Positions 1 through 64,000 of a DNA stretch of 64,000 bases are shown piece after piece. The notes under the pieces are model-generated. The model did not search any database. It worked only from the letters and a program-made list of their open reading frames with translations, and had not been told where the DNA came from. Numbering within the stretch: the stretch's first letter is position 1; every line of letters starts with the position of its first letter. The position numbers and the translations under genes were made by a program. The DNA is from Candidatus Harrisonbacteria bacterium (GTDB taxonomy: Bacteria > Patescibacteriota > Minisyncoccia > UBA6257 > 02-FULL-45-10c), in contig JACPTS010000001.1 of assembly GCA_016192685.1 (NCBI GenBank), positions 529,099 through 593,098 of the forward strand, in the 5' to 3' direction.

Positions 1-3
1 AAC

Positions 4-32
4 AGCCATCGTAAAACGATGGTTTTTTGTTT
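4..32 (+). terminator. Rho-independent terminator/attenuator upstream of rplJ
   Basis: Hairpin ccatcgt-aaa-acgatgg followed by a T6 run. Confidence 0.5.
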
Positions 33-174
33 GGGGGATTGACAGATTTTATGGTTCTGATAAGCTATTATTAATTGGTCTCCGCAGACAGCAGGCATTT
101 TTATAAGTCCTGTTTAGGAAAAGTCCTATTTTTGTTTGCGGACCATTGGCGGTCTTTTTTAATTTTTAAAAAAT

Positions 175-684
175 ATGTTAACTAAACAACAAAAAAAAGA
201 ATCGGTAGATCAAGGCACGAAAAAGATTCAGGAAAGCGGCGCTTTAGTTTTTGCGGAGTATAACAAGGTTTTAGTTGAAGATTTTAAAAAATTGCGGCGG
301 GAGCTTAAAAAAGCCGGCGCGGATTTGAAAGTTTTAAAAAAGAGGCTGCTTAATATCGCGCTTAAAAATTCCGGAGTTAATTTTGATCCGATGACGGTCA
401 AAACTCAATTAAGCACGATTTTTGCTAAAGGGGATTTAATGTCTGTTGCCGGTTTGGTCCATAAATTTTCTAAAGATTTAACCAAGGCTAAGAAAGGTGA
501 ATTCGCGGTAATGGCTGCTTACGATTTGGCGGAAAAGCGTTTAGTGGACGCCAATGAATTTAAAGTGATTGCGACTTTGCCGCCGCGGGAAGTATTGCTG
601 GCGCAAATCGCCATGATGCTAACTATGCCATTAAAACAATTAATGATGACAATTAACGAACGGTCGAAACAAACACAACAATAA
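175..684 (+). CDS. rplJ: 50S ribosomal protein L10
   Basis: 169 aa with the typical L10 N-terminus and length, directly upstream of rplL. Confidence 0.85.
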
Positions 685-691
685 TTTTTTT

Positions 692-1063
692 ATGGAAAAA
701 TATAAAGAGTTATTAGATAAAATTGGAGATATGAAGGTGATGGAGTTGTCGGAATTAGTAAAAGCCATGGAAGAGAAATTTGGCGTTTCCGCGGCCATGC
801 CGGTTATGGCGGCTGGCGCCGGAGCGGCAGCCGGCGGAGAAGCGGAAGAAAAAACTTCTTGGGGGGTATTATTGAAAGAAGGCGGCGGCCAGAAAATCCA
901 GGTGATTAAAGTTTTGCGGGAAGTTACCGGAGTGGGATTGAAAGAAGCAAAGGATTTAGTTGATGCCGCGCCCAAAGTCGTGAAAGAAGGATTGAAAAAA
1001 GAAGAAGCGGAAGAATTGAAGAAGAAGCTGGAAGGCGCGGGCGCGACAGTCGAATTAAAATAA
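692..1063 (+). CDS. rplL: 50S ribosomal protein L7/L12
   Basis: 123 aa with an Ala/Gly-rich hinge ([14 protein letters not shown]) and a conserved C-terminal domain ([22 protein letters not shown]). Confidence 0.9.
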
Positions 1064-1072
1064 AAATAAAAA

Positions 1073-1101
1073 GTACCCTGATTGAAATTAGGGTATTTTT
1101 T
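1073..1101 (+). terminator. Rho-independent terminator after rplL
   Basis: Hairpin taccct-gattgaaat-tagggta followed by a T-run. Confidence 0.55.
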
Positions 1102-1122
1102 ATTTATATTAAATATAAATTA

Positions 1123-1194
1123 GGGCAGTTAGTTTAATGGTAAAACGCTGCATTCACATTGCAGAGAGCATAGGTCCGATTCCTATACTGCCCA
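1123..1194 (+). tRNA. tRNA-Val (anticodon CAC)
   Basis: Manual cloverleaf. Acceptor GGGCAGT/ACTGCCC, D-arm GTTT/AAAC, anticodon stem CTGCA/TGCAG with loop TTCACAT, T-arm ATAGG-TCCGATT-CCTAT, discriminator A, no encoded CCA. Confidence 0.7.
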
Positions 1195-2741
1195 CAAGTA
1201 GTAGCTAAATTGAATATGGCGAGTTTACGGGTGCGGGGGTGACACAAGTAGTCCAACGGTTCGTTTAATACCGCTTGGACTATTTGTTTGTCTCTAATAA
1301 CTAATTTTTTAAAAAATGTTTTTGCCAGTAACGCTTTAAGTTCTGGCGAGGCCTTTTTATAGGCATAGTTGCAGTTTGCGGCCAACGCCAAAGCAATTTC
1401 AATTGTTTTTAAAACATTGGCAATTTTACTCTCTGATTTTGCTAATTCCTCGTTGAGTCTCTTTTCCTCGGTTTCTAAATCCACTTTAACGCTTTGAAAA
1501 AGTTCTAAATCGTTTTCGCTGGCTTTATTATCAATAAGTTGCAAAACAAGATTTTTCTTGCGTTGCTTAATACTTTCAATTTTTCCCAAAATGTCGGCAC
1601 GGGCTTTTTCATAAACTCCCTGCTCATCTTTAAATAAAGTTTTAATTCTATTTCTTATTTTTTCAACAAGGTTATTTGGCAATTGCACCACTTTAAGGAT
1701 TTCTGTGAATTGGTTTAAATAATCATTTTCTTGGCCATAGCTTTGATTACAATTAACCCGCTTACTGTGTTGCGATTTTAGGCAACGCAAATATCTAACC
1801 AAATCGCCATTTTTAAGAGTATGTTCCTCCACTGTCATTTTGCTGCCGCACTCACCGCAAAAAGCAATTGTTTTAAGTATTGAAAATAACCTGCGGTTGC
1901 GGCTACCGCCCCCCAGTCGGGCATCAAGTATTGCTTGTGCTTTTTCAAACAACCCCCTGTCCAAAAAAACTTCGTGCTTGCCGTTGGGGTTAATTAAACT
2001 GCCCCAATCAATAACGCCAATATAAAACTTATCCCGAAGCATTTTAGCTAAAAAACTGGTGTGCATTTTGCCGTTATTCTTTTTATGTTTCCGCAATGGG
2101 AACCCCTCTTTTTCTAAAACTTCAGTAAGGGTAGCAATTGAATAATTGCCAGTCGCAAAAAGTTCAAATGCTTTAATAACCCATTTGGCTTCTTGCCAGT
2201 TTATTTCAACCCACGCCCTAACTTTCCCCGTAGCAACTTTTTCCTGAACATTTTTATAGCCGTAAGGGGCTCGTGTAGGCCACCACCCCTCTTTTAATTT
2301 TTGATACATACCAGATTTAACCTTTTCAGCATTTTGCAAAGAAAAAAACTCAGCCACGGAGGATAGCACTCCTTCAAGCATTTGCCCCGAAGGGGTTTTA
2401 TCAGTTCCTTCGGTGGCCGAGCAAATCCTAATGCCGTGCTGTTCAAGGTCTTTTTTTATCAATGCAAAGTCAATGCGGTTACGAGCCAAACGGCTAATAT
2501 CATAAAATATAACCGCTTTAACGGTTTTGTCAGTTCGGCAACGCTCCCAAAGAACCCTAAATTGCGGGCGGTTGGCAGTTCTGGCACTTTCGCCTGCGTC
2601 AGTGTAAATATCCGTTGTTTCATCAACCCCATAGCCGTTTTGCTTGGCATATTCAAGACAACGCTCTTTTTGGGCGGGAATTGATAATCCTTTTTGGGCT
2701 TGGCGGTCAGTGCTAACTCGCAAGTAAATTAACGCCGTCAT
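1134..2741 (-). CDS. Large serine recombinase (integrase) of an integrative element
   Basis: N-terminal resolvase catalytic domain (ALIYLRVSTDRQ with catalytic Ser, IFYDISRLARN), long C-terminal recombinase/zinc-ribbon region (CGECGSKM...C), 535 aa. The 3' end overlaps tRNA-Val in antisense. Confidence 0.85.
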   Translation of the reverse strand: MTALIYLRVSTDRQAQKGLSIPAQKERCLEYAKQNGYGVDETTDIYTDAGESARTANRPQFRVLWERCRTDKTVKAVIFYDISRLARNRIDFALIKKDLEQHGIRICSATEGTDKTPSGQMLEGVLSSVAEFFSLQNAEKVKSGMYQKLKEGWWPTRAPYGYKNVQEKVATGKVRAWVEINWQEAKWVIKAFELFATGNYSIATLTEVLEKEGFPLRKHKKNNGKMHTSFLAKMLRDKFYIGVIDWGSLINPNGKHEVFLDRGLFEKAQAILDARLGGGSRNRRLFSILKTIAFCGECGSKMTVEEHTLKNGDLVRYLRCLKSQHSKRVNCNQSYGQENDYLNQFTEILKVVQLPNNLVEKIRNRIKTLFKDEQGVYEKARADILGKIESIKQRKKNLVLQLIDNKASENDLELFQSVKVDLETEEKRLNEELAKSESKIANVLKTIEIALALAANCNYAYKKASPELKALLAKTFFKKLVIRDKQIVQAVLNEPLDYLCHPRTRKLAIFNLATTCGQYRNRTYALCNVNAAFYH

Positions 2742-2744
2742 AAT

Positions 2745-3233
2745 TTATTTATAACAAACCTCTAATCCATAAAATATTCCGTCTATATTTTTTAGTGATT
2801 TTATGCGAAAAGGGTAGTTAGAATTATTGAGATTACTCGCTGTTCTCAATTTATTTTCTTTCCAATTTTCTCTTTTGGGATACACGCTTATTGCACAGCC
2901 AAGGCCACCAGCATCAATCAAGCGGCCACCTTCGTCATAAAAGATTCCTAATACAAGACCTTCTTTTTCCCATTCTGCCCAACCAACCTCATCTAAGGGA
3001 TAACCCTTGGGTTCTTCGCCACGAAGAGGTGAGCCAATAGCTGTTTTTATTTGAGAAAAGGATTTCCCAAAAAGAGAGGGGATATCAAATATTATTCCTT
3101 GAGTTGGTAATGGTGGTTGAGAATCGCCAGTTGATATAATCACAATAAATAGGATAAACAATGCAGCAAAGGTCATCGCACCAATAGCAAACTTTTTGCT
3201 TGGCCAAGTTTTATTTGAATTTTGTAATTCCAT
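2745..3233 (-). CDS. Hypothetical membrane-anchored protein (island cargo)
   Basis: N-terminal hydrophobic helix FAIGAMTFAALFILFIVIIS. No recognisable domain. Confidence 0.4.
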   Translation of the reverse strand: MELQNSNKTWPSKKFAIGAMTFAALFILFIVIISTGDSQPPLPTQGIIFDIPSLFGKSFSQIKTAIGSPLRGEEPKGYPLDEVGWAEWEKEGLVLGIFYDEGGRLIDAGGLGCAISVYPKRENWKENKLRTASNLNNSNYPFRIKSLKNIDGIFYGLEVCYK

Positions 3234-3296
3234 TTTATTTTTTTAATTATAATTGCGACCTTTTGGCTAAACCTTTTAGAAAATAAAAAGGGACAG

Positions 3297-3430
3297 CCAG
3301 AACCTGCAACCCACAGTATTGAAAGCCGTGAAGCTCCCAATTGTGGAGGTTTGGCTGCCCCTTTCTGCCCGCAATTGGGCTAAGTAGCAGCTCTTCACGG
3401 AAAAACAATACTGTAGGTTGCATTTTTATT
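3297..3430. repeat. Long imperfect inverted repeat / structured intergenic element
   Basis: tgcaacccacagtattg...ccgtgaag...caattg is mirrored by caattggg...cttcacgg...caatactgtaggttgca, giving arms of about 40 bp. Confidence 0.5.
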
Positions 3431-3489
3431 TTAACACCATATATTTTGATTAGTAAATTACTCCAAAATGTCTTTTGATAAACTTGGTG

Positions 3490-3852
3490 CTAATTTTCAC
3501 AAATTTTAATTGTTAATGGCGACTTTACTGCGGTGCGTAATACCACTCCTTTCTTCGCAAAATTAGTAATATAGTTTTGTAAGTAGTCATCCGTTACAGA
3601 GTTTTGGTCATAAACGATTAAAATCCGTCTAACAAATTCCGTGCTCAGCATTTCTTGAAGCTGATTTATCGTGCGGATATTTGCATCACCACATTCTTCA
3701 TCGGCAATACATTCGCTGATGTAAATATCCGTTTCTGGATTTATGTCAAAACCATTTTCCTTTGCGTATTCTAAACATTTCTCTTTTCGTAGCCCCAACG
3801 ATTCTTTGTGAGGCGCACATTTATTTAGGTAAATTAACGCTTTATTTTTCAT
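3490..3852 (-). CDS. Degenerate serine-recombinase catalytic-domain paralog (catalytic Ser replaced by Cys)
   Basis: ALIYLNKCAPHK...KCLEYAKENGFDINPETDIY aligns to the integrase N-terminus ALIYLRVSTDRQ...RCLEYAKQNGYGVDETTDIY, but the S-TDRQ motif is lost. 120 aa. Confidence 0.6.
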   Translation of the reverse strand: MKNKALIYLNKCAPHKESLGLRKEKCLEYAKENGFDINPETDIYISECIADEECGDANIRTINQLQEMLSTEFVRRILIVYDQNSVTDDYLQNYITNFAKKGVVLRTAVKSPLTIKICEN

Positions 3853-3857
3853 ATTTT

Positions 3858-4337
3858 TTAGTTATTAGCCAATATTTGCTTACGGGCATTATTTAATTTA
3901 TTAACAAAGTAATCAGCTTCATTTTGCGGTAATTGCTGCACTATTTCATATAAACTAAATTCTTTATTGTTATTGCTTTCTACTGGTTTTGGCGGCTCAA
4001 GCCGTAAAAGTTCGGCCTGCCCCCTTAAAAGTTTTTGCAGTGCATTCAATGCACCAATTTTGGCATTGCTATTATCCGCCTCACTAAAAACGCACCAGCA
4101 TTCTTTAATTGCCAAATCGTAAGCCAATACCTGATTACAGAAATAGCGGTCAAGGTTTAATTTTTTATTACGATTACCTACTCGCCGTGCGGCCACCCGC
4201 AAATATTCTTTGGCCGTTGCCCAGTTTTTAATTCCAAGCCGCCGCATTATTTGATATGGCTTTTTAACGCCTATTACAAATAAAGCTTCAGTTTCGTCTA
4301 ATAAATATTCTCGGTCTATGTTTTTATGATTGGCCAT
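3858..4337 (-). CDS. Hypothetical protein (island)
   Basis: 159 aa ORF in the leftward island block, no recognisable motif. Confidence 0.35.
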   Translation of the reverse strand: MANHKNIDREYLLDETEALFVIGVKKPYQIMRRLGIKNWATAKEYLRVAARRVGNRNKKLNLDRYFCNQVLAYDLAIKECWCVFSEADNSNAKIGALNALQKLLRGQAELLRLEPPKPVESNNNKEFSLYEIVQQLPQNEADYFVNKLNNARKQILANN

Positions 4338-4535
4338 AATGTTGGTTGGGTTTCCCCTAAATTGTGCAATTTTGGCACAATTTTACTTATAGAGTGCAAT
4401 TCTTGCACTATTTTTACTTGCTTTACTTTTAGTAAAGGATAGTATGCTAATTTTTAGCTTAAAATCTTGTTTTCTTTTTCTTGCCTGCCCGCAATGAGCA
4501 AACGAAAGTTTGCTCATTGCTTGCTTGTAAAGCAA
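4338..4535. promoter_or_regulatory. Intergenic cluster of inverted repeats (candidate operators or origin)
   Basis: aattgtgc-aattttg-gcacaatt, agtgcaa-ttc-ttgcact, and a perfect 13-bp inverted repeat gcaatgagcaaac-gaaa-gtttgctcattgc. Confidence 0.4.
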
Positions 4536-5030
4536 TTATTTGACGGTATTTTCTGGGTTATTCTCTGTAATATTTTGCCCATAATTGCAATTTGTTTTGT
4601 TTGTTTCTACAAATTGATTTGTGGCTTCTGACGGCTGGGCATTGGTTTTGCGTAACAATTCTAACAGTTTAATGACATTTATTTTAAAATGTCTTTTGGG
4701 CGGCACTCCCTCTTTTTTAACCTCTAAAATCCCTAATTGCTTCCATTTTTTAATTGCTGTGTCTTGCTCGCCTCGCGTTAGTTTTGTTTCTTGGGACATT
4801 TCCTTAATGGTTTTATAAATCCACCCGACCTTTTTCCCCTTTTCCCACCAAAAAAGCAATTGCGACATAAATAAACCAGCATTGGCACTTTTAGCTAATT
4901 CTGCCAATAAAGGGTTAAATGCTATAGGTTTTGCGGATAAGGCCTCTAACAATATCCTATTATAATTTTTGGGTAGTTTTCGGGTCATATTTTTTAGATT
5001 TTTTAATTTTTGATAGTGAGCCGTGCTCAC
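4536..5030 (-). CDS. RepA_N / replisome-organiser-like winged-helix protein (putative replication initiator)
   Basis: Motif LFMSQLLFWWEKGKKVGWIYKTIKEMSQETKLTRGEQDTAIKKWKQLGILE resembles RepA_N/DnaD-like N-terminal wHTH domains. Confidence 0.45.
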   Translation of the reverse strand: MSTAHYQKLKNLKNMTRKLPKNYNRILLEALSAKPIAFNPLLAELAKSANAGLFMSQLLFWWEKGKKVGWIYKTIKEMSQETKLTRGEQDTAIKKWKQLGILEVKKEGVPPKRHFKINVIKLLELLRKTNAQPSEATNQFVETNKTNCNYGQNITENNPENTVK

Positions 5031-5031
5031 T

Positions 5032-5052
5032 ATTTTGATAATGGTTTAAATC
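5032..5052. promoter_or_regulatory. 9-bp inverted-repeat candidate operator upstream of the RepA_N-like gene
   Basis: atagtgagc-cgt-gctcactat, directly 5' of the minus-strand start at 5030. Confidence 0.4.
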
Positions 5053-5139
5053 CTTTGCGACAAACACCAAAACACGAGCAATGGCATCAATTACCATTTC
5101 GGTTAAGACCCCCTTGTTATCGGGCTGATTTTCCATAAA

Positions 5140-5200
5140 TTAACGCCCCCAAGTAGCAGCCCGCCACCTTGAGGGCGTTAATTTATGGGAGCTGCTACTT
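5140..5200. repeat. Nested hairpin with aagtagcagc/gctgctactt arms
   Basis: ttaacgccc...gggcgttaa nested with aagtagcagc...gctgctactt. The 10-mer aagtagcagc also occurs at about 3383, and a near copy (aagtagtagc) lies just 3' of tRNA-Val. Confidence 0.4.
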
Positions 5201-5270
5201 TTTCAAAATTAAAAAGGGCTATATGCCCTTTATACACCCACTTTTTATTTAGCCCCGCCAACAATTGTTA

Positions 5271-6077
5271 CTATTGTTGTCCGTTAATATCAATATCAAA
5301 CCATTGTTTAATTAACTTTTTAATACGCTTAAATGCATTACCGACAGCTCCCGCCGTTGTTTTTAGTTCTTTTGCAATTTCACGGGCTGTAACTTGGTTA
5401 TATCTAATAACTACATCTTTTTTATATTCCTTTTCCAAGCCCCGAAGTTTTTTGGGAGAATAAGTGCCGCTCTTTTTAGCTATCACTAAAAAGCTGGACG
5501 GTAAATAATCCTTGCGCCTAACTGGATTTCCAATTCTTTTAATCAGCTTGTCAAAAATAACTAAATCTCTTTTAAATTGTTTTCGTGAGCGTATTGGTAG
5601 TGTTGTTTCTTTGGAAAAATAAAGTTTCTGTAAGTTTTTTAAATCATTTAAAGCCAGTTTTATTTCTTCTTTGTCTAAAAGGGCAAAAGTTTTAATAGAT
5701 AAATAATCAACCTCGCCGCTTTTTGGCTGGTGCTCAATAACAAAATTATAAACAGGGGGCACAATTTTATTTTTTAGAATGTAAGCCCTCAACCCATCGC
5801 CAAACAAGTTGATAAGGTGATAAGGCAATTTAAATTTTCGCCCCAATTGTTCTAATTGATTGCCGAATTTTAAATTGTCTTCTTTTTCATTAAGGGCTCG
5901 CTGCCAATTTGCCATTTGTTCGTCAGTAATAATACCGCTGCTGGGTATGTTGAATTGTTGTCTAATCGCGACGGCTTCTTTCTGGAATTGGGGTAATCTA
6001 ATCAATAATTCAAGCCGCATTCGGTTACGAAATGCGGCAGAACCCAAATTGATTGGTTTTTCGCGGCGGGCTGCCAT
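5271..6077 (-). CDS. Hypothetical protein with C-terminal HTH (sigma-70 region-4-like)
   Basis: C-terminus VTAREIAKELKTTAGAVGNAFKRIKKL is a helix-turn-helix. 268 aa. Confidence 0.4.
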   Translation of the reverse strand: MAARREKPINLGSAAFRNRMRLELLIRLPQFQKEAVAIRQQFNIPSSGIITDEQMANWQRALNEKEDNLKFGNQLEQLGRKFKLPYHLINLFGDGLRAYILKNKIVPPVYNFVIEHQPKSGEVDYLSIKTFALLDKEEIKLALNDLKNLQKLYFSKETTLPIRSRKQFKRDLVIFDKLIKRIGNPVRRKDYLPSSFLVIAKKSGTYSPKKLRGLEKEYKKDVVIRYNQVTAREIAKELKTTAGAVGNAFKRIKKLIKQWFDIDINGQQ

Positions 6078-6170
6078 ACAGGCATAATTTAAGGGACTGT
6101 ATCCAAAAAATCAATATACTACCAGCTTGTCTTAAGTAATTTTATACGATAAAATAAAAGCACTTAAAAA

Positions 6171-6359
6171 ATGATTTCCAACGAGGCACTAAAAGAATTT
6201 AAGAAAATTTGGCTTGAAGAAAAAGGCACAGAAATTTCTGATGCGGAGGCAATGGATGAAGCATCTAATCTTTTGACTTTGTTCAATGCTGTTTATCGCC
6301 CCGTGAAAAAAGAGTGGCTGGAAAACCAACCAGAGGAAAAAGGAGATAAAAAATTATGA
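6171..6359 (+). CDS. Small hypothetical protein (first gene of cargo operon)
   Basis: 62 aa, acidic. Its stop overlaps the next start (ATGA), consistent with translational coupling. Confidence 0.35.
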   Translation: MISNEALKEFKKIWLEEKGTEISDAEAMDEASNLLTLFNAVYRPVKKEWLENQPEEKGDKKL

Positions 6360-6961
6360 TTATAGACTTCCCAAAAATCAAAGAAAATTTACACAAAGGA
6401 ATGGAAATTTTCTTACGACAAGAAATTAACCGTAAAGCTCCTTTTGCGGCAACGATTGGCAAACACTTCTTTCACGAAGGAGATAAGTCCTCTTACGAAA
6501 CAGTTGACCGTGAAAAAAAAGCTCTTGATTTTAAACGAGGCGAGAGTCAATTTACGGTAACTCGTGATGAAATGAATAAGTTGACCATAAAAGACATAAT
6601 TCAAAAAGTTCAAGGTATCGCAGAAGATATGGCGGGACAAATAGAGCGTAATCTATTCCAAACAATGAACGAAACTATTGAAAAGTCTGGCAATACAATA
6701 CCTGGTAATCCGCCGTTCTCGCCAGAAGCATTTTTGAAGGGTCTGGAAATGGTTGAAATTGATTTTGATGAGGATGACCGCAACAAACCTCAACTTCCCA
6801 CGCTGGTGATGCACCCAGACCTTGCGAAGAAAGCCAAAGAGCAGGAAGCCAATATGACAGCAGAGGAAAAGAAAGCCTTTGACGAAAAGATGAAGGCGAT
6901 GATAGATAAGAAATATGATGATTTTCTCACCAGAGAAGCCAAAAGAAAATTGGTGGACTAA
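6356..6961 (+). CDS. Hypothetical protein (cargo operon)
   Basis: 201 aa, charged/coiled C-terminus, no recognised domain. Confidence 0.4.
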   Translation: MIIDFPKIKENLHKGMEIFLRQEINRKAPFAATIGKHFFHEGDKSSYETVDREKKALDFKRGESQFTVTRDEMNKLTIKDIIQKVQGIAEDMAGQIERNLFQTMNETIEKSGNTIPGNPPFSPEAFLKGLEMVEIDFDEDDRNKPQLPTLVMHPDLAKKAKEQEANMTAEEKKAFDEKMKAMIDKKYDDFLTREAKRKLVD

Positions 6962-8615
6962 ACTCCTCTCCCGCCTTCTTGGAACGAAACCAGCAATTCA
7001 GGAGAGCGTGAAGGAGTCCAACCCGTTTTTGGAGCGAACCATTGAAAATTGGTTAAACTCCGCAAATGAAATGGGTTATTTAATGCCCTTCAGCCAGCTT
7101 CTGTTAAGCGAGGAATTTAGTATTTGTCATACCTCACGTCAAAATGCTTTTGAGCAAGGCAAAGATGTGGTTGCGCTTGATAAGCACGGAAGCTCCCACG
7201 CCTTCCAACTAAAGGGCGGCAACATTACGCATAGCAGATGGCTTAAGGAAGTTAAAGGAGAGATTGAGGAATTGATTGATTTGGCTATTGAGCACCCATC
7301 AGTCAGTAAAGGGAGTAAGCACAAATCTTATTTGGTAACCAACGGTGAATTGGAAGACACGGTGCGAGTGGCGATTGATAATCTTAATTCAAACAAGTGG
7401 AAGGAAAACCCTCTTGAAGTGATTACCTACGGACAACTTTTGAGGGGGTTTGTGGCATTAAGCAATACTTTCGTGCCGCAGAAAGTTGGAAACTATAAAA
7501 CATTCCTTGATTTATACTTCAGCAATGGCGGCGGGTTAATTGACGAAAGGATTTTCTCTGATTTTATCGCTGATGTCTTGAGACTGAAGGAAGACGGTTT
7601 GTTTAAAGAAGAACGGCGAAGAAACGTTGCGGCGGCTGTATTATATACGAGCTACATCCTTGCTCCGTTCAAAAAAGAAAATAATCACATCGCAATCATT
7701 CAAATTCTTACCCTGCTTGGGAGTCATATTATGGCTGTGGCAGAGAAGTTTTCCCTCCCAGAAAAGTATTGGGAAGAATCATTCAAAATCATACAAGACG
7801 AAATTTTCCTTACTGGAGGTAGATTACAGGAAGAAATTACAAACGATGGGCTGGTTACGCTCGTTAATTCAATGTGGGATGGCGAGATTGGTAGTTACAG
7901 AAGGCATCTGGCGGTGAGCTATCTATTCTCCTTCAAGTTAGCTCAACTTTTTGAAAAGAACACTCTGTGGAACAATGCGGTCAATGATGCGTTCTTCGTG
8001 AAGTTAAAAGATTCAATGAAACTGTGGGGCGAAGGCGCAATCTATTCATTGATTGTATGCTTCCTGTATGTGAATAGGGCTTTGAGTAAAAAAGAAGATG
8101 ATAGAGCATTTTCTCCGCTCTTTACTGCCCTTGAGGCAGTCTTAAAATTCAATAGTCCAGATAGTAAATTTGGTTTGTTGTCGCCATATTACGGAATCAC
8201 GTTTGCAATTAAGCGGCGGTATGGACAGCTTGAGGAACCGTTGGATGAAAAGTTCACTGGGCGGTCATTCTTGATACGGTCTCTGATTGACCTTTTGGCA
8301 CGCCACAGTAGGAGGTTAGAGTTGGAAAAGTATTGGAGAGCTATAACACATATAGCCCAAGACAAATTCATTCCTGAAGAATTATGGCAACATTTTACTT
8401 GGCATTGTGATAAGGGCGATAATCAATCCGAGTTTTCCAATCAAACTCAAAGCTGGATAGAGTTAGTAAAGAATGCTAATGCAATTGATTTTGACTCAAT
8501 ACCAAAAACCATTCAAACGCATCTGTCTTTTTTACCTCTTTTTTTACTTGTGTATCCGCACAGAATAAACAGTAATTATATAAAATTTTTAGATGAAACT
8601 GTTAAAAATGCCTAA
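6915..8615 (+). CDS. Large hypothetical protein with possible N-terminal PD-(D/E)xK-like nuclease motif (cargo operon)
   Basis: 566 aa. GKDVVALDKHGSSHAFQLKGG fits a D...(E/Q)xK pattern. The rest appears helical. The true start is uncertain because of a 46-nt +1 overlap with the upstream ORF. Confidence 0.4.
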   Translation: MMIFSPEKPKENWWTKLLSRLLGTKPAIQESVKESNPFLERTIENWLNSANEMGYLMPFSQLLLSEEFSICHTSRQNAFEQGKDVVALDKHGSSHAFQLKGGNITHSRWLKEVKGEIEELIDLAIEHPSVSKGSKHKSYLVTNGELEDTVRVAIDNLNSNKWKENPLEVITYGQLLRGFVALSNTFVPQKVGNYKTFLDLYFSNGGGLIDERIFSDFIADVLRLKEDGLFKEERRRNVAAAVLYTSYILAPFKKENNHIAIIQILTLLGSHIMAVAEKFSLPEKYWEESFKIIQDEIFLTGGRLQEEITNDGLVTLVNSMWDGEIGSYRRHLAVSYLFSFKLAQLFEKNTLWNNAVNDAFFVKLKDSMKLWGEGAIYSLIVCFLYVNRALSKKEDDRAFSPLFTALEAVLKFNSPDSKFGLLSPYYGITFAIKRRYGQLEEPLDEKFTGRSFLIRSLIDLLARHSRRLELEKYWRAITHIAQDKFIPEELWQHFTWHCDKGDNQSEFSNQTQSWIELVKNANAIDFDSIPKTIQTHLSFLPLFLLVYPHRINSNYIKFLDETVKNA

Positions 8616-8777
8616 TTGGCGACACTCATTAAGTTGGCCGCCGCCAATCGATTAAAGCAATTCTCAAACAAAATACGCTGGTATTCGCTTAATTTTTGCG
8701 ATAATGTATTGATGTATTCAATTAGTGTCCTGTTAAGCCCACCAAAATTAAAAAAGCTTCGTTAAACGAAGCTTTTT

Positions 8778-9449
8778 CTAATCTTCTTCTTCCTTCTTGG
8801 CTAATTCCGTGGCAACTATTGTAATCCCAATTTTTAACTGGCCAACGATTTTTTCCATATGCAATTCCGGTTGGGAATTTAAAGTTATTTCTACATAACC
8901 GTTTTTTGTGCCAGAGCTATTATAAGTAGTGACGCAAACCATTGATTTCCCATCTTTTTCAGTTTTTTGGAAAGTACCGTACATAGAGCCATCTTCTTTT
9001 TCAAAAAGGTTGTCAGTTTTAATTGTTTTTTCACCATTTTGTTCGGAATCATATATAAAGTTGAACAATTCAATTAAATTTTGGGCTTCTTCAGGCCGAA
9101 ATTCGGTATATTTCAGGAATTGAATGAAACTTTTACCATCCGTAGTATTTTCCAAAGAAAGCATTATTTTTTCTGGATGAAAATCCTCCGGACTAGCTGG
9201 CCAGGCATTAATTGAAACTATTTTTATTTTATTTTTTGGCTGCTCCTGATATTTTATTCTGATGCTTAATTCATCCCAATTTACGCCATAAAAAAACATT
9301 GCTATTTTTTGGTACCATTTTACATTTTGAAATTCAAGATCGTAATGAATTATTTGTTCTTTGAAATTTGTTTCTTCCGCGAAAGCAACGGCAGTGAAGC
9401 GGGAGATGAAGAAAAGAAGCAAGATTGGCGCGGTTATTAAGCGGGCCAT
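8778..9449 (-). CDS. Secreted hypothetical protein
   Basis: N-terminal signal peptide MARLITAPILLLFFISRFTAVAFA. 223 aa. Confidence 0.45.
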   Translation of the reverse strand: MARLITAPILLLFFISRFTAVAFAEETNFKEQIIHYDLEFQNVKWYQKIAMFFYGVNWDELSIRIKYQEQPKNKIKIVSINAWPASPEDFHPEKIMLSLENTTDGKSFIQFLKYTEFRPEEAQNLIELFNFIYDSEQNGEKTIKTDNLFEKEDGSMYGTFQKTEKDGKSMVCVTTYNSSGTKNGYVEITLNSQPELHMEKIVGQLKIGITIVATELAKKEEED

Positions 9450-9710
9450 TCCTTTTAAATTTTTATTTTAAATAACCTTTTTAAGGTTATTCTATTTTTA
9501 TGAAAATCACAAGTCTAATCAGGCGAAATTCCAGGGTGTGGATAACCTGCGGATAAAAAAGCCATTTTAGCTTTATTTTTTAGCCTATTTTGGCGCTGGC
9601 TGGCATTGTTAAATTTTTAATCCAAGTGGGGTACAATTAAATGGTAGTGGGGAATTGTGGATAAGTATGGGGATAGAGCGTCAATCAGGGGATAAGTTCC
9701 ACTCGCTGTA

Positions 9711-9842
9711 CCTTTCTTTCTATCGGCACCGGCGTCGCTTCGCTCCAGCGGCGAAGCGCGCCTACGCCTCGCTCCGAAAATTTTCGCTTCGCGAAAAACC
9801 AATCTTTTTGGAGCTCCGTAGTTGCCGTACAAAAGAAAGGTA
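9711..9842 (+). repeat. GC-rich palindromic repeat element, family A, copy 1
   Basis: Core cggcaccggcgtcg...cgcctacgcctcgctccgaaa...ttcgcttcgcgaaa...ggagctccgtagttgccg with terminal inverted repeat acctttct/agaaaggt. Sits at the right edge of the integrative element. Confidence 0.7.
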
Positions 9843-9894
9843 AGCTCGCTAATTGTTGTTAGTTGTGGGTCGTTAGTCATAAGTCATAAGTCAA

Positions 9895-10326
9895 ATGTTT
9901 ATAGGCGAATACCAACATTTAATAGACGATAAAGGCAGATTGGCGGTGCCGGCTAAATTTCGCGGCGCTTTGAAAAATGGCGCGGTAGTTACTCACGGAT
10001 TAGACCATTGTCTTTTTGTTTTTGAAAAAAAGGAATGGGGGATTTGGGCCGGTAAAATAAAAGCCATGCCGATTGCCAAATCTAATTCCCGGGCCTTTGG
10101 CCGTCTGATGCTTGGCGGCGCCATGGAAGCATCCTTGGATGTTCAGGGCAGAATTTTAATTCCTGATTATTTACGGGAATATGCCGGATTAAAAAAGAAT
10201 GCCATCGTTACCGGTTTGTATAATAGACTGGAAATTTGGGATGCCGAAAATTGGAAGAAATATAAATCAAAAACCGAAGCCTCATCTGAGGATATTGCCG
10301 AACAGTTGGATGGCCTCGGTATATGA
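9895..10326 (+). CDS. mraZ: Transcriptional regulator MraZ
   Basis: MFIGEYQHLIDDKGRLAVPAKFR, 143 aa, first gene of the dcw cluster. Confidence 0.9.
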   Translation: MFIGEYQHLIDDKGRLAVPAKFRGALKNGAVVTHGLDHCLFVFEKKEWGIWAGKIKAMPIAKSNSRAFGRLMLGGAMEASLDVQGRILIPDYLREYAGLKKNAIVTGLYNRLEIWDAENWKKYKSKTEASSEDIAEQLDGLGI

Positions 10327-11195
10327 CGCACATTCCAGTTCTTTTAAAAGAAGTAATTGAGCTACTTGACCCAAAAGAGAGGGAAATAATAATTGACGGC
10401 ACTGCCGGCAGCGGCGGCCACGCAAAAGCGGTATTGCAGAAAATTGGGGAAACTGGGCAACTTTTACTGGTTGATTGGGATAAAGAATCAATCGCTAATT
10501 TAAAAAAGGCATTTGCCAGCTATCCCAATGTTTTTATTATTCATGGTAATTATGCCGAATTGCCCGGCATCATGGCGGAAAATAATTTTCCTAAAGCGGA
10601 TGGCTTACTGCTTGATTTGGGGTTTTCTTCCGAGCAATTAGAAAAAAGCGGCCGGGGATTCAGTTTTCAAAAGGAAGAACCGTTATTGATGACTTATAGC
10701 GATGCCAGCGAATCGCTGCAAGAATTTTTGAAATACGTTTCCATTTCGGAATTAACGGATATCATCCGGAAATTCGGCGAAGAAAGATATGCCGAAAGAA
10801 TTGCCGAGGCAATTTATGCGAAGCGGCGGCAAATTTCCAGCAGCCAGCAATTAGGAGAAATTATAAAAGAGGCGGTTCCTAAAAATTATGAACGGGGCCG
10901 CATTCATCCGGCTACCAGAACTTTTCAGGCTTTACGGATTTATTTAAATAAAGAATTAGAAAATTTGGAAAAAGTCTTAAGCGCGCTGGATCAAATTTTA
11001 ACGCCCGGCGGCCGAGCAGTTATTATTTCCTTCCATTCTTTAGAGGATAGGATTGTAAAAAATTATTTTAGAGAATTAGCTAAAAAAGGTCGAATAAAAA
11101 TTATTACTAAAAAACCAACAATGGCGAGCCAAGAGGAAATTAGCCAAAATCCTCGTTCCCGATCCGCTAAACTCCGAGCCGCCATTATTATCTAG
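10323..11195 (+). CDS. rsmH: 16S rRNA (cytosine1402-N4)-methyltransferase RsmH
   Basis: IPVLLKEV...DGTAGSGGH...DLGFSS SAM-MTase motifs, following mraZ. Confidence 0.9.
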   Translation: MTHIPVLLKEVIELLDPKEREIIIDGTAGSGGHAKAVLQKIGETGQLLLVDWDKESIANLKKAFASYPNVFIIHGNYAELPGIMAENNFPKADGLLLDLGFSSEQLEKSGRGFSFQKEEPLLMTYSDASESLQEFLKYVSISELTDIIRKFGEERYAERIAEAIYAKRRQISSSQQLGEIIKEAVPKNYERGRIHPATRTFQALRIYLNKELENLEKVLSALDQILTPGGRAVIISFHSLEDRIVKNYFRELAKKGRIKIITKKPTMASQEEISQNPRSRSAKLRAAIII

Positions 11196-11197
11196 CC

Positions 11198-11497
11198 ATG
11201 ACTATTATTGAGCCAGCAAAAAATAATTATATTAGTGAATTTTTATATATCGGACTATTAATTTTAATGTCAGCCGCCTTCAGCATCTATTTTTATAATT
11301 TAAATGTTAATTTAAAATACCAAATTAGCCTGCAGGAGAAATCTTTGCAGCAATTAGAAGCGGACAATGCCGATTTAAAGAACCAGTTTTATCAGATTCT
11401 TGATTCTAAAAATCTTGCCGTCATTGTTAAAAAACAAAATTTAATCTCCGATAAAAATCCGGATTATTTTGAGCACAAAATTTTTGCTTCAATGTGA
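11198..11497 (+). CDS. FtsL-like small membrane/coiled-coil cell-division protein
   Basis: 99 aa with one TM and a coiled coil, positioned between rsmH and ftsI. Confidence 0.5.
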   Translation: MTIIEPAKNNYISEFLYIGLLILMSAAFSIYFYNLNVNLKYQISLQEKSLQQLEADNADLKNQFYQILDSKNLAVIVKKQNLISDKNPDYFEHKIFASM

Positions 11498-13128
11498 TGA
11501 AATTCCGCCTTTTTCTTATAATTTCTTTTTTCTCTCTTTTAAACGCTACCTTGTTTTTTAAACTTTATGACCTCCAAATTGAAAAAAAGGAATACTACGC
11601 GAAGAAAGCCGCTTCCCAGCATCGTTTAGCTGGTTTTTTAGAGCCGCAGCGCGGCAATATTTATTTTACGGATAGGAATAATAATTTAATTCCAGCGGCC
11701 ATGAATAAAGCTTATCAAGTTATTTTTTCCGTTCCCAAAGAGATTCAAGATCCCGCCCTAACTGCCGCCTCGCTGGCTTCGGCGGCTGCTTTGGATAAAG
11801 AGAAATTGGTAAAAATGTTCAGTAAGCCCGACGATGAATACGAATTATTTTTGCGCAAAGCCTCGTTATCCCAATTGGAAAAAATCCGCGAGCTTAATTT
11901 AAAAGGAATTTATGCTGACGAAGAAAATTTAAGATTTTATCCATTTAAAAATCAGGCTTCCCACCTGCTGGGTTTTGTGGGAATTGACCATGAAAATTCT
12001 TATCCGGCCGGAAAATACGGTTTGGAATTTTATTATGATGAAAAACTTAAAGGCGAAGCCGGCCGATTGGAAACTAACCGGATTATTGACCCGATTTCCG
12101 GAGAAAATCTTTATTTGACGATTGATTCTAACATTCAAATCCGGGCGGAAGAAATTTTATTTAATTTAATCCAAAAATATAAAGCCGAGCGGGGAATGGT
12201 CATAGTGCAGGAGCCTAAAACCGGAAAAATTTTAGCCATGGGCGTTTATCCGAATTTTGACCCGAATAATTACGCGGATTATAAGGTGGAAAATTTTTTG
12301 AATCCAGCCCTGCAGTCGGTTTTTGAGCCGGGGTCAGTAATGAAAGTGGTTACCATGTCTGCCGGGATTGACGCCAAGAAATTCACTCCGGAAACTACGG
12401 TTTATGATTCTGGTTCTCTTACTTTGGATAGCCGGACAATCAAAAATTGGGATAATAAAGCCCACGGCAAAGTAACCATGACTGAAGTGATTGAGCAGTC
12501 CATTAATATTGGAGCGGCGCAGGCGGCAAAAATTATCGGAAAGGACCTTTTTTATAATTATTTGGTAAAATTCGGATTCGGAGAAAAAACCGGCATCGGC
12601 CTGCCGGGAGAAGTGGTTGGCAGCCTCGGCAATTTAAAATCCAGCTTCCGGGATATTAATTTTGCCACTGCCGCTTTCGGCCAGGGAGTGGCGGTTACGC
12701 CGATCCAGATGATTAATTCTTTTTCTGCCATTGCCAATGGCGGAGTTTTAATGAGGCCGTATTTAAATGCCGATGAGGGTTCCAAAGTGATTCGCCGGGT
12801 TATTTCGGAAGAAGCGGCCAGAGCAGTAACTAAAATGATGATTTCCGCGGTAAAAAAAGCAGCCATTGCCCAGATTCCGAAATTTGATATTGCCGGTAAA
12901 ACCGGCACTGCCCAAATCCCGGATTTAAAAAGAGGCGGCTATCTTGAAGAATTTATCCATACTTATATCGGATTCGCGCCGGCTTTTGACCCGAAATTCA
13001 CTATTTTAATCCGGATTGATAAACCGGTTGGCGCGCCTTTAGCCGGCTTAACGGTCGTGCCGGCTTTCCGGGAATTGTCAGAATTTATTTTGAATTATTA
13101 TAACGTCCCGCCAGATTACAATGAATAA
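11494..13128 (+). CDS. ftsI: Penicillin-binding protein transpeptidase (FtsI/PBP2-like)
   Basis: Dimerisation domain plus transpeptidase domain. Contains a SVMK (SxxK) motif and a KTGTA motif. Confidence 0.85.
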   Translation: MMKFRLFLIISFFSLLNATLFFKLYDLQIEKKEYYAKKAASQHRLAGFLEPQRGNIYFTDRNNNLIPAAMNKAYQVIFSVPKEIQDPALTAASLASAAALDKEKLVKMFSKPDDEYELFLRKASLSQLEKIRELNLKGIYADEENLRFYPFKNQASHLLGFVGIDHENSYPAGKYGLEFYYDEKLKGEAGRLETNRIIDPISGENLYLTIDSNIQIRAEEILFNLIQKYKAERGMVIVQEPKTGKILAMGVYPNFDPNNYADYKVENFLNPALQSVFEPGSVMKVVTMSAGIDAKKFTPETTVYDSGSLTLDSRTIKNWDNKAHGKVTMTEVIEQSINIGAAQAAKIIGKDLFYNYLVKFGFGEKTGIGLPGEVVGSLGNLKSSFRDINFATAAFGQGVAVTPIQMINSFSAIANGGVLMRPYLNADEGSKVIRRVISEEAARAVTKMMISAVKKAAIAQIPKFDIAGKTGTAQIPDLKRGGYLEEFIHTYIGFAPAFDPKFTILIRIDKPVGAPLAGLTVVPAFRELSEFILNYYNVPPDYNE

Positions 13129-14356
13129 AGAAAAATTTCAAAAATATCTTCAAAGGATTGTTCGCCGGTTGGCTATTTGGACAATTAAAAAATACCAGCC
13201 GGGCATAATTGCCGTTACCGGCAGTGTTGGGAAAACTTCTACCAAAGAAGCTATTTTCACCGTTCTCAAAAAGCACCGGAAAGTCAGAAGAAATAGCGGT
13301 AATTTTAACAATGAAATCGGAGTGCCGCTGACCATATTGGGAGATTGGGATAAAATTGCCGGAAAATATTTTTGGTTGAAAGTTATTTTAGCATCCTGTT
13401 TGAGGTTAATTGTCCGCTGGCGTTATCCCGAACTTTTAATTTTGGAGTATGCGGCGGATAAACCCGGAGATATTAGATATCTTTTGGACATTGCCAAGCC
13501 GCAAATCGGCGTTATTACCACCGTTGGCGATATTCCGGTGCATGTGGAATTTTATAGCGGGCCGGAGGCGGTGGCGCGGGAAAAAGCGAAAATAATTGAG
13601 GCCTTATCCGCAACCGGATTCGCCATTTTGAATTATGATGACAAGACAGTTTTTAATTTGCGCGATCGCACCCGTTCCCATCTTATGTATTATGGTTTTG
13701 GCGATGACGCCACGATGCGGATAACTAATTTTGAGACTAGGATGGAAGGCAATCGTCCCGGGGGAATCAGTTTCAAATTAAATTATGGCGGCAGTTTTGT
13801 TCCGGTTCGTCTGGACGGCTGTTTTGGCAAGGCCCAGGCATATGCCGCCGCCGCCGCTGCCTGCATCGGCATTGTTTTCGGTTTGAATTTAGTGAAGATT
13901 GCGGAAGCGCTTTTGGAGTATGAAGCGCCGCCGCAGCGAGGAAAACTGGCAGCGGGCGTTAAGCAAACTTGGATTATTGACGATACTTACAATGCTTCGC
14001 CTCTTTCCATGGAAGCCGCGATTCACGCCGTGGAAAGTTTGGAAGCCAAACGAAAGCTGGCGGTTTTGGGGGATATGTTGGAAATCGGGAAATATACGCC
14101 GGAAGCCCATCAGCGTATCGGAGAGCTGGTTCCAAAAGTATTTGGTCTTTTGGTGACTGTTGGCGCGCGGGCAAAATTTATTGCCGAAGGAGCGAAAGAA
14201 AATGGAATGGCTCAAAAAAATATTTTCAGCTTTGATACGGCGGAAGAAGCCGGCAAGGCAGTGCAGGATTTAATGCGGAAAGGCGATTTAGTTTTAGTAA
14301 AGGCATCCAGGGGCATTGGGCTGGATAAGGTGGTTGAAGAGATAAGAAAAATATAG
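13121..14356 (+). CDS. murF: Mur ligase family protein (MurF-like)
   Basis: P-loop GSVGKTSTKEAI with Mur ligase middle and C-terminal domains. 411 aa. Confidence 0.7.
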   Translation: MNKEKFQKYLQRIVRRLAIWTIKKYQPGIIAVTGSVGKTSTKEAIFTVLKKHRKVRRNSGNFNNEIGVPLTILGDWDKIAGKYFWLKVILASCLRLIVRWRYPELLILEYAADKPGDIRYLLDIAKPQIGVITTVGDIPVHVEFYSGPEAVAREKAKIIEALSATGFAILNYDDKTVFNLRDRTRSHLMYYGFGDDATMRITNFETRMEGNRPGGISFKLNYGGSFVPVRLDGCFGKAQAYAAAAAACIGIVFGLNLVKIAEALLEYEAPPQRGKLAAGVKQTWIIDDTYNASPLSMEAAIHAVESLEAKRKLAVLGDMLEIGKYTPEAHQRIGELVPKVFGLLVTVGARAKFIAEGAKENGMAQKNIFSFDTAEEAGKAVQDLMRKGDLVLVKASRGIGLDKVVEEIRKI

Positions 14357-14395
14357 TATTGTTATTTACAGATATCTTGATAATTAAGGTTCGGG

Positions 14396-14692
14396 ATGAC
14401 TTTGGAAGAGCTTAAGAATAATTGGGAAAATTACGCTTGGGAGATGCCGCGCGATGGGAAGCGATTGTCTATTCTTTTAAGCCGTTATTATTATAAATGC
14501 GAATTTAAAACGTTAAAGGATAATACGAAATGTCTGGCGTTTTTTCTTAGATTTGATGATGGCAGTTGGGCGCATGAATGGGATTTGCTTAAGACCGATA
14601 ATAAGGGAAATTGCTATCTGTACACTTCTTTAACTACAAATATCAATAAATCTAGATGGTTTAAAAGGGGGCGTTTTGTTAAGGTTAAATAA
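14396..14692 (+). CDS. Hypothetical protein
   Basis: 98 aa ORF with no recognised motif. Confidence 0.3.
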   Translation: MTLEELKNNWENYAWEMPRDGKRLSILLSRYYYKCEFKTLKDNTKCLAFFLRFDDGSWAHEWDLLKTDNKGNCYLYTSLTTNINKSRWFKRGRFVKVK

Positions 14693-14695
14693 TTT

Positions 14696-14720
14696 ACCGC
14701 TTTTAAAGCGGTATTTTTTA
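14696..14720 (+). terminator. Rho-independent terminator
   Basis: Hairpin accgc-ttttaaa-gcggt followed by a T-run. Confidence 0.55.
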
Positions 14721-14737
14721 TATTAGAATATAAAAGT

Positions 14738-14813
14738 TGGCCCTATCGTCTAGTGGCCTAGGACGTGGCCTTCTCAAGGCCAAAACACGGGTTCGATTCC
14801 CGTTGGGGCTACC
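14738..14813 (+). tRNA. tRNA-Glu (anticodon CTC), CCA encoded
   Basis: Manual cloverleaf. Anticodon stem TGGCC/GGCCA with loop TTCTCAA, T-arm ACGGG-TTCGATT-CCCGT, 3' ACCA. Confidence 0.65.
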
Positions 14814-14818
14814 ATTAT

Positions 14819-15166
14819 ATGATTAATCCGCCAATCATCTTAAAAGATAAATATGCATTGGTTTTTTTTGCGGCTTCATTGCTGTCTTTAATCATGGCTT
14901 TCGGAATAGCTTATGTGAATATATTAGATAATCGGAATTTACTGGTAATTCATTTTGACAGCTATCGGGGAGCGGATTTTTTCGGAGATCGCCGGGATGT
15001 GGCGGATATTTTAATTACCGGAGCAATAGTTTGGATTATTAATTTATGGCTTGCCCACGAACTTTATTTTAGAGAACGGTTTTTATCATATCTTTTGGCG
15101 GCCGGCACCCTTCTTTTTTCAGTATTGATTTTAATAGCAATTAGAGTTATTATTTCAATTAACTGA
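14819..15166 (+). CDS. Small integral membrane protein
   Basis: Predicted 3-4 TM helices. The start was moved to the internal Met (MINPP) because the ORF-track start overlaps the tRNA. Confidence 0.4.
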   Translation: MINPPIILKDKYALVFFAASLLSLIMAFGIAYVNILDNRNLLVIHFDSYRGADFFGDRRDVADILITGAIVWIINLWLAHELYFRERFLSYLLAAGTLLFSVLILIAIRVIISIN

Positions 15167-15352
15167 CGCTCGGCTTTAATTTATTTTCGAACGGCTGCTC
15201 CGGCATAAACAAAACTAATTCGCTCATAGCGGAAATTTATCACCCTAGTCATTCTTCCTGGGTACCCCGATAAATTTCCTATTCGCTCAAAGTTTTGTAA
15301 TATGCCTCCGCAATGTTCTCAAATAAAATAAAGCCTCGCTTAACTGTTTATT

Positions 15353-15664
15353 ATGATATTCGCAATTGTAGAAACCGGCGGCAAACAATATAAAGTAAGC
15401 CCTGGTCAAAAATTAAAAGTAGAAAAATTAGACGTTGAATCCGGCGCTAATTTGAGTTTGGATAAAGTGCTTTTGGTAGCGGACGATGAAGAAGTGAAAT
15501 TAGGCACTCCCTATGTGGAAGGCGCGAAAGTGGAAACTAAAGTTTTAAGCCAAGGCCGACACGACAAGAAAATTGTTTTTAAATACCATTCCAAAACCCG
15601 CTATAAAAAGAAAAAAGGCCATCGTCAGCCTTATACGGAATTGGAAGTAGTTTCAGTGAAATAA
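15353..15664 (+). CDS. rplU: 50S ribosomal protein L21
   Basis: MIFAIVETGGKQYKVSPGQKLKVEKL, 103 aa. Confidence 0.9.
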   Translation: MIFAIVETGGKQYKVSPGQKLKVEKLDVESGANLSLDKVLLVADDEEVKLGTPYVEGAKVETKVLSQGRHDKKIVFKYHSKTRYKKKKGHRQPYTELEVVSVK

Positions 15665-15667
15665 AAA

Positions 15668-15692
15668 ATGCCGCATATTGCGGCATTTTTTA
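15668..15692. terminator. Bidirectional terminator between rplU and recR
   Basis: Hairpin atgccgc-atat-tgcggcat with an A-run before and a T-run after. Confidence 0.55.
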
Positions 15693-16322
15693 ACTCCTTT
15701 TATCAATAGCGCTGCCTAAAGTTTCTTCATCCGCAAACTCAATTTCGCCGCCGGTTGGAATGCCGCGGCCGAGGCGGGTGATTTTATCAGTAAATTCTCC
15801 CAGTTCTTTTTTGAGCGTGGCGGCGTTTAAATCGCCATAAACAGTAGGATTCGTAGCAAGGATTATTTCTTCGGCCTTACCTACCCCCTTGCCCTCCGAA
15901 GCTTTATGCGAAGGAGGGAGTTCTTTCTTAATGAAATTTTTAAGCGCGGAAAGCCGCAGTTTTTGTTCCGGCTCCAGTTCGCCGTTTTTATGCAGTTCGC
16001 CGATTACCAAATACCAGCCGTTGAATTTTTTGGTTTTCTCCAGCGATAAAAGGTCGGTTTCTTTTTCCACTACAGCGATAAGTTTTTGATTGCGGGTTGG
16101 GTCAGAGCAAATTGAACATAATTTCTCATTGCCGGTATGAGTTCTAAAACAGCGGGAACAGGCGGTTAAATCAGCAAGATTAGAAACTGCCGAGGCAATT
16201 TCTTTTACTTTATTTTTACCGAGTGAAGTAATATAAAAAGCCAGCCGCGTTGCTTGACGCGGCCCGATAGATGGAAGCTTGGAAAATACTTCTACAAAAT
16301 TTTTGATGGGGTTAGGAAGCAT
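15690..16322 (-). CDS. recR: Recombination protein RecR
   Basis: HhH motif (LPSIGPRQATRLAF), C4 zinc finger (CSRC...CSICSD), Toprim domain. The start is set at the internal Met to avoid overlapping dnaB. Confidence 0.85.
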   Translation of the reverse strand: MLPNPIKNFVEVFSKLPSIGPRQATRLAFYITSLGKNKVKEIASAVSNLADLTACSRCFRTHTGNEKLCSICSDPTRNQKLIAVVEKETDLLSLEKTKKFNGWYLVIGELHKNGELEPEQKLRLSALKNFIKKELPPSHKASEGKGVGKAEEIILATNPTVYGDLNAATLKKELGEFTDKITRLGRGIPTGGEIEFADEETLGSAIDKRS

Positions 16323-17679
16323 TATGGAATTTATCAATTGACCGGAAACTAGATTTTTCCGGATCAAATCGCAGCTTAATCGTACCAGTTGGGCCATTGC
16401 GGTGTTTGGCAATATTAACCTCGGTTACATAATCTTCATTATTCGGATTGCCTCGGTCCGCATCTTTTCGGTAAAGGAACATGACTACGTCGGCATCCTG
16501 TTCAATGGCGCCGGATTCTCTAAGGTCGGAAAGCCGCGGACGTTTATTGTCTCTTTTGTCAACTTCTCTTGAAAGCTGGGAAAGAGCCAGCACCGGTATA
16601 TTCAGCTCTCTGGCCATGCTTTTAAGCCCTCTGGAAAGTTCGGTAACTTGCTGAACTATGCTTTCAAAGTTGGATCTTGGTTGGATAAGCTGGAGATAAT
16701 CAACAATAATCAGGCTTAATCCGTTTTCGGCTTGCAAGCGTCTGGCCATGGAACGCATTTGGAGAATTGTCGGTGAAGGCGTGTCGTCAATGAAAAGTTT
16801 TGCTTCGGAAAGCTTATTTAAGGCATGCTGGATGCATTCAAAATCTTCATCGTTTTTTAATCGGCCGGTCCGGAGCTCCCATACCGGTATTTGGGCTTCC
16901 GCGCCGATTATCCGGTCAACAATTTGTTCCCTTGACATTTCTAAAGAAAATATCACAACCGGCTCTTTTTCGTTCAAGGAAGCGTAACGGGCAATATCCA
17001 GGGCTAAAGAAGTTTTGCCTAATGATGGCCTGGCGCCCAATACAATCAAATCAGACTTTTGCATTCCGGAGAGTTGATTGTCTATTTCCGAAAATCCAGT
17101 CGCAACGCCGCGTATTTTGCTTCCTTCCTGATGTATTTTTTCAATTCTTTCATAAGCGCCCTGGAGTTCGTCTTTTAATTTAATAAATTTTTGGCTGAAA
17201 GATTGCTGGGAAATGGCAAATACTTTTTGTTCTATGGCATCCAGCATAGTTTCAATATCTTCAGTGGCGTCTACGGCATTTTCGGTAATTTCCGCGGAAG
17301 CTTTGATTAAATCCCGTAAAATCCGTTTTTCTTTTACAATTTTGGCATAGTGCTCCACGTGGGCGGAAGTCGGCACCGATTCAATAAGCTCCGTCAAATA
17401 GGAGTTGCCGCCGATTTCTTTTAAAAGATTTTCATTGGTTAATTTGGCAGTGACGCTTAGAATATCAATCGGTTCCCGTTTTTCGTAAAGTTTTAAAATA
17501 GTGTCATAAATCTTGGCGTGCGCCGGTTTATAAAAATCTTCCGGCAATAAAATATCGCCGACATTAATAATGGCGTTTTTATCCAGCATCAGCGCTCCTA
17601 AAACTGATTGTTCCGCCTCTAAATTTTGCGGCGGCAGTTTCAATGGATTAGTAGATACTTTAAAAGGCCTAAGTTCCAT
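16312..17679 (-). CDS. dnaB: Replicative DNA helicase DnaB
   Basis: Walker A GARPSLGKTS, IFSLEMS and RecA-like C-terminal domain. 455 aa. Confidence 0.9.
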   Translation of the reverse strand: MELRPFKVSTNPLKLPPQNLEAEQSVLGALMLDKNAIINVGDILLPEDFYKPAHAKIYDTILKLYEKREPIDILSVTAKLTNENLLKEIGGNSYLTELIESVPTSAHVEHYAKIVKEKRILRDLIKASAEITENAVDATEDIETMLDAIEQKVFAISQQSFSQKFIKLKDELQGAYERIEKIHQEGSKIRGVATGFSEIDNQLSGMQKSDLIVLGARPSLGKTSLALDIARYASLNEKEPVVIFSLEMSREQIVDRIIGAEAQIPVWELRTGRLKNDEDFECIQHALNKLSEAKLFIDDTPSPTILQMRSMARRLQAENGLSLIIVDYLQLIQPRSNFESIVQQVTELSRGLKSMARELNIPVLALSQLSREVDKRDNKRPRLSDLRESGAIEQDADVVMFLYRKDADRGNPNNEDYVTEVNIAKHRNGPTGTIKLRFDPEKSSFRSIDKFHNAS

Positions 17680-17697
17680 GTCGTTAGTTGTTTGTTA

Positions 17698-19149
17698 TTA
17701 GTTGGGGATGACCAGCGGTCCGGCTGGAGTGTCCTCTATACTAAATCCTAACGTTTCTATTTCTTTCCGCAAGGCGTCCGCTTGAGTAAATTGTTTATTA
17801 GCTCTTAATAACTCCCGCTTTTTCGCCATTTGCCTGATTTTAGCGGGAATTTTCGGGAGATTTTTGAGATTTAGACCCAAAATTGAATCTAATTTTAAAA
17901 TTTCTTTTAAAGCCAGTCCGGCGTTTTGGCTGTTCAATTTATTTTCTTTCTGCAGGCCGGCTAATTGGTTTAATAATTCGTGAATGGATCCTAGGGCTTC
18001 CGGCGTATTTAGGTCGTCGTTGATTGCGTTTTTAAATTTTCTGACCGCAGTTGCGATTAATTGTTTGGATTCGGAAGCATTTTTAGTTTTTAGTTTGGAA
18101 TAGCCTTGGAGCAGAGATAAATTGTGTTTTAATCCAACATAAGCATTGGCCGCCGACTTTAAACTGTCCCAACTGAAATTAAGCCTGGATCGGTAATGCG
18201 AGGTAAGAATCAGGTATCGGAAAGCCAAAGGATCAAAACCTTCTTTTTTTAAATCATTTATGGTAATAAAATTTCCAACTGATTTTCCCATCCGGTTTTG
18301 GTCAATCAGCAAAAATTCTCCATGCATCCAATATTTGGCAAGCGGTTTATTAAAAGCGCCTTCGGATTGGGCGATCTCGTTGGTGTGGTGTACATTGATG
18401 TGGTCTACTCCGCCAGTATGAATATCAAACGGCTGCCCCAAGAATTTTGTTGAAATAGCTGAACATTCTATATGCCATCCCGGGAATCCATCGCTCCAAG
18501 GCGATGGCCAGCGCATAATATGGTTTTTAAAATCACCCACTAATTTAAACCAGAGCGCGAAATCCGCCGGATGCCGTTTTTCTGGATCAGCCACAACTTC
18601 TTCGCGGGCGGCGGTTATTTTTTCCGAAAGCGGCTGTCGGGAAAGCTCGGTGTAGTTTCTAAATTTAGAGACATCAAAATATACTGCTTTAGAAGTTTCA
18701 TAAGCCAACCCTTTTTTAAACAAAGTTTTTACGATTTTTATCTGTTCTGGAATGGTTTTGGTCGCCGGAACGAGCAATTTCGGAACTTTTATATTCAGAT
18801 CTTTAATGTCTTTTAAAAATTCTTCGGTATAGAATTTAGTGACATCCCAAACCGATTTTTTTTCTTTTTTCGCTTCTTTTTCAATTTTGTCTTCTCCGGT
18901 ATCAGCATCAGAGGTTAAATGGCCGACATCGGTGGTATTCATAACTCGTTTTACTTTGTAGCCATTGTATTCTAGCGCTCGCTGTAAAACATCTTCAAAA
19001 ACATAAGTGCGTAGATTGCCGATATGGGCGTAGTTATAAACGGTCGGACCGCAGGTATAAAGCCCGACTTGTTTTCCGTGAAGCGGCTTAAAAATTTCTT
19101 TTTTTCTGGAGAGAGTATTAAAAATATGTAACATTTTAACAATTAACAA
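17698..19149 (-). CDS. cysS: Cysteinyl-tRNA synthetase
   Basis: HIGN motif (YAHIGNLR) and KMSKS-like motif (RMGKSVGN). 483 aa. Confidence 0.9.
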   Translation of the reverse strand: MLIVKMLHIFNTLSRKKEIFKPLHGKQVGLYTCGPTVYNYAHIGNLRTYVFEDVLQRALEYNGYKVKRVMNTTDVGHLTSDADTGEDKIEKEAKKEKKSVWDVTKFYTEEFLKDIKDLNIKVPKLLVPATKTIPEQIKIVKTLFKKGLAYETSKAVYFDVSKFRNYTELSRQPLSEKITAAREEVVADPEKRHPADFALWFKLVGDFKNHIMRWPSPWSDGFPGWHIECSAISTKFLGQPFDIHTGGVDHINVHHTNEIAQSEGAFNKPLAKYWMHGEFLLIDQNRMGKSVGNFITINDLKKEGFDPLAFRYLILTSHYRSRLNFSWDSLKSAANAYVGLKHNLSLLQGYSKLKTKNASESKQLIATAVRKFKNAINDDLNTPEALGSIHELLNQLAGLQKENKLNSQNAGLALKEILKLDSILGLNLKNLPKIPAKIRQMAKKRELLRANKQFTQADALRKEIETLGFSIEDTPAGPLVIPN

Positions 19150-19170
19150 TTAACAATTAACAATTAACAA
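19134..19170. repeat. Tandem 7-mer repeat (aattaac) x4-5
   Basis: atttaac aattaac aattaac aattaac aattaac, lying over the cysS start region. Confidence 0.6.
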
Positions 19171-19220
19171 AAATATGTTAAATGTTAGTAGTTAAAAGTC
19201 ATTAGTTAGCGCTACTGGCG

Positions 19221-20129
19221 CTAAAGCCACCCTTTTCTTCTAAAAAATATCAATAATAGTATAGTCACTATTAATACTAAAATAAAGCTAGAGCCGAAGA
19301 TGACGGGGTTGCTCCCAATCAGATCATCTATAATTTTTACATTAAAAAACGAGGTAAGAAGCACCAGTGGGAAAGTAAGGAAAGCCAGCACCGTAAATCT
19401 TTGCATCACGGCGTTGGTTTTGGCGTTTAAAAGCTGGGAATTGGTTCCCTCCAGTGCCGCCACGGTTTCCTTAAAATTATCAAGCTGCTGCATGATTTTG
19501 AGGTGGTCTCCGGCCAGGTCGGAAAAGTAAATTTTCATTGGCTCGCCCCAAAATCGCGCCCCCACGTCGCGCAGCGATTCCAGCAGGATTTTTTGCGGTT
19601 CGCTGATAATGCTGTAATCGAAAATATCTCTTTTTAGATAGGAAATCCTTTGCAATAATTGCCCTTCTTTATTTTTGAAAAGCTCGCCGCTTAAGGAAGT
19701 GACGTTTTCTTCAATGTGCCGGAGCTGGCGTTCCGAAAAAGAAAGAATTTCTTCAATCAGGTGATAGATGGTTCTGCCGGTATTTTCTCCGAGCGTCCGG
19801 TCTTTAAAATTTTTATCGTTATTTAAACGCCGCCAGAAATTATTCAGCGGCTCCAGGTCTTCATAATGGACGGTAATGATTTTGTCTTTGGTAATCAGAA
19901 AATCCACTTCTGCCCGCCGGGAGCTTTTTAGGTTGCGGTCATATATCGGCAGGTGATAGGTCATAAAGAGATAATTCTCATACGGTTCTACCCGCGATCG
20001 TGCTGACGGATGGAGAAGCTCATCTAAAATAATCGGATGGAATTTATGCTGTTTGCGGATAAACTCAATATCTTTTTTTGTCGGATCTTGAACGTCAATC
20101 CAAGTTAATTTGTCCTTGATGATTCGCAT
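19221..20129 (-). CDS. CorA-like divalent cation transporter
   Basis: CorA-like N-terminal domain and 2 C-terminal TM helices. The canonical GMN motif is replaced by FFN. Confidence 0.55.
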   Translation of the reverse strand: MRIIKDKLTWIDVQDPTKKDIEFIRKQHKFHPIILDELLHPSARSRVEPYENYLFMTYHLPIYDRNLKSSRRAEVDFLITKDKIITVHYEDLEPLNNFWRRLNNDKNFKDRTLGENTGRTIYHLIEEILSFSERQLRHIEENVTSLSGELFKNKEGQLLQRISYLKRDIFDYSIISEPQKILLESLRDVGARFWGEPMKIYFSDLAGDHLKIMQQLDNFKETVAALEGTNSQLLNAKTNAVMQRFTVLAFLTFPLVLLTSFFNVKIIDDLIGSNPVIFGSSFILVLIVTILLLIFFRRKGWL

Positions 20130-20155
20130 ATTTCAATTATATCACAGCAAAGTGA

Positions 20156-20291
20156 GCTACCTATCTGCCGTGCGGCAACTACGGAGCCGCAATTTGCTCG
20201 GTTTCGCCGAAGGCGAAAAATTGCGGCGAGGCGTAGGCGGCGCCGACCGCAGGAGTCGGCGAACGCCGGTGCCGATAGGCAGATAGGTAGC
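20156..20291 (-). repeat. GC-rich palindromic repeat element, family A, copy 2 (reverse orientation)
   Basis: cggcaactacggagc...gaggcgtaggcg...cgccggtgccg with terminal inverted repeat gctacctatctgcc/ggcagataggtagc. Confidence 0.7.
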
Positions 20292-20300
20292 GAGCGTCTT

Positions 20301-20327
20301 TTGGCACTCTATTGACAAGAGTGATAA
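20301..20327 (+). promoter_or_regulatory. CIRCE-like HrcA operator (imperfect)
   Basis: TTGGCACTC-N9-GAGTGATAA compared with consensus TTAGCACTC-N9-GAGTGCTAA, directly upstream of hrcA. Confidence 0.65.
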
Positions 20328-20347
20328 AAGTTTTATAATGCTTTAAT

Positions 20348-21052
20348 ATGGATTTAAGGAGAAAAACGGTTTTAGAAACAGCCATTAAAGAATATATTCG
20401 GAGCGGGGAGCCGGTAGGTTCTAAAGAACTCGCGAAAAAATACGATTTCGGCGTAAAAGCCGCGAGCATCCGGAATGAGCTTGGCCAACTTACCAAAGAC
20501 GGATTTTTAGCCCAGCTCCATACTTCCGGCGGCCGGGTGCCGACGGATAAGGGTTATCAGCTGTTCGTGGCATCTACGCTGGAAAATGTGGTGGAATCCA
20601 AAAAAATTCTGGAAGGCCGTTATGGGGCGCTGGCCGGCGATCTCCGCACTGGTAAACTGAAAGAATTCGTGGATGCTTTTTCCGGAGAAATGAAGCTTTT
20701 GGGCGTTGGCAAAAAAGAAAAAGAAATTCAGGCGTACAAGAGCGGCTTGAAGGATTTAGTAGAGCATTTAGATATTAGCACCAAAAAAGAAATGTCAGAG
20801 ATAGTGAACGATTTTGAATCATTAGATAGCCGGATTGACGAGGTGCGAGAGAAGATTTTTAATACCCTCCGTTTGCCCCAGGTATTTATCGGCAAAAGCC
20901 CGATTACCAAAAGCAAGAATCTTTCGGTGGTGATGGACAGCTTCAATATTAAAGATGGCAAGGTGCTGGTGGCAGTGATCGGGCCGAAGCGGATGGATTA
21001 TGATAAAACTTTAAAGGCATTTAAGCAGTTAAAAAATGAGTTAAAGAATTAA
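20348..21052 (+). CDS. hrcA: Heat-inducible transcription repressor HrcA (short form)
   Basis: N-terminal wHTH TVLETAIKEYIRSGEPVGSKELAKKY. 234 aa. Confidence 0.8.
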   Translation: MDLRRKTVLETAIKEYIRSGEPVGSKELAKKYDFGVKAASIRNELGQLTKDGFLAQLHTSGGRVPTDKGYQLFVASTLENVVESKKILEGRYGALAGDLRTGKLKEFVDAFSGEMKLLGVGKKEKEIQAYKSGLKDLVEHLDISTKKEMSEIVNDFESLDSRIDEVREKIFNTLRLPQVFIGKSPITKSKNLSVVMDSFNIKDGKVLVAVIGPKRMDYDKTLKAFKQLKNELKN

Positions 21053-21059
21053 TTTTTTT

Positions 21060-21207
21060 GATAGCTCTGCATATCTGCCTACCGGCACCGGCGTCGTTTC
21101 GCTCCTGCGGCGAAACGCGCCTACGCCTCGCTCCGAAATTTTCGCTTCGCGAAAGCCGAGCATTTCGGAGCTCCGTAGTTGCCGCACGGCAGATATCCAG
21201 AGCTATC
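21060..21207 (+). repeat. GC-rich palindromic repeat element, family A, copy 3
   Basis: ccggcaccggcgtcgtttcgc...cgcctacgcctcgctccgaaattttcgcttcgcgaaa...tttcggagctccgtagttgccg with terminal inverted repeat gatagctctgcatatctgcc/ggcagatatccagagctatc. Confidence 0.75.
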
Positions 21208-21214
21208 TATTACT

Positions 21215-21727
21215 ATGAGTGAAGATAATAAAGACGAAAAATTAAATTCCGAGGAGGAAGTTGGGGAAGAAAAGAAGCCAAAGGACGGGGAAGAAGTAGA
21301 TAAGCTGAAAGCCGAACGGGACGAATATCTTAACGGCTGGAAGCGAGCAAAAGCGGATTTAATCAATTATCAGAAAGACGAAGGCAAGCGGTTTGAGGAA
21401 ATGGCGGAATACGTGACCGGAGCTATGGTAAGAGATTTAATTCCGGTGCTGGATAGTTTTGAACTGGGAATCGCCGCGCTTGAAAAAAACGGTCCGGTGG
21501 ATAAAGGAGTTTACATTATAAAAACCCAGCTGGAAGAAGTTTTAAAGAAAAAAGGTTTGGAAAAAATTAAAGTTTCTCCTGGCGACCCATTTGATACTAT
21601 GAAACATGAATCAATTGGTGAAGTGGAGGGGAAAGGCGTTTCGGGACAAGTAGCAGAAGAAATTGAATCCGGCTATATGTTAAATGGCAAAGTCGTAAGG
21701 CCGGCACGCGTAAAGCTGACAAAATAA
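21215..21727 (+). CDS. grpE: Nucleotide exchange factor GrpE
   Basis: Acidic N-terminus, coiled coil, GrpE C-terminal beta domain. Start set at the ATG downstream of the repeat. Confidence 0.85.
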   Translation: MSEDNKDEKLNSEEEVGEEKKPKDGEEVDKLKAERDEYLNGWKRAKADLINYQKDEGKRFEEMAEYVTGAMVRDLIPVLDSFELGIAALEKNGPVDKGVYIIKTQLEEVLKKKGLEKIKVSPGDPFDTMKHESIGEVEGKGVSGQVAEEIESGYMLNGKVVRPARVKLTK

Positions 21728-21800
21728 CTACAATAAAATTAACTACAATAAACCACAATTAACTACAACTGTCGTATCTTGTAGTTATCTGTAGTCTATT
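21728..21800. repeat. Direct plus inverted 9-mer repeats in the grpE-dnaK intergenic region
   Basis: taactacaa occurs 3 times in direct orientation and is followed by its inverse ttgtagtta. Confidence 0.5.
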
Positions 21801-21810
21801 GTCAAAATAT

Positions 21811-23676
21811 ATGAGCAAAATCTTGGGTATAGATTTAGGCACAACTAATTCCGCGATGGCGATTATGGAATCCAGCGGTCCGCGCGTTTTGGAAAACTCG
21901 GAAGGCAATCGCACTACGCCGTCCATCGTAGCATTCTCAAAATCCAAAGAACGTTTGGTTGGTTTGCTTGCCAAACGGCAATCCGTCACTAATCCGCAAA
22001 ATACCATTTATTCGGTAAAGCGGTTTATTGGCCGGAAATTCAGCGATAAAGAAGTCCAGCACGACAAGAAAGTTCTTCCGTATGAAATCCGAGAAGGCGC
22101 TAATAACAGCGTGGAGGTGAAAATGGGCGAGGAATGGCTGAAGCCGGAACAGGTTTCCGCGATGGTGCTTGGAAAATTAAAAACCGACGCCGAAGCCCAG
22201 CTTGGCGAAAAAATTGAAGAAGCGGTGATTACCGTGCCGGCTTATTTTGATGATTCCCAGCGGCAGGCAACCAAAAACGCCGGAGAAATCGCCGGACTGA
22301 AAGTAAAAAGGATTTTAAACGAGCCGACCGCCGCCGCCCTTGCTTATGGCTTGGATAAAAAGAAGAATGAACAAATTGCGGTCTATGATTTTGGCGGCGG
22401 AACTTTTGACGTTTCCGTGCTGGAAGTCGGGGATGACACCGTGGAAGTAAAAGCCACTGGCGGCGACACCCATTTGGGCGGCGATGATTTTGACAAAAAA
22501 ATCGTGGAATATCTGATTACGGAATATAAGAAACAGGAAGGTGTGGATATTTCCAAAGACCCGTTGGCGCTTCAGCGTTTGCGGGAAGCCGCGGAAAAAG
22601 CCAAGCATGAGCTTTCCAGTTCCATGGAAGCGGAAATCAACCTTCCATATATTAGTTCGGACGCATCCGGGCCAAAGCATTTTGTCATGAAGCTTACCAG
22701 GGCAAAATTGGAAAGTTTAGTTCAGGAATTTATTGATAAATCTATTGAACTTGCCCTTAAAACCGTCAAAGACGCGAAATTTGATATAAAAGATATTGAT
22801 GAAGTTATTTTAGTCGGCGGCCAGACCAGAATGCCGGCAATGGCGGAAGCGGTGAAAAAAGCTTTTGGCAAAGAACCGCATAAAGGTGTGAATCCGGATG
22901 AGGTAGTGGCAGTCGGAGCTGCAGTGCAAGCCGGAATCATGCAGGGCGATGTGAAAGATATTTTGCTTTTGGATGTTACCCCGCTTTCGGTTGGTATTGA
23001 AACTTTAGGCGGAGTTTTCACTCGCCTCATTGAAAAAAATACAACCATTCCAACTGCTAAAACCCAAATTTTTTCCACTGCCGCGGACAATCAGACTTCG
23101 GTGGAAATTAATGTGCTTCAGGGAGAGCGGGAAATGGCTGCGGACAATAAAACTTTGGCGCGGTTTATTTTGGATGGAATTCCGCCATCTCCGCGAGGCA
23201 TGCCGCAAGTGGAAGTTACTTTTGACATTGATGCCAATGGAATTTTAAACGTGTCTGCCAAAGACAAAGCCAGCGGCAAAACCCAATCAGTAAAAATTGA
23301 AGCCAGCACCAGCTTATCCAAAGATGAAGTGGAGCGCTTGAAAAACGAAGCGAAAATGCACGAAGCCGAAGACAAGAAAAAGCGGGAACTGGTGGATTTG
23401 AAAAATACCGCCGAAAGCACAGTCTATATGGCAGAGAAAGCGTTGAAAGATATACCAGCTGAGAAAGCGGCAGGCGCTAGTGACGTTATTAAATCTGTTC
23501 AGGAAAAAATAGACGCATTAAAAGGAGTCAAAGACAGCACTAATGTCGAAGCAATTAAAAAAGCTTTAAGTGAACTTTCTCAAGAACTCCAAAAAATCGG
23601 ACAATACATGAATCAGCAAACTGGCGGCCAGCAACCGCCAGCAAGTGAATCGCCGTCAGAAGAAGATAAAAAATAA
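21811..23676 (+). CDS. dnaK: Molecular chaperone DnaK (Hsp70)
   Basis: [17 protein letters not shown], full ATPase and substrate-binding domains. Confidence 0.95.
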
Positions 23677-23679
23677 TTT

Positions 23680-24504
23680 ATGGAAATAATAACAAAGAAA
23701 TTTTATTTAAAGCTTGGTTTATCAGAAAAAGATATTTTAGCTCTTAATAAAGAGCTTTCATTACTCGCTGGACTTAAATTAAGTCCATCTGCCAAACCTC
23801 GTCGTATAGAAATGTTACAAGAGGCCATTCGATGGCCAAAAGGTAAAAATCAAGAAAAAAGGAAAATAACGGAGCTTTATAAATCTGGTGATTTTATAGT
23901 TGCCGTTGGTAAACCAGGAAAAGAAGCGGCGCCAGCTTTCAAACGGAAACATTACATAACTGGCAAGATTACTAATAATCCAAATGACATGAACCCCTTT
24001 GTTATGAGGGGAGGTAAAAAAGTTGGGAATGATTTAACTTTTGCAGAATTATTTGAGCAAATTGAACATTTAATTCGAGCAGATTTACTTGGATTGGAAC
24101 TTTTAGGGATGCTTATATTCAGAATGGCTTTTATGTTAGATCACAAAAAAGATTTAAAGGGGAAATGGAGATATATTCCTCCGGAAAAATCTTTGGCAAT
24201 GCTTAAAAAACGACTCCCTAAAGTTGGCGATATTCCGGTAGATATATTTTTATATTTTCTCGATGTATTAGCTCTCAATGAGGATGTTAAGATGCATACC
24301 TTGGGTCATGAAAATGCTCGATATGATTATGGACGAGTCAATACTTTACTTACCTTTACTCACTTAATTGCAGTTTTATTAAATCGACGCTCTCTAGCAA
24401 AATTTGCTGGTACGTTTGCTCGGCCACCTTCGGGAATGGCTCCACTACCTAAAATAAAAGGACTTTTTGAAACTTATCCTCTTTTATCTCCAGATTTTGT
24501 TTAA
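23680..24504 (+). CDS. Hypothetical protein, possible PD-(D/E)xK nuclease
   Basis: 274 aa. Contains IPVD-x12-EDVK. Its 3' end overlaps the fused LexA-MTase gene by 4 nt in convergent orientation. Confidence 0.3.
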   Translation: MEIITKKFYLKLGLSEKDILALNKELSLLAGLKLSPSAKPRRIEMLQEAIRWPKGKNQEKRKITELYKSGDFIVAVGKPGKEAAPAFKRKHYITGKITNNPNDMNPFVMRGGKKVGNDLTFAELFEQIEHLIRADLLGLELLGMLIFRMAFMLDHKKDLKGKWRYIPPEKSLAMLKKRLPKVGDIPVDIFLYFLDVLALNEDVKMHTLGHENARYDYGRVNTLLTFTHLIAVLLNRRSLAKFAGTFARPPSGMAPLPKIKGLFETYPLLSPDFV

Positions 24505-25967
24505 ATTTTAATCCTTTTTCTTCCCAGAAATAATTTATGTTCTGGAGCAATGAAACCATTTGCGAGGCGTTTGTTTATTATGTCACAGTATTCTTTGTTG
24601 AGCTCGGCCGAAATAAATTGGCGATTTAAATTTCTGCATACATCTATTTCTGCACCACTACCACCAAAGAGAACTAAAACCTTATCTTTTGGCTTAGTTG
24701 ATGATTTAATAAACATTTCAGTTAATTTTTGTGGAATTTGACAAGCGTGAAAAGTTTTTTCTTTGCTGACATTTTTTACAAGATTAAACTCAAACCATGA
24801 GTAAGGCATTCTTCCCTTTGAGCCATTTGCCAGATTTTGACGAATTCTTCTGTCTGTTGGATTTTTATATGGTAACGCTACTGCGTCTTTGAAGAATTTA
24901 TTATCAGCACTTTTACGAACATGAAGTATGCTTCTGTGTGCTGTTGTGAATCTTTTTGGTGTATGTCCGACATTTGTATTATAAACCCAAACATACTCAT
25001 TAATATTAGGAAAATTTATATCTAAGTATTTTACGCGAAGATGTGCATTTTGTTGAGGATAGTTCATCATAAAAAGGTTCCCATCGTTTTTTAGAACTCT
25101 CATTGATTCCTTAGTAAGTTCGGTATACCAATTTAAATAATCGTCAAAATTTCTTGTATAGTTATTACTACCATATCTAATACCGACATTATAATCCGGA
25201 TCCCCAAAAATCATGTCAATGCTATTATTTGGCAGGTCTTTCAAAACATGCATTATATCGCCGTTGTAAACTTTATTGATATATTCAGAAATATTTCCAC
25301 GTTGTTGGGGGCTTTTTTTAGAGGGTAGAATAAATGATTGGTTTAATTGTTTTATCTTATTAGTTTCAATAACATCCAGCATAATTCCTTGAATATGAAA
25401 ATCTTGTCCGCGGCGCACAATTATCGGCTCCATTTTTTTATTTGCCGGTTGTAGACGAACTTGCCCGCGTTCTTTATAGAATTTTTTAAGCGTTGCTCCA
25501 CCATCAACTAAGGCCACAATTTTTTGACCATTTTCAGCAGTGCTTTGGTGGCGCACAAGAATTGTATCGCCATCATTAATATTTTCATCAATCATACTGT
25601 TACCAGCTACTTTTAAAGCGTAAATATTGCTATTGCTGGAATTGGGGAGTTTATTTTTAGGAATCGCTATATTTTCGCTTACAGTATCAAATAGTGTTAA
25701 TGGTTGACCGGCAGCAATAGTGCCCAGTAGGGGAATTTGAACCATTTGTTCATTTTGGTTAGATAATTCAATCCCACGAGAGATGTTATCATTTCGTCGT
25801 AAAAAACCTTTTTCTACAATCGCATCAATATGTTCCAATATCGTTGAGTGCGCGGAGAGGCGAAAATGTTTTTTAATTTCCTCCGTGGTAGGGGAAATAG
25901 ATTGTTTTTTAATAAAATCAGAAACAAAATCGTAAATTTGTTTTTGACGTCTTGTCAGTGTTGCCAT
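24501..25967 (-). CDS. Fusion protein: LexA-type repressor (wHTH plus S24 autopeptidase) fused to a beta-class N4/N6 DNA methyltransferase
   Basis: The N-terminal approximately 200 aa form a complete LexA: wHTH, hinge IPLLGTIAAGQP with the Ala-Gly scissile bond, Ser VAGNSM, Lys ATLKK. The C-terminal approximately 290 aa carry MTase motif IV (IFGDPDYN) ahead of motif I (VLFGGSGAE). Single uninterrupted ORF of 488 aa. Confidence 0.75.
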   Translation of the reverse strand: MATLTRRQKQIYDFVSDFIKKQSISPTTEEIKKHFRLSAHSTILEHIDAIVEKGFLRRNDNISRGIELSNQNEQMVQIPLLGTIAAGQPLTLFDTVSENIAIPKNKLPNSSNSNIYALKVAGNSMIDENINDGDTILVRHQSTAENGQKIVALVDGGATLKKFYKERGQVRLQPANKKMEPIIVRRGQDFHIQGIMLDVIETNKIKQLNQSFILPSKKSPQQRGNISEYINKVYNGDIMHVLKDLPNNSIDMIFGDPDYNVGIRYGSNNYTRNFDDYLNWYTELTKESMRVLKNDGNLFMMNYPQQNAHLRVKYLDINFPNINEYVWVYNTNVGHTPKRFTTAHRSILHVRKSADNKFFKDAVALPYKNPTDRRIRQNLANGSKGRMPYSWFEFNLVKNVSKEKTFHACQIPQKLTEMFIKSSTKPKDKVLVLFGGSGAEIDVCRNLNRQFISAELNKEYCDIINKRLANGFIAPEHKLFLGRKRIKI

Positions 25968-26224
25968 AAGATATTGACTTTCTTAATTCACGCTTCATAT
26001 TAATTATAACCCGACAATTTCCCGACAAGAGGCAAAATTGTGGATAACTTTTCAGTAGTTAAGAATTTGGGAGCATGAAATAAAGAAAAATCCAGATAGG
26101 GTAGTCAATAAAATTATTAAATTTTTGAAATAGAATTTGCTTCTTTTTACGAACTGATTTATACTATTCAGTAATTTAAAAAATAATACGAAAGTAGTAT
26201 TTTCTATTTTAGAAAATAATTTGT

Positions 26225-26677
26225 ATGGCAATTCAAATGGATTTAAAAAAGATTTCGTTGATTCGTATAGAGGGTGCTAAAATACTATTAGATAAAGGAG
26301 ATTATCAAGGTTCTGCATATATGATGGGTCTTGCTCTAGAGTGCGCCTTAAAGGCAACTGTATGCAAAACTCTTAGAATACCCACCTATCCCGAAGATTA
26401 TAATGCCGATAAAAAAGTTCCCGACTTTTTTATGACGCATTCTTTTGTTAGACTATTATTAGTATCTGGTTTAACAGATATATTTAGTGCAAGTAGCAAT
26501 AACGTTAAAGCTTTCGATAACTGGTCCTTTTTTACGATTCAATATCCGGGTGAATGGGTGAGTATGCGCTATAGATTAGATCAGTTTGAACAAGATTTAA
26601 CAGAGGAGTTATATCAATGTTTATATTTTGATGAGAATAGCATTATTAAAGTCATTGAATATCAAAATAGATGGTAG
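26225..26677 (+). CDS. HEPN-like small protein (AT-rich accessory gene)
   Basis: N-terminal helix pattern AKILLDKGDYQGSAYMMGLALECALKA, typical of the HEPN fold. No clear Rx4-6H motif. Confidence 0.35.
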   Translation: MAIQMDLKKISLIRIEGAKILLDKGDYQGSAYMMGLALECALKATVCKTLRIPTYPEDYNADKKVPDFFMTHSFVRLLLVSGLTDIFSASSNNVKAFDNWSFFTIQYPGEWVSMRYRLDQFEQDLTEELYQCLYFDENSIIKVIEYQNRW

Positions 26678-27066
26678 ATAAACTTAAAAAAATATTAAGC
26701 AAAATGAAATCAGATGGAAAACCAGTCTGGCTATTTGCTTTTTTAAAAATGGATGAAATTATAGATAAATGGTCTTTAGTTATTTCTGCGCCTTGGATAA
26801 ATGAACAAAATCGTGATCAAGAATTTGAATATATTATCAATTTGTTAAAAGAAAATCTTAATGGCGAAGAATTATCTTCAATAGCTCGTATTAGTGTTTT
26901 GGCTAAAGATAGTCATTTAAGTCAAGAATTAATGAAGAAAAAAACAGGTGATTTAATAAAGGAAGAACAAATAAATGGCAACATTATTCACGAAGGTCAA
27001 ATATTGGAATCAAGCGTTGAGGCGCAGTGGCCATCAAATAATTTATTTGCTAAACAATCAAGTTAA
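26671..27066 (+). CDS. Hypothetical protein (overlapping partner of the HEPN-like gene)
   Basis: 131 aa. Overlaps the upstream gene by 7 nt. AT-rich. Confidence 0.3.
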   Translation: MVDKLKKILSKMKSDGKPVWLFAFLKMDEIIDKWSLVISAPWINEQNRDQEFEYIINLLKENLNGEELSSIARISVLAKDSHLSQELMKKKTGDLIKEEQINGNIIHEGQILESSVEAQWPSNNLFAKQSS

Positions 27067-27079
27067 ATTTACTTTTATA

Positions 27080-27192
27080 AAAATTTTCTGCTAATCTATA
27101 CCAAAACCGGCGTTATATTTTTTAAATAAAATTAATCAAACCGAGTCAAATCAGTTTATTATCGCAAAACCTGCCCTTGGCAGGTTTTGCGT
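27080..27192 (+). repeat. Intergenic repeat module, copy 1 (partial: ttctgctaa-ctataccaaaaccggcg plus terminal hairpin)
   Basis: Shares the ttttctgctaatctataccaaaaccggcg segment and the hairpin cgcaaaacctgcc-cttg-gcaggttttgcg with the modules at 27969 and 29087. Confidence 0.6.
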
Positions 27193-27289
27193 CAGATTAT
27201 TTTATGATAAAATTTATAGATTAAATTTATGTGTAAATCCGAAAATAATTTTGCTTATATTGACGGCGCTAATTTGCATAAAGGCATAT

Positions 27290-27350
27290 TGAAGGTCTAA
27301 AAAGAAAAAGCCCCCGGCGGATACGGATTCCGCAGGGGTCTTTTTCGTAG
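27290..27350. terminator. Bidirectional terminator-like hairpin
   Basis: aaaaag-cccc.ggcgga...tccgcagggg-tcttttt. Confidence 0.45.
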
Positions 27351-27426
27351 TGATACTTATACTATAGCATATTCAATGTTGAAGTCAATTGGGTGTTTTA
27401 GGAATAGTTTATATAAAATATAATTT

Positions 27427-27957
27427 ATGCAAATACCCAGACGGAAGTCGGAAGAACTTAGGAGGAAAGTTGAGGGGCCGATTCATATAACTGAAGAGGG
27501 TTTTAAGCGCCTGAAAGAACGGCTGGCGCATCTTAAACTTGCGCTGCCTGGCTATATCGTTGAGACGCAACGGGCCGCCGCATTCGGCGATCGGTCGGAT
27601 AATGCTGAATATAAAGATGCAAAATCAAGATTAACCCGCACGCACTTACAAATTTTAAGAATTCAGGATCAAATTAAGCGGGCGGTGATAATTCCTTCGG
27701 GTCAGAATACTTCTGGCTCGGTCCAGCTCGGTTCCACTGTTATATTGCGGGCCGAAGGCCTCGAGTATTCCCGAGGGGCAGGTGAGTCGCGGAAAACTTT
27801 TCAAATTCTTGGCGCGCATGAAACCAATCCAACTTTAGGGCGTATTTCATTTCAGTCGCCGCTCGGTGCCGCGCTTATGAATCACAAAAAAGGCAATGCC
27901 GTCACAATCCAGACCCCAACCGGTCCCCAAAAATATATTATTTTAGAAATTAAATAA
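27427..27957 (+). CDS. greA: Transcription elongation factor GreA
   Basis: GDRSDNAEY motif and a C-terminal FKBP-like domain. 176 aa. Confidence 0.85.
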   Translation: MQIPRRKSEELRRKVEGPIHITEEGFKRLKERLAHLKLALPGYIVETQRAAAFGDRSDNAEYKDAKSRLTRTHLQILRIQDQIKRAVIIPSGQNTSGSVQLGSTVILRAEGLEYSRGAGESRKTFQILGAHETNPTLGRISFQSPLGAALMNHKKGNAVTIQTPTGPQKYIILEIK

Positions 27958-27968
27958 ATCATTCGGTA

Positions 27969-28095
27969 AAAATTCCCTTTCCTGAAAATTTTCTTTTTGG
28001 TTATCTTCTCTAATTGTATCGAATGATTGAATAGTTTCAAAAATAAAATTTGCCCTTCTAAAAATTTTCTGCTAACCTATACCAAAACCAGCGGC
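27969..28095 (+). repeat. Intergenic repeat module, copy 2 (approximately 125 bp)
   Basis: aaattccctttcctgaaaattttctttttggtta(t/c)cttctctaattgtatcgaatgattgaatagtttcaaaaataaaatttgcccttctaaaaattttctgctaacctataccaaaacc is near-identical to 29087-29212. Confidence 0.8.
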
Positions 28096-28173
28096 AAAAA
28101 TAGCGTTTTTGCAATACAGTTATCCACCAAAGTTATTTATTACAGGTTAGTTATTATAGATTATCCGCAACAT

Positions 28174-28199
28174 TCTAACATTCTGCAGAATGTTGGAAT
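28174..28199. promoter_or_regulatory. 26-bp palindrome (candidate ArsR-family operator), upstream copy
   Basis: ttctaacattctgcagaatgttGgaa, with 1 mismatch from a perfect palindrome, overlapping the regulator start. Confidence 0.6.
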
Positions 28200-28495
28200 G
28201 TTGCGGGAGTAATGATATAGTGAAAATTATGAAAACGCCGAAACAACTAGAAAGACACTTTAAGGGGGTAGCCAATCATTGGCGGATCGCGATTTTATCA
28301 ATCGTGCATCAAAATGAGGGGATTGCGGTTGATGGCATCACGAAAGAGCTTAATGCGAATTTTAAAACCATTTCCCAACACACTAGATCATTGGTCCAAG
28401 CCGGCCTTTTGAATAAAAAATATCTCGGCCGCCAAGTAACCCACACCCTCTCGCCTTACGGGAAACTTTTTCTTAAATTTATTAAATCATTCTAA
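28190..28495 (+). CDS. ArsR/SmtB-family HTH transcriptional regulator
   Basis: HWRIAILSIV...GIAVDGITKELNANFKTISQHTRSLVQAGLL wHTH. 101 aa. Confidence 0.7.
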   Translation: MLECCGSNDIVKIMKTPKQLERHFKGVANHWRIAILSIVHQNEGIAVDGITKELNANFKTISQHTRSLVQAGLLNKKYLGRQVTHTLSPYGKLFLKFIKSF

Positions 28496-28515
28496 CATTC
28501 TGCAGAATGTTAGAA
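28490..28515. promoter_or_regulatory. Perfect 26-bp palindrome, downstream copy
   Basis: ttctaacattctgcagaatgttagaa, which is its own reverse complement. Overlaps the regulator stop. Confidence 0.65.
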
Positions 28516-28677
28516 TAAAGTTTCTAAAGATAAAATTCCCTTTCCTGAAAATTTTTTGCAGCGGGGTTAAAATTTTTCAAAACATTCTCAAGTGTGTAAG
28601 GATGTTATTTTTAATATAAAATTCTTTTGCCTGAAAATTTCCGCCTGTTATGGATTAAAGAATGCTAGAATAAACAA

Positions 28678-29076
28678 ATGAGAACTTATCAGGAATTTTA
28701 TCAGAGCATCCAGAAACCATTTTTTTCTCCGCCGGAATGGGCGTTCGGGTTGGCGTGGGGGATTATTTATCCGCTGATTGTGGTTGCTGGAATATATTTG
28801 ATTTATCTGGTTTATAAAAAACAAGCGCCGAAAAGTTTACTATGGGTTTTTCTTGCAAATTTGGCCGCGAATCTTTTATTTACTCCAATTCAGCTTGGTT
28901 TGAAATCGCTTTGGCCGGCGTCAGTTGTTATTTTAATAATTTTAGGAACTTTGGCTTTTTTTGAATATAAAATCCGGCTTCATTCCAAATTGATTTTTGT
29001 TTTGCTTTTGCCTTATCTTTTGTGGGGCGCATTTGCCACTGCGCTTCAGCTGTCAATCACCCTTTTAAATTTTTAA
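28678..29076 (+). CDS. TspO/MBR-like tryptophan-rich membrane protein (short)
   Basis: KPFFSPPEWAFGLAWGIIYPLIVVAGIYLI matches the TspO KPxWxPP...VWxxLY signature. 132 aa, about 4 TM helices. Confidence 0.5.
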   Translation: MRTYQEFYQSIQKPFFSPPEWAFGLAWGIIYPLIVVAGIYLIYLVYKKQAPKSLLWVFLANLAANLLFTPIQLGLKSLWPASVVILIILGTLAFFEYKIRLHSKLIFVLLLPYLLWGAFATALQLSITLLNF

Positions 29077-29086
29077 TTTAAATAAA

Positions 29087-29283
29087 ATTCCCTTTCCTGA
29101 AAATTTTCTTTTTGGTTACCTTCTCTAATTGTATCGAATGATTGAATAGTTTCAAAAATAAAATTTGCCCTTCTAAAAATTTTCTGCTAACCTATACCAA
29201 AACCGGCGCTACAATTTTTAATAAAATAACCCAAATTAATCAGATAATTCGCAAAACTTGCTTCCGCGGCAGGTTTTTTGTCA
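29087..29283 (+). repeat. Intergenic repeat module, copy 3 (full: approximately 125-bp core plus terminal hairpin)
   Basis: Near-identical to 27969-28095 and extends through cgcaaaacttgcttccgcggcaggtttttt. Confidence 0.8.
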
Positions 29284-29335
29284 GCGGAGCCGGCATAGTT
29301 ATCTCTTATTAGAGAGCTAAATAGTTTATATAGGT

Positions 29336-29370
29336 TATGTGTCCTTCGTCAAGTGACACACCATCACTTG
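29336..29370. promoter_or_regulatory. Perfect 14-bp inverted repeat upstream of the toxin-antitoxin operon (candidate operator)
   Basis: ccttcgtcaagtga-cacacca-tcacttgacgaagg. Confidence 0.55.
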
Positions 29371-29415
29371 ACGAAGGTAAAGTAGTAAGCTACTATTTAA
29401 GCAATAAATAGCATT

Positions 29416-29673
29416 ATGGAAAATAAAGAATTCATTTCAACAGTTGAGCTGGCCCAGATCTTGGGTATCAGTCGGCAAGCGGTAGCTGACAAAATTAAAC
29501 ACGGCAAAATAAAAGCCCAAAAATCCGGCCGGGTTTATGTGATTCAAAGAAAAGATATCCCGGAAATTTTAGGCGAGGTTTTAACCGAAAGCGATAAAAA
29601 AGAAATAGAGGTGGCGGTTAAGAAAACCGTAAGAGAGTACGGCGAAACTTTAAGATTGCTTGGAAAAGAATGA
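29416..29673 (+). CDS. HTH (excisionase/MerR-like) antitoxin, Phd-like partner of Doc
   Basis: STVELAQILGISRQAVADKIKHGKI HTH. 85 aa. Overlaps the toxin gene by 4 nt. Confidence 0.6.
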   Translation: MENKEFISTVELAQILGISRQAVADKIKHGKIKAQKSGRVYVIQRKDIPEILGEVLTESDKKEIEVAVKKTVREYGETLRLLGKE

Positions 29674-30095
29674 AATCCATCACAATATCCGAAGTGGAAT
29701 ACGTGGCGTTTCGATTGGCGAAAGAGCATATGCTGTGGGATGAGCCGATTCCGGATTTCGGTTCCCGTTTCCCGAATATTTTAGAAAGCTGCCTGGCGTC
29801 CCCATTCCAGTCTTTCGGCGGCAAAAAATTATACAAAGGATTGCTGGAAAAGGCATCGGTATTATTTTATCTGATGGTGAAAAATCATCCTTTTAAAAAC
29901 GGCAATAAAAGAATCGCAATGACAACACTGCTTTATTTTTTATATAAAAATAAAAAATGGATAAAAGTTGATAATCAGGAACTTTATAATTTTGCCAAAT
30001 GGGTGGCTGCCAGCAATCCTAAATTAAGGCGAGAAACAATTGCCGCCATTAATAAATTTCTCTCAACTTATTTACAAAATTTTATGATAAAATAA
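29670..30095 (+). CDS. doc: Doc/Fic-family toxin (death-on-curing)
   Basis: Fic/Doc motif HPFKNGNKR (HxFx(D/N)GNKR). 141 aa. Confidence 0.75.
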   Translation: MKSITISEVEYVAFRLAKEHMLWDEPIPDFGSRFPNILESCLASPFQSFGGKKLYKGLLEKASVLFYLMVKNHPFKNGNKRIAMTTLLYFLYKNKKWIKVDNQELYNFAKWVAASNPKLRRETIAAINKFLSTYLQNFMIK

Positions 30096-30111
30096 ATTTA
30101 TAGAATAATTT

Positions 30112-30885
30112 ATGGCTAAACGGCATATTATTATAATTTTAGGAATTTTATTGGTTGGCGGATTAGGAATTGTTATGGCAAGATTGGCTTCTCCGCTTAT
30201 GCCGGAAGAATTAAATCGCAAGTTTATTACTTCTAATCCGTTAGATTTATCCCAAATTGCGGGATTTTCAAAATATAGAAGCTGTGTGGGGCATGATTTT
30301 CGCGGACCGTCCGCGGCTACCGGAGAAAAAGAAGCCACACCTCGTTCAATGAAGCATTATGTAAAAGTGCGCGGTGATTTGCGCGGGAAAAATGGCATTG
30401 TTAAAGCACTCGCTCCTTTTGACGGGAAAATTTTTAATATAGATGATGATTTGTCGGGCGGTCCCGGAGACCAGCAGATTTGGCTGACGCCGGATTCCAT
30501 CAGCCCCAGGCAGTGGCAGTTTATATTTTTCCATATTGCTTTGGCAGATGGTTTAAAGAAAGGTTCCGCGGTGAAAGCCGGGCAGCTTATCGGCACTGCC
30601 AATTTGAGGCGCGGGCCCGATATGGCAACGGATAATTTTGACATAGCTGTGAAATTTACGCGCCCGTTTCAGGCGCCGGCTGTTGACGCGCCGTTTAATC
30701 ATGTTGCGCAGAGTGTTTTGGATGAGTACGAAAGGCACGGGATCAGCGCCAACGATTTAATTATTCCGGAAAAAGAGCGTGATGCCGCGGTTTGCCCAAT
30801 TGACCCTAATGTAAATTATGGAGGACCGGATGTCTATTTTTCACGGGAGGCAAGTCCTGGAGACTCTGTTTGGCTAAGAAATTAA
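30112..30885 (+). CDS. Membrane-anchored or secreted hypothetical protein
   Basis: N-terminal TM helix IIIILGILLVGGLGIVMA. 257 aa. Higher GC than its neighbours. Confidence 0.4.
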   Translation: MAKRHIIIILGILLVGGLGIVMARLASPLMPEELNRKFITSNPLDLSQIAGFSKYRSCVGHDFRGPSAATGEKEATPRSMKHYVKVRGDLRGKNGIVKALAPFDGKIFNIDDDLSGGPGDQQIWLTPDSISPRQWQFIFFHIALADGLKKGSAVKAGQLIGTANLRRGPDMATDNFDIAVKFTRPFQAPAVDAPFNHVAQSVLDEYERHGISANDLIIPEKERDAAVCPIDPNVNYGGPDVYFSREASPGDSVWLRN

Positions 30886-30945
30886 GGAGAATTTAGAATT
30901 TTAAAAAAATAGAATTTTTCTCGCCAAACGAGGAATTTTGTTTTA

Positions 30946-31167
30946 ATGTTAAGTAAAATGCGGTATTCAGTATCGGTAAAATTTCATAAAGATTTTGTGG
31001 AGATTGATGGCAGTAAGATTGTTGTCGGGATTCAGGCCAAGCCGGAAAAGGGGAAAGCCAATGAGGAAGTGATTAAAAAAATCGCGCGGCATTTTAAAGT
31101 GGCGCCTTCGCGAGTCAGCATTCATTCCGGCGCGCGGTCGCAACGGAAAATTATTGATATTTTATGA
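30946..31167 (+). CDS. YggU/DUF167-family protein
   Basis: GIQAKPEKGKANEEVIKKIARHFKVAPSRVSIHSGARSQRK is typical of DUF167. Confidence 0.6.
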   Translation: MLSKMRYSVSVKFHKDFVEIDGSKIVVGIQAKPEKGKANEEVIKKIARHFKVAPSRVSIHSGARSQRKIIDIL

Positions 31168-31718
31168 AATACCAGAATCATTTTATCCAAGATTTGGCGA
31201 TTATTGCTTTAAGCATTTTGATTGCGGTTATTTTAGTAAAAACCGGCGCGTTGATAAATTTGTTGTCGGCTTCAAAAAATTTAGAGCGTTTTGGCAGTTT
31301 TATATCAGGAATATTTTTCACTTCCATATTTACTGTAGCGCCGGCGGCGGTTACACTTGGGGAATTGGCGAGAATAAATTCGGTTTTTTGGAATGCTTTT
31401 TGGGGAGGCATTGGAGCGCTGTTGGGAGATTTGATTATCTTCCGATTTGTAAAAGACAGATTTTCAGAAGATTTAAAAGAATTGTTGCGGCATAATAAAA
31501 TCAGCAAAAGGCTTCGGGCTTTATTCCGGTTGAAATTTTTCCGATGGCTGACTTTTCTTATCGGCGGCCTCATTATCGCTTCACCGCTTCCAGATGAATT
31601 GGGAATTGGTCTGCTCGGTTTTTCCAAAATGAAAATTTCATGGTTTATTCCGCTGTCCCTAATTTTTAATTTTATCGGGATTTATCTTGTTGGGCTTGCG
31701 GCTAAAGCAGTTTTATAA
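31164..31718 (+). CDS. Integral membrane protein
   Basis: About 5 predicted TM helices. 184 aa. Confidence 0.4.
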   Translation: MKYQNHFIQDLAIIALSILIAVILVKTGALINLLSASKNLERFGSFISGIFFTSIFTVAPAAVTLGELARINSVFWNAFWGGIGALLGDLIIFRFVKDRFSEDLKELLRHNKISKRLRALFRLKFFRWLTFLIGGLIIASPLPDELGIGLLGFSKMKISWFIPLSLIFNFIGIYLVGLAAKAVL

Positions 31719-31726
31719 TTCGTCCA

Positions 31727-31753
31727 TTTAGCACTCTTGACGTAAGAGTGCTA
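31727..31753 (+). promoter_or_regulatory. CIRCE (perfect HrcA operator)
   Basis: TTAGCACTC-TTGACGTAA-GAGTGCTAA matches the consensus exactly. Lies upstream of the 31793 membrane protein and dnaJ. Confidence 0.85.
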
Positions 31754-31792
31754 ATTTGTTATTTTGTGGTATAATTAAATTAATTACCATTT

Positions 31793-32773
31793 ATGGAACC
31801 TTCAATTAATCCATCATTAGAAACCGCCAACATTGATATTTCTAAATGGAAAATAGCAGTGGTTTGGGCGGCCGGGCTTATTTCCGCTTTAGCTTTCGGC
31901 TATTTTTTGCGGTTGTTTTTAGGCGGCGGAAATCAATTGATGGTCTTAACTGCAGCTCTGGTCTTATTTTTGATTGTTTTTGTTTTACAGACTTTATTTT
32001 TGAAGGGCGGTAAGATTGTCTATTCGCTGGCGGCTTTAGAAAGCGGCGGCCTAATGATTTTTTTCCTGGATTATTTTTCTTGGTATTGGTTGGCGGCTTT
32101 AGCGGCCTTGCTCGGTTTTTTCTGGCTGGCAGTGTATCGCGGCCGGGCAGAAATAGACGACCAAATGAAAGTCCATTTTCCCCGGATTGAAAAAAAAGTG
32201 CTGGCGCAAGTTTTTACCGGAATTTCTTTGCTTATCAGCTTAATGTACGTGGAAATTGCCGGTTTGGGGAATTTAGGCATTACCCAAAAGCAGATTGATA
32301 ATCTTTTGCGGCCGGCCGAGCCGATAGTTCAGAATCTTTTAATTGGTAATTTTTCTTTTAATATGACGGTTTATCAGTTTGTGGAAGCGAGTATGGTTAA
32401 TCAGTTAGCGGGGCAGCTGGGCGTGCCGATTAATGCGGTTCCGGCGGCAGCGAAATCAGCGGCGATTAATCAAAGCTTAAATGCTCTTCAGGGACAGGCG
32501 GCTGGCTACGGGATAAATTTCCGGAACAGCGACACTATCAGCCAGGTGGTTTATAATTATCTGGTAGGACAGATTAAAAAAATTCCATCCGGATTCCGAT
32601 TCGCGGTTCCGGCCGGAGTAGCGCTGATTGTTTTTTTGACGGTTAGGGGATTAGGAACGATTATCCGTTGGTTAGTTTCGGTTCCGGCTTATTTGGTTTA
32701 TGAGCTGTTGCTGCTGACAGGATTCGCGCGGTTAAGTTTGGAATCAAGAAGCAGGGAAATAATTATCTTATGA
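31793..32773 (+). CDS. Membrane protein co-transcribed with dnaJ
   Basis: Multi-TM. 326 aa. Stop overlaps the dnaJ start. Confidence 0.4.
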
Positions 32774-33849
32774 GTAAGGATTACTACAAAATTTTAGGCG
32801 TGGAAAAAAGCGCCAATGAAGAAGAGATTAAAAAAGCATACCGGAAGCTGGCGCATAAATATCATCCGGATAAATCCGGCGGGGATGAAAAGAAATTTAA
32901 AGAAATAAATGAGGCGTATCAGATTTTATCGGATAAAAATAAGCGGACGCAATATGACCGGTTTGGCAATGCGTTTGAGGGCGGGCAAGGATTTGGCGGT
33001 TTTGATTTTTCCGGCGGCCAAGACGGTTATAATTTTGGTTTTGGCTTTGACCCTTCCAATATGGAAGATTTGTCTAATGTCAGTGATATTTTTGACGCTT
33101 TTTTTGAAGGTTTAGGTGTTAAGCGGAAGCGGAAAACCTATCATCGCGGCGCGGATTTAGAAATGGCAAAAGAAATTACTTTGGAAGAGGCGTTTCGTGG
33201 CAGCGCCGCCAAGATTCAGGTGGAAACTTTTGTTAGTTGCGCTGTTTGTGCCGGAATAGGGTATTTTTCAAAAGATGGAGTTACTAAATGCGCTACTTGC
33301 GACGGCCGGGGAGAAATTCGGGAAACCCGGCAGAGTTTTTTCGGCCAATTTTCCCAGGTGCGGACTTGCGGGAAATGCCATGGCCAAGGCGAAATCCCCA
33401 ATAAAGTTTGTAAGAATTGTTCCGGCGGCCGGGTAAAAGCAGTTAGGGAAGTTCAGATAACTTTGGCGCCGGGAATTGCCGACGGCCAACTGATTAAAGT
33501 TGCGGGCGCCGGACAAGCCGGCGAGCAGGGCGCCGGCGCCGGCGACCTTTACGTTCGGATTAAAATCAAGCCGCACCATACTTTTAAGCGGGTTGGCGAT
33601 GATTTATTGGCCAGAAAAGATTTGGATATTTTGTCCGTGCTTGCCGGCAGGAAAATTGAAATTCCGACTTTGTCCGGCGGTAAAGTGATGGTGGAAATTC
33701 CGATTGGCTTTAATTTGCGCGAGCGATTGCGGATTGCCGGCGAGGGGATGCCAAAATTCGGCGGCTACGGCAGAGGGGATTTATACGTAGAATTCGACGT
33801 TAAAGTTCCAAAGATTGATCAGAAATTGAAAAAGTTTTTTGAGGAATAG
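32770..33849 (+). CDS. dnaJ: Chaperone DnaJ
   Basis: J-domain with HPD (KYHPDKS), G/F region, 4 CxxCxGxG zinc repeats. Confidence 0.9.
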
Positions 33850-33850
33850 A

Positions 33851-33921
33851 TGCCCCCACTTGGAATCGAACCAAGGTCAACTGCTTAAAAGGCAGCTGCT
33901 TTACCATTAAGCTATGGGGGC
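33851..33921 (-). tRNA. tRNA-Lys (anticodon TTT)
   Basis: Manual fold of the reverse complement. Acceptor GCCCCCA/TGGGGGC, anticodon loop CTTTTAA, T-arm CTTGG-TTCGATT-CCAAG. Confidence 0.6.
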
Positions 33922-34035
33922 GGCAAAATTGTATTTAAGCATATTATAACAGGTTTTGTAAAGATTTGCTTTGATGTGATTTTTGAGGTATAATTTGTAA
34001 GAACTTTAAAAGCAAAAGAAAATAACTCTTAAACC

Positions 34036-34353
34036 ATGCCTTTTTATAAAAGGGTTATTTTCGGGATTATAGCCATGATTTTGCTGGCAGCGGGAATTAT
34101 TGGCCTGGCGGTTCCGATAGTGCCGCACTTTTCTCCCATGCTTCTCAGTCTCCCATTTTTCCGATACGCGAAAATTCCCATTATTAGTTCATTGGTAATA
34201 GGCGCCGGAGCAATATCCTTACTTTACGTAAAACGGACATTACGATTGTTGGATAAAAAGCGAAATACCAGAATGCGCTTTAAGTTTTATCGCCTGGTTG
34301 CCACCTTCAAAGTTTACGGAAATAAATTGATTGGCAGAAGATCTAAGCTCTGA
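34036..34353 (+). CDS. Small membrane protein
   Basis: 2 TM helices. 105 aa. Confidence 0.35.
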
Positions 34354-34368
34354 AGTATCAGAGCTTTA
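34335..34368 (+). terminator. Rho-independent terminator
   Basis: aagctctga-agta-tcagagctt followed by T8. Confidence 0.6.
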
Positions 34369-34400
34369 TTTTTTTTGCTTTTTATAATAGAATTATTTCT

Positions 34401-34982
34401 ATGTTTAAGAGCAAAACTATTTTGATATTGGTTTTATTGGCGGCTATTTTGGGCGGGGTTGGATATTTTTTAAACCTATCAAAACCCGAAGTTAATCCAG
34501 TGGTGGTTATGAAAACCAATTTCGGTGATGTTGAACTGGAACTTTTTAAAAAGGACGCCCCGAAAACCATTGCCAATTTTATTAAGTTAGCGGAAAGCGG
34601 ATTTTATAATGGCACCAAATTTCATCGGGTGATTCCGAATTTTATGATTCAGGGCGGCGACCCGAACAGCAAGGATAATAATTGGGCGGATGACGGCACC
34701 GGCGGCCCGGGTTATTTGTTTGAAGATGAATTAAATCCTAATGCTGTATCATATAAAAATGGATATGCCAGAGGAACTTTGGCAATGGCTAATTCCGGCT
34801 CGAATACCAATGGCAGCCAGTTTTTCATTACGCATAAAGATTATCCTTTGCCGCATGCCTACACGATTTTCGGCCGAGTATTAAAAGGAATGGAAGCGGT
34901 GGATGCGATTGTGAATTTGCCGCGCAATAAAAATGACCATCCATTAGAGGACGCGGTAATTTTAGGAATTTATGAGCTCTAA
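34401..34982 (+). CDS. ppi: Peptidyl-prolyl cis-trans isomerase (cyclophilin type), membrane-anchored
   Basis: [34 protein letters not shown]-terminal TM helix. Confidence 0.85.
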
Positions 34983-36225
34983 ATCGCTTTTAGTTTTAAC
35001 ATTAATTTTAACGGCAGCAGCGGGTTTTTTTGTTTATCCGCAAAGCCCGATCGCAAATCAAATTTTGCCTTGGCGGTTGGGATTGGATTTAGTCGGCGGC
35101 AGCCAATTGATTTATGAGGTGGATATGTCCGGAGTGGAATCCGGCGACCGGAATTCAGTGATGGCGGGACTGCGGGACGTGATTGAGCGGCGGGTGAATT
35201 TATTCGGCGTGAGCGAGCCCACGGTCGTTGTTTCTAAATCCGGAGAGGCGCACCGCCTTTTAGTGGAGTTGGCCGGCGTTCAGGATATTAACGAAGCCAT
35301 CCGGCTTATCGGTGAAACGCCATTTTTATTTTTTTCCGAAGTTGAGGAGCCTTTGAAAGAGGCTGTTAAAAAAGAAGGATCAGAAGCGGCGAGCCCTAAG
35401 TTTATTCCGACCGAATTAACCGGCCGCTACGTCAAAAAAGCCCAATTGATATTTGATAGGGTTTCCGGCCAGCCGCAGATATTTTTGGAATTTAACGGCG
35501 AAGGGGCAAAAATTTTTGAAACCCTTACCGAAAAAAATACCGGAAAACCGCTGGCGATTTTTTTGGATGACAATCTAATCAGCGCCCCGGTGGTTTCCGA
35601 GAAAATCAGCGGCGGCCGGGCGCAAATCACCGGACAATTTACTTTGCCCGAAGCCAAAAAATTAGTGGAACGTTTTAATGCCGGCGCCCTTCCCGCCCCG
35701 ATAAAATTAGTTAACCAGCAGACCATTGGCGCTTCTTTGGGTCAGGATTCATTCCAAAAAATGGCTTGGGCCGGCATTTACGGAACCCTGGCCGTGCTTC
35801 TTTTTATGGCCTTGTATTATCGCCGGTTCGGGCTTTTTGCCGCTGTTGCTCTTATTATTTATGTGGTTTTGGCGCTCGCGGTTTTTAAGGTTTTTTCCGT
35901 GACTATGACTCTGGCTGGCATTGCCGGCTTTATTTTATCAATCGGCATGGCAGTGGATGCCAATGTTCTTATTTTTGAGCGCACTAAAGAAGAAATGAAC
36001 CGCGGACTGGCGGTGGCGGCCGCTTTAGACAGCGGTTTTGAAAGAGCCTGGACTTCTATCAGAGATTCCAACTTTACTACTATTATTACGGCGATTATTT
36101 TGTTTTATTTCACTTCCAGCTTTGTGAAAGGTTTTGCTTTAACTCTTTTGATAGGCGTTTTGGTAAGTATGTTTACGGCAATCACGGTGACCAGGACATT
36201 ATTAAGAGTTTTTATAAAAAGATGA
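34972..36225 (+). CDS. secD: Protein translocase subunit SecD
   Basis: Periplasmic domain plus 6 C-terminal TM helices of the SecD/SecF family. Confidence 0.85.
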
Positions 36226-37112
36226 ATGTTATTAAATATAAATATTTTTTCATTGGTTTTTCCGCGGTATTAACTTTAGCGGCTATTGCCATAATGCTGA
36301 TTTTTGGTTTTCGGCAGGGAATTGATTTTGCCGGCGGCGCGCTTTGGCAATTAAGATTGGAATCAGAAAAAATTAGCGCCGGCCATCTGCAGGAATGGCT
36401 GATTAAAAGAGGAATTGAAGCTTCGGTGCGCCAGGGCGCCACCGCGAAAGATTTAATGATTCGGATGCCGGAAGTTTCTGAACCGGAACATCAGGAATTG
36501 GCTAAATCTTTAAAGAATGAATTTGGAGATTTCCAGGAATTAAGTTTTTCCAGCATTGGTCCGGCGATCGGCTTGGAAATTCGCAATCGGGCCTTGACCG
36601 CTTTTATTTTAGTGCTGGCCGGCATTTCTTTGTATGTCGCTTTTGCCTTTCGGAAAGTTTCCCAGCCGGTCAGTTCTTGGAAATACGGTTTCGTTACTTT
36701 AATTACTTTATTTCATGACGCCTTAATCCCGGCCGGATTTTTTTCTCTTTTGGGATATTGGCGCGGAGCGGAACTGGATACTAATTTTATTGTCGCGATT
36801 CTGGTAGTGATGGGTTTTTCCGTTCATGACACGATTGTGGTTTTTGACCGAATCAGGGAAAATTTGTTTTTGGCAAAAAATAAAAATGACCTGACTGCCA
36901 TTATTAACGCGAGTATCAAACAGACTTTCGTGAGATCAATAAATACTTCTTTAACTCTGGTTTTAGTGCTTTTGGCGCTTTACTTTTTTGGCGCGGAAAA
37001 TCTCCGTTATTTCACTGTTACCATTCTTTTGGGAACGATTATCGGAACTTATTCTTCTATTTTTGTGGCCAGCCCTCTTTTAACTTTTTTTCATAGGGGC
37101 TCCAAGCAATGA
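36222..37112 (+). CDS. secF: Protein translocase subunit SecF
   Basis: SecF topology. Follows secD with overlapping stop/start. Confidence 0.85.
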   Translation: MNVIKYKYFFIGFSAVLTLAAIAIMLIFGFRQGIDFAGGALWQLRLESEKISAGHLQEWLIKRGIEASVRQGATAKDLMIRMPEVSEPEHQELAKSLKNEFGDFQELSFSSIGPAIGLEIRNRALTAFILVLAGISLYVAFAFRKVSQPVSSWKYGFVTLITLFHDALIPAGFFSLLGYWRGAELDTNFIVAILVVMGFSVHDTIVVFDRIRENLFLAKNKNDLTAIINASIKQTFVRSINTSLTLVLVLLALYFFGAENLRYFTVTILLGTIIGTYSSIFVASPLLTFFHRGSKQ

Positions 37113-37245
37113 AGCTCCGCGCAGCAAGCTACGCGCTATCGAGCGGAATTCTCCAAAGCCACCCATCCTTCGCTCTTCGAGCTTCGGAGGGTTCTCCGCG
37201 CCTTCATCTCCGCAGCAAGCTGTGGAGTATTCGGCGACGGAGAAT
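37113..37245. repeat. GC-rich repeat island (family C-like)
   Basis: ccgcgcagcaagct...ccgcagcaagct direct repeats plus a cttcgagcttcggag palindrome. GC-rich against an AT-rich background. Confidence 0.5.
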
Positions 37246-37350
37246 AAAATAGTATTTGACTCAAAATTTGATTTATGGTATACTATTAATATAAGTATAT
37301 ATAAGGGGGGATTGACTCCCGGGCCTTATTTATAGTAAAATATAAAAATT

Positions 37351-38397
37351 ATGAGTCTTAGCGTTTCTAAATTAACAATTCATTTATTGGAAAGCCTTGA
37401 CCAGAGGCAAAGAGAAGTTTTGGAGGGCCGGTATGGGCTCAAAGACGGCCATCCGAAAACCTTGGCTGAAATAGGCGATGCTAATCGGGTCACCAGAGAA
37501 CGGATTCGCCAAATAGAATCCGCGGCTTTGGCGGCTGTTAAAAAGTCAGCCGGCAAAACTCAACTTAGAGAGTTCGTGACAACGGTTAATTCCCATTTGC
37601 GGAATTTAGGCGGCTTGCGGCGCGACCTTCTGCTTTTGACTGACCTTCGGGCGATGGTTGGCGACCCCAATACCTCCAATTTAGGCAATAAGATTCATTT
37701 TCTTTTAGAGGTAGCCGGCGAAACTAAATTACATCCGGAAGACGGCGACTATTATTCTTACTGGCATTTAACCGAGGAAGACCGGAAAAGAGCCGGAGGA
37801 TTTCTCGGCAAACTGGTTAAATTGATGGAAGCTCGGAAACAAGAAGTGGTTTCCCATGGCACCATTGATTCCCTTTTTAAGGAAGCCATCGCGCCGCATA
37901 ACTTAAAAGATTTGGTGGCGTTAAACTACATTTCTGCTTCCAAAAATTTCCATGTCAACGAATATGGCGATTTCGGACTTTCTGGTTGGCCGGAAATTAA
38001 TCCTAGAACTATGCGGGATTGGGCGCATATTGTTCTGCGGAAACAGCAAAAACCGGCCCATTTCCAGGAAATCGCGAAAATGATTAATAAGGTCAGAAAG
38101 AATTCGCAAAAGTTTGCCCATCCCCAGACGGTTCATAATGAATTGATTAAAGACCAGCGTTTTGTTTTGGTAGGCAGGGGAATCTACGGATTGCAGGAGT
38201 TTGGTCTGATGCCCGGCACGGCTAAAGAGGTAATGGGCAGAATAATGGAAAAACACGGCCCTTTATCGCCAAAACAATTATTAGAGCTAGTTTTAAAAGA
38301 AAGAATGTTTAAAAAGAACACTATTCTAATCAATCTCCAGAATAAAAAGCACTTTCAGCGATTGGAAGACGGACGTTATACGATTAATTTGGTTTAA
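37351..38397 (+). CDS. Sigma-70 region-4 HTH domain protein
   Basis: N-terminus LDQRQREVLEGRYGL...[24 protein letters not shown] is sigma-70 region 4. 348 aa. Confidence 0.6.
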   Translation: MSLSVSKLTIHLLESLDQRQREVLEGRYGLKDGHPKTLAEIGDANRVTRERIRQIESAALAAVKKSAGKTQLREFVTTVNSHLRNLGGLRRDLLLLTDLRAMVGDPNTSNLGNKIHFLLEVAGETKLHPEDGDYYSYWHLTEEDRKRAGGFLGKLVKLMEARKQEVVSHGTIDSLFKEAIAPHNLKDLVALNYISASKNFHVNEYGDFGLSGWPEINPRTMRDWAHIVLRKQQKPAHFQEIAKMINKVRKNSQKFAHPQTVHNELIKDQRFVLVGRGIYGLQEFGLMPGTAKEVMGRIMEKHGPLSPKQLLELVLKERMFKKNTILINLQNKKHFQRLEDGRYTINLV

Positions 38398-38448
38398 AAA
38401 TAAGTTTTGTTCTTTTTCTTTGTTCGTTTTAAAATAAATATATAAGCT

Positions 38449-39735
38449 ATGGATTTTCCGGCTATTGCTTTTGGAATCAGCAAGACAATTTTAGAGGTTT
38501 TGAAAGTCAGTTGGTGGGCGTTATTGCCGCTCGGCTTATTTTTCTTTTGGCGGGAATTTTGGCTTTGGGGATTGAATCGTTTATGGAAAAAGAAACAAGA
38601 ATGGATTTTGTTGGAATTGAAGATTCCCCGCAATATTTTGAAGACTCCGAAAGCGATGGAAAATGTTTTTTCCGCCCTTCATGCCATTTATATCAGGCCG
38701 ATGGGTTTTGAAGACGTCTATTTTAAAGGCGAAGAGTTATATTGGTTTACTTGCGAGTTAGTGGGCTATGCCGGCGGAGTTAATTTTTATATCCGTTGCC
38801 TGAAAGGATTTCGCAATTTAGTTGAGTCCGCGATTTATTCGGAATATCCGGATGCTGAAATTGCGGAAGCGGAAGATTATACCGCTCTTATGCCGGACGT
38901 TTTGCCGAATGATATTTATGATCTTTGGGGCAATGATTTTATTTTAGCGAAAGATAATCCTTACCCGATTCAAACCTACGAGTTTTTTGAGGCTAACGTG
39001 GAAGAGCAAAGATTGGATCCGATTTCTGCCATTACGGAAGCGATGTCCCGCCTGAAAGAGGGGGAGGCGATTTGGCTCCAGTATCTTCTCCGGCCGGTAT
39101 CAGACGAGTGGAAAAAAGAAGGAGAGGCTCTGCGGGATAAAATGATGCAGCGCAAAAAAGAAAAAGAAGCAGGGTGGCTGGAGTCAATCGTGCAGGGACT
39201 GGTTCAATTTTTCAAAAATCTTTCTTTAGCTTCCATTGAACATCCGACTTGGCCGGAAACGGCGAAAAAGGAAAAAGAATATAAATTAATGGAATTTTTA
39301 TCCCCGGGAGAAAGGAAAGTGCTGGAAGGTATTGAGAATAAGATATCCAAATTAGGTTTTGAAGCCGCTATCCGGTTTATTTATATTGACCGGAAAGATA
39401 GTTTTTCTCGGGCTAATATTTCTGCCGTGCACGGGGCCATGCGCCAATTTAATACTCAGGATATGAATAGTTTTAGGATGCTCAGCGGAACAACGACCTA
39501 TGTCACTTCCAAAATATTAACTTACAAGAGCTGGTTTCGGGAACAACGGGTTTTTTATCTGAAGCGTTTGATTTATGAACTTTACAGACTGCGCTGGTTT
39601 CCGCCGAAAGTTTCTGTTTTAAATACGGAGGAGCTGGCAACCGTGTTTCATTTTCCATTGGTAACCGTGGAAGCGCCTTTGCTTGGCAGGGTAGAAGCTA
39701 AAAAGGGTGAGTCGCCATCTAATCTTCCAATTTAA
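38449..39735 (+). CDS. Membrane-anchored hypothetical protein (partner of the downstream ATPase)
   Basis: 2 N-terminal TM helices. 428 aa. Confidence 0.35.
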   Translation: MDFPAIAFGISKTILEVLKVSWWALLPLGLFFFWREFWLWGLNRLWKKKQEWILLELKIPRNILKTPKAMENVFSALHAIYIRPMGFEDVYFKGEELYWFTCELVGYAGGVNFYIRCLKGFRNLVESAIYSEYPDAEIAEAEDYTALMPDVLPNDIYDLWGNDFILAKDNPYPIQTYEFFEANVEEQRLDPISAITEAMSRLKEGEAIWLQYLLRPVSDEWKKEGEALRDKMMQRKKEKEAGWLESIVQGLVQFFKNLSLASIEHPTWPETAKKEKEYKLMEFLSPGERKVLEGIENKISKLGFEAAIRFIYIDRKDSFSRANISAVHGAMRQFNTQDMNSFRMLSGTTTYVTSKILTYKSWFREQRVFYLKRLIYELYRLRWFPPKVSVLNTEELATVFHFPLVTVEAPLLGRVEAKKGESPSNLPI

Positions 39736-39752
39736 TAAAAACTGGTAAATTT

Positions 39753-41339
39753 ATGCTTAAAAAAGAAATAATAAACCATTTTGGAATAACTAATTTTAGG
39801 AATCACAAGCAGGTATTTGGAATTAAGATAGAGGACCGCCGCCGGCATGTTTATGCGATTGGAAAAACCGGGTCGGGAAAAACTAATCTTTTAGAAACTA
39901 TGGCAATTGCCGATATTTTAGCCGGCAATGGAATGGCTTTTATAGATCCTCACGGAGACTCTGCTGAAAGGCTGCTGGATTTTATTCCGGAAAATCGCAT
40001 TAAAGACGTGATTTATTTTGACCCTTCTGACATGAATTTCCCCATTGCCTTTAATCCTTTGGAGCAAGTTGGAACAGAATATCGCCATTTAGTGGCATCT
40101 GGAATTATGGGAGTTTTTAAGAAAATCTGGGTGGATATGTGGTCAGCGCGGATGGAGTATATTTTAAACAATACTTTGCTCGCGCTTTTGGAATATCCCG
40201 AATCAACCTTGCTTGGCATTATGAGAATGCTGAATGATAAAGATTACCGGAAAAAAGTAGTGGACAATTTAAAAGACCCGGTAGTTAAAGGATTTTGGGT
40301 TAATGAATTCGCGAAATACAGCCAAAAATTTGAAACTGAGGCAACGGCTGCCATTCAGAACAAGGTTGGCCAGTTTGTCACTAATCCTTTAATCCGGAAT
40401 ATTTTAGGTCAGCCAAGGTCTTCTTTGGATATGCGCAGGGTAATGGATGAGGGCAAGATTTTAATTGTAAATTTATCTAAAGGCAAAATTGGAGAAGATA
40501 ATTCCGCGCTTTTGGGCGCGATGATAATTACCAAGCTTCAACTTGCGGCAATGTCCCGGGTGGATGTTCCGGAAAGCGAGCGTCAGGATTTTTACCTTTA
40601 TGTGGATGAATTCCAGAATTTTGCCACTGATTCTTTCGCGAGTATTCTTGCCGAGGCAAGAAAATATCATCTTTGTCTGATTTTAGCCCATCAATATATA
40701 TCTCAATTAATTCATGCCACTACTACTAAAGTTCGGGATGCGGTTTTTGGCAATGTTGGAACATTGTTGGCTTTCCGGGTTGGCGCGGAAGACGCGGAGT
40801 TTTTGGAAAAAGAATTTCAGCCGGATTTTATGGCGACTGACTTTGTTAATCTGCCTAAATATAATTTTTACATTAAATTGATGATTGATGGAATTTCTTC
40901 CCGCCCTTTTTCCGCTTCCGGCATTCCTCCTTTAAAACCGCTGGAGAAAAATTTTAAAAATGAAATTATTGAAAATAGCAGAAGGGAATATGGAAGGCCT
41001 CGGGAAATTGTTGAAAAGAAAATAGACCGAGATTGGCTGGCTGGAGGAGAAGTTATGGTTGAAGAAAAAATTTTCCGCCGGGCCGAACGCCCGCTTTCTC
41101 AGGTTTTAAAGCCGAAAGACGCGGGAGAAGAGCGATTTTTTGCTCCGAAGCCTCGGTCTTCGGCTGGTTCGCCTCCGGCGGAAAAACCGTCAATTCCGAT
41201 AGCCGAGTCCCGTCCGGATTTTCACAGGGAACCGCCGGCAGTTCCGGAAAGAAGTAAAAAGAAAGTGGCGATTGATGAACTGCGAGCGGCTTTAGAAAAG
41301 TCTTTGGCCGGCTCTCGAAGAAAGAATGATGAAGAATAA
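39753..41339 (+). CDS. FtsK/HerA/TraD-superfamily P-loop ATPase (T4SS coupling-protein-like)
   Basis: Walker A GKTGSGKT, Walker B LYVDEFQNF. 528 aa. Confidence 0.55.
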   Translation: MLKKEIINHFGITNFRNHKQVFGIKIEDRRRHVYAIGKTGSGKTNLLETMAIADILAGNGMAFIDPHGDSAERLLDFIPENRIKDVIYFDPSDMNFPIAFNPLEQVGTEYRHLVASGIMGVFKKIWVDMWSARMEYILNNTLLALLEYPESTLLGIMRMLNDKDYRKKVVDNLKDPVVKGFWVNEFAKYSQKFETEATAAIQNKVGQFVTNPLIRNILGQPRSSLDMRRVMDEGKILIVNLSKGKIGEDNSALLGAMIITKLQLAAMSRVDVPESERQDFYLYVDEFQNFATDSFASILAEARKYHLCLILAHQYISQLIHATTTKVRDAVFGNVGTLLAFRVGAEDAEFLEKEFQPDFMATDFVNLPKYNFYIKLMIDGISSRPFSASGIPPLKPLEKNFKNEIIENSRREYGRPREIVEKKIDRDWLAGGEVMVEEKIFRRAERPLSQVLKPKDAGEERFFAPKPRSSAGSPPAEKPSIPIAESRPDFHREPPAVPERSKKKVAIDELRAALEKSLAGSRRKNDEE

Positions 41340-41343
41340 GCAG

Positions 41344-41919
41344 CTATTCTTTAGATTTTTCCATTCTTTCCACGTAAAGCCCGGTATCAGTATTGACTCG
41401 GATAATATCGCCGGTATTTACAAAAAGCGGCACGGCTACTTGAGCATCGGTTTCTAAAATCGCGGTTTTGGTGCCGCCTTGGGCAGTATTGCCCCGTTCT
41501 CCGGGCGGCGTCTCTTTCACTTTAAGGTCTATTTTAATCGGCGCTTTGACGCTTAAAATCTGGCCATCCAATTTCATGGCTGTAACTTCACTATTTGGCT
41601 TTAAGAATTTTGCGGCTGGCCCGATTTTTTCTTCCGTAATTTTAAAGCGATTTTTTGGATTACCTTTCTCGCAGAACCAAAATTCTCCCTTATGATTATA
41701 AAGGTAAGTGATCAGATGTTTTTCTACGTCAATTTCCGACAAGGCTTCATTTTGATGAAAATTTCGTTCCGTAATTTGGCCGTTTAAAAGGTTTTTAAGT
41801 TTGGTTTTGGCCACTGGTTTCCGCTGCTGCATTCTTAAAAACGCGTATTCCAGCACTTCATAGGGGACGCCTTCAAATTTGAACATTGTTCCGATTTTTA
41901 ATTCGTTATAGCTTAACAT
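41344..41919 (-). CDS. efp: Elongation factor P
   Basis: 191 aa. N-terminus YNELKIGTMFKFEGVPYEVLEY is EF-P-like. Confidence 0.85.
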   Translation of the reverse strand: MLSYNELKIGTMFKFEGVPYEVLEYAFLRMQQRKPVAKTKLKNLLNGQITERNFHQNEALSEIDVEKHLITYLYNHKGEFWFCEKGNPKNRFKITEEKIGPAAKFLKPNSEVTAMKLDGQILSVKAPIKIDLKVKETPPGERGNTAQGGTKTAILETDAQVAVPLFVNTGDIIRVNTDTGLYVERMEKSKE

Positions 41920-41973
41920 AGGTGTTTATTTAACTTTTGATTTATAATATAAGTTATATTATAAAATACTAAT

Positions 41974-42702
41974 ATGCAAGTTCGAAAAGCAATAATTTTA
42001 GCCGGCGGGAAAGGCACCCGGCTTTATCCGGTGACTTTGGAGACCCCGAAGCCGCTTTTAACCGTCAATAAAAAGCCGATTATCAATTATTTAATTGAGA
42101 TGTTTCGCCGGCATGGCGTTGAGGAAATTGCCGTGACGGTCCGGAAAAACGATTTTGATGATTTTTCTTGGTGGCTGCGGCGTTATCAGAATGATCTCGG
42201 CGGCGTTTGGGTGAATTTAATGATGGAGGAAGAATCAATGGGGACATTGGGTTTATGGGCTCATAGTTTGCATACTTGGACAGGGAATGAGCCATTCTTT
42301 TTGACTAATGGCGATGAACTTAAGGAAGTTAATCTTTCCGAAATGGCCGCCCAGCATCAAAAAACCGGTGGAATGGCGACTATTGCCGCAGTAGCAGTTT
42401 CGAATCCCAGTGAATATGGAGTATTGGTTTTAGATGGTAATTATATCCATAGTTTTTTAGAAAAGCCGAAAAATCCGCCGACTAATTTTATTTCCTCCGG
42501 ACTTTATCTTATTGACCCGAAGGTTCGAGAATACGTAAAAGAAGATTTAGCGGCTAATAAGAAATTTTTAATGATTGAAAAAGACCTTTTTCCGAAATTG
42601 GCAGCGGAAAAGAAACTCGTCGTTTATAAGTCAAGCGGCCGTTGGCACGATTGCGGAAATTTGCAAAGATGGGAAAAGGCGATTAAGGAGTGGGGGGTGT
42701 AG
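41974..42702 (+). CDS. Sugar-phosphate nucleotidyltransferase
   Basis: ILAGGKGTRLYPVTLETPKPLL signature. Confidence 0.8.
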   Translation: MQVRKAIILAGGKGTRLYPVTLETPKPLLTVNKKPIINYLIEMFRRHGVEEIAVTVRKNDFDDFSWWLRRYQNDLGGVWVNLMMEEESMGTLGLWAHSLHTWTGNEPFFLTNGDELKEVNLSEMAAQHQKTGGMATIAAVAVSNPSEYGVLVLDGNYIHSFLEKPKNPPTNFISSGLYLIDPKVREYVKEDLAANKKFLMIEKDLFPKLAAEKKLVVYKSSGRWHDCGNLQRWEKAIKEWGV

Positions 42703-42856
42703 CTTTATTTTACTCGCCGAATCTTTTCCCTCAACCCGTTTCGCTCATCCAGCGATTCGCTCACTTGTGCTCGTCGATTTGGTCGCCTGCGGCGACACCA
42801 TGCCAAATTGACTGCGCGGGTTTCGGAGAAAAGATATCGTCTCGTTCCAATAAAGC
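42702..42856 (+). repeat. GC-rich palindromic repeat element, family B, copy 1
   Basis: ttccctcaacccgtt...ctcacttgtgctcg...ctgcgcgggtttcggag with terminal inverted repeat gctttatt/aataaagc, immediately after the nucleotidyltransferase stop. Confidence 0.65.
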
Positions 42857-42927
42857 TATTTTTAGTGAAAGTTGTTATAAAAATGAAAAATCCCAACCGT
42901 AGCGGTTGGGATTGATTGAGAAAAAGA

Positions 42928-43197
42928 TTAGGGATTTCGGCGTTCCAGATCGCGGCAGTTTTGGTAGAGGAGGCTGTAAGCGGTAGATTGGCTTGAAAAA
43001 GAATTTGCTCTTACAGCGGAGAAACTTTCATTCTCTGCCTTTTTCATCTCTTGTAGCGCCTTTTCATGATATTGCTGGCAAGAATCGGGTTTGGCGGCGT
43101 GGGCTGTCTTTTTTTCAACAATTCCAATCAGCAGAAATAAATTTAATGCCATTAATCCAAGAGCGACAGCCGAGAGAACAGTAATGGTTTTATTCAT
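42928..43197 (-). CDS. Small secreted or membrane protein
   Basis: Signal/TM segment LSAVALGLMALNLFLLIGIV. 89 aa. Confidence 0.35.
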   Translation of the reverse strand: MNKTITVLSAVALGLMALNLFLLIGIVEKKTAHAAKPDSCQQYHEKALQEMKKAENESFSAVRANSFSSQSTAYSLLYQNCRDLERRNP

Positions 43198-43261
43198 TTT
43201 TCCTCCTTGCCCCGGTTTGATTTTCAGGAGCTGAGAGTAGTATATTATATAAATCTATAAT

Positions 43262-44671
43262 ATGTCAAATGTTAAAAGTAAAAAGTTAAAGGTATTTTGT
43301 GCAATGTCCGGCGGAGTGGATAGTTCGGTTGCGGCAGGCCTTTTGAAGCAGGAAGGATATGAAGTGATTGGGGCGCATATGAAATGTTGGAGTGATGGTA
43401 GCCCTACTTCGCCAAGGCTTCGAAGGGCGGATGCTTGCGCATCCGAGCAGGATGCGGAAGACGCGCGAAGAGCGGCGGAGGTTTTGGGCATTCCATTTTA
43501 TGTTTTTGATTTTGAAAAAGAATATAAGGAGAAAGTAGTGGAATATATGGTGGATGGGTACCGGCAGGGAATTACGCCAAATCCGGACGTGATGTGCAAC
43601 AAGGAAATCAAGTTCGGGCTTTTTTTGAAAAAGGCATTGGAAATGGGAGCGGATTATGTCGCTACAGGTCATTATGTTTGTTTGGTTGAGCGAAGAAACT
43701 TTATTCCCTCAACCCGTTCGTCCGCCACCGCGGACTCACTTGTGCTCGCTCGCTTTGCCGATCGAGGCTTTGCCAAAACGATCGGACCAGGCAAAGCGGC
43801 TGCGCGGGTTTCGAAGAATAAAGCTTCTTCGCTTTATGGAATTCAAAGTAGCTGCTCCGCCTGTGTTTCGTGCGGCAACTACGGAGCCCTGAAATGCTCG
43901 GATTTTTGCGAAGCAAAAAATTTTAGGGCGAGGCGTAGGCGCGGTCGCCCGCCGGAGGCGACCGACGCCGGTGCCGTCAGAAATGCAGGCGGAGCGGCAC
44001 TTTTTACAGCTAAAGACAAAAATAAAGACCAGTCCTATTTTCTTTGGACTTTGACGCAGGAGCAGTTGCGGCATTGCCTTTTTCCGATTGGGGATTATTT
44101 GAAGCCGGATGTTAGAAAAATGGCGCGGAAGTTTGGTTTGCCGAACGCGGAGAAAAAGGACTCGCAGGGGATTTGTTTTTTAGGCCAGGTAACGCTGAAA
44201 GATTTTTTGGGAAATTATTTGCCGGAAAAGCGGGGATTGATTTTAAATACTGTAGGCAAAGTTGTTGGTGAGCATCAAGGGGCGCATTTTTATACTATTG
44301 GCCAGCGAGGCGGCCTTGGATTGGGCGGACAGGTGAAACCGGTTTATATCGCAGAAAAAGATATTAAAGAAAATGCGATTTTGGTGGCGGAAGAAAATGA
44401 TGCAGTGCTTTATAAAAAAGAGATTGAACTGAAAAATGTTAATTTAATAAATTCTGAATTAAAAATTCTGAATCATGAATTATTGATTCCTATTTTTGTT
44501 AGAGTTCGTTATAGGCAGCCATTAGTAAAAGCGAAATTAGTTATATGCCGTATGCCGTATGCCACATGTAAACTTGTGTTTGATAAGCCTCAAAAGTTTG
44601 TCGCGGCCGGCCAATCCGCGGTTTTCTACAATGCGCGGGGCGCAATGTTAGGCGGAGGCACTATTGCGTAA
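43262..44671 (+). CDS. mnmA: tRNA 2-thiouridylase MnmA with an approximately 100-aa in-frame repeat-derived insertion
   Basis: PP-loop SGGVDSS, ATGHY, KDQSYFL. 469 aa versus about 360 aa typical. The extra segment between ATGHY and KDQSYFL coincides with GC-rich repeats B and A. Confidence 0.85.
   Translation: MSNVKSKKLKVFCAMSGGVDSSVAAGLLKQEGYEVIGAHMKCWSDGSPTSPRLRRADACASEQDAEDARRAAEVLGIPFYVFDFEKEYKEKVVEYMVDGYRQGITPNPDVMCNKEIKFGLFLKKALEMGADYVATGHYVCLVERRNFIPSTRSSATADSLVLARFADRGFAKTIGPGKAAARVSKNKASSLYGIQSSCSACVSCGNYGALKCSDFCEAKNFRARRRRGRPPEATDAGAVRNAGGAALFTAKDKNKDQSYFLWTLTQEQLRHCLFPIGDYLKPDVRKMARKFGLPNAEKKDSQGICFLGQVTLKDFLGNYLPEKRGLILNTVGKVVGEHQGAHFYTIGQRGGLGLGGQVKPVYIAEKDIKENAILVAEENDAVLYKKEIELKNVNLINSELKILNHELLIPIFVRVRYRQPLVKAKLVICRMPYATCKLVFDKPQKFVAAGQSAVFYNARGAMLGGGTIA
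43699..43990. repeat. Composite family B (43699-43833) plus family A (about 43860-43990, reverse) insertion inside mnmA
   Basis: ctttattccctcaacccgtt...ctgcgcgggtttcgaagaataaag followed by gcggcaactacggagcc...gaggcgtaggcg...gacgccggtgccg. Reading frame stays open. Confidence 0.7.
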
Positions 44672-44730
44672 ATTGGTTTTTTGCGCTAAACTTTAGAAAG
44701 TTCTAAGAAATATTTTTAGATTCTATATTC

Positions 44731-45117
44731 ATGAAACCGCGCGGCCGGACCCTGAATTTACGCTCAACTTCTTTTTCTCTTTTTCGGAGAGGAGCAACAG
44801 TTAATCAGGTAGCATATCAATTAGGAATTTCGGCCGGTCAGGCCAGACAACTAAAATATGCCTATCTGCGCGATTTTTTTGAAGTAACCGACTATTACCT
44901 GAAAGAAAATGAACGGCGAAGGAGCGAGTTGGTGGAAAAATTTTTGGCGCAATTTTTGCAAGCAGTTCGCCGGGGATTTAATGGTTTGGATGACCCGGAA
45001 ATTATGCGAAGAGTTAGTTTTATTTATTCCGTGTTAGGCGAAGATTGTGAAATCGTGAAAATTTTACTTTTCCCATCCGCTGGAGATGGGGTTGCGGCTT
45101 GGGAGACATTCTCTTGA
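44731..45117 (+). CDS. Hypothetical protein
   Basis: 128 aa ORF, start uncertain. Confidence 0.3.
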   Translation: MKPRGRTLNLRSTSFSLFRRGATVNQVAYQLGISAGQARQLKYAYLRDFFEVTDYYLKENERRRSELVEKFLAQFLQAVRRGFNGLDDPEIMRRVSFIYSVLGEDCEIVKILLFPSAGDGVAAWETFS

Positions 45118-45238
45118 CAAGATTTTTTGTTACGCTGGGTAAGTTGCTATTATTGTATTATTTATTAATATTTATATTGTATTTATTGTTTGGTTAGCGC
45201 TCCGATTTTTTATCGGAGCATTTTTTTAAAGAATTATC

Positions 45239-46654
45239 ATGATTAATCTTTCGATTCACGACTTCGCTTTCTGGCTCTGCGCCTTTTTTCTTTTGGGCGT
45301 GCTTTTAATCAGCTTGCTGAACAATTTTATCGCGGTAATTTTGATTAACGCGATTATATTTTTAACCCTGCTGGTTTTTAAACAATACAATTTTCTTTTG
45401 CTGATTCTATTTATTCTTGTTGGTTCCGGCTATTATGAAGCGGCCAACTACTTTCAAGAAAAAATTAATCTGCCATTTGACCAAAAGCAAGAATTAAAAG
45501 GAGTGGTCGTCCGGTTGGAGCAGTCTGCCGCGAAACAGGAATTAGTTTTAAATTTGGAAGAACCTTATCGAGGTAAAATTAAAATTAATGCCCGGCGTTA
45601 TCCCGGCTTTGAATACGGAGATTCGGTAAGAGTTATCGGCGTTATCAAAAAACCTCCGTTGATTTCGGAAAATTATTATAAAAAAGAAGGGATTAGCGGA
45701 TTGATAAATTTTCCCGCCATTGAATTATTAGAAAAAGAACAGGGGAATTTTATTAAGGCCTCACTTTTGGATTTTAAAGAAAAGATTGTCGGCACTTTTA
45801 AAAAATTTCTGCCCCAGGAGAAAGCCGCGCTTTTAGCTGGCCTTACTTTAGGAGCGCGGGAAGATTTCTCCAAGGAGCTTCAGGAAAAGATGTCTCTTAG
45901 CGGCACTACTCATTTGGTGGCGCTTTCCGGATATAATATTTCCGTTATTTCAATCACTATTGCTTCGCTTTTTGGATTATTCTTGTCGCGATCCGTCTCT
46001 TTTTACGCGAGCGTTCTCGTAATTATTCTTTTTGTATTGATGACTGGCGGGGAAGCATCGGTGGTCCGGGCAGCAATCATGGGCATTATTGCGATTATGG
46101 CTAAAGAATCTGAACGGATTTTTAGCATCCGAAACGCGATTATTATCGCCGCCTTTTTGATGGTTTTAGCGAATCCAAAAGTGCTGGTTTTTGATCTGGG
46201 ATTTCAGTTATCTTTTTTCGCGCTTCTTGGCATTGTTTATTTACTGCCGGTTTTAGAAAAGCTGTTTAAAATAAAGTCTCCAGGAGTTTTAAAATGGAAA
46301 GAAAATACTTTAACCACCCTTTCCGCCCAATTGGCGGTTATCCCATTTCTGCTTGGTGCCTTTGGGAAATTTTCCGTGTTTTCTTTAGTGTCTAATGTTT
46401 TGATTGCCGAGGCGATTCCGATTACTATGGCGCTTGGTTTTTTAATGGCTGGTTTGGGATTAATTTCCGATTTCCTTGCTTCAATTACCGCTTTGGCGGT
46501 TAATTTATTTCTTATTTATGAACTTTGGATTATTGATTTATTTTCCCAATTTACTTTGCCGGTAGCTTCAGAATCTTTTAGTTTTTTAGCCGCTGTTATT
46601 TACTATTTATTATTAATTGGTGTAGTATACGCATTAAATTGGAAATTAAAATAA
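45239..46654 (+). CDS. comEC: ComEC/Rec2 competence channel (membrane domain)
   Basis: Multi-TM with the conserved competence domain (SLSGTTHLVALSGYNISVI). Confidence 0.75.
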   Translation: MINLSIHDFAFWLCAFFLLGVLLISLLNNFIAVILINAIIFLTLLVFKQYNFLLLILFILVGSGYYEAANYFQEKINLPFDQKQELKGVVVRLEQSAAKQELVLNLEEPYRGKIKINARRYPGFEYGDSVRVIGVIKKPPLISENYYKKEGISGLINFPAIELLEKEQGNFIKASLLDFKEKIVGTFKKFLPQEKAALLAGLTLGAREDFSKELQEKMSLSGTTHLVALSGYNISVISITIASLFGLFLSRSVSFYASVLVIILFVLMTGGEASVVRAAIMGIIAIMAKESERIFSIRNAIIIAAFLMVLANPKVLVFDLGFQLSFFALLGIVYLLPVLEKLFKIKSPGVLKWKENTLTTLSAQLAVIPFLLGAFGKFSVFSLVSNVLIAEAIPITMALGFLMAGLGLISDFLASITALAVNLFLIYELWIIDLFSQFTLPVASESFSFLAAVIYYLLLIGVVYALNWKLK

Positions 46655-46660
46655 ATTTTT

Positions 46661-47554
46661 ATGGAGAAAGTTGTTCAGGAAGATAAATTTAAATATTTAA
46701 GGATAAGTTTAGGATTATTAATTACGCTGGATATTTTAATTTGGGTTTCAATTTTATTTCCGGTTCGCCGGCTGGCGGAGAAAAATTTAGAGCTTTATTT
46801 TTTGGACGTCGGGCAGGGGGACAGTTCTTTTATCCGGCTGGTCGGTGGAGTAGATTTGCTGATTGACGGCGGGCCGCCGAATGGGCGATTAGAGAAGAAT
46901 TTAGAGAAGATTTTGCCTATTCAAGACCGCTATATTGATTTAGTAATGGTATCTCATCCGCAATTGGACCATTTCGGCGGATTGATTGAGGTTTTGAAAA
47001 ATTATAAAATTGGAGCGGTTTTAACCAGTAATCAAATAAGCAAGCAGGCAGCCTGGCAGGAATTAGAAAAAATTATTAAAGAAAAAGGAATTCGGCGGAT
47101 TATTTTAGCGGCCGGCGATAAAATTAAATATCAGAATTCACAATTAGATATTTTATCGCCGCGAACTTCAGACTGGGCAAAAGACATCAATGATTTGAGT
47201 TTGGTGGCGCTTTTACAATATCCTTACATACTTGAGAATGTAAGGGTGTTGTTTACGGGGGATATTAGCGGTAAAAAGGAAAAAGAACTGGCAGATTTAT
47301 ATGATTTAGATGTTGATATATTGAAAGTCAGCCATCACGGGTCGCGATTTTCTTCCGACAGCGCGTTTTTAGAAGAAGCCAGCCCGGCAGTTTCAGTTAT
47401 TGAAGTCGGCAAAAATTCTTACGGCCATCCGACATCGCAGGCGCTTGCCCGGCTGGCTAATTTTAGCAGCCAAGTTTATCGGACGGATAATGACGGATTA
47501 GTGAAGTTATTGATTGACGGCGGAAAGTTAAGGGTCTATGCCGCAAAGCAGTAA
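46661..47554 (+). CDS. ComEC-associated metallo-beta-lactamase-fold domain protein (separate ORF)
   Basis: DVGQGDSSFI, HPQLDHFGG (HxHxDH). N-terminal TM helix. Confidence 0.7.
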   Translation: MEKVVQEDKFKYLRISLGLLITLDILIWVSILFPVRRLAEKNLELYFLDVGQGDSSFIRLVGGVDLLIDGGPPNGRLEKNLEKILPIQDRYIDLVMVSHPQLDHFGGLIEVLKNYKIGAVLTSNQISKQAAWQELEKIIKEKGIRRIILAAGDKIKYQNSQLDILSPRTSDWAKDINDLSLVALLQYPYILENVRVLFTGDISGKKEKELADLYDLDVDILKVSHHGSRFSSDSAFLEEASPAVSVIEVGKNSYGHPTSQALARLANFSSQVYRTDNDGLVKLLIDGGKLRVYAAKQ

Positions 47555-47572
47555 TAAGTTATATTTTATTTA

Positions 47573-48976
47573 ATGCGTACATTAGTTGGAGAAATCGTAA
47601 ATAAAGAAGGTGAGAAGGCGGAATTAATGGGTTGGGTTGCGGTTCGGCGGGATCACGGGAAAATTATTTTTATTGACCTTCGGGACCGGAGCGGTATTTG
47701 CCAGCTGGTTTTTATTGGTAAAGACAAAGAACTTTACGAAAAAGCGAGCCAGCTCCGTTCCGAATGGGTAATTCGGGTTGTCGGACAGGTAAATAAACGC
47801 CCGGAGAATTTAGTGAATCCGAATCTTGCGACTGGCAAGCAGGAAGTTTTAGTTGAAGAATTAGAAGTATTAAATGAAGCCGAAACTCCGGCTTTTGATT
47901 TAGCTACCGACGGTTATGAGATAAGCGAAGAGGTGCGGATGGAATATCGTTATTTGGATTTGCGTCGGGAACGTTTACAAAGAAATTTGAGGATGCGGAG
48001 TAGGGGATTAAAATTAATTATGGATTTTTTAAACGAGCGTGGATTTATTTATGTAGAAACTCCGATTTTAGGAAAGTCTACTCCAGAGGGTGCTCGTGAT
48101 TATTTGGTGCCGTCCAGATTGCATCAGGGAAAATTTTACGCTCTGCCGCAGTCGCCCCAGCAATATAAACAGCTTTTAATGGTAGCCGGATTGGAAAGGT
48201 ATTTTCAAATTGCCCGTTGTTTCCGGGACGAAGACACGCGCGGTGACCGTCAGCCGGAATTCACCCAGCTGGATTTGGAAATGAGTTTTACTAATGAGGA
48301 AGAAGTAATGCGATTGATTGAAGAAATGCTGGTGTATTTAGCCGAAAATTTAGTTCCGGAAAAGAAATTAGCGCAAAAACCTTTTCCAAGAATGACCCAT
48401 AAGGAAGCGATGGAGAAATATAATTCGGATAAGCCGGATTTACGGAAAAGCGAATTAGGAATTATGAATAATGAATTAGGGTTTGTTTGGATTACGGATT
48501 TTCCGCTTTTGGAGTATTCGGAAACCGAAAAAAAATTAGTTGCCACGCATCATCCGTTTACCCATCCGAAAGAGGAAGATATTGAAAAACTGGATTCTGA
48601 CCCGAAATCAGTCCGGGCGCGGGCTTATGATATTGTTTTAAATGGTTTTGAGATAGGCGGCGGGTCTATCCGTATCCATAAGCCGGATTTACAGGAAAAA
48701 ATGTTTGAAGTTTTAGGCTTATCAAAAGAAAAAACCGAAGCGGATTTCGGGCATTTATTAAAAGCGTTTAGGCATGGCGCGCCGCCGCATGGCGGCATTG
48801 CCTTGGGGCTGGATCGTTTGTTCGCGATTTTATCCGGAGAGCCGAACATCCGTGAAGTAACCGCCTTTCCCAAAACCGGCGATGGCCGGGATTTATTAAT
48901 GAATGCGCCGAGTGAAGCTTCAAAAGAACAATTAAAAGAGTTAAATATTGAAATTAGAAAAAAGAAGAAAGATTAA
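47573..48976 (+). CDS. aspS: Aspartyl-tRNA synthetase (short form lacking GAD insertion)
   Basis: OB anticodon-binding domain, class II motifs, FRDEDTRGDRQPEFTQLD. 467 aa. Confidence 0.8.
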   Translation: MRTLVGEIVNKEGEKAELMGWVAVRRDHGKIIFIDLRDRSGICQLVFIGKDKELYEKASQLRSEWVIRVVGQVNKRPENLVNPNLATGKQEVLVEELEVLNEAETPAFDLATDGYEISEEVRMEYRYLDLRRERLQRNLRMRSRGLKLIMDFLNERGFIYVETPILGKSTPEGARDYLVPSRLHQGKFYALPQSPQQYKQLLMVAGLERYFQIARCFRDEDTRGDRQPEFTQLDLEMSFTNEEEVMRLIEEMLVYLAENLVPEKKLAQKPFPRMTHKEAMEKYNSDKPDLRKSELGIMNNELGFVWITDFPLLEYSETEKKLVATHHPFTHPKEEDIEKLDSDPKSVRARAYDIVLNGFEIGGGSIRIHKPDLQEKMFEVLGLSKEKTEADFGHLLKAFRHGAPPHGGIALGLDRLFAILSGEPNIREVTAFPKTGDGRDLLMNAPSEASKEQLKELNIEIRKKKKD

Positions 48977-48988
48977 GATATTTTTATT

Positions 48989-49507
48989 ATGAATAAAAAA
49001 GAACGGACTTTAGTTTTATTAAAGCCGGACGCGGTGCAGAGGAATTTGGTCGGGGAGATTGTGGGGCGGTTTGAACGGGTTGGGCTAAAAATTGTGGCAA
49101 TGAAATTGGTATTGCCGACCCAAGAACAAGCTTTGGCTCATTATAAAATCAATCCGGAGCTTCCGGAAAAGATTTTAAACCATTTAAAAGTATTTTTGTC
49201 CGCTAGTCCGGTAGTGGCCGTGGTTTTAGAGGGCAATAAAGCGATTCCGATTGTCCGAAAATTAATCGGTTCTACCGAGCCGCTTAAATCAGATATCGGA
49301 ACTATTCGGGGAGATTATACTATTGATTCTTATGATTTAGCTGATAAAGACGGCCGGGCGGTAAGAAATCTAGTGCATGCTTCGGCAAGCGAATCGGACG
49401 CGGAGAAAGAAATAAAAGTTTGGTTCGCCTCAAAAGAATTGGTGAATTATAAATCAGTAAGAGAAAAGATTTTATACGACGTTAATCTGGATAATATACT
49501 AGAATAA
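48989..49507 (+). CDS. ndk: Nucleoside diphosphate kinase-like
   Basis: ERTLVLLKPDAVQRNLVGEIVGRFERVGLKIVAMK. Confidence 0.7.
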   Translation: MNKKERTLVLLKPDAVQRNLVGEIVGRFERVGLKIVAMKLVLPTQEQALAHYKINPELPEKILNHLKVFLSASPVVAVVLEGNKAIPIVRKLIGSTEPLKSDIGTIRGDYTIDSYDLADKDGRAVRNLVHASASESDAEKEIKVWFASKELVNYKSVREKILYDVNLDNILE

Positions 49508-49556
49508 ATAAAAAAGCCCTTCGACGCAGCGTCGGAGAGCTTTATTGTTTCTTATT

Positions 49557-49934
49557 TTAGAGCGGGAGAACTTTAAGATGCGCGTGCGTCCCTTTTCTTA
49601 TAAATGGTCCGGTATGAGTGATTCCGCATTGCGGCACTTTGCCGTCGTTCCATTTTAAATCGTATTTTGAAGCGCGCCATTTATTTTCCAGAACTTCAAC
49701 TGCTTTTTTTGCCAATTCCTCCGCTTCTTCTTTCAATCCGGTTATTTGAAGAAGGCGGGAACTTTGCTGTTCGTGGAAATTTGGAATTATCAAGATGAAA
49801 TTCAGCCCTTCTTTATTTTCAAAAAAAGCGAGGAAATTTCTTGATGCGCGGATTGTTTCCTTTCGCGGCAATTCCAATCCATATATCATTCCGCAGAAAT
49901 CGCAATGCCGGTCTGGCGGCGGTTTTATAAACAT
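49557..49934 (-). CDS. Hypothetical protein (weak HIT-like C-terminus)
   Basis: CDFCG at the N-terminus, C-terminus GTHAHLKVLP. 125 aa. Confidence 0.3.
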   Translation of the reverse strand: MFIKPPPDRHCDFCGMIYGLELPRKETIRASRNFLAFFENKEGLNFILIIPNFHEQQSSRLLQITGLKEEAEELAKKAVEVLENKWRASKYDLKWNDGKVPQCGITHTGPFIRKGTHAHLKVLPL

Positions 49935-49987
49935 TTTTCTCCTTTTCTCGGGAACTAGTCAAATTTAATATTATTATTTCAGTTTTG

Positions 49988-50569
49988 TCAAGCAATTTCG
50001 GGGAAAAGAATTAAAGTGCTGACGGGCGTTTTATCAATGATTGCAAAAAGAGGGATAAAATTAAGTTCCCGGTGAGCATTTTCGTCCGGCAGGGATAGAT
50101 ATACTACGAGGGCGGCTTGATATGCCGCGATAAGCTGTTTCACCTTATTGCGCCGATTTAGCGGCATAAAATCCAAGTTTTCCAGGAAATATTTAAGGGT
50201 TTGGCGAAATTTTAAAACCTCGCTGCGCTCATTCGGGCTAAGCGAAGTAAGATATTTTTTTTGATTGCGTATAGCATCTATGGTTTTTAAAAGAAATCGG
50301 ATTTCCGCTTTTAAAATTTCGTAACTGACAGCTAAATCTTTTAAGTCTTGAATATTAAGCAAAATGGGTTTTGGCGGAAAAAGCCATTGGTTGCCGTGCA
50401 GAATTTGAATTGCCCGGTCCGCCGCCTCTTTTCTGGTATTGGAAAATTCATCCCGAATACTTTTAAAAAGTTTAAGCAAATTCTTTTGTTTTTTGCCGCA
50501 ATAAAAAACATAAAGGGTTACCGCCAGTATTGGCAGGACGAGAAAAATAATTCCGGCCGCTAGCAGCAT
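49988..50569 (-). CDS. Membrane-anchored hypothetical protein
   Basis: N-terminal TM helix. 193 aa. Confidence 0.35.
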   Translation of the reverse strand: MLLAAGIIFLVLPILAVTLYVFYCGKKQKNLLKLFKSIRDEFSNTRKEAADRAIQILHGNQWLFPPKPILLNIQDLKDLAVSYEILKAEIRFLLKTIDAIRNQKKYLTSLSPNERSEVLKFRQTLKYFLENLDFMPLNRRNKVKQLIAAYQAALVVYLSLPDENAHRELNFIPLFAIIDKTPVSTLILFPEIA

Positions 50570-50776
50570 CTAATTTATTTTGATTCAAAGAACTCTAAAT
50601 AGATTTAAGCATAAAATATGATATAATGAAAATGGATCGTAAGATCCGTAAAATCTCGCTCGTTTTCCTGATCAAATTGTTTTATAAGGGATGGCGAATC
50701 GCTGTTGGCCTTGGCCAGTAGCTGAGCCGACCCACTTGCATTTTAGCAGGGAACAAAGGGCGAGGTTTTATTTTTT

Positions 50777-50933
50777 AAAAAGCTTTGCCAAATTGTTTAC
50801 GGGAACCGGCGTCACTCTGCTCTAGCGGCAGAGTGCGCCTACGCCTCGGCTTCAAAACTCGCCCCACAGTGTGGGGCGAGAACAAGCTTTTGAAGCCTCC
50901 GTAGTTTCCCTACAACAACTTAGCAAAGCTTTT
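50777..50933 (+). repeat. GC-rich palindromic repeat element, family A, copy 5 (variant central hairpin)
   Basis: accggcgtc...gcgcctacgcctcggc...ctccgtagtt with central palindrome ctcgcccca-cagtg-tggggcgag. Terminal inverted repeat aaaagctttgccaaattgtt/aacaacttagcaaagctttt. Confidence 0.65.
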
Positions 50934-50998
50934 ATATTTGAAAAATTGATTAGGATGAGGTATTTTAAAATCAGATCGTTAATAAATCGGAAATCTAA

Positions 50999-51991
50999 AT
51001 GCTGCCGGAATGGCTGAAACCGAAGACTGGGACACGGCGTTTAGCTTATTTGGCGCACCCTCATCGGATGAAGGAAATGGGGAATGTATTTGAAGATTAT
51101 GTAAGAAATCTTGGGCGTGAGCCAATAAATCCTTTTGCTTCGGAAAGGGGTAAAGACGGTAAATTTCGGAAGGATAATATTGAGGAAGGTTTAGTGGGAA
51201 GGCCGGCAATGCTGAAATTGGGAATTTGCACCCAGCGTGGCTGTGGAGAAACCGATGTTTTGGGAATCTCTGAAGGCGTAGTCGGAGAAGTTGCCGATAG
51301 ATTGGATTGGGATTCGGAAAAAAATATCCGAGTTTTTTATTCTCCTGGCCCGGATTTGCCGGCATTTGATCCAAGGTGGGACGAAGAATGGGACAGATGG
51401 AAGGCCGGTTCGGTTTTCGCGGCTTTGCGCGGCAAAAATCGGCTGATTGGTTTGGTCGGCGGCAGATTAGTCGGGAAAACTTACGCGATTGAAAAGGCGA
51501 TTCGTCAATTTGGCGATAAATTAAAACGGGTTAGAAACGTAACCACTCGTGATTCAAGAAACGAGCAAGATAAGAAATATTATTATTTTGTCACCAAAGA
51601 ACAATTTGAAGCCGGTATAAAGAATCGCGCTTTTCTGGAATATGACAACCCATTTGGCCAATATCACGGTTCGTCTTTGGAAGAGATAAAACAGGTATTG
51701 CGTTCTACTAATGGAATTTTTGCCATTACTCCGGAAGGAGCAAAAGCATTGTATCAGTGTCGGTTTGAAATTAACATTTCTTTTATTCTTCTTAAGCCGG
51801 AATCAGATTCGGTATTAAAAATTAATTCAGAACGGCGCAATATTTTAGACCCGGAAGAGCAAGAAAAATATATTAAAAAAGCGAAAGATTTTGTGTTGCC
51901 GAGCAATATTCCGCATCAGGTTTTAACAATGACCAGCACGAAAGCTGACAAGGTAAGAGTTTTGGATTTGATAAGCCCTTTATTGAGATAA
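50999..51991 (+). CDS. Guanylate-kinase-like domain protein with N-terminal extension
   Basis: C-terminal half GGRLVGKT...VTTRDSRNEQDKKYYYFVTKEQF is GMP-kinase-like. The N-terminal approximately 150 aa are unassigned and the true start is uncertain. Confidence 0.5.
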   Translation: MLPEWLKPKTGTRRLAYLAHPHRMKEMGNVFEDYVRNLGREPINPFASERGKDGKFRKDNIEEGLVGRPAMLKLGICTQRGCGETDVLGISEGVVGEVADRLDWDSEKNIRVFYSPGPDLPAFDPRWDEEWDRWKAGSVFAALRGKNRLIGLVGGRLVGKTYAIEKAIRQFGDKLKRVRNVTTRDSRNEQDKKYYYFVTKEQFEAGIKNRAFLEYDNPFGQYHGSSLEEIKQVLRSTNGIFAITPEGAKALYQCRFEINISFILLKPESDSVLKINSERRNILDPEEQEKYIKKAKDFVLPSNIPHQVLTMTSTKADKVRVLDLISPLLR

Positions 51992-51995
51992 ATTA

Positions 51996-52066
51996 GTCGG
52001 AGTGCCGAGAATCGAACTCGGGCTGCATGCACCCCATGCACGCGGGCTACCACTACCCCACACTCC
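51996..52066 (-). tRNA. tRNA-Pro (anticodon GGG)
   Basis: Manual fold of the reverse complement. Acceptor CGGAGTG/CACTCCG, anticodon loop ATGGGGT, T-arm CCGAG-TTCGATT-CTCGG. Confidence 0.6.
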
Positions 52067-52070
52067 GAAA

Positions 52071-52103
52071 AAATCCGCTATTTTACAGCGGATTTTGTTT
52101 TTT
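52071..52103. terminator. Bidirectional terminator
   Basis: aatccgct-attttac-agcggatt flanked by A6 and T-runs. Confidence 0.55.
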
Positions 52104-52275
52104 CTTTTCGGATACACTTTATGCAGGCCTTAACTCGCCCGGTTTTGCCAGTTAAAGTCAGCCATTGGAGATTCGGCTGTTTTCGGGAGTAATTGGTTGG
52201 ATTATAGTGGCCGCGGAGCAATTTGCGGGTGCCGCCCATCAAATAGCTCTTGGCGCAAATGGCGCATTGACGCAT
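52078..52275 (-). CDS. rpmB: 50S ribosomal protein L28
   Basis: MRQCAICAKSYLMGGTRK...NPTNYSRKQPNLQ. 65 aa. Confidence 0.7.
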   Translation of the reverse strand: MRQCAICAKSYLMGGTRKLLRGHYNPTNYSRKQPNLQWLTLTGKTGRVKACIKCIRKEKTKSAVK

Positions 52276-52345
52276 ATGTTAGTTGATTATATAGGACTTG
52301 AAACTTTAAAGCAAGTTAGGTTATTATATTTATTAGCACGTTCAA

Positions 52346-52729
52346 TTGGACAGGAGAGAAAGAATGAAAAAGAGCAGGAAAAGAAGGGAGAGCAAGGCGG
52401 ATTTTATTATGGAAAAAATAGGCGCGCGCATTCTGGTATCGTTTGAGCCCGGTGCTGGTAATAATTCTTTTCGCATAAAAGAACATGTTGACGGTAATAT
52501 ATTGGAAAGAATAGTTCATAATTTATCCGACTATCCTTCAAACAAACTCTTAAAGTATTATAAGGTTTTAGGCGTTGCTGACGGGCAAGATTTTATGCAT
52601 TGTTTATATCTTGGTTCTAAATACGCGAAAAATTTTGAGCACAATGTTGCGGGATACACAGTAGCGGCATCAGATAAAAAGGGATGCACAATGAAAGTGA
52701 TTTTTTATAAACTAAAGAAAAAGGCTTAA
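52346..52729 (+). CDS. Hypothetical protein
   Basis: 127 aa. Likely true start at the internal Met (MEKIGARIL, about 52409). Confidence 0.3.
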   Translation: MDRRERMKKSRKRRESKADFIMEKIGARILVSFEPGAGNNSFRIKEHVDGNILERIVHNLSDYPSNKLLKYYKVLGVADGQDFMHCLYLGSKYAKNFEHNVAGYTVAASDKKGCTMKVIFYKLKKKA

Positions 52730-52752
52730 AGCTGGCATTGCCAGCTTTTTTG
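52729..52752 (+). terminator. Rho-independent terminator
   Basis: aagctggc-att-gccagctt followed by T6. Confidence 0.6.
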
Positions 52753-52789
52753 ATTGTAAAATTTTAATAAGTATCATAAAATTTAGAAT

Positions 52790-54520
52790 ATGTCCGATAC
52801 CGCCCAATTAGTGAAAGATAAATTGGATATCGTGGATTTTTTGCGGCAATATGTGGAATTAAAGCCGTCTGGGAAAAATTTCAAAGCCCGCTGCCCGTTT
52901 CATAAAGAAAAAACTCCTTCTTTTATGGTTTCGCCGGAACGGCAGTCCTGGCATTGTTTTGGCTCCTGCAGTGAGGGCGGCGACATCATTAAGTTTTTAA
53001 TGAAATATGAAAATCTGGAATTTTATGACGCTTTAAAGATTTTAGCGGAAAAAACCGGGGTAGAAATTTCTGCCGGTAACCGGGATTTTCAGGCCAATAA
53101 TAATTTATACGCGGTAATGAATGCTGCCAAAGAATTTTACAAATCCAATCTTACGAGGTCGGACCTCGTAAAGGGGTATTTAAAAGAGCGGGGGTTAAAA
53201 GAAGAAATAGTTCAAGAGTTTGAATTGGGTCTGGCGCCGGACGGCTCTGATGTTTTGACGCGGCATTTGTTAAAACTAGGCTATAATATTTTAGATATTG
53301 AAAAAGCCGGTTTGGCGCTAAAAACCGAACGCGGCACTTATTGGGACCGTTTCCGTTCCCGGGTGATGTTTCCTATTTATAATCAGGTTGGCAAAGTGGT
53401 TGCTTTTACCGGGCGGATTTTGCCCGGGAGTGATACCGGCAATGTCGGGAAATACGTAAATAGCCCGGAAACGCCAATTTTTCAAAAATCAAAAATTCTT
53501 TACGGTTTTCACGAAACAAAAAATGCCATTCGGGAAACTAAGCAGGCGGTAGTAGTGGAGGGCCAGATGGATTTTTTAATGGCCTGGCAGGACGGAGTGA
53601 AAAATGCCGTGGCTAGTTCCGGCACTGCTTTAACGCCGGACCACCTTACTATTTTGCGGCGTTTGGCGGATGAATTAGTTTTAAGTTTTGACGCGGATGA
53701 GGCGGGACAGCTGGCGGCGGAGCGAAGCATTGATTTGGCCGGCCAACAGGATTTTTTGGTAAAGCTTCTTATTATAGAAGGGCCAGAGGTTAAAGACCCA
53801 GCCGATGTAGTTAGAAAGCAGCCCGGGCGAATTAAAAAGCTGGTGGAACAGTCAAAATCAGCGATGGAATATTATCTTCACCGTTATATAAAAGATTTGC
53901 CAAGCGACCAAAAATTAAAAAAACAGAATCTTCGGACTATGCTTTCTAAAATCAAGAGTTTAGCGAGTCCGATTGACCAAAATTATTGGTTGAAGGAACT
54001 TTCGGGAATGGTAAATATTGAAGAGCGGATTTTGGCGGAAGAAATGGGAATGCTTAAAGAAGCGAGCTTGGCCGCGCGGCCAGAAAGCGCCGGTTTGGAA
54101 AAACCCGTTCCCAAATTATCCCGCCGGGATCTTATTTCGGAACGTCTGCTCGGCCTTCTCTTTCACCTGAAAAACGACCTTAATGAATTAACGGAGCACT
54201 TGTCTTATCTGCCAAAGCCTTATTTCCAAGTCTATGAAACTTTTGCGAAACAGAATAATTTAGAATTGCCCGGTGATTTATCAGAGTTAATGGCTAATGT
54301 CAGCCTCCGTTTTAGTTTTGATAATCAAAATTTGAACCCAGCTGATTTAGAGAAAGAGACGAAAAACCTTCTTCGGGAATTAAAAGTTGAATATTTGAAG
54401 GAAAAGCGGCAGGAAATCAGCGATTTAATACGTAAATTGGAAAAAGCCGGGGATGAAAATAGTTTGAAAGAGGCGCTTCGGGAATTCGCTGTTATTTCAA
54501 AAGAGCTGCAAAACGTATGA
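52790..54520 (+). CDS. dnaG: DNA primase DnaG
   Basis: Zinc finger [11 protein letters not shown]...CFGC. Toprim (EGQMD, DAD). Confidence 0.9.
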
Positions 54521-55749
54521 AAAAAAGAAAACCTAAGAAAAAACTTAATAAGGGAAAGAATCAAAAGCCGCGAAAAAGAAAAACGCTGCCAAGCTACTCC
54601 GTGCGTCCGCACGGACGCTCTAGGAAGAAAAAAATGGCAAAGGGAACGAAAGCGAGAAAAGTCCGTAAAACTAAAGCGGAAACGAGGAAAGAAATCTACG
54701 AACAGAACCTTAATGAGCTTCTGGAACGCGGCAAGGGCCGCGGTTTTGTGACGGATACCGAGGTACTGCATTATTTTCCGAGAGTGGAAGATGACGTGTC
54801 TTTTTTGGAAGAAATTTACAGCCGGCTGGAAACCGCCAATATTAAAGTGGTGGAAACCAGCCAATTGATTCAGCTGCCGAAAGAAGAGGAAGAAAAAGAA
54901 AGTTTTAGCGGCGAAAGCAGCCTTCCGGATTCCGTTCAGACTTATTTGAAAGAAATCGGCAAAACCGACCTTTTGACCGGGGACGAGGAAAAAGAGCTGG
55001 CCAAAAGAGTGGAAAAAGGCGATAAGGAAGCGCGGCAAAAATTCGTTAAAGCTAATTTGCGACTGGTGGTTTCCATTGCCAAGCGTTATGTCAATCGCAC
55101 TCCCCATTTAAGCATTCTGGATTTGGTGGAAGAAGGGAATATCGGGCTGATGCGGGCGGTGACTAAATTTGATTACCGGCGCGGTTTTAAGTTTTCCACT
55201 TACGCCACCTGGTGGATTCGGCAGGCGATTACCCGCGCTTTGGCGGACCAATCCCGCACCATCCGGATTCCGGTCCATATGGTAGAAACTATTTCCAAAT
55301 ATACCCAAGCGAAACGCCACTTAATCCAGGAACTTGGCCGCGATCCTTTGCCGGAAGAAATTGCGATTGAAATGGGGTTGCCGGTGGAAAAAGTCCATCA
55401 CATCCAGAAAATTTCTCAGGAAGTAGTTTCTTTAGAGGCGCCGGTTGGCGAGGAGGACGAGGAATCATCACTTTCGGAATTTATTGAGGATACCTCCAGC
55501 CTGACGCCGTCGCAGATAGCGTCGCAGACTTTGCTTCGCGAAAGAATCAAGGAAATTTTAGTGGATTTAACGCCACGTGAGCAGAAAATTTTAGAAATGC
55601 GTTTTGGATTGGCGGACGGCATCACCCATACTCTTGAAGAAGTAGGCAAGGAATTCGCGGTTACCCGGGAACGGATCCGCCAAATTGAAGCGAAAGCCCT
55701 TAGCCGCATCCGCCAGCACGGGAAGTCCCATTTGATTGAAGGATACTAA
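54517..55749 (+). CDS. rpoD: RNA polymerase sigma factor RpoD (sigma-70)
   Basis: Region 2 [40 protein letters not shown], regions 3 and 4. Basic N-terminus. Confidence 0.9.
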
Positions 55750-55860
55750 AGCTGGATTTTTTGGGAGTAATATGCTATACTATAAATAAGTTAATATAAG
55801 GTCATTTTAATCGGGAAAAATATGTGAGGACCCTGTTTTAAGGGTTTTTATATTGTAACT

Positions 55861-57405
55861 ATGCCTATTCAATTTATTCGTAAATTTGCGGCAAAAACCA
55901 TGTTAGTTGGCTTGATTTTGGCATCGCCGCTTGCCCTGAGCTTGCCGAATGGGCTGGCTTTTGCCCAAGAAGCCACTAATCAGGATAACGGCGGCAGTTT
56001 GGTAAAAAAATTTGTGGCGGCAGAACTGGTAACCGCGGAAGATTTAGGGATTGAAAATCCCGGCATTTTAACCCCCAACCCTTTTTATTTTGTAAAGAAT
56101 TTTCGGCGTTCCACGCTGCGAACTTTAACTTTCAACCCATTAAAGAGAGCGGATTTTGAGTTAGAGGTTTTAAATGAAAAAGCCGCGGAAATCAAATTAT
56201 TGCTGGAACTTAATCCGAAAAGCGAGTCTTTGGAATTTGCCGCGGCGAATTATCAATTTACTTTAGACCGCATGAAAACTGCCTTTAGCAATTTAAAAGA
56301 CTCCAGCAGCAATGCCGCCGTAAATCAGCTTTTAGATAAATTAACAAACAGAGCCCTGACTCATCTGCGGCTTTTTGATGAATTAAAAGGCAGGCTGGAT
56401 TTGGCCGGAAAAGAAAAAGTAGATTCTTTGCAGTCTAAGCTGGCAGGAGTTTTAGCTGATACTTTAGAGCGATTAGACAATCGGGAAAAATTAGTTTTGC
56501 GTTTGGAAAGGGCAATTGAGGCGCAAAGCGGCGGGCTTTTCAAGGAATTGCGTTTGGCCGAAATTTTGAGCTTCGCGGAAGAGCAATCCGAGTTCGGCTT
56601 CTTATTTAAGGAAGCGGTTTTGCCATTAGAGGAAAATTTGCTTTTGACTGCCCAGTTAAAATTTACTTCAGAAAAAATTGATTCAGTTTTGCCGGCGGTT
56701 TTGGAGCTTTTGCCGGGGGACAGTTCCCGAAGGATTAAGACTCTTGACCTGGCAAGAGAATATTTCAGCGATTCAGACCTTAGAAATGACATCGGGCAAA
56801 TCCGCCAGCTGCTTTTGGATTTAGCCGCCCGATCGCGCGATATCGGCAAGCCGGCAGCTGAAACAGCGGTTCGCGCCGCCGCCGAAGCAACCGGTTATTT
56901 AAAGAACGCTTTAACTGATTCCGGATTGCGTTCCAATTCCCTGAACACCTTGCTTTCCCGCGCGGAATTTAATTTAAAACAAGCGGAGGAGTCTTTGCGC
57001 GGAGGCCAGCCGGTTTCGGCTTTCGGGCAGGCGAGCATTGCTTCGGCAGCCGCCAAAAATGCCTTAAATCAGCTTAGCCAATATCAAAATGTGGAAAAAG
57101 CGATAAAAGATTTAAAAGCGGATTATGACGAGTTAATGGACTTGGCTTCCGGGAATGGATTAGATGGAGATAACGCGCCGGAATTATTTGCTTTGTTCGG
57201 GAAGCTGGAAAAATCTTTGGTGAAACTGGCAGATTTGGCGGTAAAGGATTCTAAGCCAGATCAAACCATGGCTGCTTTGCGGGAAACAAAAACAATTTTA
57301 TTGGAAGCAAAATATTTGCTGGGAAATTTGCTTCAGCAACTGGAAGAAGAGGCAGTTGCCAAGCGTTCTGCCAAGCCACTCATTGAAAGGGTGCTGCAAA
57401 AATAG
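55861..57405 (+). CDS. Secreted coiled-coil hypothetical protein
   Basis: Signal peptide MLVGLILASPLALSLPNGLAFAQE. 514 aa. Confidence 0.4.
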   Translation: MPIQFIRKFAAKTMLVGLILASPLALSLPNGLAFAQEATNQDNGGSLVKKFVAAELVTAEDLGIENPGILTPNPFYFVKNFRRSTLRTLTFNPLKRADFELEVLNEKAAEIKLLLELNPKSESLEFAAANYQFTLDRMKTAFSNLKDSSSNAAVNQLLDKLTNRALTHLRLFDELKGRLDLAGKEKVDSLQSKLAGVLADTLERLDNREKLVLRLERAIEAQSGGLFKELRLAEILSFAEEQSEFGFLFKEAVLPLEENLLLTAQLKFTSEKIDSVLPAVLELLPGDSSRRIKTLDLAREYFSDSDLRNDIGQIRQLLLDLAARSRDIGKPAAETAVRAAAEATGYLKNALTDSGLRSNSLNTLLSRAEFNLKQAEESLRGGQPVSAFGQASIASAAAKNALNQLSQYQNVEKAIKDLKADYDELMDLASGNGLDGDNAPELFALFGKLEKSLVKLADLAVKDSKPDQTMAALRETKTILLEAKYLLGNLLQQLEEEAVAKRSAKPLIERVLQK

Positions 57406-57414
57406 CCGGCAAAA

Positions 57415-57444
57415 AGGCGCGGCAACGCGCCTTTTTTATTTTTT
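57415..57444 (+). terminator. Rho-independent terminator
   Basis: aggcgcg-gcaa-cgcgcct followed by a long T-run. Confidence 0.65.
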
Positions 57445-57468
57445 GAAAATTCGTGATAAAATTTTTAT

Positions 57469-59232
57469 ATGAAATCAGAAGAGATTCGTAAAAGGTTTTT
57501 AAAATTTTTTGAAGAGCGCGGGCATACGATTGTTTCGTCTTCCTCTTTAGTTCCCGATGACCCATCGGTGCTTTTGACTACGGCCGGAATGCAGCAGTTT
57601 AAGCCGTATTATGTCGGTAAAGCCGACCCAATGAGGGATTTCGGTTCTCGGAATACGGCTTCGGCGCAAAAATGTTTCCGGACTTCGGATATTGATGAAG
57701 TCGGCGATCAAACTCACCTGACTTTTTTTGAGATGCTCGGTAATTTTTCTTTCGGCGGTTATTTTAAAAAAGAAGCAATCCGTTGGGCGTATGAATTTAT
57801 AGTTAATGAATTAGGCGTGAGCCGTGACCGGCTCACGGTAACTATTTTTGCCGGTGACCCTTCGGCAGGCTCAGGGCAAGTTATTCCGGAAGATAAGGAA
57901 TCGTATAGTATCTGGCATAAAGAAATCGGCTTGCCGGAATCGCGGATTAAAAAGCATGGCCGGCAGGATAATTTTTGGGGGCCGACCGGCAATGAAGGCC
58001 CTTGCGGCCCGACTACGGAAATTTACGTTGACGGCGTGGAGATTTGGAATTTAGTGTTTAATGAGTATTATTGCAAAGCTGATAAAACTTTAGAAAAATT
58101 ACCTTCGCCAGGCGTAGATACTGGAATGGGATTGGAGCGTTTAGCCGTAATGCTTCAAGGCGCGGGTAATGTTTTTGAAACGGATTTATTTCACCCCCTC
58201 ATTTCTAAATTAAGAGAGGTCGCTCCGAAGTTGCCGTACGAAACGCAGCCAGATCAGCCAGAGCGTATTCTTCGGATTTTGGCAGACCATCTCCGCGCTT
58301 CTATTTTTTTGATTGCTGATGGCGTACGGCCGTCCAATAAAGAAGCTGGCTATATTTTGCGGCGGCTTCTGCGGAGGATTTTGGTTTATGGCATTCAATA
58401 TGATATTCACGCGGATTTATTTCCGATGGCGGTTGATTTTGTAAAATATAATTACGGCGATTGGTATCCGGAGATCAAAAATACCAAAGAAATTTTAACG
58501 GTAATGCTGGAAGAAAAAACTAAGTTTGAAAAAGCGCTGGCGCTTGGAGTGAAAGAAATTGAAAAATATGAATCAATTTCCGCCAAAGACGCCTTTTATA
58601 TTTATGAAACTTTTGGCTTGCCGTGGGAACTTTTAAAAGAATTAGTGCCGGCAAAAGTGAAAAATTTGGCTAAAGAAGCTTTTGAAGAAGAATTTAAAAA
58701 GCATCAGGAAATTTCCCGCGCCGGATTGGAGAAAAAATTCGGCGGGCACGGTTTGATTTTGGACACCGGCGAACTTAAAGCTTCCACGCCGGAAGAAGTA
58801 GAAATTGTCACCCGGCTCCATACCGCCACTCATCTTTTGCAGGCGGCGCTTCGGAAAGTGCTGGGGCCGGAAGTTAAACAAATGGGTTCGGATATTACGG
58901 CCGAGCGGACACGATTTGATTTTTCTTTCAATCGTAAACTTACCGATGAAGAAATAAAAAAGGTGGAAGATTTAGTCAATGAAGCCATTCAAAAAGATTT
59001 GCCGGTGTCCTATCAGGAATTGCCGATTGCGGAAGCGAAAAAAACCAAAGCTCTGTATTTTTTTAAAGAAAAATATCCGGAACAAGTAAAAGTGTATTCC
59101 ATGGGGGAATTCAGCAAAGAATTCTGCGGGGGGCCGCATGTTACTAATACTTTAAGAGTTGGAAAGTTTAAGATTGCAAAGCAGGAGGCTGTTGGTTCGG
59201 GAATCAGACGGATACGTGGGGTTGTGGAGTAG
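57469..59232 (+). CDS. alaS: Alanyl-tRNA synthetase (short, lacks C-Ala domain)
   Basis: Catalytic domain plus editing-domain motifs HTATHLL and CGGPHV. 587 aa. The stop abuts the partial repeat A. Confidence 0.85.
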   Translation: MKSEEIRKRFLKFFEERGHTIVSSSSLVPDDPSVLLTTAGMQQFKPYYVGKADPMRDFGSRNTASAQKCFRTSDIDEVGDQTHLTFFEMLGNFSFGGYFKKEAIRWAYEFIVNELGVSRDRLTVTIFAGDPSAGSGQVIPEDKESYSIWHKEIGLPESRIKKHGRQDNFWGPTGNEGPCGPTTEIYVDGVEIWNLVFNEYYCKADKTLEKLPSPGVDTGMGLERLAVMLQGAGNVFETDLFHPLISKLREVAPKLPYETQPDQPERILRILADHLRASIFLIADGVRPSNKEAGYILRRLLRRILVYGIQYDIHADLFPMAVDFVKYNYGDWYPEIKNTKEILTVMLEEKTKFEKALALGVKEIEKYESISAKDAFYIYETFGLPWELLKELVPAKVKNLAKEAFEEEFKKHQEISRAGLEKKFGGHGLILDTGELKASTPEEVEIVTRLHTATHLLQAALRKVLGPEVKQMGSDITAERTRFDFSFNRKLTDEEIKKVEDLVNEAIQKDLPVSYQELPIAEAKKTKALYFFKEKYPEQVKVYSMGEFSKEFCGGPHVTNTLRVGKFKIAKQEAVGSGIRRIRGVVE

Positions 59233-59262
59233 GGGCCGCCGCAGGAGCAAGCGGACGCCGGT
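59222..59262 (-). repeat. Partial family A repeat (half element)
   Basis: gcaggagcaagcggacgccggtgccggtaggca resembles the copy 2 arm. Confidence 0.5.
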
Positions 59263-59295
59263 GCCGGTAGGCAAATAAGCAAAACGCCTAGCGGC

Positions 59296-60516
59296 ATGTT
59301 ATACTTAAAAGTGTTGAGCTTCCAAAAAATAAGAGAGTTTATTATCCGTTTATTCACCAAAAGCGATTCTTATTTATTGGTTGAAATTTTGAATCATTAC
59401 GTTCAAATTACCCTTTTTAGAGTTTATCCGGACGAAAAACTGATTTTCATAAAAAAATCCTGGATTAAGGAAGTGCCGGATTTTACTGCCTATAATATTC
59501 TTCAGGCGTTCAGTTTCCTTTTAAAGAAAGCCGGCAATCCGAACAAATATAAAATAATTTTAAGTTTGGATTCGTTTTTTGCCACCACTATTTATTCATC
59601 GGTGGCTTTAGTGCGCCCCCGCCCCAAGGAAATCATTGATGAGGCGGATATGGATAATTTGATTTCTCAGGCAATCTGGAGATTTTTTGACCGGCAGCGC
59701 CTGAAAGCCGCCAAAAAAATGGGTATTGATGATGTGGATGTGATTTTAAGCGATGTCCGGATCCGTGGCATTAAATTAGACGGCCACAAAATTATTAATC
59801 CCATCGGCTTTAAGGCTAAGGCGGTAGAAATATTTTTTAGCCAAACTTTTTTACCTAGGGAATTGCTGCGGGGCATCCGCGATTTTTTGCCGAAAGGAAA
59901 TATCGCGCTTATCACCGAAACCGGAACCGCGATGAGCCATATCCTTTCCAAAGCTCTGGGCCAAGACCGATTTTTGGTAGCCAATCTTTTTCCGGACCAA
60001 ACCGCGATTTTTTCCGCGTCCGCCGGGCGGCTCAGCCATCTGGATGATTTTGAATGGGGAGAAAAAGATTTAATTCATTTGCTCGGGCGTCATTTACAGG
60101 TTGACCCGGCCGCCGCCCGGCTTTTAGTTAAAAATTACGCCGACCGCAACGCTTCCGAAGGATTTCTCCGCCGGTTTGAAAATATTCTCTTTAAAGAATT
60201 GCAGATTTTTGCCAATGGACTGGAATCTTTAGTTCCGGAAGATAACAATCAAGTTTATCTGAATCCCTTTTTTACCCTTCCGCCGGTAGTTTTTTCGGAT
60301 AGATTCCAGAACCGGCTGCAAAAAAATCTGACCTTGCTGCCGTTATCCACAAATTTAATTACCGAAAAGCTCGGTTATGAGGTACAATTTAAAAAATCAG
60401 CCTCCGTGAAAAATCTTTGGACCGTTTTAGCCGCCTTTCTGGAGATAAATTTCCTGCCGCAAAATGATAAAATGAGCCATTTGGCTAATAGAAGAGTGAG
60501 GTGGCTGGTAACTTAA
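59296..60516 (+). CDS. Hypothetical protein
   Basis: 406 aa, no recognised motifs. Confidence 0.35.
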   Translation: MLYLKVLSFQKIREFIIRLFTKSDSYLLVEILNHYVQITLFRVYPDEKLIFIKKSWIKEVPDFTAYNILQAFSFLLKKAGNPNKYKIILSLDSFFATTIYSSVALVRPRPKEIIDEADMDNLISQAIWRFFDRQRLKAAKKMGIDDVDVILSDVRIRGIKLDGHKIINPIGFKAKAVEIFFSQTFLPRELLRGIRDFLPKGNIALITETGTAMSHILSKALGQDRFLVANLFPDQTAIFSASAGRLSHLDDFEWGEKDLIHLLGRHLQVDPAAARLLVKNYADRNASEGFLRRFENILFKELQIFANGLESLVPEDNNQVYLNPFFTLPPVVFSDRFQNRLQKNLTLLPLSTNLITEKLGYEVQFKKSASVKNLWTVLAAFLEINFLPQNDKMSHLANRRVRWLVT

Positions 60517-60524
60517 TTTTTTAA

Positions 60525-62108
60525 ATGAAAAAAATTTCAGTTAACAAAAGCGATGAGATAGCGGTCATCGTGGAAAAAATCATTGAAGCTCCGGAACAGG
60601 AGATTGTTTTAGCCATTCCCAAATTTTCTCATCTCGGCGAATCGCTTAGTAATTTTAATCTCTTAAAGAGAGAGGCGGATGCTTTGGAGAAAAAAATCAT
60701 TATAGAATCGGTAGATGACCATATTGTGGAACTGGCGGAAATGAGCGGCCTTACCGCTATTAATCCTTTTTTTGCCAAAAACAAGAGGCAATTTTCCGAT
60801 ATTTTAGGGCCAAAAACCGCGATTTCCGGAAAAAAGAAACCGGCGGTAAGCGTATTTCGGTCGGAATCAGCCGGGAAAAATTTGGAAGAAGAATTTGCTT
60901 CTTTGGAAGAAAGTCTGTACCGCGGGCCATTCGGAAGCAAGCGTTGGAAATGGAGAATTAAATTTCCCAAAATAAAATTTTCGGAGTTTTTTTTGGCCTT
61001 CGGCAGCCTGGCAATTTTAGCTATTTTAGTTTTTGCCGGCATGAAAGTTTTACCTCGGGCAAAGGTAATCATTGCCGCCCAGACCCAGGAGTGGGTTTAC
61101 AATGATTCCGTGACTACCGATAAGTCCGCTTCTTTGGATATCGTAAAAATGGCCATTCCGAACCAGATTTTTTCTCAGAAAAAGAATGTCAGCCTTAGAT
61201 TTCCGGCCAGCGGCAAGCGCCAGGTAGAAAAAAGAGCTTCGGGTATTGTCTCTATTTATAATAGTTATAGCTCTGACCCTCAGCCGTTGGTGGTACAGAC
61301 GCGGTTCGCGACTCCAGACGGCAAGCTTTTCCGTTTGGCCAAAGGCATTACTGTTCCGGGCGCGAAAATCGTGGAAGGGAAAATTATCCCTTCCAGCATT
61401 GAGGCAGAGGTGGTGGCCGACAAGCCGGGGCCGGATTATAATATCGGTCCGGTAAAATTGCTTACCATACCGGGTTTTAAAGGCACTCCTAAATACCAGG
61501 CATTTTATGGAGAATTAACCGGCAATATGAGCGGCGGGTTTGTCGGCGAAGTGTCTTATCCAACCGAGGATGATATTAAAAAAGCCAAAGCCAGTATCCA
61601 AAATGATTTGGAATCCGGAATTCGGACCGCGCTTCTCACTCAAATTCCTAAAGAATTTAAAGTTTTAGACGGTTCTTCCAGATATAAAATTTTGGAGCAA
61701 ACTATTGATTCCGAAGCGGACGCGAGCGGCTCTTTTGGAATTTTCAGCGAGTCGCAGATGACCATTATTGCTTTTAAAGAAGAAAATTTGAAAGAATTAT
61801 TAGTCCGCCGGGCCAGAAAAGATAATGGCGAGGATTTTGAAATCAGAACTTCCGGTCTTGAGTATGGTTTGGCGCGGGCGGATTTTGACCGCGGCCTTCT
61901 TTCCTTCCCGGTGAATTTTAAGGCGGTACTGGCGAGGAAAATTGATGCTGAGGCCTTAAAAAAGGCCATTGCCGGAAAGTCTGAATTGGAGTTAAAAGCC
62001 GCGGTTTTCGGATTGCCGGGCCTTAAAAGCGCTACCATCTCACTTTGGCCATTTTGGGTTAAAAACGTTCCGACTAATCCGGAAAAGATAAAAATTTCAG
62101 TTGAATAA
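60525..62108 (+). CDS. Hypothetical protein with an internal TM helix
   Basis: 527 aa. TM segment FFLAFGSLAILAILVFAGM. Confidence 0.35.
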   Translation: MKKISVNKSDEIAVIVEKIIEAPEQEIVLAIPKFSHLGESLSNFNLLKREADALEKKIIIESVDDHIVELAEMSGLTAINPFFAKNKRQFSDILGPKTAISGKKKPAVSVFRSESAGKNLEEEFASLEESLYRGPFGSKRWKWRIKFPKIKFSEFFLAFGSLAILAILVFAGMKVLPRAKVIIAAQTQEWVYNDSVTTDKSASLDIVKMAIPNQIFSQKKNVSLRFPASGKRQVEKRASGIVSIYNSYSSDPQPLVVQTRFATPDGKLFRLAKGITVPGAKIVEGKIIPSSIEAEVVADKPGPDYNIGPVKLLTIPGFKGTPKYQAFYGELTGNMSGGFVGEVSYPTEDDIKKAKASIQNDLESGIRTALLTQIPKEFKVLDGSSRYKILEQTIDSEADASGSFGIFSESQMTIIAFKEENLKELLVRRARKDNGEDFEIRTSGLEYGLARADFDRGLLSFPVNFKAVLARKIDAEALKKAIAGKSELELKAAVFGLPGLKSATISLWPFWVKNVPTNPEKIKISVE

Positions 62109-62170
62109 AATAGTAAAATAAGGGGATTGACTCTTAACTGCTCTTTATGTTATACTCTTAATCATCTGTT

Positions 62171-62395
62171 GTGGTAAATAATTCACCGAAAGGAAATTTT
62201 AAAGTGGATGGAATTGTTGAAGAGGCCTTACCGGGCGCCTTTTTTCGTGTTAAGACAGCTGTGGGGGGAGAAATTCTGGCGCATCTTTCCGGTAAAATGC
62301 GGATGCATTATATTAAAATTCTTCCGGGCGATCGGGTAATCATAGAAATGACCCTATATGACGATAAGCGGGGAAGAATCGTAAGAAGGCTATAA
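62171..62395 (+). CDS. infA: Translation initiation factor IF-1
   Basis: GIVEEALPGAFFRVKTAVGGEILAHLSGKMRMHYIKILPGDRV. Confidence 0.85.
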   Translation: MVNNSPKGNFKVDGIVEEALPGAFFRVKTAVGGEILAHLSGKMRMHYIKILPGDRVIIEMTLYDDKRGRIVRRL

Positions 62396-62398
62396 AAT

Positions 62399-62512
62399 AT
62401 GAAAATTCGTTCATCGGTAAAAACTATTTGTAAAGATTGTAAGGTAGTTAGGAGAAGCAACCGAGTTTTTATTGTTTGTAAAATTAAGAAACATAAACAA
62501 CGCCAAGGATAA
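62399..62512 (+). CDS. rpmJ: 50S ribosomal protein L36
   Basis: Translation gives [37 protein letters not shown]. Not in the ORF track because it is under 60 aa. Confidence 0.8.
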
Positions 62513-62523
62513 ACGACATCATT

Positions 62524-62907
62524 ATGAGAATCAGCGGAATCAACATACCGGACAATAAAAGAATAGAAATATCGCTTGCTTATTTGTATGGCATCGGGCC
62601 TGCTTTGGCTAGGAAAATTTTACAAGCGACTAAAGTTGACTTGGACAAACGCGCCAAAGATTTAACGCCGGAAGAAGTAAATAAAATTAAAAATTTCATA
62701 GAAAAAAATTACAAGATTGAAGGCGAACTTCGCCAGCTGTTGAAGCAAAATATCAATCTTCTGAAAGAATTGCAGGCCTACCGCGGGATAAGGCATTTAA
62801 GGCACTTGCCGGTAAGAGGGCAGCGAACCCGCACCAATTCCCGCACGGTTCGCGGCAATGTCAGAAAGACCGCCGGCAGCGGCAAGAGGAAAACAGAATT
62901 AAAATAA
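62524..62907 (+). CDS. rpsM: 30S ribosomal protein S13
   Basis: MRISGINIPDNKRIEISLAYLYGIG. Confidence 0.9.
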   Translation: MRISGINIPDNKRIEISLAYLYGIGPALARKILQATKVDLDKRAKDLTPEEVNKIKNFIEKNYKIEGELRQLLKQNINLLKELQAYRGIRHLRHLPVRGQRTRTNSRTVRGNVRKTAGSGKRKTELK

Positions 62908-62950
62908 GACTTATAAGTCTTATGGGTCTTATTGGACTTATATATAAAAA
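62904..62950. repeat. Palindromic repeats in the rpsM-rpsK intergenic region
   Basis: ataagacttataagtcttat is a perfect 20-bp palindrome, followed by gggtcttattggacttat. Confidence 0.55.
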
Positions 62951-62952
62951 CT

Positions 62953-63405
62953 ATGGGCAAGAAAAAAGTAATCCAACAAACTCAAGAGGAGGCATTAAAA
63001 GAAAAAGAAGTTTTAGAGCGGAGTTTGGCAAAAACTGCCGGCAAAGCTTCTGCCAAAAAATTGGGAATGGGCAATGTTTACATCGGCGCTTCTTATAATA
63101 ATACGATTGTTACGGTGACCGATGAAAAAGGCGATGTGGTTGCCTGGGCATCGGCTGGTTCGCTTGGATTTTCCGGTCCGAAAAAAGCCACGCCTTTCGC
63201 CGCTTCCAAAGTAGTTTCCGCCATTGCGGAAAAATTAAAAAAAACCGGTTTATTGAATGTAAATGTTTTTGTAAGCGGGGTGGGAAGCGGCCGGGATTCC
63301 GCCATCCGTTCTTTCGGCAATCAGGGATTTAATATATTATCAATCAAAGATATGACTCCGATCCCCCATAACGGGCCAAGGCCGAAAAAAGTTCGGAGAG
63401 TATAA
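62953..63405 (+). CDS. rpsK: 30S ribosomal protein S11
   Basis: C-terminus TPIPHNGPRPKKVRRV. Start set at the internal Met (MGKKKV). Confidence 0.85.
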   Translation: MGKKKVIQQTQEEALKEKEVLERSLAKTAGKASAKKLGMGNVYIGASYNNTIVTVTDEKGDVVAWASAGSLGFSGPKKATPFAASKVVSAIAEKLKKTGLLNVNVFVSGVGSGRDSAIRSFGNQGFNILSIKDMTPIPHNGPRPKKVRRV

Positions 63406-63409
63406 TAAA

Positions 63410-63445
63410 TAGGACCTATAAGACTTATAGGTCCAATAGGACTTA
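63410..63445. repeat. Palindromic repeats in the rpsK-rpsD intergenic region
   Basis: gacctataagacttataggtcc shares the taagacttata core with the 62904 element. Confidence 0.55.
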
Positions 63446-64000
63446 TGTTCAATACCAAAGAAAAAAAGGAACGGGCATTAGGGGTAAAACTTTTTTTGAA
63501 AGCGCATCGTTGTAATTCGCCAAAATGCGTAATGTTAAGGCGGCCGCACCGCCCCGGCCTTCACGGCAAAGCCAGGCATGTTTTATCGGAAGTCGGCCAA
63601 CAGCTTCAGGAGAAGCAAAAAATTAAAGTAAGTTATGGTTTAAGGGAATCTCAAATGGGGAAAATTTTTCGGAAGGCAGTTAAGAATCCCGGCGTCACCG
63701 GAGAGATGATAATTCAATTGTTGGAACGCCGTTTAGATAATGCCGTATTCAGGCTTGGCCTTGCCCCTTCCCGGTCAGTAGCGCGGCAATTAGTCAGTCA
63801 TGGCCATATTTTAGTGAATAGCCGAAAAGTCAGCATTCCGTCTTATTTGGTTAAAATCGGCGATCAAATCAGCGTCCGTCCCCAATCAAGAGAAAGCGGC
63901 TCTTTAAAAGGATTAAGCGAGTGGTTAAAAAATTATCAAGAGCCGGTTTGGCTGAAATTAGAAAAAGATAGCGGGGTTGGCAGGGTGGTAGCCTTGCCGA
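63446..64000 (+). CDS. rpsD: 30S ribosomal protein S4 (partial, runs off the window)
   Basis: Starts MFNTKEKKERALGVKLFLKAHRCNSPKC... and continues in frame to the window edge. Confidence 0.8.

Follow-up and report, generated by a model that had tools for sequence, protein, structure and literature searches.

A stand-alone initiator-type winged-helix domain with an origin-like repeat array beside a large serine recombinase in an integrative island of Candidatus Harrisonbacteria

In phage lambda ori-lambda lies inside the O gene, an arrangement analogous to the one described here. The Vibrio cholerae satellite PLE carries a large serine recombinase alongside a RepA_N-type initiator and iterons, its replication depending wholly on the machinery of the helper phage; chromosomal RepA_N genes are linked to both serine and tyrosine recombinases (PMC7145576). 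The island dealt with here lies in a 64,000-nucleotide stretch of a Candidatus Harrisonbacteria (CPR) genome, hereafter the window, to which all coordinates refer; like PLE, it would be moved by a large serine recombinase, carries a winged-helix initiator-type protein together with a repeat array and has neither helicase nor primase of its own (PMC7145576). We give a probability of roughly 55% to the reading that its 150-aa winged-helix protein is a stand-alone origin-binding domain which, with a cognate origin at ~4359-4622, forms the backbone of an integrative island of ~8.6 kb with its recombinase. The module is a stripped-down version of a known mobile-element module rather than a new kind of system, and the island is possibly satellite-like.

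The winged-helix gene (4536..4988, minus strand) encodes the N-terminal, origin-binding-type domain of phage O-like/DnaD-like initiators. The first-pass annotation had described a 164-aa protein, as obtained when the minus-strand ORF 4536-5030 is read from GTG 5030; homologues and the NCBI annotation share instead ATG 4988, which on this comparison is the likely start and gives 150 aa. A PHROG profile search matched the protein to phrog_9773 ('replication initiation O-like', E=3.7e-29), residues 29-161 aligning with profile positions 7-141 of 288, so that it ends at position 141 and the C-terminal half of the profile is absent. It also matched phrog_6493 (DnaD-like loader, E=4.6e-14), and both profiles, as well as 428 and 678, were matched solely through their N-terminal parts. 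The last part of the protein is a 30-aa disordered tail, with no C-terminal domain behind it. The RepA_N/DnaD-like signature proposed earlier stands as far as the phrog_9773 and phrog_6493 matches are concerned, but the protein is just the N-terminal half of such initiators and is not RepA_N by HMM: the Pfam scan of the 164-aa ORF, the check then suggested, found no family at E<=1, RepA_N (PF06970), Phage_rep_org_N (PF09681) and HTH_36 (PF13730) included. The full-length relatives from Acinetobacter phage Ab9, Vibrio phage X29 and locus L039 likewise lack a Pfam match, which places the entire initiator clade outside Pfam. Pfam, NCBIfam and PADLOC scans yielded nothing useful for the protein, a profile search of PDB sequences gave nothing significant, and its identity to the RepA_N structures 4PTA, 4PT7 and 4PQL is ~8-13%. 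On the other hand, tblastn retrieved matches to annotated O-like/replication proteins in 93 phage and 38 plasmid or phage-plasmid records. The X29 initiator (266 aa) is followed by an annotated DnaC-like loader, and the neighbour of the L039 gene is an IstB/DnaA-type ATPase (Pfam) with a close homologue beside the L040 gene, both belonging to one cluster with a GGVGNGKTHL Walker A motif. The third helix is the usual recognition helix in winged-helix proteins; the predicted third helix of this protein (residues 72-84, LTRxEQDTA) is near-invariant among homologues and common to phage Ab9.

A conserved repeat array occupies the 3' end of the gene. Two CAAAC-type boxes, ACAAATCAATTTGT and ACAAACAAAACAAATTGCAA (4585..4622, minus strand), are phased at ~22 nt and precede iteron-like units of the ACAGAGA-nTAC type (4545..4579, minus strand), first GGCAAAATATTACAGAGAATAAC with a perfect core and then the degenerate CCAGAAAATACC, translated in the window's gene as ...NITENNPENT. 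Over 35 loci, CAA[AT][CT] peaks at -54, -33 and -12/-10 nt and TTGC at -45 and -24 nt relative to the first CAGAGA; the alignment consensus reads CAAACCAGTTTGC...ACAAAC..TTGC...AGCAAACTATTACAGAGA, and the block ...CAAACTATTACAGAGA... has invariant columns over 12 aligned loci, two cultured phages among them. CAGAGA is enriched 27-fold in a 270-nt zone (6.3 per kb, compared with 0.23 per kb per strand in the rest of the loci), being present at least once in 33 of 37 loci and at least twice in 21, with units spaced by 12 nt (12 cases) or 13 nt (10 cases). The window's own array is weak, with one perfect and one degenerate CAGAGA unit versus 2-4 in many relatives. The CTATTACAGAGA block with its 12-13-nt units is nonetheless common to the winged-helix genes of the window and of phages Ab9 and X29, where the CAGAGA motif lies inside the full-length initiator genes. 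When IMG/VR was searched with the exact 16-mer CAAACTATTACAGAGA, 82 stretches were retrieved and 80 analysed: 12 share the strand of a homologue match and lie 250-650 nt past its start, one has a homologue out of register, and the other 67 lack any homologue match and look fortuitous.

In 10-11 loci the motif falls past the stop codon, whereas some others have it in frame, and it brings GAG by construction into genes whose remaining glutamate codons are GAA 185 times versus GAG 92 times. Both facts argue that conservation acts on the DNA, in which case the disordered protein tail would be translated origin; the non-coding part of the array is also conserved across loci. That a near-invariant putative recognition helix is matched by a near-invariant DNA motif we count in favour of a cognate pairing of protein and array. 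A search for DnaA boxes gave nothing of note in the module beyond a site at 4932 with 1 mismatch. The origin-type DNA would take up the final ~90 nt of the gene together with the adjoining 198-nt spacer; in this DNA CAAAC boxes are succeeded by ACAGAGA-nTAC iterons, palindromes, an AT-rich stretch and further palindromes.

Within that spacer the palindrome TTGCTTTACAAGCAA (4521..4535) stands directly past the stop codon, and CTTTACAAG-type palindromes (e.g. TCTCTTTACAAGAGA) were seen by eye, uncounted, behind the iterons in L008, L014, L028, L034, L006 and L007. Next to it lies the 13-bp hairpin GCAATGAGCAAAC-TTTC-GTTTGCTCATTGC (4491..4520), which is perfect, as first described, with arms at 4491-4503 and 4508-4520 and a 4-nt loop. 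It is centred on a GCAAAC-N4-GTTTGC box of the type seen across the family, GCAAAC..GTTTGC palindromes occurring likewise in L011, L019, L025 and L029, and no T-run is found behind it on the transcribed (minus) strand. An AT-rich stretch (4409..4482; 72% A+T over 4409-4490 versus 59% for the whole window) separates this hairpin from two operator-like palindromes, AAATTGTGC-N7-GCACAATTT and GTGCAAGAATTGCAC (4359..4408), which are 30 nt apart just upstream of the 3858-4337 gene and are of the GTGCAA-N3-TTGCAC type (4364-4378 and 4394-4408). Comparable AT-rich GCAA...TTGC palindromes occupy the equivalent relative position in L001, L014 and L025.

Dense inverted repeats had been reported on both sides of the gene. 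The repeats are real, but measured against the 21 intergenic spacers of the window (median z -3.7) the spacer at 4338-4535 is the only one of the pair unusually hairpin-rich for this genome (z=-8.1, rank 2), the upstream one being ordinary (z=-4.1, rank 7). The 9-bp inverted repeat ATAGTGAGC-N3-GCTCACTAT (5013..5033) is indeed perfect, and unique in the window with 0.02 chance matches expected, but it lies 25-45 nt upstream of ATG 4988 rather than at the gene start, inside a called 58-aa ORF (4960-5136) with no homologues in related loci. Farther upstream, a long hairpin (5133..5200) combines a 21-25 bp stem at 5133-5189 with an overlapping alternative 10-bp repeat (5151-5160/5191-5200); its 21-nt repeat (5133-5153/5168-5188) has arms 95% complementary, and the arm sequence is absent from the rest of the window. 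A further hairpin with a T-run (5213..5231, minus strand), placed behind the 268-aa gene (5271-6077), looks like the terminator of that preceding gene. An RNA-gene reading of the hairpins found no support among known RNA families, Rfam having returned none over 4200-5400 either at the gathering threshold or at E<=1, and k-mer enrichment upstream of the winged-helix gene revealed nothing convincing. Since an inverted-repeat comparison of 37 loci found no counterparts of the upstream 9-bp and 21-nt repeats, these were dropped as family features. Contrary to the emphasis initially placed on inverted repeats, the conserved and informative features of the module are the direct repeats at the gene's 3' end.

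These data bear on whether the locus could be an inert remnant, i.e. a truncated prophage replication gene with no current function amid hairpins that are ordinary terminators. The protein does equal half of a full-length initiator, spacers of this genome are generally hairpin-rich and one upstream hairpin is terminator-like; but 76 homologues from more than 30 species-level genomes preserve the short form intact, with residues that are invariant among them, its architecture is always the same, and the non-coding part of the array is under conservation too, all of which leaves this reading hardly credible. In addition, the short form occurs in viral contigs: L050 carries a 114-aa version followed directly by the terminase small subunit (TerS), the large subunit (TerL) and a 594-aa ORF, and in L109 a 162-aa version precedes TerL by ~4.4 kb, a major head protein being encoded beyond. 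On the evidence of these contigs, the short form is more than a wreck.

The island itself is bounded by host genes, rplJ/rplL and tRNA-Val on one side and mraZ/rsmH on the other. Its edge is formed by the large serine recombinase gene (1134..2741, minus strand; Pfam Resolvase E=6e-32, Recombinase 1.5e-7, Zn_ribbon_recom 6.8e-8), whose 3' end overlaps the opposite-strand tRNA-Val (1123-1195). The segment 1132-9790 also assembles as a separate 8,659-bp contig (L044), and flank contigs stop at 1161 or begin at 9779 in at least 10 samples. No terminal overlap, and hence no circle, was seen in L044 or in 11 full-length small module-bearing contigs; nothing above shuffle level at the opposite end of the island resembled a displaced piece of tRNA-Val, and a search for the empty site of the island did not find it. 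Between the recombinase and the winged-helix gene, a 159-aa all-helical protein (3858..4337, minus strand) takes the slot that TerS has in sister elements, several comparisons finding no TerS similarity in it. A 62-aa protein (6171..6359, plus strand, hence opposite in the window), member of a small family of its own with no match to described families, accompanies the winged-helix gene in 13 loci. Helicase, primase or loader genes were not recognised among the island proteins, nor were virion structural genes, save for a weak head-protein match of a 201-aa protein (E=0.027).

The linkage to a recombinase extends far beyond the window. Of 31 CPR-type loci, at least 27 have a large serine recombinase gene downstream of, and in the same orientation as, the winged-helix gene, and in at least 27 CPR species the winged-helix gene is found just upstream of such a recombinase at an island edge; a tyrosine recombinase takes the place of the serine enzyme in L022 and L025, so that the linkage is independent of the recombinase type. 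In eight loci a TerS gene (phrog_4102 E=7e-21, phrog_6299 E=3e-11, phrog_2538 E=5e-6) is inserted between the two, giving sister elements the order initiator/ori, terminase small subunit, recombinase with no terminase large subunit in between. Such tight synteny could suggest that the winged-helix protein is a recombination directionality factor, binding the serine recombinase and turning integration into excision as the moonlighting replication proteins of some phage integrases do; such factors are diverse, and some are replication proteins (PMC12286644). We nevertheless regard this as very unlikely: the protein is much more conserved between loci (44-61% identity) than its partner recombinases (24-33%), it also accompanies the tyrosine type, it neighbours terminases in viral contigs where no recombinase is visible, it has a conserved, putative DNA target of its own, and the known directionality factors lack consistent synteny with the integrase (PMC12286644).

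A transcriptional role deserves closer attention. A co-opted initiator domain could act as a transcription factor that, through the array as operator, controls the downstream operon from the 159-aa gene to the recombinase and thereby sets the timing of excision with no replication involved, a reading that we hold to be possible though not probable. The array indeed lies between the winged-helix gene and the downstream genes of the same strand, and it makes up the whole spacer right before the recombinase gene in loci such as L008, L009, L011, L016, L030 and L034; two operator-like palindromes stand just before the start of the next gene, the replisome-recruiting half is missing from the protein, and the fold is equally near MarR, CRP and CodY-type regulators. 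However, in the full-length phage initiators the array is mid-gene, where it cannot be the recombinase promoter, the composite layout of phased boxes, iterons, palindromes and an AT-rich stretch is origin-like, and in true viral contigs the module directly precedes terminase genes with no recombinase in view. The operator and origin roles are compatible, as initiators commonly autoregulate through their own iterons.

If the origin reading is correct, the recombinase would excise the island as a circle, the winged-helix protein would bind the repeat array and mark the start of replication or control copy number there, and the array would fire as an origin with a replisome supplied either by the host or, as happens with phage satellites, by a co-infecting phage whose initiator belongs to this family. 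An outside replisome would be required, the protein being without its C-terminal domain and no helicase, primase or loader having been recognised in the island. O-like, DnaD-like and RepA_N initiators need their C-terminal half to recruit the replisome, and its absence here speaks against an origin, as does the location of the array directly upstream of an operon ending in the recombinase, which suits an operator equally. With these reservations, the gist of the first-pass annotation, a replication-initiator-type winged-helix protein beside origin-like DNA in a phage-derived element, is borne out by the PHROG matches and by the array at the gene's 3' end.

The relation of the island to phages could also be one of interference. 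The truncated initiator might be dominant-negative, or the iterons might titrate a phage initiator, so that the island would act as an anti-phage decoy or pirate the phage origin to the benefit of the host without replicating itself. Islands and phages have a conserved iteron core and putative recognition helix in common, the module is also carried by viral contigs whose initiators most resemble the CPR-type proteins, defence genes are found in sister islands (a TaqI-type restriction-modification system and AbiV in L003, and in L001 a DEAD-box helicase), and in PLE replication adds to the interference with the helper phage (PMC7145576). Against this, no PADLOC model matches any island protein, and the constant pairing with a recombinase is explained no better than by the replication model; we therefore consider a pure decoy unlikely.

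It is tempting to speculate further that CPR/Patescibacteria hold widespread minimal phage satellites made of a recombinase, a domain-only O-like initiator with its origin and often TerS, in which the helper-phage replisome would fire the origin and the initiator may blunt helper replication, although we ourselves find so general a scheme doubtful. In the literature searched, two papers mention phage satellites together with Patescibacteria, and neither is concerned with satellites of Patescibacteria by its title or abstract. Whatever its precise role, the module offers a handle on how small islands persist and move in CPR bacteria, which are not yet genetically manipulable, in the form of a short protein plus a DNA element of ~260 bp, with a precise predicted binding motif common to cultured Acinetobacter and Vibrio phages. 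The winged-helix gene with its CTATTACAGAGA block beside a recombinase provides a marker pair for islands, possibly satellites, in metagenomes, and the array illustrates that cis-acting DNA, when translated, can take the guise of the "conserved disordered tail" of a protein family. Replication with an N-terminal domain only, if true, would bear on how RepA_N/O-like initiators recruit the replisome.

The module can be compared with several described systems. The phage O-like/DnaD-like initiators (PHROG 9773; X29, Ab9) have the homologous N-terminal domain and a CTATTACAGAGA-type block right behind the domain-coding part, but they are 258-287 aa long, possess the C-terminal half and usually have an adjacent DnaC-like loader, whereas the window's protein ends within the array and has no loader. 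From the RepA_N plasmid initiators (pSK41, pTZ2162) the window's protein differs in having no Pfam RepA_N match, ~8-13% identity to the structures and no C-terminal domain. SCCmec-type cassettes are likewise moved by recombinases, carry replication proteins and are thought to replicate after excision (PMC7581432), but SCC elements encode a helicase and a primase, lack an O-like initiator and use a different target site. PICI/SaPI satellites, with integrase, rep/ori and small terminase, have a gene order similar to that of the sister elements, and in the related viral contigs the initiator/ori is followed by TerS, TerL and a large ORF, or by a head gene further on; the window differs in its lack of a recognisable TerS and in its serine rather than tyrosine recombinase, and the SaPI Rep proteins are helicases. 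Finally, PLE has a RepA with a C-terminal domain and an origin in a separate non-coding region, whereas the window's island, in a CPR host, has only an N-terminal domain that is no RepA_N member at the sequence level and an array overlapping the 3' end of the gene.

The window comes from Candidatus Harrisonbacteria (CPR/Parcubacteria), and the product of its winged-helix gene (4536-4988, minus strand) has the same sequence as a hypothetical protein that NCBI lists for this organism. The first-pass annotation had read it as a 164-aa RepA_N/DnaD-like product starting at GTG 5030; homologues and the NCBI annotation favour ATG 4988 and 150 aa, and therefore the 9-bp inverted repeat (5013-5033) assigned to the gene start lies upstream of the gene. 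A Pfam scan of the protein returned nothing at E<=1, and by HMM it is therefore no member of the proposed RepA_N or Phage_rep_org_N families. In PHROGs it matched phrog_9773 ("replication initiation O-like", E=3.7e-29), phrog_6493 ("DnaD-like helicase loader", E=4.6e-14), phrog_428 and phrog_678, all matches being confined to the N-terminal part (profile positions 7-141 of 288), and an AlphaFold model built with 45 homologues shows residues ~20-118 as a confident winged-helix core, the tail (119-150) being disordered. In tblastn, homologues carrying an O-like or replication-protein annotation turned up in 93 records of phages and 38 of plasmids or phage-plasmids. Full-length relatives (258-287 aa) are located in replication modules, followed by a DnaC-like loader in Vibrio phage X29, by an IstB/DnaA-type ATPase (Pfam) at the Chloroflexota locus L039 and by a close homologue of that ATPase at locus L040. 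Since Pfam does not match these full-length initiators either, its negative result reflects an uncurated clade rather than a protein unrelated to replication. The predicted third helix (LTRxEQDTA), which in a winged helix usually serves for recognition, is near-invariant in the family and common to phage Ab9, which fits a conserved DNA target. At locus L038, from a Chloroflexia genome, the initiator is apparently split (10434-11132) into two ORFs, one of 158 aa for the N-terminal part and one of 232 aa that includes the TETT-type repeat region and precedes a DnaC-like ATPase; either a transitional stage from the long to the short form or a frameshift may explain this.

A k-mer comparison of 32 related loci showed CTCTGTAATA / ATTACAGAGA to be enriched at the 3' end of the gene. 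CAGAGA reaches 6.3 copies per kb in this 270-nt zone vs 0.23 per kb per strand elsewhere (27-fold); 33 of the 37 loci have it, 21 of them at least twice. The distance from one copy to the next is 12 nt in 12 cases and 13 nt in 10, and the unit approximates (T/C)TA-CAGAGA-n-TAC-t. Upstream of the units, CAAAC-type boxes recur with a phase of ~22 nt at -10, -32 and -54, frequently as CAAAC-NN-GTTTGC palindromes; downstream, as judged by eye from printed sequences and uncounted, come a CTTTACAAG-type palindrome and then AT-rich GCAA...TTGC palindromes. The window has fewer good units than many relatives; its array comprises two boxes (4609-4622 and 4585-4604), the core CAGAGA unit (4557-4579), a degenerate unit (4545-4556), the stop codon (4536-4538), the palindrome TTGCTTTACAAGCAA (4521-4535), a 13-bp hairpin centred on GCAAAC-N4-GTTTGC (4491-4520), an AT-rich stretch (4409-4482; 72% A+T over 4409-4490) and two palindromes right before the next gene (4359-4408). 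The ORF, the perfect 13-bp hairpin and the 9-bp repeat reported at first pass are all present in the sequence, which also contains two GTGCAA..TTGCAC palindromes (4364-4408) and, at 5133-5188, a 21-nt repeat. The hairpin is one piece of a family-wide composite element whose diagnostic part, the direct repeats, had been overlooked. Likewise, the inverted repeats described in both flanking spacers exist and both spacers fold far better than shuffles (z=-5.3 and z=-6.5), but spacers of this genome are structured in general (median z -3.7, n=21), and against this background the downstream spacer alone stands out (rank 2, z=-8.1), the upstream spacer, at rank 7 (z=-4.1), being ordinary. A very stable hairpin with a 21-25 bp stem and an overlapping alternative 10-bp pairing occupies 5133-5200, a called 58-aa ORF (4960-5136) beginning at its base; the hairpin has no conserved counterpart in relatives, matches no RNA family and lacks a following T-run on the transcribed strand. 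Other extreme intergenic folds, at 15167-15352 (z=-9.0), 20130-20347 (-7.3) and 3234-3489 (-6.0), gave no Rfam gathering-level hit and may be uncharacterised structured RNAs or repeat elements.

The array motif is translated in some loci, yielding tails such as ITENTQENT or TETTTETT, and lies past the stop codon in 10-11 others; a matching block (...CAAACTATTACAGAGAGTACAGCAGAGAATAC..., ...CAATCTATTACAGAGACTACACAGAGATTACCAGAGACTAC...) is found mid-gene in the full-length initiators of Acinetobacter phage Ab9 and Vibrio phage X29, and a DNA alignment of 12 sequences has invariant columns through TAT-TACAGAGA. Together with the enrichment and spacing given above, these comparisons show that it is the DNA which is conserved, and the "conserved but disordered" tail of the family is therefore translated cis-acting DNA. 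The layout corresponds to an initiator whose origin lies within or right behind its own gene, an arrangement found in lambda O and in RepA_N plasmids. RepA_N iterons have been described as semi-palindromic direct repeats (PMC7145576). Binding of the protein to the array is likely.

The block around the gene, mostly of genes without annotation, is flanked by host genes, rplJ-rplL plus tRNA-Val(CAC) on one side (175-1195) and mraZ-rsmH-ftsL-PBP on the other (9895 onward). A large serine recombinase (1134-2741, minus strand; Resolvase, Recombinase and zinc ribbon) marks the island edge, its 3' end overlapping the tRNA gene (1123-1195) on the opposite strand, to which its final ~20 codons are antisense. 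Positions 1132-9790 form a separate 8,659-bp contig of 100% identity in one Logan assembly, three similar contigs being also found, and in at least 10 Logan samples each rplL contigs stop at 1161 and mraZ contigs begin at 9779; we therefore set the island at ~8.6 kb. The breaks at 1161 and 1132 both fall within the tRNA gene, which suggests an attachment site, or population heterogeneity, in its overlap with the recombinase. No displaced tRNA-Val fragment was found at the opposite island end, nor any circular contig among small contigs carrying the module and the island-only contig. A 120-aa ORF (3490-3852, minus strand) is a paralogue of the recombinase N-terminal catalytic domain (38% identity over 82 aa, E=9e-12); it has YLNKCAPHK in place of the catalytic motif YLRVSTDRQ, is for this reason probably inactive and might regulate the recombinase or act as its decoy. 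The cargo genes at 6356-8615 (plus) and 8778-9449 (minus), for 201, 566 and 223 aa, had no credible match in Pfam, PHROGs, NCBIfam or PADLOC, the 201-aa product matching a 'major head protein' weakly (E=0.027) and the 223-aa product giving weak matches only (E>=0.007). At the far island end, upstream of mraZ in a GC-richer, ORF-poor stretch, two perfect TTATCCACA DnaA boxes (9537-9545, 9656-9664) and one with a single mismatch (9548-9556) form a cluster (9537-9664); Rfam gave no hit in 9506-9950 and sub-threshold matches nearby only at 9400-9505 (E 0.44 and 0.98).

Of 31 CPR-type species loci, at least 27 have a large serine recombinase just downstream of the winged-helix gene, on the same strand and at the edge of an island with variable cargo (restriction-modification, AbiV, helicases). 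Since the array occupies the promoter region of the downstream recombinase operon, the main rival to a replication role is that the winged-helix domain now regulates that operon, which we consider rather unlikely; both roles are compatible and may coexist. That the protein is a directionality factor for the recombinase is less likely, as it is far more conserved (44-61% identity across loci vs only 24-33% for recombinases), also accompanies tyrosine recombinases, which replace the serine type in two loci, and occurs on viral contigs where no recombinase can be seen. L033 has a distant serine recombinase. Conservation in more than 30 species speaks against an inert remnant. A decoy or interference role is conceivable but less likely. 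Thirteen loci carry together with the gene a member of the F2 protein family (46-99 aa; 6171-6359 in the window). The slot between array and recombinase is occupied in eight loci by a gene of family F5 (L001, L018, L021, L026) or F6 (L013, L017, L020, L027), families in which the members tested proved to be terminase small subunits (phrog_4102, E=7e-21; phrog_6299, E=3e-11); a different slot gene matches phrog_2538 at L014 (E=5e-6) and a similar one is found at L028. The sister islands with a slot small subunit have no large terminase between initiator/origin and recombinase, which is a satellite-like architecture. The short form is also found on IMG/VR viral contigs, directly followed by the small and then the large terminase subunit and a 594-aa ORF in L050, and with the large subunit ~4.4 kb downstream and a major head protein beyond in L109.

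We favour, with moderate confidence (0.55), that the protein-array pair would function in replicating the excised island or in controlling its copy number. With neither the C-terminal half nor any loader, helicase or primase, it would have to rely on a replisome supplied by the host or by a helper phage. Such a pair has its nearest precedent in the PLE of V. cholerae; this element has a RepA_N-type initiator and iterons in addition to a large serine recombinase, and it replicates only during helper infection; chromosomal RepA_N genes have also been linked to serine and tyrosine recombinases (PMC7145576). Integrative elements with a recombinase, a winged-helix initiator and iterons are already known; what is new here is a CPR-wide family, an initiator in domain-only form, a putative origin overlapping the 3' end of the gene and a repeat core conserved across phyla.

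Follow-up and report, generated by a model that had tools for sequence, protein, structure and literature searches.

Here we describe a mobile two-gene module, found in a 64,000-nucleotide stretch of Candidatus Harrisonbacteria DNA (hereafter the window), that most likely guards its host, or else its carrier element, against phage infection or other invading DNA, a reading to which we assign a probability of roughly 0.6. This explanation builds on the pairing of the two genes, the conservation of an active site, a nuclease fold, the genomic context and a stretch of DNA that codes for the termini of both proteins; it would have the two proteins form a complex, cleave DNA and act in defence upon a trigger. 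The pair is most likely an undescribed nuclease defence module, absent from Pfam, NCBIfam and PADLOC (2023). If confirmed as defence, it would enlarge the known immune repertoire of prokaryotes by a widespread family, and the small partner's family reaches CPR bacteria and archaea, where defence is poorly explored. To our knowledge, CPR bacteria offer no tractable phage system, which places a defence phenotype beyond reach in the native host.

The gene pair and its carrying element

The three ORFs of the locus (Table 1) are confirmed and lie on a small integrated element beside a tRNA-Val gene. An earlier note on this DNA, made from the sequence alone, had placed them as an operon on a mobile element, and this location is borne out by the tRNA-Val, the 535-aa serine recombinase and the phage O/DnaD-like initiator. 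Serine recombinase homologues also lie near the gene pair in loci L007, L021 and L031. A direct-repeat search returned no convincing attL/attR repeats around the element, as is expected because its recombinase is of the serine type, and the right boundary falls somewhere within 8616-9894. The promoter candidate at 6127-6155 is weak evidence, since the consensus scan found no more sigma-70-like sites in the region than shuffling leads one to expect. The hairpin at 8750-8778 was labelled minus-strand terminator-like by the scan, and as an inverted repeat it stands 3' of both convergent genes.

Table 1. Features of the locus and its carrying element (window positions)
Feature	Position	Strand	Remarks
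Left end of carrying element	1123-2741	.	tRNA-Val + large serine recombinase
tRNA-Val	1123-1195	+	abuts/overlaps 3' end of recombinase gene
Large serine recombinase, 535 aa	1134-2741	-	element's left end
Replication initiator, phage O-like/DnaD-like	4536-5030	-	phrog_9773, E 3.7e-29
Sigma-70-like promoter candidate, TTGTCT-17-TAAAAT	6127-6155	+	16 nt 5' of first ORF; consensus scan only
ORF 1, 62 aa	6171-6359	+	acidic, helical; ATGA overlap with ORF 2
Small subunit ORF, 201 aa	6356-6961	+	large family of ~193-202-aa proteins without annotation
Large subunit ORF, 566 aa from ATG 6915	6915-8615	+	frame +1 relative to small ORF
Out-of-frame (+1) overlap of small and large ORFs, 47 nt	6915-6961	+	remnant of ancestral dual-coding junction
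Junction repeat copy 1, AGAGAAGCCAAAAGAAAATTGGTGGACTAAACTCC	6932-6966	+	small-protein tail (frame 0), EKPKENWWTK (frame +1)
Restriction-endonuclease-like PD-(D/E)xK domain, residues ~36-190	7020-7484	+	alpha-beta-beta-beta-alpha-beta
Junction repeat copy 2, AGCGAACCATTGAAAATTGGTTAAACTCC	7033-7061	+	large protein's genuine first helix, ERTIENWLNS
Acidic motif E80-Q-G-K-D84	7152-7166	+	start of core strand 2; codons verified
Q98-L-K100, QxK	7206-7214	+	core strand 3 (strand 94-100, AlphaFold2 model)
All-alpha C-terminal domain, residues ~191-566	7485-8612	+	many invariant polar/aromatic residues
13-bp hairpin	8750-8778	.	between convergent large gene and 223-aa ORF; scan

That the 201-aa and 566-aa ORFs are real genes follows from the many homologues of each. 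In all 51 of 51 loci, 42 of them non-redundant, the small gene immediately precedes the large one in the same orientation, and every locus holds exactly one copy of each. The conserved module thus comprises two genes, not the three of the operon first proposed: a tblastn search of 53 related loci finds nothing that corresponds to the 62-aa gene, it is missing 5' of the pair in L145, L001 and L005, and a 69%-identical relative has 200 nt of non-coding DNA immediately before the pair. Its product has no family match in Pfam, PADLOC, PHROGs or NCBIfam. We regard it as an element-specific accessory gene outside the conserved module, presumably a local addition to it.

The pair is distributed patchily over both prokaryotic domains, in CPR bacteria, Myxococcota, Chloroflexi, Actinomycetota, Planctomycetota and Bacteroidota, and among archaea in Bathyarchaeia, Nitrososphaerota and Methanosarcina. 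The small family comprises ~1,600 clusters at 50% identity (1,601 representatives) and in another lineage also pairs with another kind of protein, a caspase-like one, as would suit a constant module that can take different effectors. A helical domain shared between that caspase-like partner (L054) and the 566-aa family was considered and is unsupported (hhalign probability 0.9%). The only tblastn match to the large protein in the plasmid collection is to a Rhodococcus 'restriction endonuclease', in its N-terminal domain.

Neighbours of the homologues, a check that the earlier note had proposed, are variable and rich in defence and mobile-element genes. Restriction-modification (R-M), other defence or mobile-element genes occur in 10 of 12 annotated neighbourhoods, a plain count without a formal defence-island enrichment statistic. 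The combinations are MmeI-type R-M with PIN and a serine recombinase; two methyltransferases with SocA/Panacea; HinfI R-M with Fic; a Bil system with an M78 peptidase and PHP-SMC; conjugation genes (ICE) with an nSTAND NTPase and an integrase; Type ISP with AAA_15 and a transposase; Type I R-M with a Schlafen-like gene; Type I R-M with AAA_15/HNH; a plasmid with a relaxase; and, in the window, the integrative element itself. Loci L001 and L005 contain no recognisable defence or mobile-element genes.

Mobility of this kind would also suit a toxin-antitoxin or addiction module, in which a nuclease toxin and a small antitoxin stabilise the carrier plasmids, ICEs and integrative elements with no phage sensing at all. 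The gene order (small gene first, nuclease second, under tight translational coupling), the frequent residence on mobile elements (relaxase plasmid, ICE, serine-recombinase elements) and the invariant catalytic residues all accord with it. Yet both proteins are far above the typical size of type II components, the small one has no detectable DNA-binding domain for autoregulation, and many copies sit in chromosomal defence islands beside R-M systems, not on plasmids. We consider an addiction role unlikely, bearing in mind that defence and toxin-antitoxin functions are not mutually exclusive and that many abortive-infection systems are toxin-antitoxin-like.

A dual-coded junction

Tight coupling of the genes had been described from an ATGA overlap and a 46-nt +1 overlap; the ATGA overlap and the +1 phase stand, and the length of the second is corrected to 47 nt. 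A suspected sequencing error at 6900-6970 can be set aside, since the out-of-frame overlap is shared family-wide and selection acts on both of its frames. The long overlap is kept in +1 phase in most loci. In 27 loci a start codon for the large gene precedes the stop of the small gene by exactly 34 nt, and 20 of these have a Shine-Dalgarno-like core within the small gene; in most loci a start codon stands at a fixed position (-34, -37 or -46) with such a core. The dual-coded stretch of ~11 codons is ancient and conserved over both prokaryotic domains.

A further proposal was that programmed +1 ribosomal frameshifting joins the 201-aa and 566-aa ORFs into one protein of ~750 aa, and the shared phase of the long overlap in most loci is what would favour it. 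Against this, the second ORF carries a start codon of its own, fixed in position and usually accompanied by a Shine-Dalgarno-like core, and in 8 lineages the two genes are clear of each other or even share one frame, interrupted by a stop codon. The consensus junction sequence shows no evident homopolymeric or slippery run, an observation made without a formal slippery-site search. No fused homologue occurs among the best 120 of 148 large-family matches (all <=600 aa), among 91 small-family word-search matches (<=268 aa) or among the top 150 of 1,601 small-family representatives (<=251 aa). The third-position conservation at the junction is, moreover, explained by the dual coding of two separately conserved protein termini. 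We give frameshifting next to no credence and treat the ORFs as two overlapping genes.

In the window, a local duplication has drawn this ancient junction partly apart, the two repeat copies of Table 1 aligning with a score of 31 against a shuffle mean of 16.4 +/- 3.4 (reached by 1 of 500 shuffles). The start of the large gene is here ambiguous: ATG 6915 or 6918 produces the overlap, GTG 7008 (535 aa, Shine-Dalgarno AGGAG) and TTG 7029 (528 aa, Shine-Dalgarno AAGGAG) both lie past the small gene's stop, and a public gene caller chose TTG 7029 for the identical protein P0001. We do not accept GTG 7008 as the sole start, with the overlap an artefact, since the close relatives L007 and L009 lack any alternative start codon and their extension is open. 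The junction is a clean natural example of long-term dual coding, useful for studies of overlapping-gene evolution, with the lineages that later resolved the overlap by duplication as an internal control. It is of use for gene callers as well, whose start choices at present disagree for one and the same sequence (528 aa versus 566 aa).

A predicted nuclease and its small partner

The large protein is supported as a PD-(D/E)xK-type nuclease core of the D...QxK variant followed by a helical domain. Its E80, G82, K83, D84, Q98 and K100 are invariant in an alignment of 49 sequences, and we take D84...Q98-x-K100 to be equivalent to the Mrr/MspJI-type variant of ExK. The AlphaFold2 model (pLDDT 87.6, pTM 0.87; residues 1-35 of low confidence) matches the fold and predicts a long helical region after the nuclease domain. 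The reading of DVVALDKHG...AFQLK as such a core with a helical region behind it, made in the earlier note, therefore agrees with both alignment and model. Invariant residues of the all-alpha domain are N257, R329, G372-E373, P424-Y425, R463, W474, G501, P548 and R550, and the domain may be a regulatory or partner-binding module. The same note had set two possible findings against a defence role, namely that the motif residues are unconserved among homologues and that homologues sit in conserved metabolic contexts; because the residues are invariant and the contexts variable and defence-rich, neither holds.

We propose that the large subunit acts as the effector, a Mrr/FokI-like PD-(D/E)xK DNA endonuclease with E52, E80, D84, Q98 and K100 as its putative catalytic residues, and that its ~375-residue helical domain would control or target the nuclease. 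The small subunit would be its obligatory partner, with translational coupling setting a fixed ratio between the two. The predicted long C-terminal helix of the small subunit and its invariant tail, whose conserved pattern is RE-x-(N/K)-RKLV(D/G), probably dock onto the large subunit, and the small subunit is probably a regulator or sensor by which the nuclease is held inactive until the cell is infected.

What the small subunit senses may be hinted at by its predicted fold, which may resemble HK97-type capsid and encapsulin shell proteins. The profile phrog_544 matches the window's small protein at E 0.027 and 4 of 49 members of its family, at best at 1.1e-5. A Foldseek comparison with HK97-fold shell proteins gave nothing significant, a single-sequence hhalign comparison with the 80alpha capsid protein reached a non-significant probability of 2.7%, and PDB sequences yielded no match for the small subunit, the family-profile searches there giving chance matches only. 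The small subunit differs from HK97-fold shell proteins in that its 200 aa are too short for the complete fold, in that few beta-strands are predicted, and in that it always accompanies an enzyme, not virion genes. In IMG/VR, all 80 of 80 loci related to the 80alpha capsid protein were ~98-100% identical, which made them useless for a capsid profile.

A possible though doubtful reading is that the ~200-aa partner began as an HK97-fold capsid protein, since truncated and exapted, and serves as a head-assembly decoy and as a constant sensor with interchangeable effectors (Mrr-like nuclease, caspase-like protease). If the capsid-like fold is real, a decoy would be the simplest mechanism: the small subunit would engage a phage capsid, scaffold or protease, and the nuclease would thereby be released or activated. 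We found no earlier description in the literature of a capsid-like subunit in a defence system. A capsid-fold partner, if true, would be new in principle, as a sensor of immunity that descends from a structural protein of viruses. On the decoy reading it would represent an antiviral sensor class built from the virus's own shell protein, and an ancient one, as the dual-coded junction with its effector is common to Bacteria and Archaea.

A capsid-like protein could alternatively serve the mobile element or a satellite, hijacking the capsid assembly of a helper phage while the nuclease processes packaging DNA or attacks the helper genome; SaPI Ccm/CpmB and PLE TcaP do redirect or hijack helper-phage capsid assembly. 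In many chromosomal defence islands, however, and in archaea too, the pair stands without integrase, replication or packaging genes, and no portal, terminase, protease or encapsulin cargo gene adjoins it in any of the 12 Pfam-annotated contexts. Only 1 contig of the 2.9-million-contig IMG/VR carries the pair, beside a Upf1-like helicase, and the large protein has no tblastn match in 50,697 phage records. A satellite function is thus highly improbable, and a defence module remains the preferred reading.

Comparison with known systems

Neither window protein has a significant model in Pfam, NCBIfam, PADLOC (2023) or PHROGs, in agreement with the initial view that no named system could be assigned. 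The nuclease domain of the large subunit is close to the catalytic domains of the Mrr/MspJI/FokI class (PF04471; PDB 1y88, 4f0p, 4oc8, 2fok), with which it shares the alpha-beta-beta-beta-alpha-beta restriction-endonuclease-like core and the D...QxK catalytic variant. It differs in lacking a winged-helix, SRA or other DNA-recognition domain and in its unique ~375-residue helical C-terminal domain and obligatory small partner. The likeness raises the alternative of a Type IV (modification-dependent) or stand-alone restriction endonuclease with an accessory subunit, in which modified or foreign DNA would be recognised directly by the helical domain, alone or together with the small protein, and no phage protein would be sensed. 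However, neither protein has a recognisable domain for binding DNA or reading its modification (SRA, winged helix, Mrr_N), Mrr_cat (PF04471) matches 1 of 49 relatives (E 0.0076) and not the window protein at E<=1, and the obligatory capsid-like partner would be left without a role. We judge direct restriction to be about as improbable as an addiction role.

The closest parallel to the proposed defence module in overall design is Olokun, the two-gene OloA/OloB defence system (Millman et al. 2022), which degrades phage DNA in vitro and in which OloA is adaptin-like and forms a 2:2 OloA-OloB complex of ~278 kDa (bioRxiv 10.1101/2025.07.10.664194). Both consist of two genes with a PD-(D/E)xK nuclease effector of similar length (OloB profile, 556 positions), and in the large family the active site is present, its residues invariant and the fold matching. 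PADLOC OloB is matched by 11 of 49 large-family members (best E 9.2e-7) over profile positions 4-195 of 556, and not by the window's large protein at E<=1; outside the nuclease domain no PADLOC model shows detectable sequence similarity, so the likeness to OloB does not extend over the full length. The partner is ~200 aa in 51 of 51 loci, in contrast to the larger adaptin-like OloA, which matches none of 49 small-family members at E<=0.1, and a dual-coded overlap of the genes is not among the features described for Olokun.

A looser parallel concerns the trigger. Lit and some CBASS and Avs systems are triggered by phage capsid proteins, and capsid-triggered systems sense these through unrelated sensor domains; we know of none that contains a capsid-fold subunit. 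CapRel-SJ46 is likewise a defence system triggered by a phage capsid protein (bioRxiv 10.1101/2022.05.30.493996). The likeness to our pair is one of concept only: were the small subunit a mimic of a capsid protein, the phage head-assembly pathway would again be the trigger.

A two-gene unit on an integrated element

The earlier note had read the genes for proteins of 62, 201 and 566 aa as a three-gene cargo operon, and their setting is a small integrated element (table below). The overlapping layout that it described stands: an ATGA overlap joins the first two ORFs, and the third, in the +1 frame, begins 47 nt upstream of the 201-aa gene's stop. The conserved unit, however, comprises two genes, those of the 201-aa (small) and 566-aa (large) proteins; the 62-aa gene is a local addition, with no tblastn match in 53 loci, and a 69%-identical relative has non-coding DNA in the 200 nt 5' of its pair.

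Features of the element and its flanks (window positions)
Feature	Position	Strand	Remark
rplJ, rplL			left side of element
tRNA-Val	1123-1195	+	left side of element
Large serine recombinase, 535 aa	1134-2741	-	Resolvase, Recombinase, Zn-ribbon domains
120-aa ORF	3490-3852	-	
Several small ORFs			between serine recombinase and replication initiator
Phage O/DnaD-like replication initiator			after small ORFs; phrog_9773, E 3.7e-29
Inverted repeat	5133-5188		between replication-initiator and HTH genes
Weakly matched HTH protein			between replication initiator and the three genes
Candidate promoter-like site			5' of 62-aa ORF; scan
62-aa ORF	6171-6359	+	ORF call
201-aa ORF	6356-6961	+	ORF call
566-aa ORF	6915-8615	+	ORF call
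13-bp hairpin	8750-8778		3' of large gene; scan
223-aa ORF	8778-9449	-	convergent with large gene
Host mraZ-rsmH-ftsI cluster			beyond 223-aa ORF

The host is a CPR bacterium, and a Candidatus Harrisonbacteria MAG encodes a protein 100% identical to the 201-aa one. Overlap of the 3' end of the recombinase ORF with tRNA-Val on the opposite strand (~60 nt) suggests that the attachment site lies inside the tRNA gene or at its end. A search for direct repeats flanking the element found none, so its right boundary is placed only between 8616 and 9894. The 120-aa ORF shares 38% identity over 82 aa (E 9e-12) with the catalytic (resolvase) domain of the recombinase, as well as a DNA repeat (2603-2670 / 3720-3787), and has NKCAPHKE in place of the catalytic-serine motif RVSTDRQ; by sequence it is a degenerate paralogue of that domain, and could represent either a remnant or a regulatory decoy. 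The 223-aa ORF, without a family match, shares the hairpin with the large gene and has a hydrophobic N-terminus that is probably a signal peptide. The near-perfect inverted repeat (21 nt, 95% complementary, 14-nt loop) could be a terminator, operator or origin element.

A word-indexed search returned 148 homologues of the large protein and 91 of the small one, and an exhaustive profile search (E<=0.001) extended the small family to 1,601 50%-identity cluster representatives, nearly all of the best 150 being 190-205 aa long. No Pfam domain occurs among the listed homologues of either family, and every name given by the source is "hypothetical protein". With both family HMMs run on the six-frame ORFs of all loci fetched, 51 of 51 loci showed one copy of each gene, the small one directly upstream on the strand of the large one; 38 GTDB species genomes are included. 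The hosts span CPR bacteria (Parcubacteria/Paceibacterota, Gracilibacteria, Peribacteria, Saccharibacteria), other bacteria (Myxococcota, Thermodesulfobacteriota, Chloroflexi, Eisenbacteria, Terriglobia, Phycisphaerae, Ignavibacteriaceae, Segetibacter, Nocardia, Actinospica, Salinarimonas) and archaea (Bathyarchaeia, Nitrososphaerota, Methanosarcina). One 3.8-Mb MAG chromosome (OZ244870.1) carries two copies with identical match statistics (L032, ~41-63 kb; L033, ~704-725 kb), which suggests a duplicated mobile element. At a Bacteroidetes MAG locus (L056, 8548-10164) the large gene is split into calls of 411 and 100 aa, through pseudogenisation or through a fault in assembly; the near-identical L057 is intact (538 aa).

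Pairing is obligate and expression coupled, and a TA-like addiction module is an alternative reading of such a pair. Twelve independent annotated neighbourhoods were compared, as the earlier note had proposed, and are variable and rich in defence or mobile-element genes. Besides the window, with its serine-recombinase element at a tRNA, they contain a PIN-like gene, a homologous serine recombinase and MmeI-type R-M (L007); N4/N6 and Dam-type methyltransferases and SocA/Panacea (L009-11); a MobA/TraI relaxase on an Agrobacterium contig (L003); HinfI endonuclease and methyltransferase directly upstream, with Fic downstream (L051); PDDEXK_1, DUF932, BilB/BilD, M78 peptidase and PHP-SMC (L052); TraG/TrbI conjugation genes, an nSTAND NTPase and a tyrosine integrase (L053); a Type ISP domain, AAA_15 and a transposase (L055); complete Type I R-M and a Schlafen-like gene (L056/57); and Type I R-M with AAA_15/HNH (L058). 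Nothing diagnostic stood among the pair's neighbours at L001 or L005; serine-recombinase homologues lie near the pair at L021 and L031. Such neighbourhoods, and a patchy occurrence in both domains, are what a defence module would be expected to show.

Large-protein tblastn found no match in GenBank phages, and among the 2.9-million contigs of IMG/VR the pair occurs on one, beside an Upf1-like helicase. On this contig (IMGVR_UViG_3300050335_000119, 954-11605) the pair follows a same-strand run of large ORFs that includes the helicase (SF1, 1,210 aa; E 8e-7 to UPF1 structures), an arrangement more suggestive of a defence cluster within a predicted viral region than of virion genes.

The dual-coded junction

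Of 42 non-redundant loci, 28, from Bacteria and Archaea alike, have the large-gene start within the small gene. It usually lies exactly 34 nt upstream of the final base of the small-gene stop (27 loci; -37 and -46 are also seen), with a Shine-Dalgarno-like core within the small gene's conserved K-(K/R)-x-E-W codons at 20 of the 27. The same ~30 nt read "...W-x-D-R-E-S-N-R-K-L-V-D-stop" in frame 0 and "M-I-E-R-V-I-E-N-W-L-T" in frame +1, where they encode the nuclease's conserved first helix. Constraint was measured as information content at third-codon positions of the small gene: it is 0.22 bits at codons -40 to -13 and 1.50 bits over the last 11 codons in the 28 overlapping loci, against 0.85 and 0.51 bits in 11 uncoupled loci, where, within those last codons, positions 1 and 2 are still conserved (1.03 and 1.45 bits). 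The overlap is therefore under selection in both frames, acting on both termini at the junction, and the small-protein tail is constrained in its own right too.

A sequencing error at 6900-6970, which the earlier note wished to see ruled out, is excluded because the overlap is conserved across the family. The overlap had also raised the alternative that a programmed frameshift fuses the two ORFs into one protein; against it, the large ORF has its own start signals, several lineages separate the genes cleanly, no slippery run stands out on inspection of the consensus junction, and no fused homologue appears among the matches listed (best 120 of 148 for the large family; for the small, the 91 from the word-indexed search and the best 150 of 1,601).

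Clean separation, with the large-gene start 0-11 nt after the small-gene stop, is found in eight lineages, mostly CPR. An intermediate state is seen in the window clade (window, L007, L009, L145): the ancestral ATG at -46 or -37 is kept with an open frame, while the genuine first helix lies 71-80 nt 3' of the stop, giving the large protein a ~40-residue N-terminal extension that is poorly conserved and modelled with low confidence. Alignment of 6932-6966 with a copy at 7033-7061 (score 31 versus 16.4 +/- 3.4; 1/500 shuffles) indicates that a local duplication uncoupled the two coding regions in the window, and for this reason the small-gene tail in the +1 frame (EKPKENWWTK) resembles the real helix (ERTIENWLNS). 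L007 and L009 lack any other start codon, and the extension must therefore be translated in them; the window additionally offers GTG 7008 (AGGAG) and TTG 7029 (AAGGAG) as possible starts, the latter used by a public gene call for the identical sequence.

A nuclease and its small partner

The earlier guess of a PD-(D/E)xK core followed by a long helical region proved right, the core taking the D...QxK form. Across 49 large-family sequences, down to ~25% identity, E52, E80, G82, K83, D84, Q98, K100, T142-N143-G144 and N158 are invariant, as are about a dozen further positions in the C-terminal two-thirds. The confident AlphaFold2 model (pLDDT 87.6, pTM 0.87; residues 1-35 poorly predicted) has an alpha-beta-beta-beta-alpha-beta unit at residues ~36-190 and is all-helical beyond; strand 2 opens with D84, and strand 3 carries Q98-x-K100. 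Fold comparison listed FokI (2fok, 10.7), AF1548 (1y88, 10.3), R.BspD6I small subunit (2p14, 10.2), N.BspD6I nickase (2ewf, 10.1), AspBHI (4oc8, 9.0), MspJI (4f0p, 8.9), NucS (2vld, 8.9) and LlaBIII (4xqk, 8.9), with Hna, Upx, Cdn1 and HamA lower. The large protein thus has an intact, invariant active site in a restriction-endonuclease fold. Enzymes of the Mrr and MspJI type typically have the D...QxK form, and one relative matches Pfam Mrr_cat (E 0.0076). An alternative reading of the pair is a restriction enzyme of a Type IV-like kind and its accessory subunit.

For the small protein, Pfam and NCBIfam gave no significant match and PDB sequences gave none. Its AlphaFold2 model (49 sequences; pLDDT 83.8, pTM 0.62) runs from an N-terminal helix through a short hairpin to a 34-residue helix (78-111), directly followed by invariant G112 and near-invariant N113, then a small alpha/beta region with invariant F137 in a D-F-D motif and a closing 31-residue helix with the tail RE-x-N-RKLV(D/G). 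Sequence evidence favours a capsid-like fold: the window protein matches the "major head protein" phrog_544 at E 0.027 (residues 40-167 against profile 64-187 of 282), and 4 of 49 family members match it too (best E 1.1e-5). Other results speak against such a fold. Foldseek against viral models gave no significant match (top, a P22-type coat fragment, E 0.22, TM 0.41-0.44), and hhalign against the 80alpha capsid protein gave 2.7% probability, aligning the spine-helix region. Its 200 residues are too few for a complete HK97 fold; we lean towards a genuine HK97-derived one. A satellite or capsid-hijacking function is a further alternative for the pair.

The small protein's only "phage" match (E 2e-5) is MT835554.1, an unverified, bacterial-looking record labelled "Bacteriophage sp.". 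There (L054, 5749-8276) a 206-aa family member (hhalign 97.6%, E 3.5e-12) is followed, with a 4-nt overlap, by the gene of a 636-aa protein that replaces the nuclease and whose N-terminus (FFAGHGG...IIDACQAGG) carries His and Cys motifs that look caspase-like by eye. The pairing recurs in 4 of 5 related metagenome loci (L140-L144), those with upstream sequence kept; these are one lineage, being 81-85% identical to one another. No similarity could be shown between the 636-aa protein and the nuclease family's helical domain. These observations hint at a constant small protein combined with exchangeable effectors, of which the caspase-like protein may be a second type within one system.

Proposed function and comparison with known systems

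We take the pair to be a defence module, with a probability of about 0.6. The two proteins would form a complex whose nuclease cleaves invader DNA, or host DNA in an abortive response, with the small subunit regulating or sensing. Were the capsid-like fold genuine, the most economical model would make this subunit a decoy engaging phage head-assembly proteins, a step that we consider improbable.

The earlier statement that no named system could be assigned agrees with an empty PADLOC scan of the window proteins. Extended to all family members, the scan matched 11 of 49 large-family proteins to OloB of Olokun (best E 9.2e-7), with alignments confined to the nuclease domain (profile positions ~4-195 of 556). 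Olokun is a 2:2 complex (~278 kDa) of adaptin-like OloA and the PD-(D/E)xK nuclease OloB, and degrades phage DNA in vitro (bioRxiv 10.1101/2025.07.10.664194). Membership of Olokun is ruled out: the likeness to OloB lies in the nuclease domain alone, no small-family member matches OloA, and the partner here is ~200 aa rather than the larger adaptin-like OloA. The large family is therefore a distant OloB relative in its nuclease domain only. The pair's family has no name in Pfam, PADLOC (to 2023), PHROG, NCBIfam or the literature searched. As a two-gene defence module with a PD-(D/E)xK nuclease effector it would belong to a known kind; unusual are its partner with a putative capsid-shell fold and a dual-coded junction whose conservation extends to both Bacteria and Archaea.

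Follow-up and report, generated by a model that had tools for sequence, protein, structure and literature searches.

A structured palindromic repeat family of Candidatus Harrisonbacteria that resembles the RPEs and is found in frame within conserved genes

Described palindromic elements and their relation to family A

Of the systems described so far, the Rickettsia palindromic elements (RPEs), of which RPE-1 to RPE-10 are distinguished (Ogata et al., 2000, 2002), come closest to the repeat investigated in this study, termed family A, judging by the accounts given in PMC10969869 and PMC2229807. Both consist of dispersed palindromic repeats of 100–150 bp that come in several families per genome, which here also include a second family, B, and at least one other. 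Both are found between genes and also, which is unusual, in frame within conserved housekeeping genes, where they are translated, and both reside in the small, reduced genomes of host-dependent bacteria, with a transposase having been identified in neither case. Family A differs from the RPEs in its host, which belongs to another phylum (CPR/Patescibacteria), and there is no known sequence relationship between the two; with Candidatus Harrisonbacteria as host, homology to RPE-1 to RPE-10 is thus not expected. It is further distinguished by a three-way junction with conserved loops, which contrasts with the simple long hairpin of an RPE, and by the fact that in its hosts one and the same protein loop has taken up insertions more than once, from more than one family and in either orientation. 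For RPEs, PMC6649704 reports, with reference to Claverie and Ogata (2003), that the palindrome is lost over time, whereas the stems of family A stay 95% paired by compensatory change, although truncated remnants exist too.

The comparison extends to two further classes of short repeats. REPs, whose movement is believed to proceed through folded single-stranded DNA and among which the CGTC REPs are without known transposase (PMC3733652; PMC3337134), share with family A, as do REPINs, the appearance of GC-rich stem-loops that are mostly located just downstream of genes and in some cases within them. A likeness is also found in the short tags, since helix P3 of family A is preceded by GTAG on the reverse and by CGTC on the forward strand (cf. 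PMC3733652). However, REPs are single hairpins of 20–40 nt and REPINs doublets, whereas family A spans about 140 nt with six helices. The REP tag is unpaired and the stem sequence conserved, whereas in family A the tags form base pairs in P4 and at the foot of P3. In addition, CGTC is not constant in its last base, and the DNA examined showed no RAYT gene. Because the tags are paired in the supported fold, we regard the resemblance to REPs as a lead and not as membership. MITEs such as Correia/NEMIS, ERIC/IRU, RUP and Nezha (PMC2229807; PMC10969869) are similar to family A with respect to their size, the long stem connecting the 5' and 3' ends, their scatter between genes, fusions in frame with genes in some cases and a potential influence on adjacent transcripts. 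In contrast to family A, whose termini covary at 47% identity and which shows a CTCGC repeat at about half of its copies, the termini of MITEs are conserved in sequence, match a parent IS and come with a defined target-site duplication. The RPE- or MITE-like mobile character assigned to the repeat in the original prediction fits the evidence, although family A is not a MITE in the strict sense, its termini being conserved in pairing and not in sequence.

A different mode of recognition is found in palindromic elements derived from IS200/IS605 and in the attC sites of integrons, where a folded single strand is recognized together with a few extrahelical bases. Family A resembles these systems in that its structure and some extrahelical bases count, whereas the sequence of its stems is of no importance. 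The target beside which IS200/IS605 elements insert is short and fixed and is not truly duplicated, and by analogy targeting of this type could mimic the bracket of CTCGC repeats around family A. Their single-strand transposition predicts a strong orientation bias, with the top strand on the lagging-strand template. In contrast, the forward strand of family A coincides with the G-rich strand at 21 loci and the reverse strand at 18 (p = 0.75). No bias relative to GC skew is thus apparent, which speaks against a lagging-strand mechanism of the IS200/IS605 type. Family A also differs in the lack of a nearby Y1 transposase or integrase and of R'/R'' core sites, and its copies are dispersed and not arrayed.

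Copies, fold and distribution of family A

The window, which is the entire stretch of 64 kb of Candidatus Harrisonbacteria DNA that was analysed, contains five full copies of family A with a core of 138 nt, one half copy of 45 nt and one remnant of 23 nt. A covariance model built from 12 copies and run on the window without filters finds exactly five full copies at 130–153 bits (E = 1e-33 to 1e-40). These are copy 1 (9707–9844, +; 153 bits, E = 5e-40), copy 2 (20156–20291, −), copy 3 (core 21066–21201, +), copy 4 (43856–43993, −) and copy 5 (core 50784–50927, +), with copy 3 showing an extension of P1 to 28 nt and copy 5 a longer P6 hairpin. Including their outer stems, copies 3 and 5 occupy 21060–21207 and 50778–50933, which agrees with the spans originally proposed for them (21060–21207 and 50777–50933). 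All of the copies listed at that time exist and the three modules described as shared are present, one of which, CCGGCACCGGCGTC, is matched ten times in the window with up to two mismatches compared to an expectation of 0.2, with six of the ten matches belonging to family A. A partial copy placed at 59222–59262 does exist, but its similarity is located at 59237–59281 on the reverse strand and covers the 5' half only, comprising the 5' arms of P1 and P2, CACCGGCGTC and the first arm and loop of P3; it abuts and overlaps the stop codon of alaS (59230–59232). The remnant GCTCCGAAGTTGCCGTACGAAAC (58222–58244, +), which corresponds to the 3' end of a forward-oriented copy, is located in frame inside alaS. 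With a G+C content of 0.53–0.64 compared to about 0.41 for the whole window, the copies are GC-rich as claimed, and the inserted units measure 147–156 nt, with the whole unit being about 140–155 bp long.

Each copy folds far better than shuffled sequence (z = −5.7 to −9.3), which bears out the description of extensive stem-loops with an inverted repeat and variable hairpins specific to each copy. The copies share a fold in which the outer stem P1 closes a three-way junction containing P2 to P6. P1 is variable and extends over 12 to more than 25 bp, and P2, a conserved helix of 5 bp (CGGCA/TGCCG), closes the junction from the inside. One arm of the junction, P3, is composed of a GGCG/CGCC base, a variable stem of 8–9 bp and the loop CTCCNGCG, and the second contains P4 (TACG/CGTA), an internal loop, the variable helices P5 and P6 and the bulge AACCNAGC. 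In copy 1, P1 is formed on the forward strand by 9709–9719 and 9832–9842, P2 by CGGCA at 9724–9728 and TGCCG at 9823–9827, P3 by 9731–9744 and 9750–9762 with the loop CCAGC at 9745–9749, P4 by TACG at 9763–9766 and CGTA at 9817–9820, P5 by 9771–9780 and 9805–9814, and P6 by 9781–9787 and 9791–9797, followed by the bulge ACCAATC at 9798–9804.

The conservation of this fold is reflected in 42 distinct copies, taken from groundwater metagenomes and from MAGs of Harrisonbacteria. In these, 94.9% of the cells show standard pairing, compared to about 40% if the partners are slid by one to three columns, 43 of 52 pairs have changed on both sides, including all 12 pairs of P1, and none of 500 shuffles attains any of these measures. 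G-U pairs are rare and the changes proceed almost solely from one Watson-Crick pair to another. With the 24 bases of the search pattern left out, the identity between copies amounts to 75.5% in unpaired columns and 55.7% in paired columns, with values of 47% for P1 and P3, 87% for the P3 loop and 82% for the bulge. Because unpaired columns exceed the stems in identity, conservation resides in the fold and in a small number of unpaired bases and not in the sequence of the stems. The covariance analysis that had been suggested as a check of the repeat has thus, when applied to loci from the window, the MAGs and the metagenomes, revealed strong covariation and a shared fold, and the alignment shows a common architecture instead of a similarity confined to low-complexity GC stretches.

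The pairs that deviate from Watson-Crick geometry carry information on the folding strand. With three doubtful columns set aside, we find 59 A·C cells compared to 15 G·T and about 15 of all other kinds, an excess that is weaker when counted by columns (about 16 compared to 11), with many of the cells being inherited and not independent. Since an A·C on the forward strand is a G·U or G·T wobble on its complement, it is the reverse strand that tolerates wobbles. In addition, the reverse complement of the orientation in which the element was initially read gives the more stable fold in each of 12 copies. The asymmetry tracks the element and not the host gene, as a copy that is forward in the sense strand of its gene (locus L054) keeps its A·C cells on the forward strand, and the three broken pairs separating two mnmA copies that are reverse in sense (in the window and in L046) are all C·A. 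Judged from these sequence patterns, the folding strand is probably the reverse complement of the initial orientation, an assignment that we hold at this level in light of the weaker column count and the inherited cells.

Outside the window, a scan with an exact pattern of one genome per species detected matches only in two Candidatus Harrisonbacteria MAGs and one Patescibacteria MAG. A looser pattern matched 38 metagenome contigs, 35 of which carry true copies according to the covariance model, bringing the further copies in these three Harrisonbacteria/Patescibacteria MAGs and 35 contigs to 44. The remaining three contigs were matched by chance, since none scores with the model and the one that was inspected, L015, is GC-rich. 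The pattern scan of viral contigs gave no match to family A. BLAST searches of the copies against E. coli genomes, plasmids and phages were equally without match, which sets family A apart from ERIC, REP and the known sequences of plasmids and phages. At gathering score, Rfam recognizes only four tRNAs in the whole window, and no family was found over 20130–21230 at E values up to 10. A search with the 52-residue insert peptide against 1.84 billion representatives yielded seven matches, five of which are proteins of only 44–98 residues that look like open reading frames called over intergenic copies, which makes this search uninformative on the range of host genes. No relevant account emerged from a search of a paper library for palindromic elements, MITEs or repeats inserted in frame in CPR, Patescibacteria, Parcubacteria or Harrisonbacteria.

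The window also contains repeats unrelated to family A. A GC-rich palindrome at 3305–3422, with 17-nt arms that are 94% complementary and located 84 nt apart, is followed by a T-run; its sequence is unrelated to families A and B and it may constitute a third family or a terminator. A direct repeat of 144 nt (27950–28093 and 29065–29208, 92% identical) is found between short open reading frames, and within 27950–29208 an AT-rich unit of 33 nt occurs six times, with near-perfect palindromes of 29 nt being located at 28172–28200 and 28488–28516. Tandem 9-nt units of the form ATAAGxCTT are located on either side of the gene for ribosomal protein S11 (62904–62941 and 63409–63446), and AGTCATA is repeated three times at 9874–9894, just upstream of mraZ; both runs may be protein-binding boxes. 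Two genes of the region deserve mention for their domain content, as defined by precomputed Pfam assignments. One encodes a protein of 488 residues (24501–25967, −) that combines a LexA DNA-binding, a peptidase S24 and an N6/N4 DNA methyltransferase domain. At 38449–41339, a DUF8128 protein is followed by a homologue of TraG/TrwB-like type IV coupling proteins, adjoining a protein with sigma-70 region 4 and HARE-HTH domains, these assignments being taken from the same genes in locus L049.

Genomic context and insertions in mnmA and alaS

In the model alignment, 40 of the 42 distinct copies are intergenic, with more intragenic ones emerging from homologues of MnmA and AlaRS (L046/L047, L054). 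Copy 1 is located between a divergent gene (8778–9449, −) and mraZ (9895, +), 50 nt upstream of the latter, and copy 5 between the gene at 49988–50569 (−) and a gene with a guanylate-kinase domain starting at 50999 (+). Copy 2 resides between the divergent genes corA (start 20129, −) and hrcA (start 20348, +) and ends about 20 nt upstream of a consensus hrcA promoter (20312–20339); since it is placed between two divergent promoters, it is probably part of neither mRNA. This hrcA promoter is a perfect TTGACA-16-TATAAT that ends 8 nt before the ATG, leaving the mRNA almost leaderless, and TGATATAAT provides corA with an extended −10 element just before its start, on the strand opposite to that of hrcA. 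Copy 3 fills the spacer between hrcA and grpE, starting 7 nt after the stop codon of the former and ending 7 nt before the ATG of the latter. A scan for promoters and terminators at the copies of the window found no conserved promoter next to them and no stem followed by a T-run; a T-run is seen only after some of the metagenomic copies.

At 15 of 34 loci, the stop codon of an upstream gene is found within 15 nt of the forward 5' end of the element, compared to 2 of 33 for the other end; part of this proximity is owed to very short spacers, with the rest hinting at a gene-oriented role or a target preference, which would not be expected of a purely selfish element. A direct repeat (G)CTCGC(T) flanks about half of the copies. 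It is found as CTCGCT at 9702–9707 and 9845–9850 (+) in the case of copy 1, and it also surrounds the intragenic copy in L054, where it encodes Leu-Ala at either end. Elsewhere, P1 extends to varying lengths into unique flanks, or there is a possible TTA. The direct repeat may have arisen by duplication of the target site, may be a fixed target that is matched by an end of the element, or may belong to the element itself. Two loci with similar flanks, L004 and L005, were considered as orthologues of copies 2 and 1, respectively, and rejected, as different genes adjoin them (ftsH among others); the flank in common (CTCGC..., GCTCACTT...) thus either travels with the element or is its preferred target.

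The consequences of an insertion into a coding region are illustrated by mnmA (43262–44671, +), whose sense strand at copy 4 is the reverse complement of the initial orientation of the element. The copy is in frame and free of stop codons and encodes the sequence ..CVSCGNYGALKCSDFCEAKNFRARRRRGRPPEATDAGAVRN.., which splits the Pfam match of the catalytic domain in two and takes the place of about eight residues of the solved MnmA structure 2hma. In the AlphaFold model, the MnmA fold is well defined, with residues 152–242 showing pLDDT values below 50. Among 78 CPR homologues, the affected loop, located between the motifs GHY and KDQSY, varies between 15 and 116 residues. It is short and therefore read as empty in P0004, P0007, P0019 and P0021, and the DNA of L048 confirms an empty site, which answers, for this coding site, the question whether relatives lack the insertion that had been posed with the initial description. 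A reverse copy of family A occupies the loop in the window and in P0002/L046, and a forward copy in L054. The peptide signature of a forward copy, DGTGV..APTPR..RTKH, is found in MnmA of P0006, P0010, P0017, P0032, P0064 and P0075, in the latter five in the fuller form DGTGV..APTPR..LRSxRTKH..KLA, with only YRTKHTDKLA left as a remnant in P0015. The copies in the window and in L046 share site, orientation and frame in host proteins that are 76% identical, and they differ in 24 of 138 positions, 20 of which are in stems, including seven double compensatory changes. If both descend from one insertion, these sequences would imply that the fold was maintained after the insertion, in contrast to what is reported for RPEs (PMC6649704); if instead a hot spot was hit twice, the difference would reflect ordinary lineage diversity.

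The same loop has been entered by family B, a second branched palindromic repeat of the same size, which in the window is found in an intergenic region (42717–42840, +) and in frame in mnmA (43692–43830, +), directly upstream of copy 4. Family B is characterized by the conserved motifs TTCCCTCAACCCGTT, CTCACTTGTGCTCG and CTGCGCGGGTTTCG. Besides the window, its peptides (RRNFxPSTR...) are found in MnmA of P0025, P0059 and P0060, with a reverse copy in L055, and the loop contains other repeats in further lineages. A separate insert of 11 residues of the SDGSPTSPRLRRADA type is located in the N-terminal domain of MnmA (window 43400–43440, residues about 47–58).

A similar pattern is observed in alanyl-tRNA synthetase (AlaRS), where 4 of 120 homologues carry a full copy of family A at position 247. 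These occur in both orientations, with L031/P0122, P0141 and P0165 sharing one and P0154 containing the other, the latter in a full version of 44 residues (..LRPAPKLPHEIQS). In the same loop, alaS of the window has kept the in-frame remnant that is translated as ..VAPKLPYETQ... The relatives also contain short lineage-specific AlaRS inserts at positions 95–97, 131, 181, 195–198 and 348, and in P0220 a peptide of about 20 residues, GSLRQAQGELSSPTNNVFPE, is found at two sites, which suggests yet another family of inserted repeats. Every intragenic copy, in mnmA of the window, L046, L054 and L055 (the latter of family B) and in alaS of L031, P0141, P0154 and P0165, is in frame and free of stop codons, from which we conclude that it is probably translated through and not excised, and an intron-like behaviour was rejected on these grounds. 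Two of the six frames are open in 54–61% of the copies compared to 24% in shuffled sequences. As this excess is modest and the intragenic copies use at least four frames, we have not adopted the idea of a design as peptide module. The cases in mnmA and alaS are instances of independent insertion, tolerated read-through and decay.

Origin and probable mobility of family A

The observed features have to be accounted for by a process that explains both the maintenance of the fold and the dispersal of the copies. A structure acting in cis in the RNA of the host, located at 3' ends or between cistrons as terminator, exonuclease block or RNase III site and spread because it is useful, as has been proposed for REP/BIME, ERIC and Correia elements, is in our view an unlikely basis of the repeat. 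Such a role would fit the strong covariation with its conserved loops and copy 3 in the hrcA-grpE spacer of a heat-shock operon, yet copy 2 is found outside both neighbouring mRNAs, between divergent promoters, both orientations occur inside coding regions, and the adjacent genes (mraZ, corA, hrcA/grpE and a gmk-like gene) have no common function. The start of the forward element 2–15 nt past a stop codon would also be in line with this role, although any intergenic insertion in a compact genome sits near a stop codon, and the wobble tolerance points to the strand opposite to the one transcribed together with the upstream gene. The T-runs after several copies have no counterpart at the copies of the window, where the terminator scan found none behind a stem. 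The original prediction had mentioned a structured ncRNA family as an alternative, with which the strong covariation agrees, whereas the intragenic copies in either orientation, the context of copy 2 and the wobble pattern tied to the element speak against it. The same applies, to a larger extent, to the idea that the copies are genes for a structured RNA acting in trans, or a small ribozyme that has proliferated in the genome as hammerhead and twister motifs have, which we consider highly improbable. Although the three-way junction has covarying stems and unpaired nucleotides that do not vary, and although it is present in several species, there is no supporting feature other than the fold: even at E values up to 10 Rfam offers no match, no conserved promoter is found beside the copies, and on inspection of the sequence no core of hammerhead, twister or hairpin ribozymes was seen. 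Additionally, G-U pairs are rare and the intragenic copies are in frame and stop-free.

Covariation would not require any selection for a fold if the palindrome were maintained neutrally by template switching or gene conversion from arm to arm or from copy to copy. The scarcity of G-U intermediates in the exchange of Watson-Crick pairs, the outer stems that run for different lengths into unique flanks and the whole P1 and P3 modules that look reshuffled among copies would all be compatible with this process, and perfect inverted repeats are known to arise by template switching (PMC6649704). Nevertheless, we find it quite improbable as a full account, since it explains neither why unpaired bases are more conserved than stems (75.5% compared to 55.7%) nor the four-fold excess of A·C over G·T that is tied to one strand, and since it accounts for the maintenance of the repeat but not for its dispersal.

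We thus consider it probable that family A is a non-autonomous, structure-dependent mobile palindromic element of Harrisonbacteria-like CPR bacteria that resembles the RPEs. The mobile character that had been proposed for the repeat is supported by its dispersal, by the sharing of modules, by the in-frame insertions and by the empty sites and remnants. Copies are dispersed in both orientations, and similar P1 or P3 modules are encountered at unrelated loci, as in mnmA of the window, alaS of L031 and the intergenic copies in L002 and L036. It counts against this reading that neither a transposase nor an autonomous parent was found in the annotated 33–64 kb of the window, that no parent insertion sequence with the same ends was detected in 378 kb of DNA examined, and that a tblastn search with a sequence of IS200 TnpA gave no match in the CPR loci. 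The sole match to a Y1 transposase is located in L015, the GC-rich contig matched by chance that contains no element, and is thus irrelevant.

A mechanism that would reconcile these properties starts from a folded single-stranded intermediate, either DNA or RNA, on which the spread of the element would depend, and whose conserved unpaired bases in junction and loops might be recognized by an enzyme encoded elsewhere. The stems would be free to change as long as pairing is retained, and since only lineages that keep the fold would leave descendants, covariation would emerge. New copies would survive at sites where they cause little harm, such as short spacers past stop codons, regions upstream of promoters and loops at the protein surface. 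In the latter, they would be tolerated where length and frame permit read-through, leading to translation as disordered inserts, and they would later decay into short remnants.

Beyond the mobile, RPE-like element, a more specific proposal is tentative and, on present evidence, rather doubtful. It assumes that the three-way junction is the substrate of a structure-guided mobilisation of one strand that is specific to CPR bacteria, requires no termini conserved in sequence and relies on a new kind of recognition, and that families A and B and others explain many of the insertions in CPR proteins. It would also accommodate a stronger form, in which the fold is kept after insertion because it is used by the host. 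If true, family A and its sister families would be a main source of the lineage-specific insertions in the housekeeping proteins of CPR bacteria.

Collectively, palindromes that enter coding regions in frame have so far been treated as a peculiarity of Rickettsia. The same behaviour in Harrisonbacteria and in many related groundwater Parcubacteria points to an independent origin in another lineage of tiny host-dependent bacteria. Families A and B also illustrate how several families re-enter the same protein loops, with their decay into short remnants being visible. They offer a concrete mechanism for some of the insertions found in CPR proteins, where the MnmA loop alone varies between 15 and 116 residues. 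Palindromic elements of this kind can mislead gene callers, screens for ncRNAs and alignments of CPR marker proteins, and a mobile element whose stems covary like those of a functional RNA provides a good system for the study of recognition during mobilisation.
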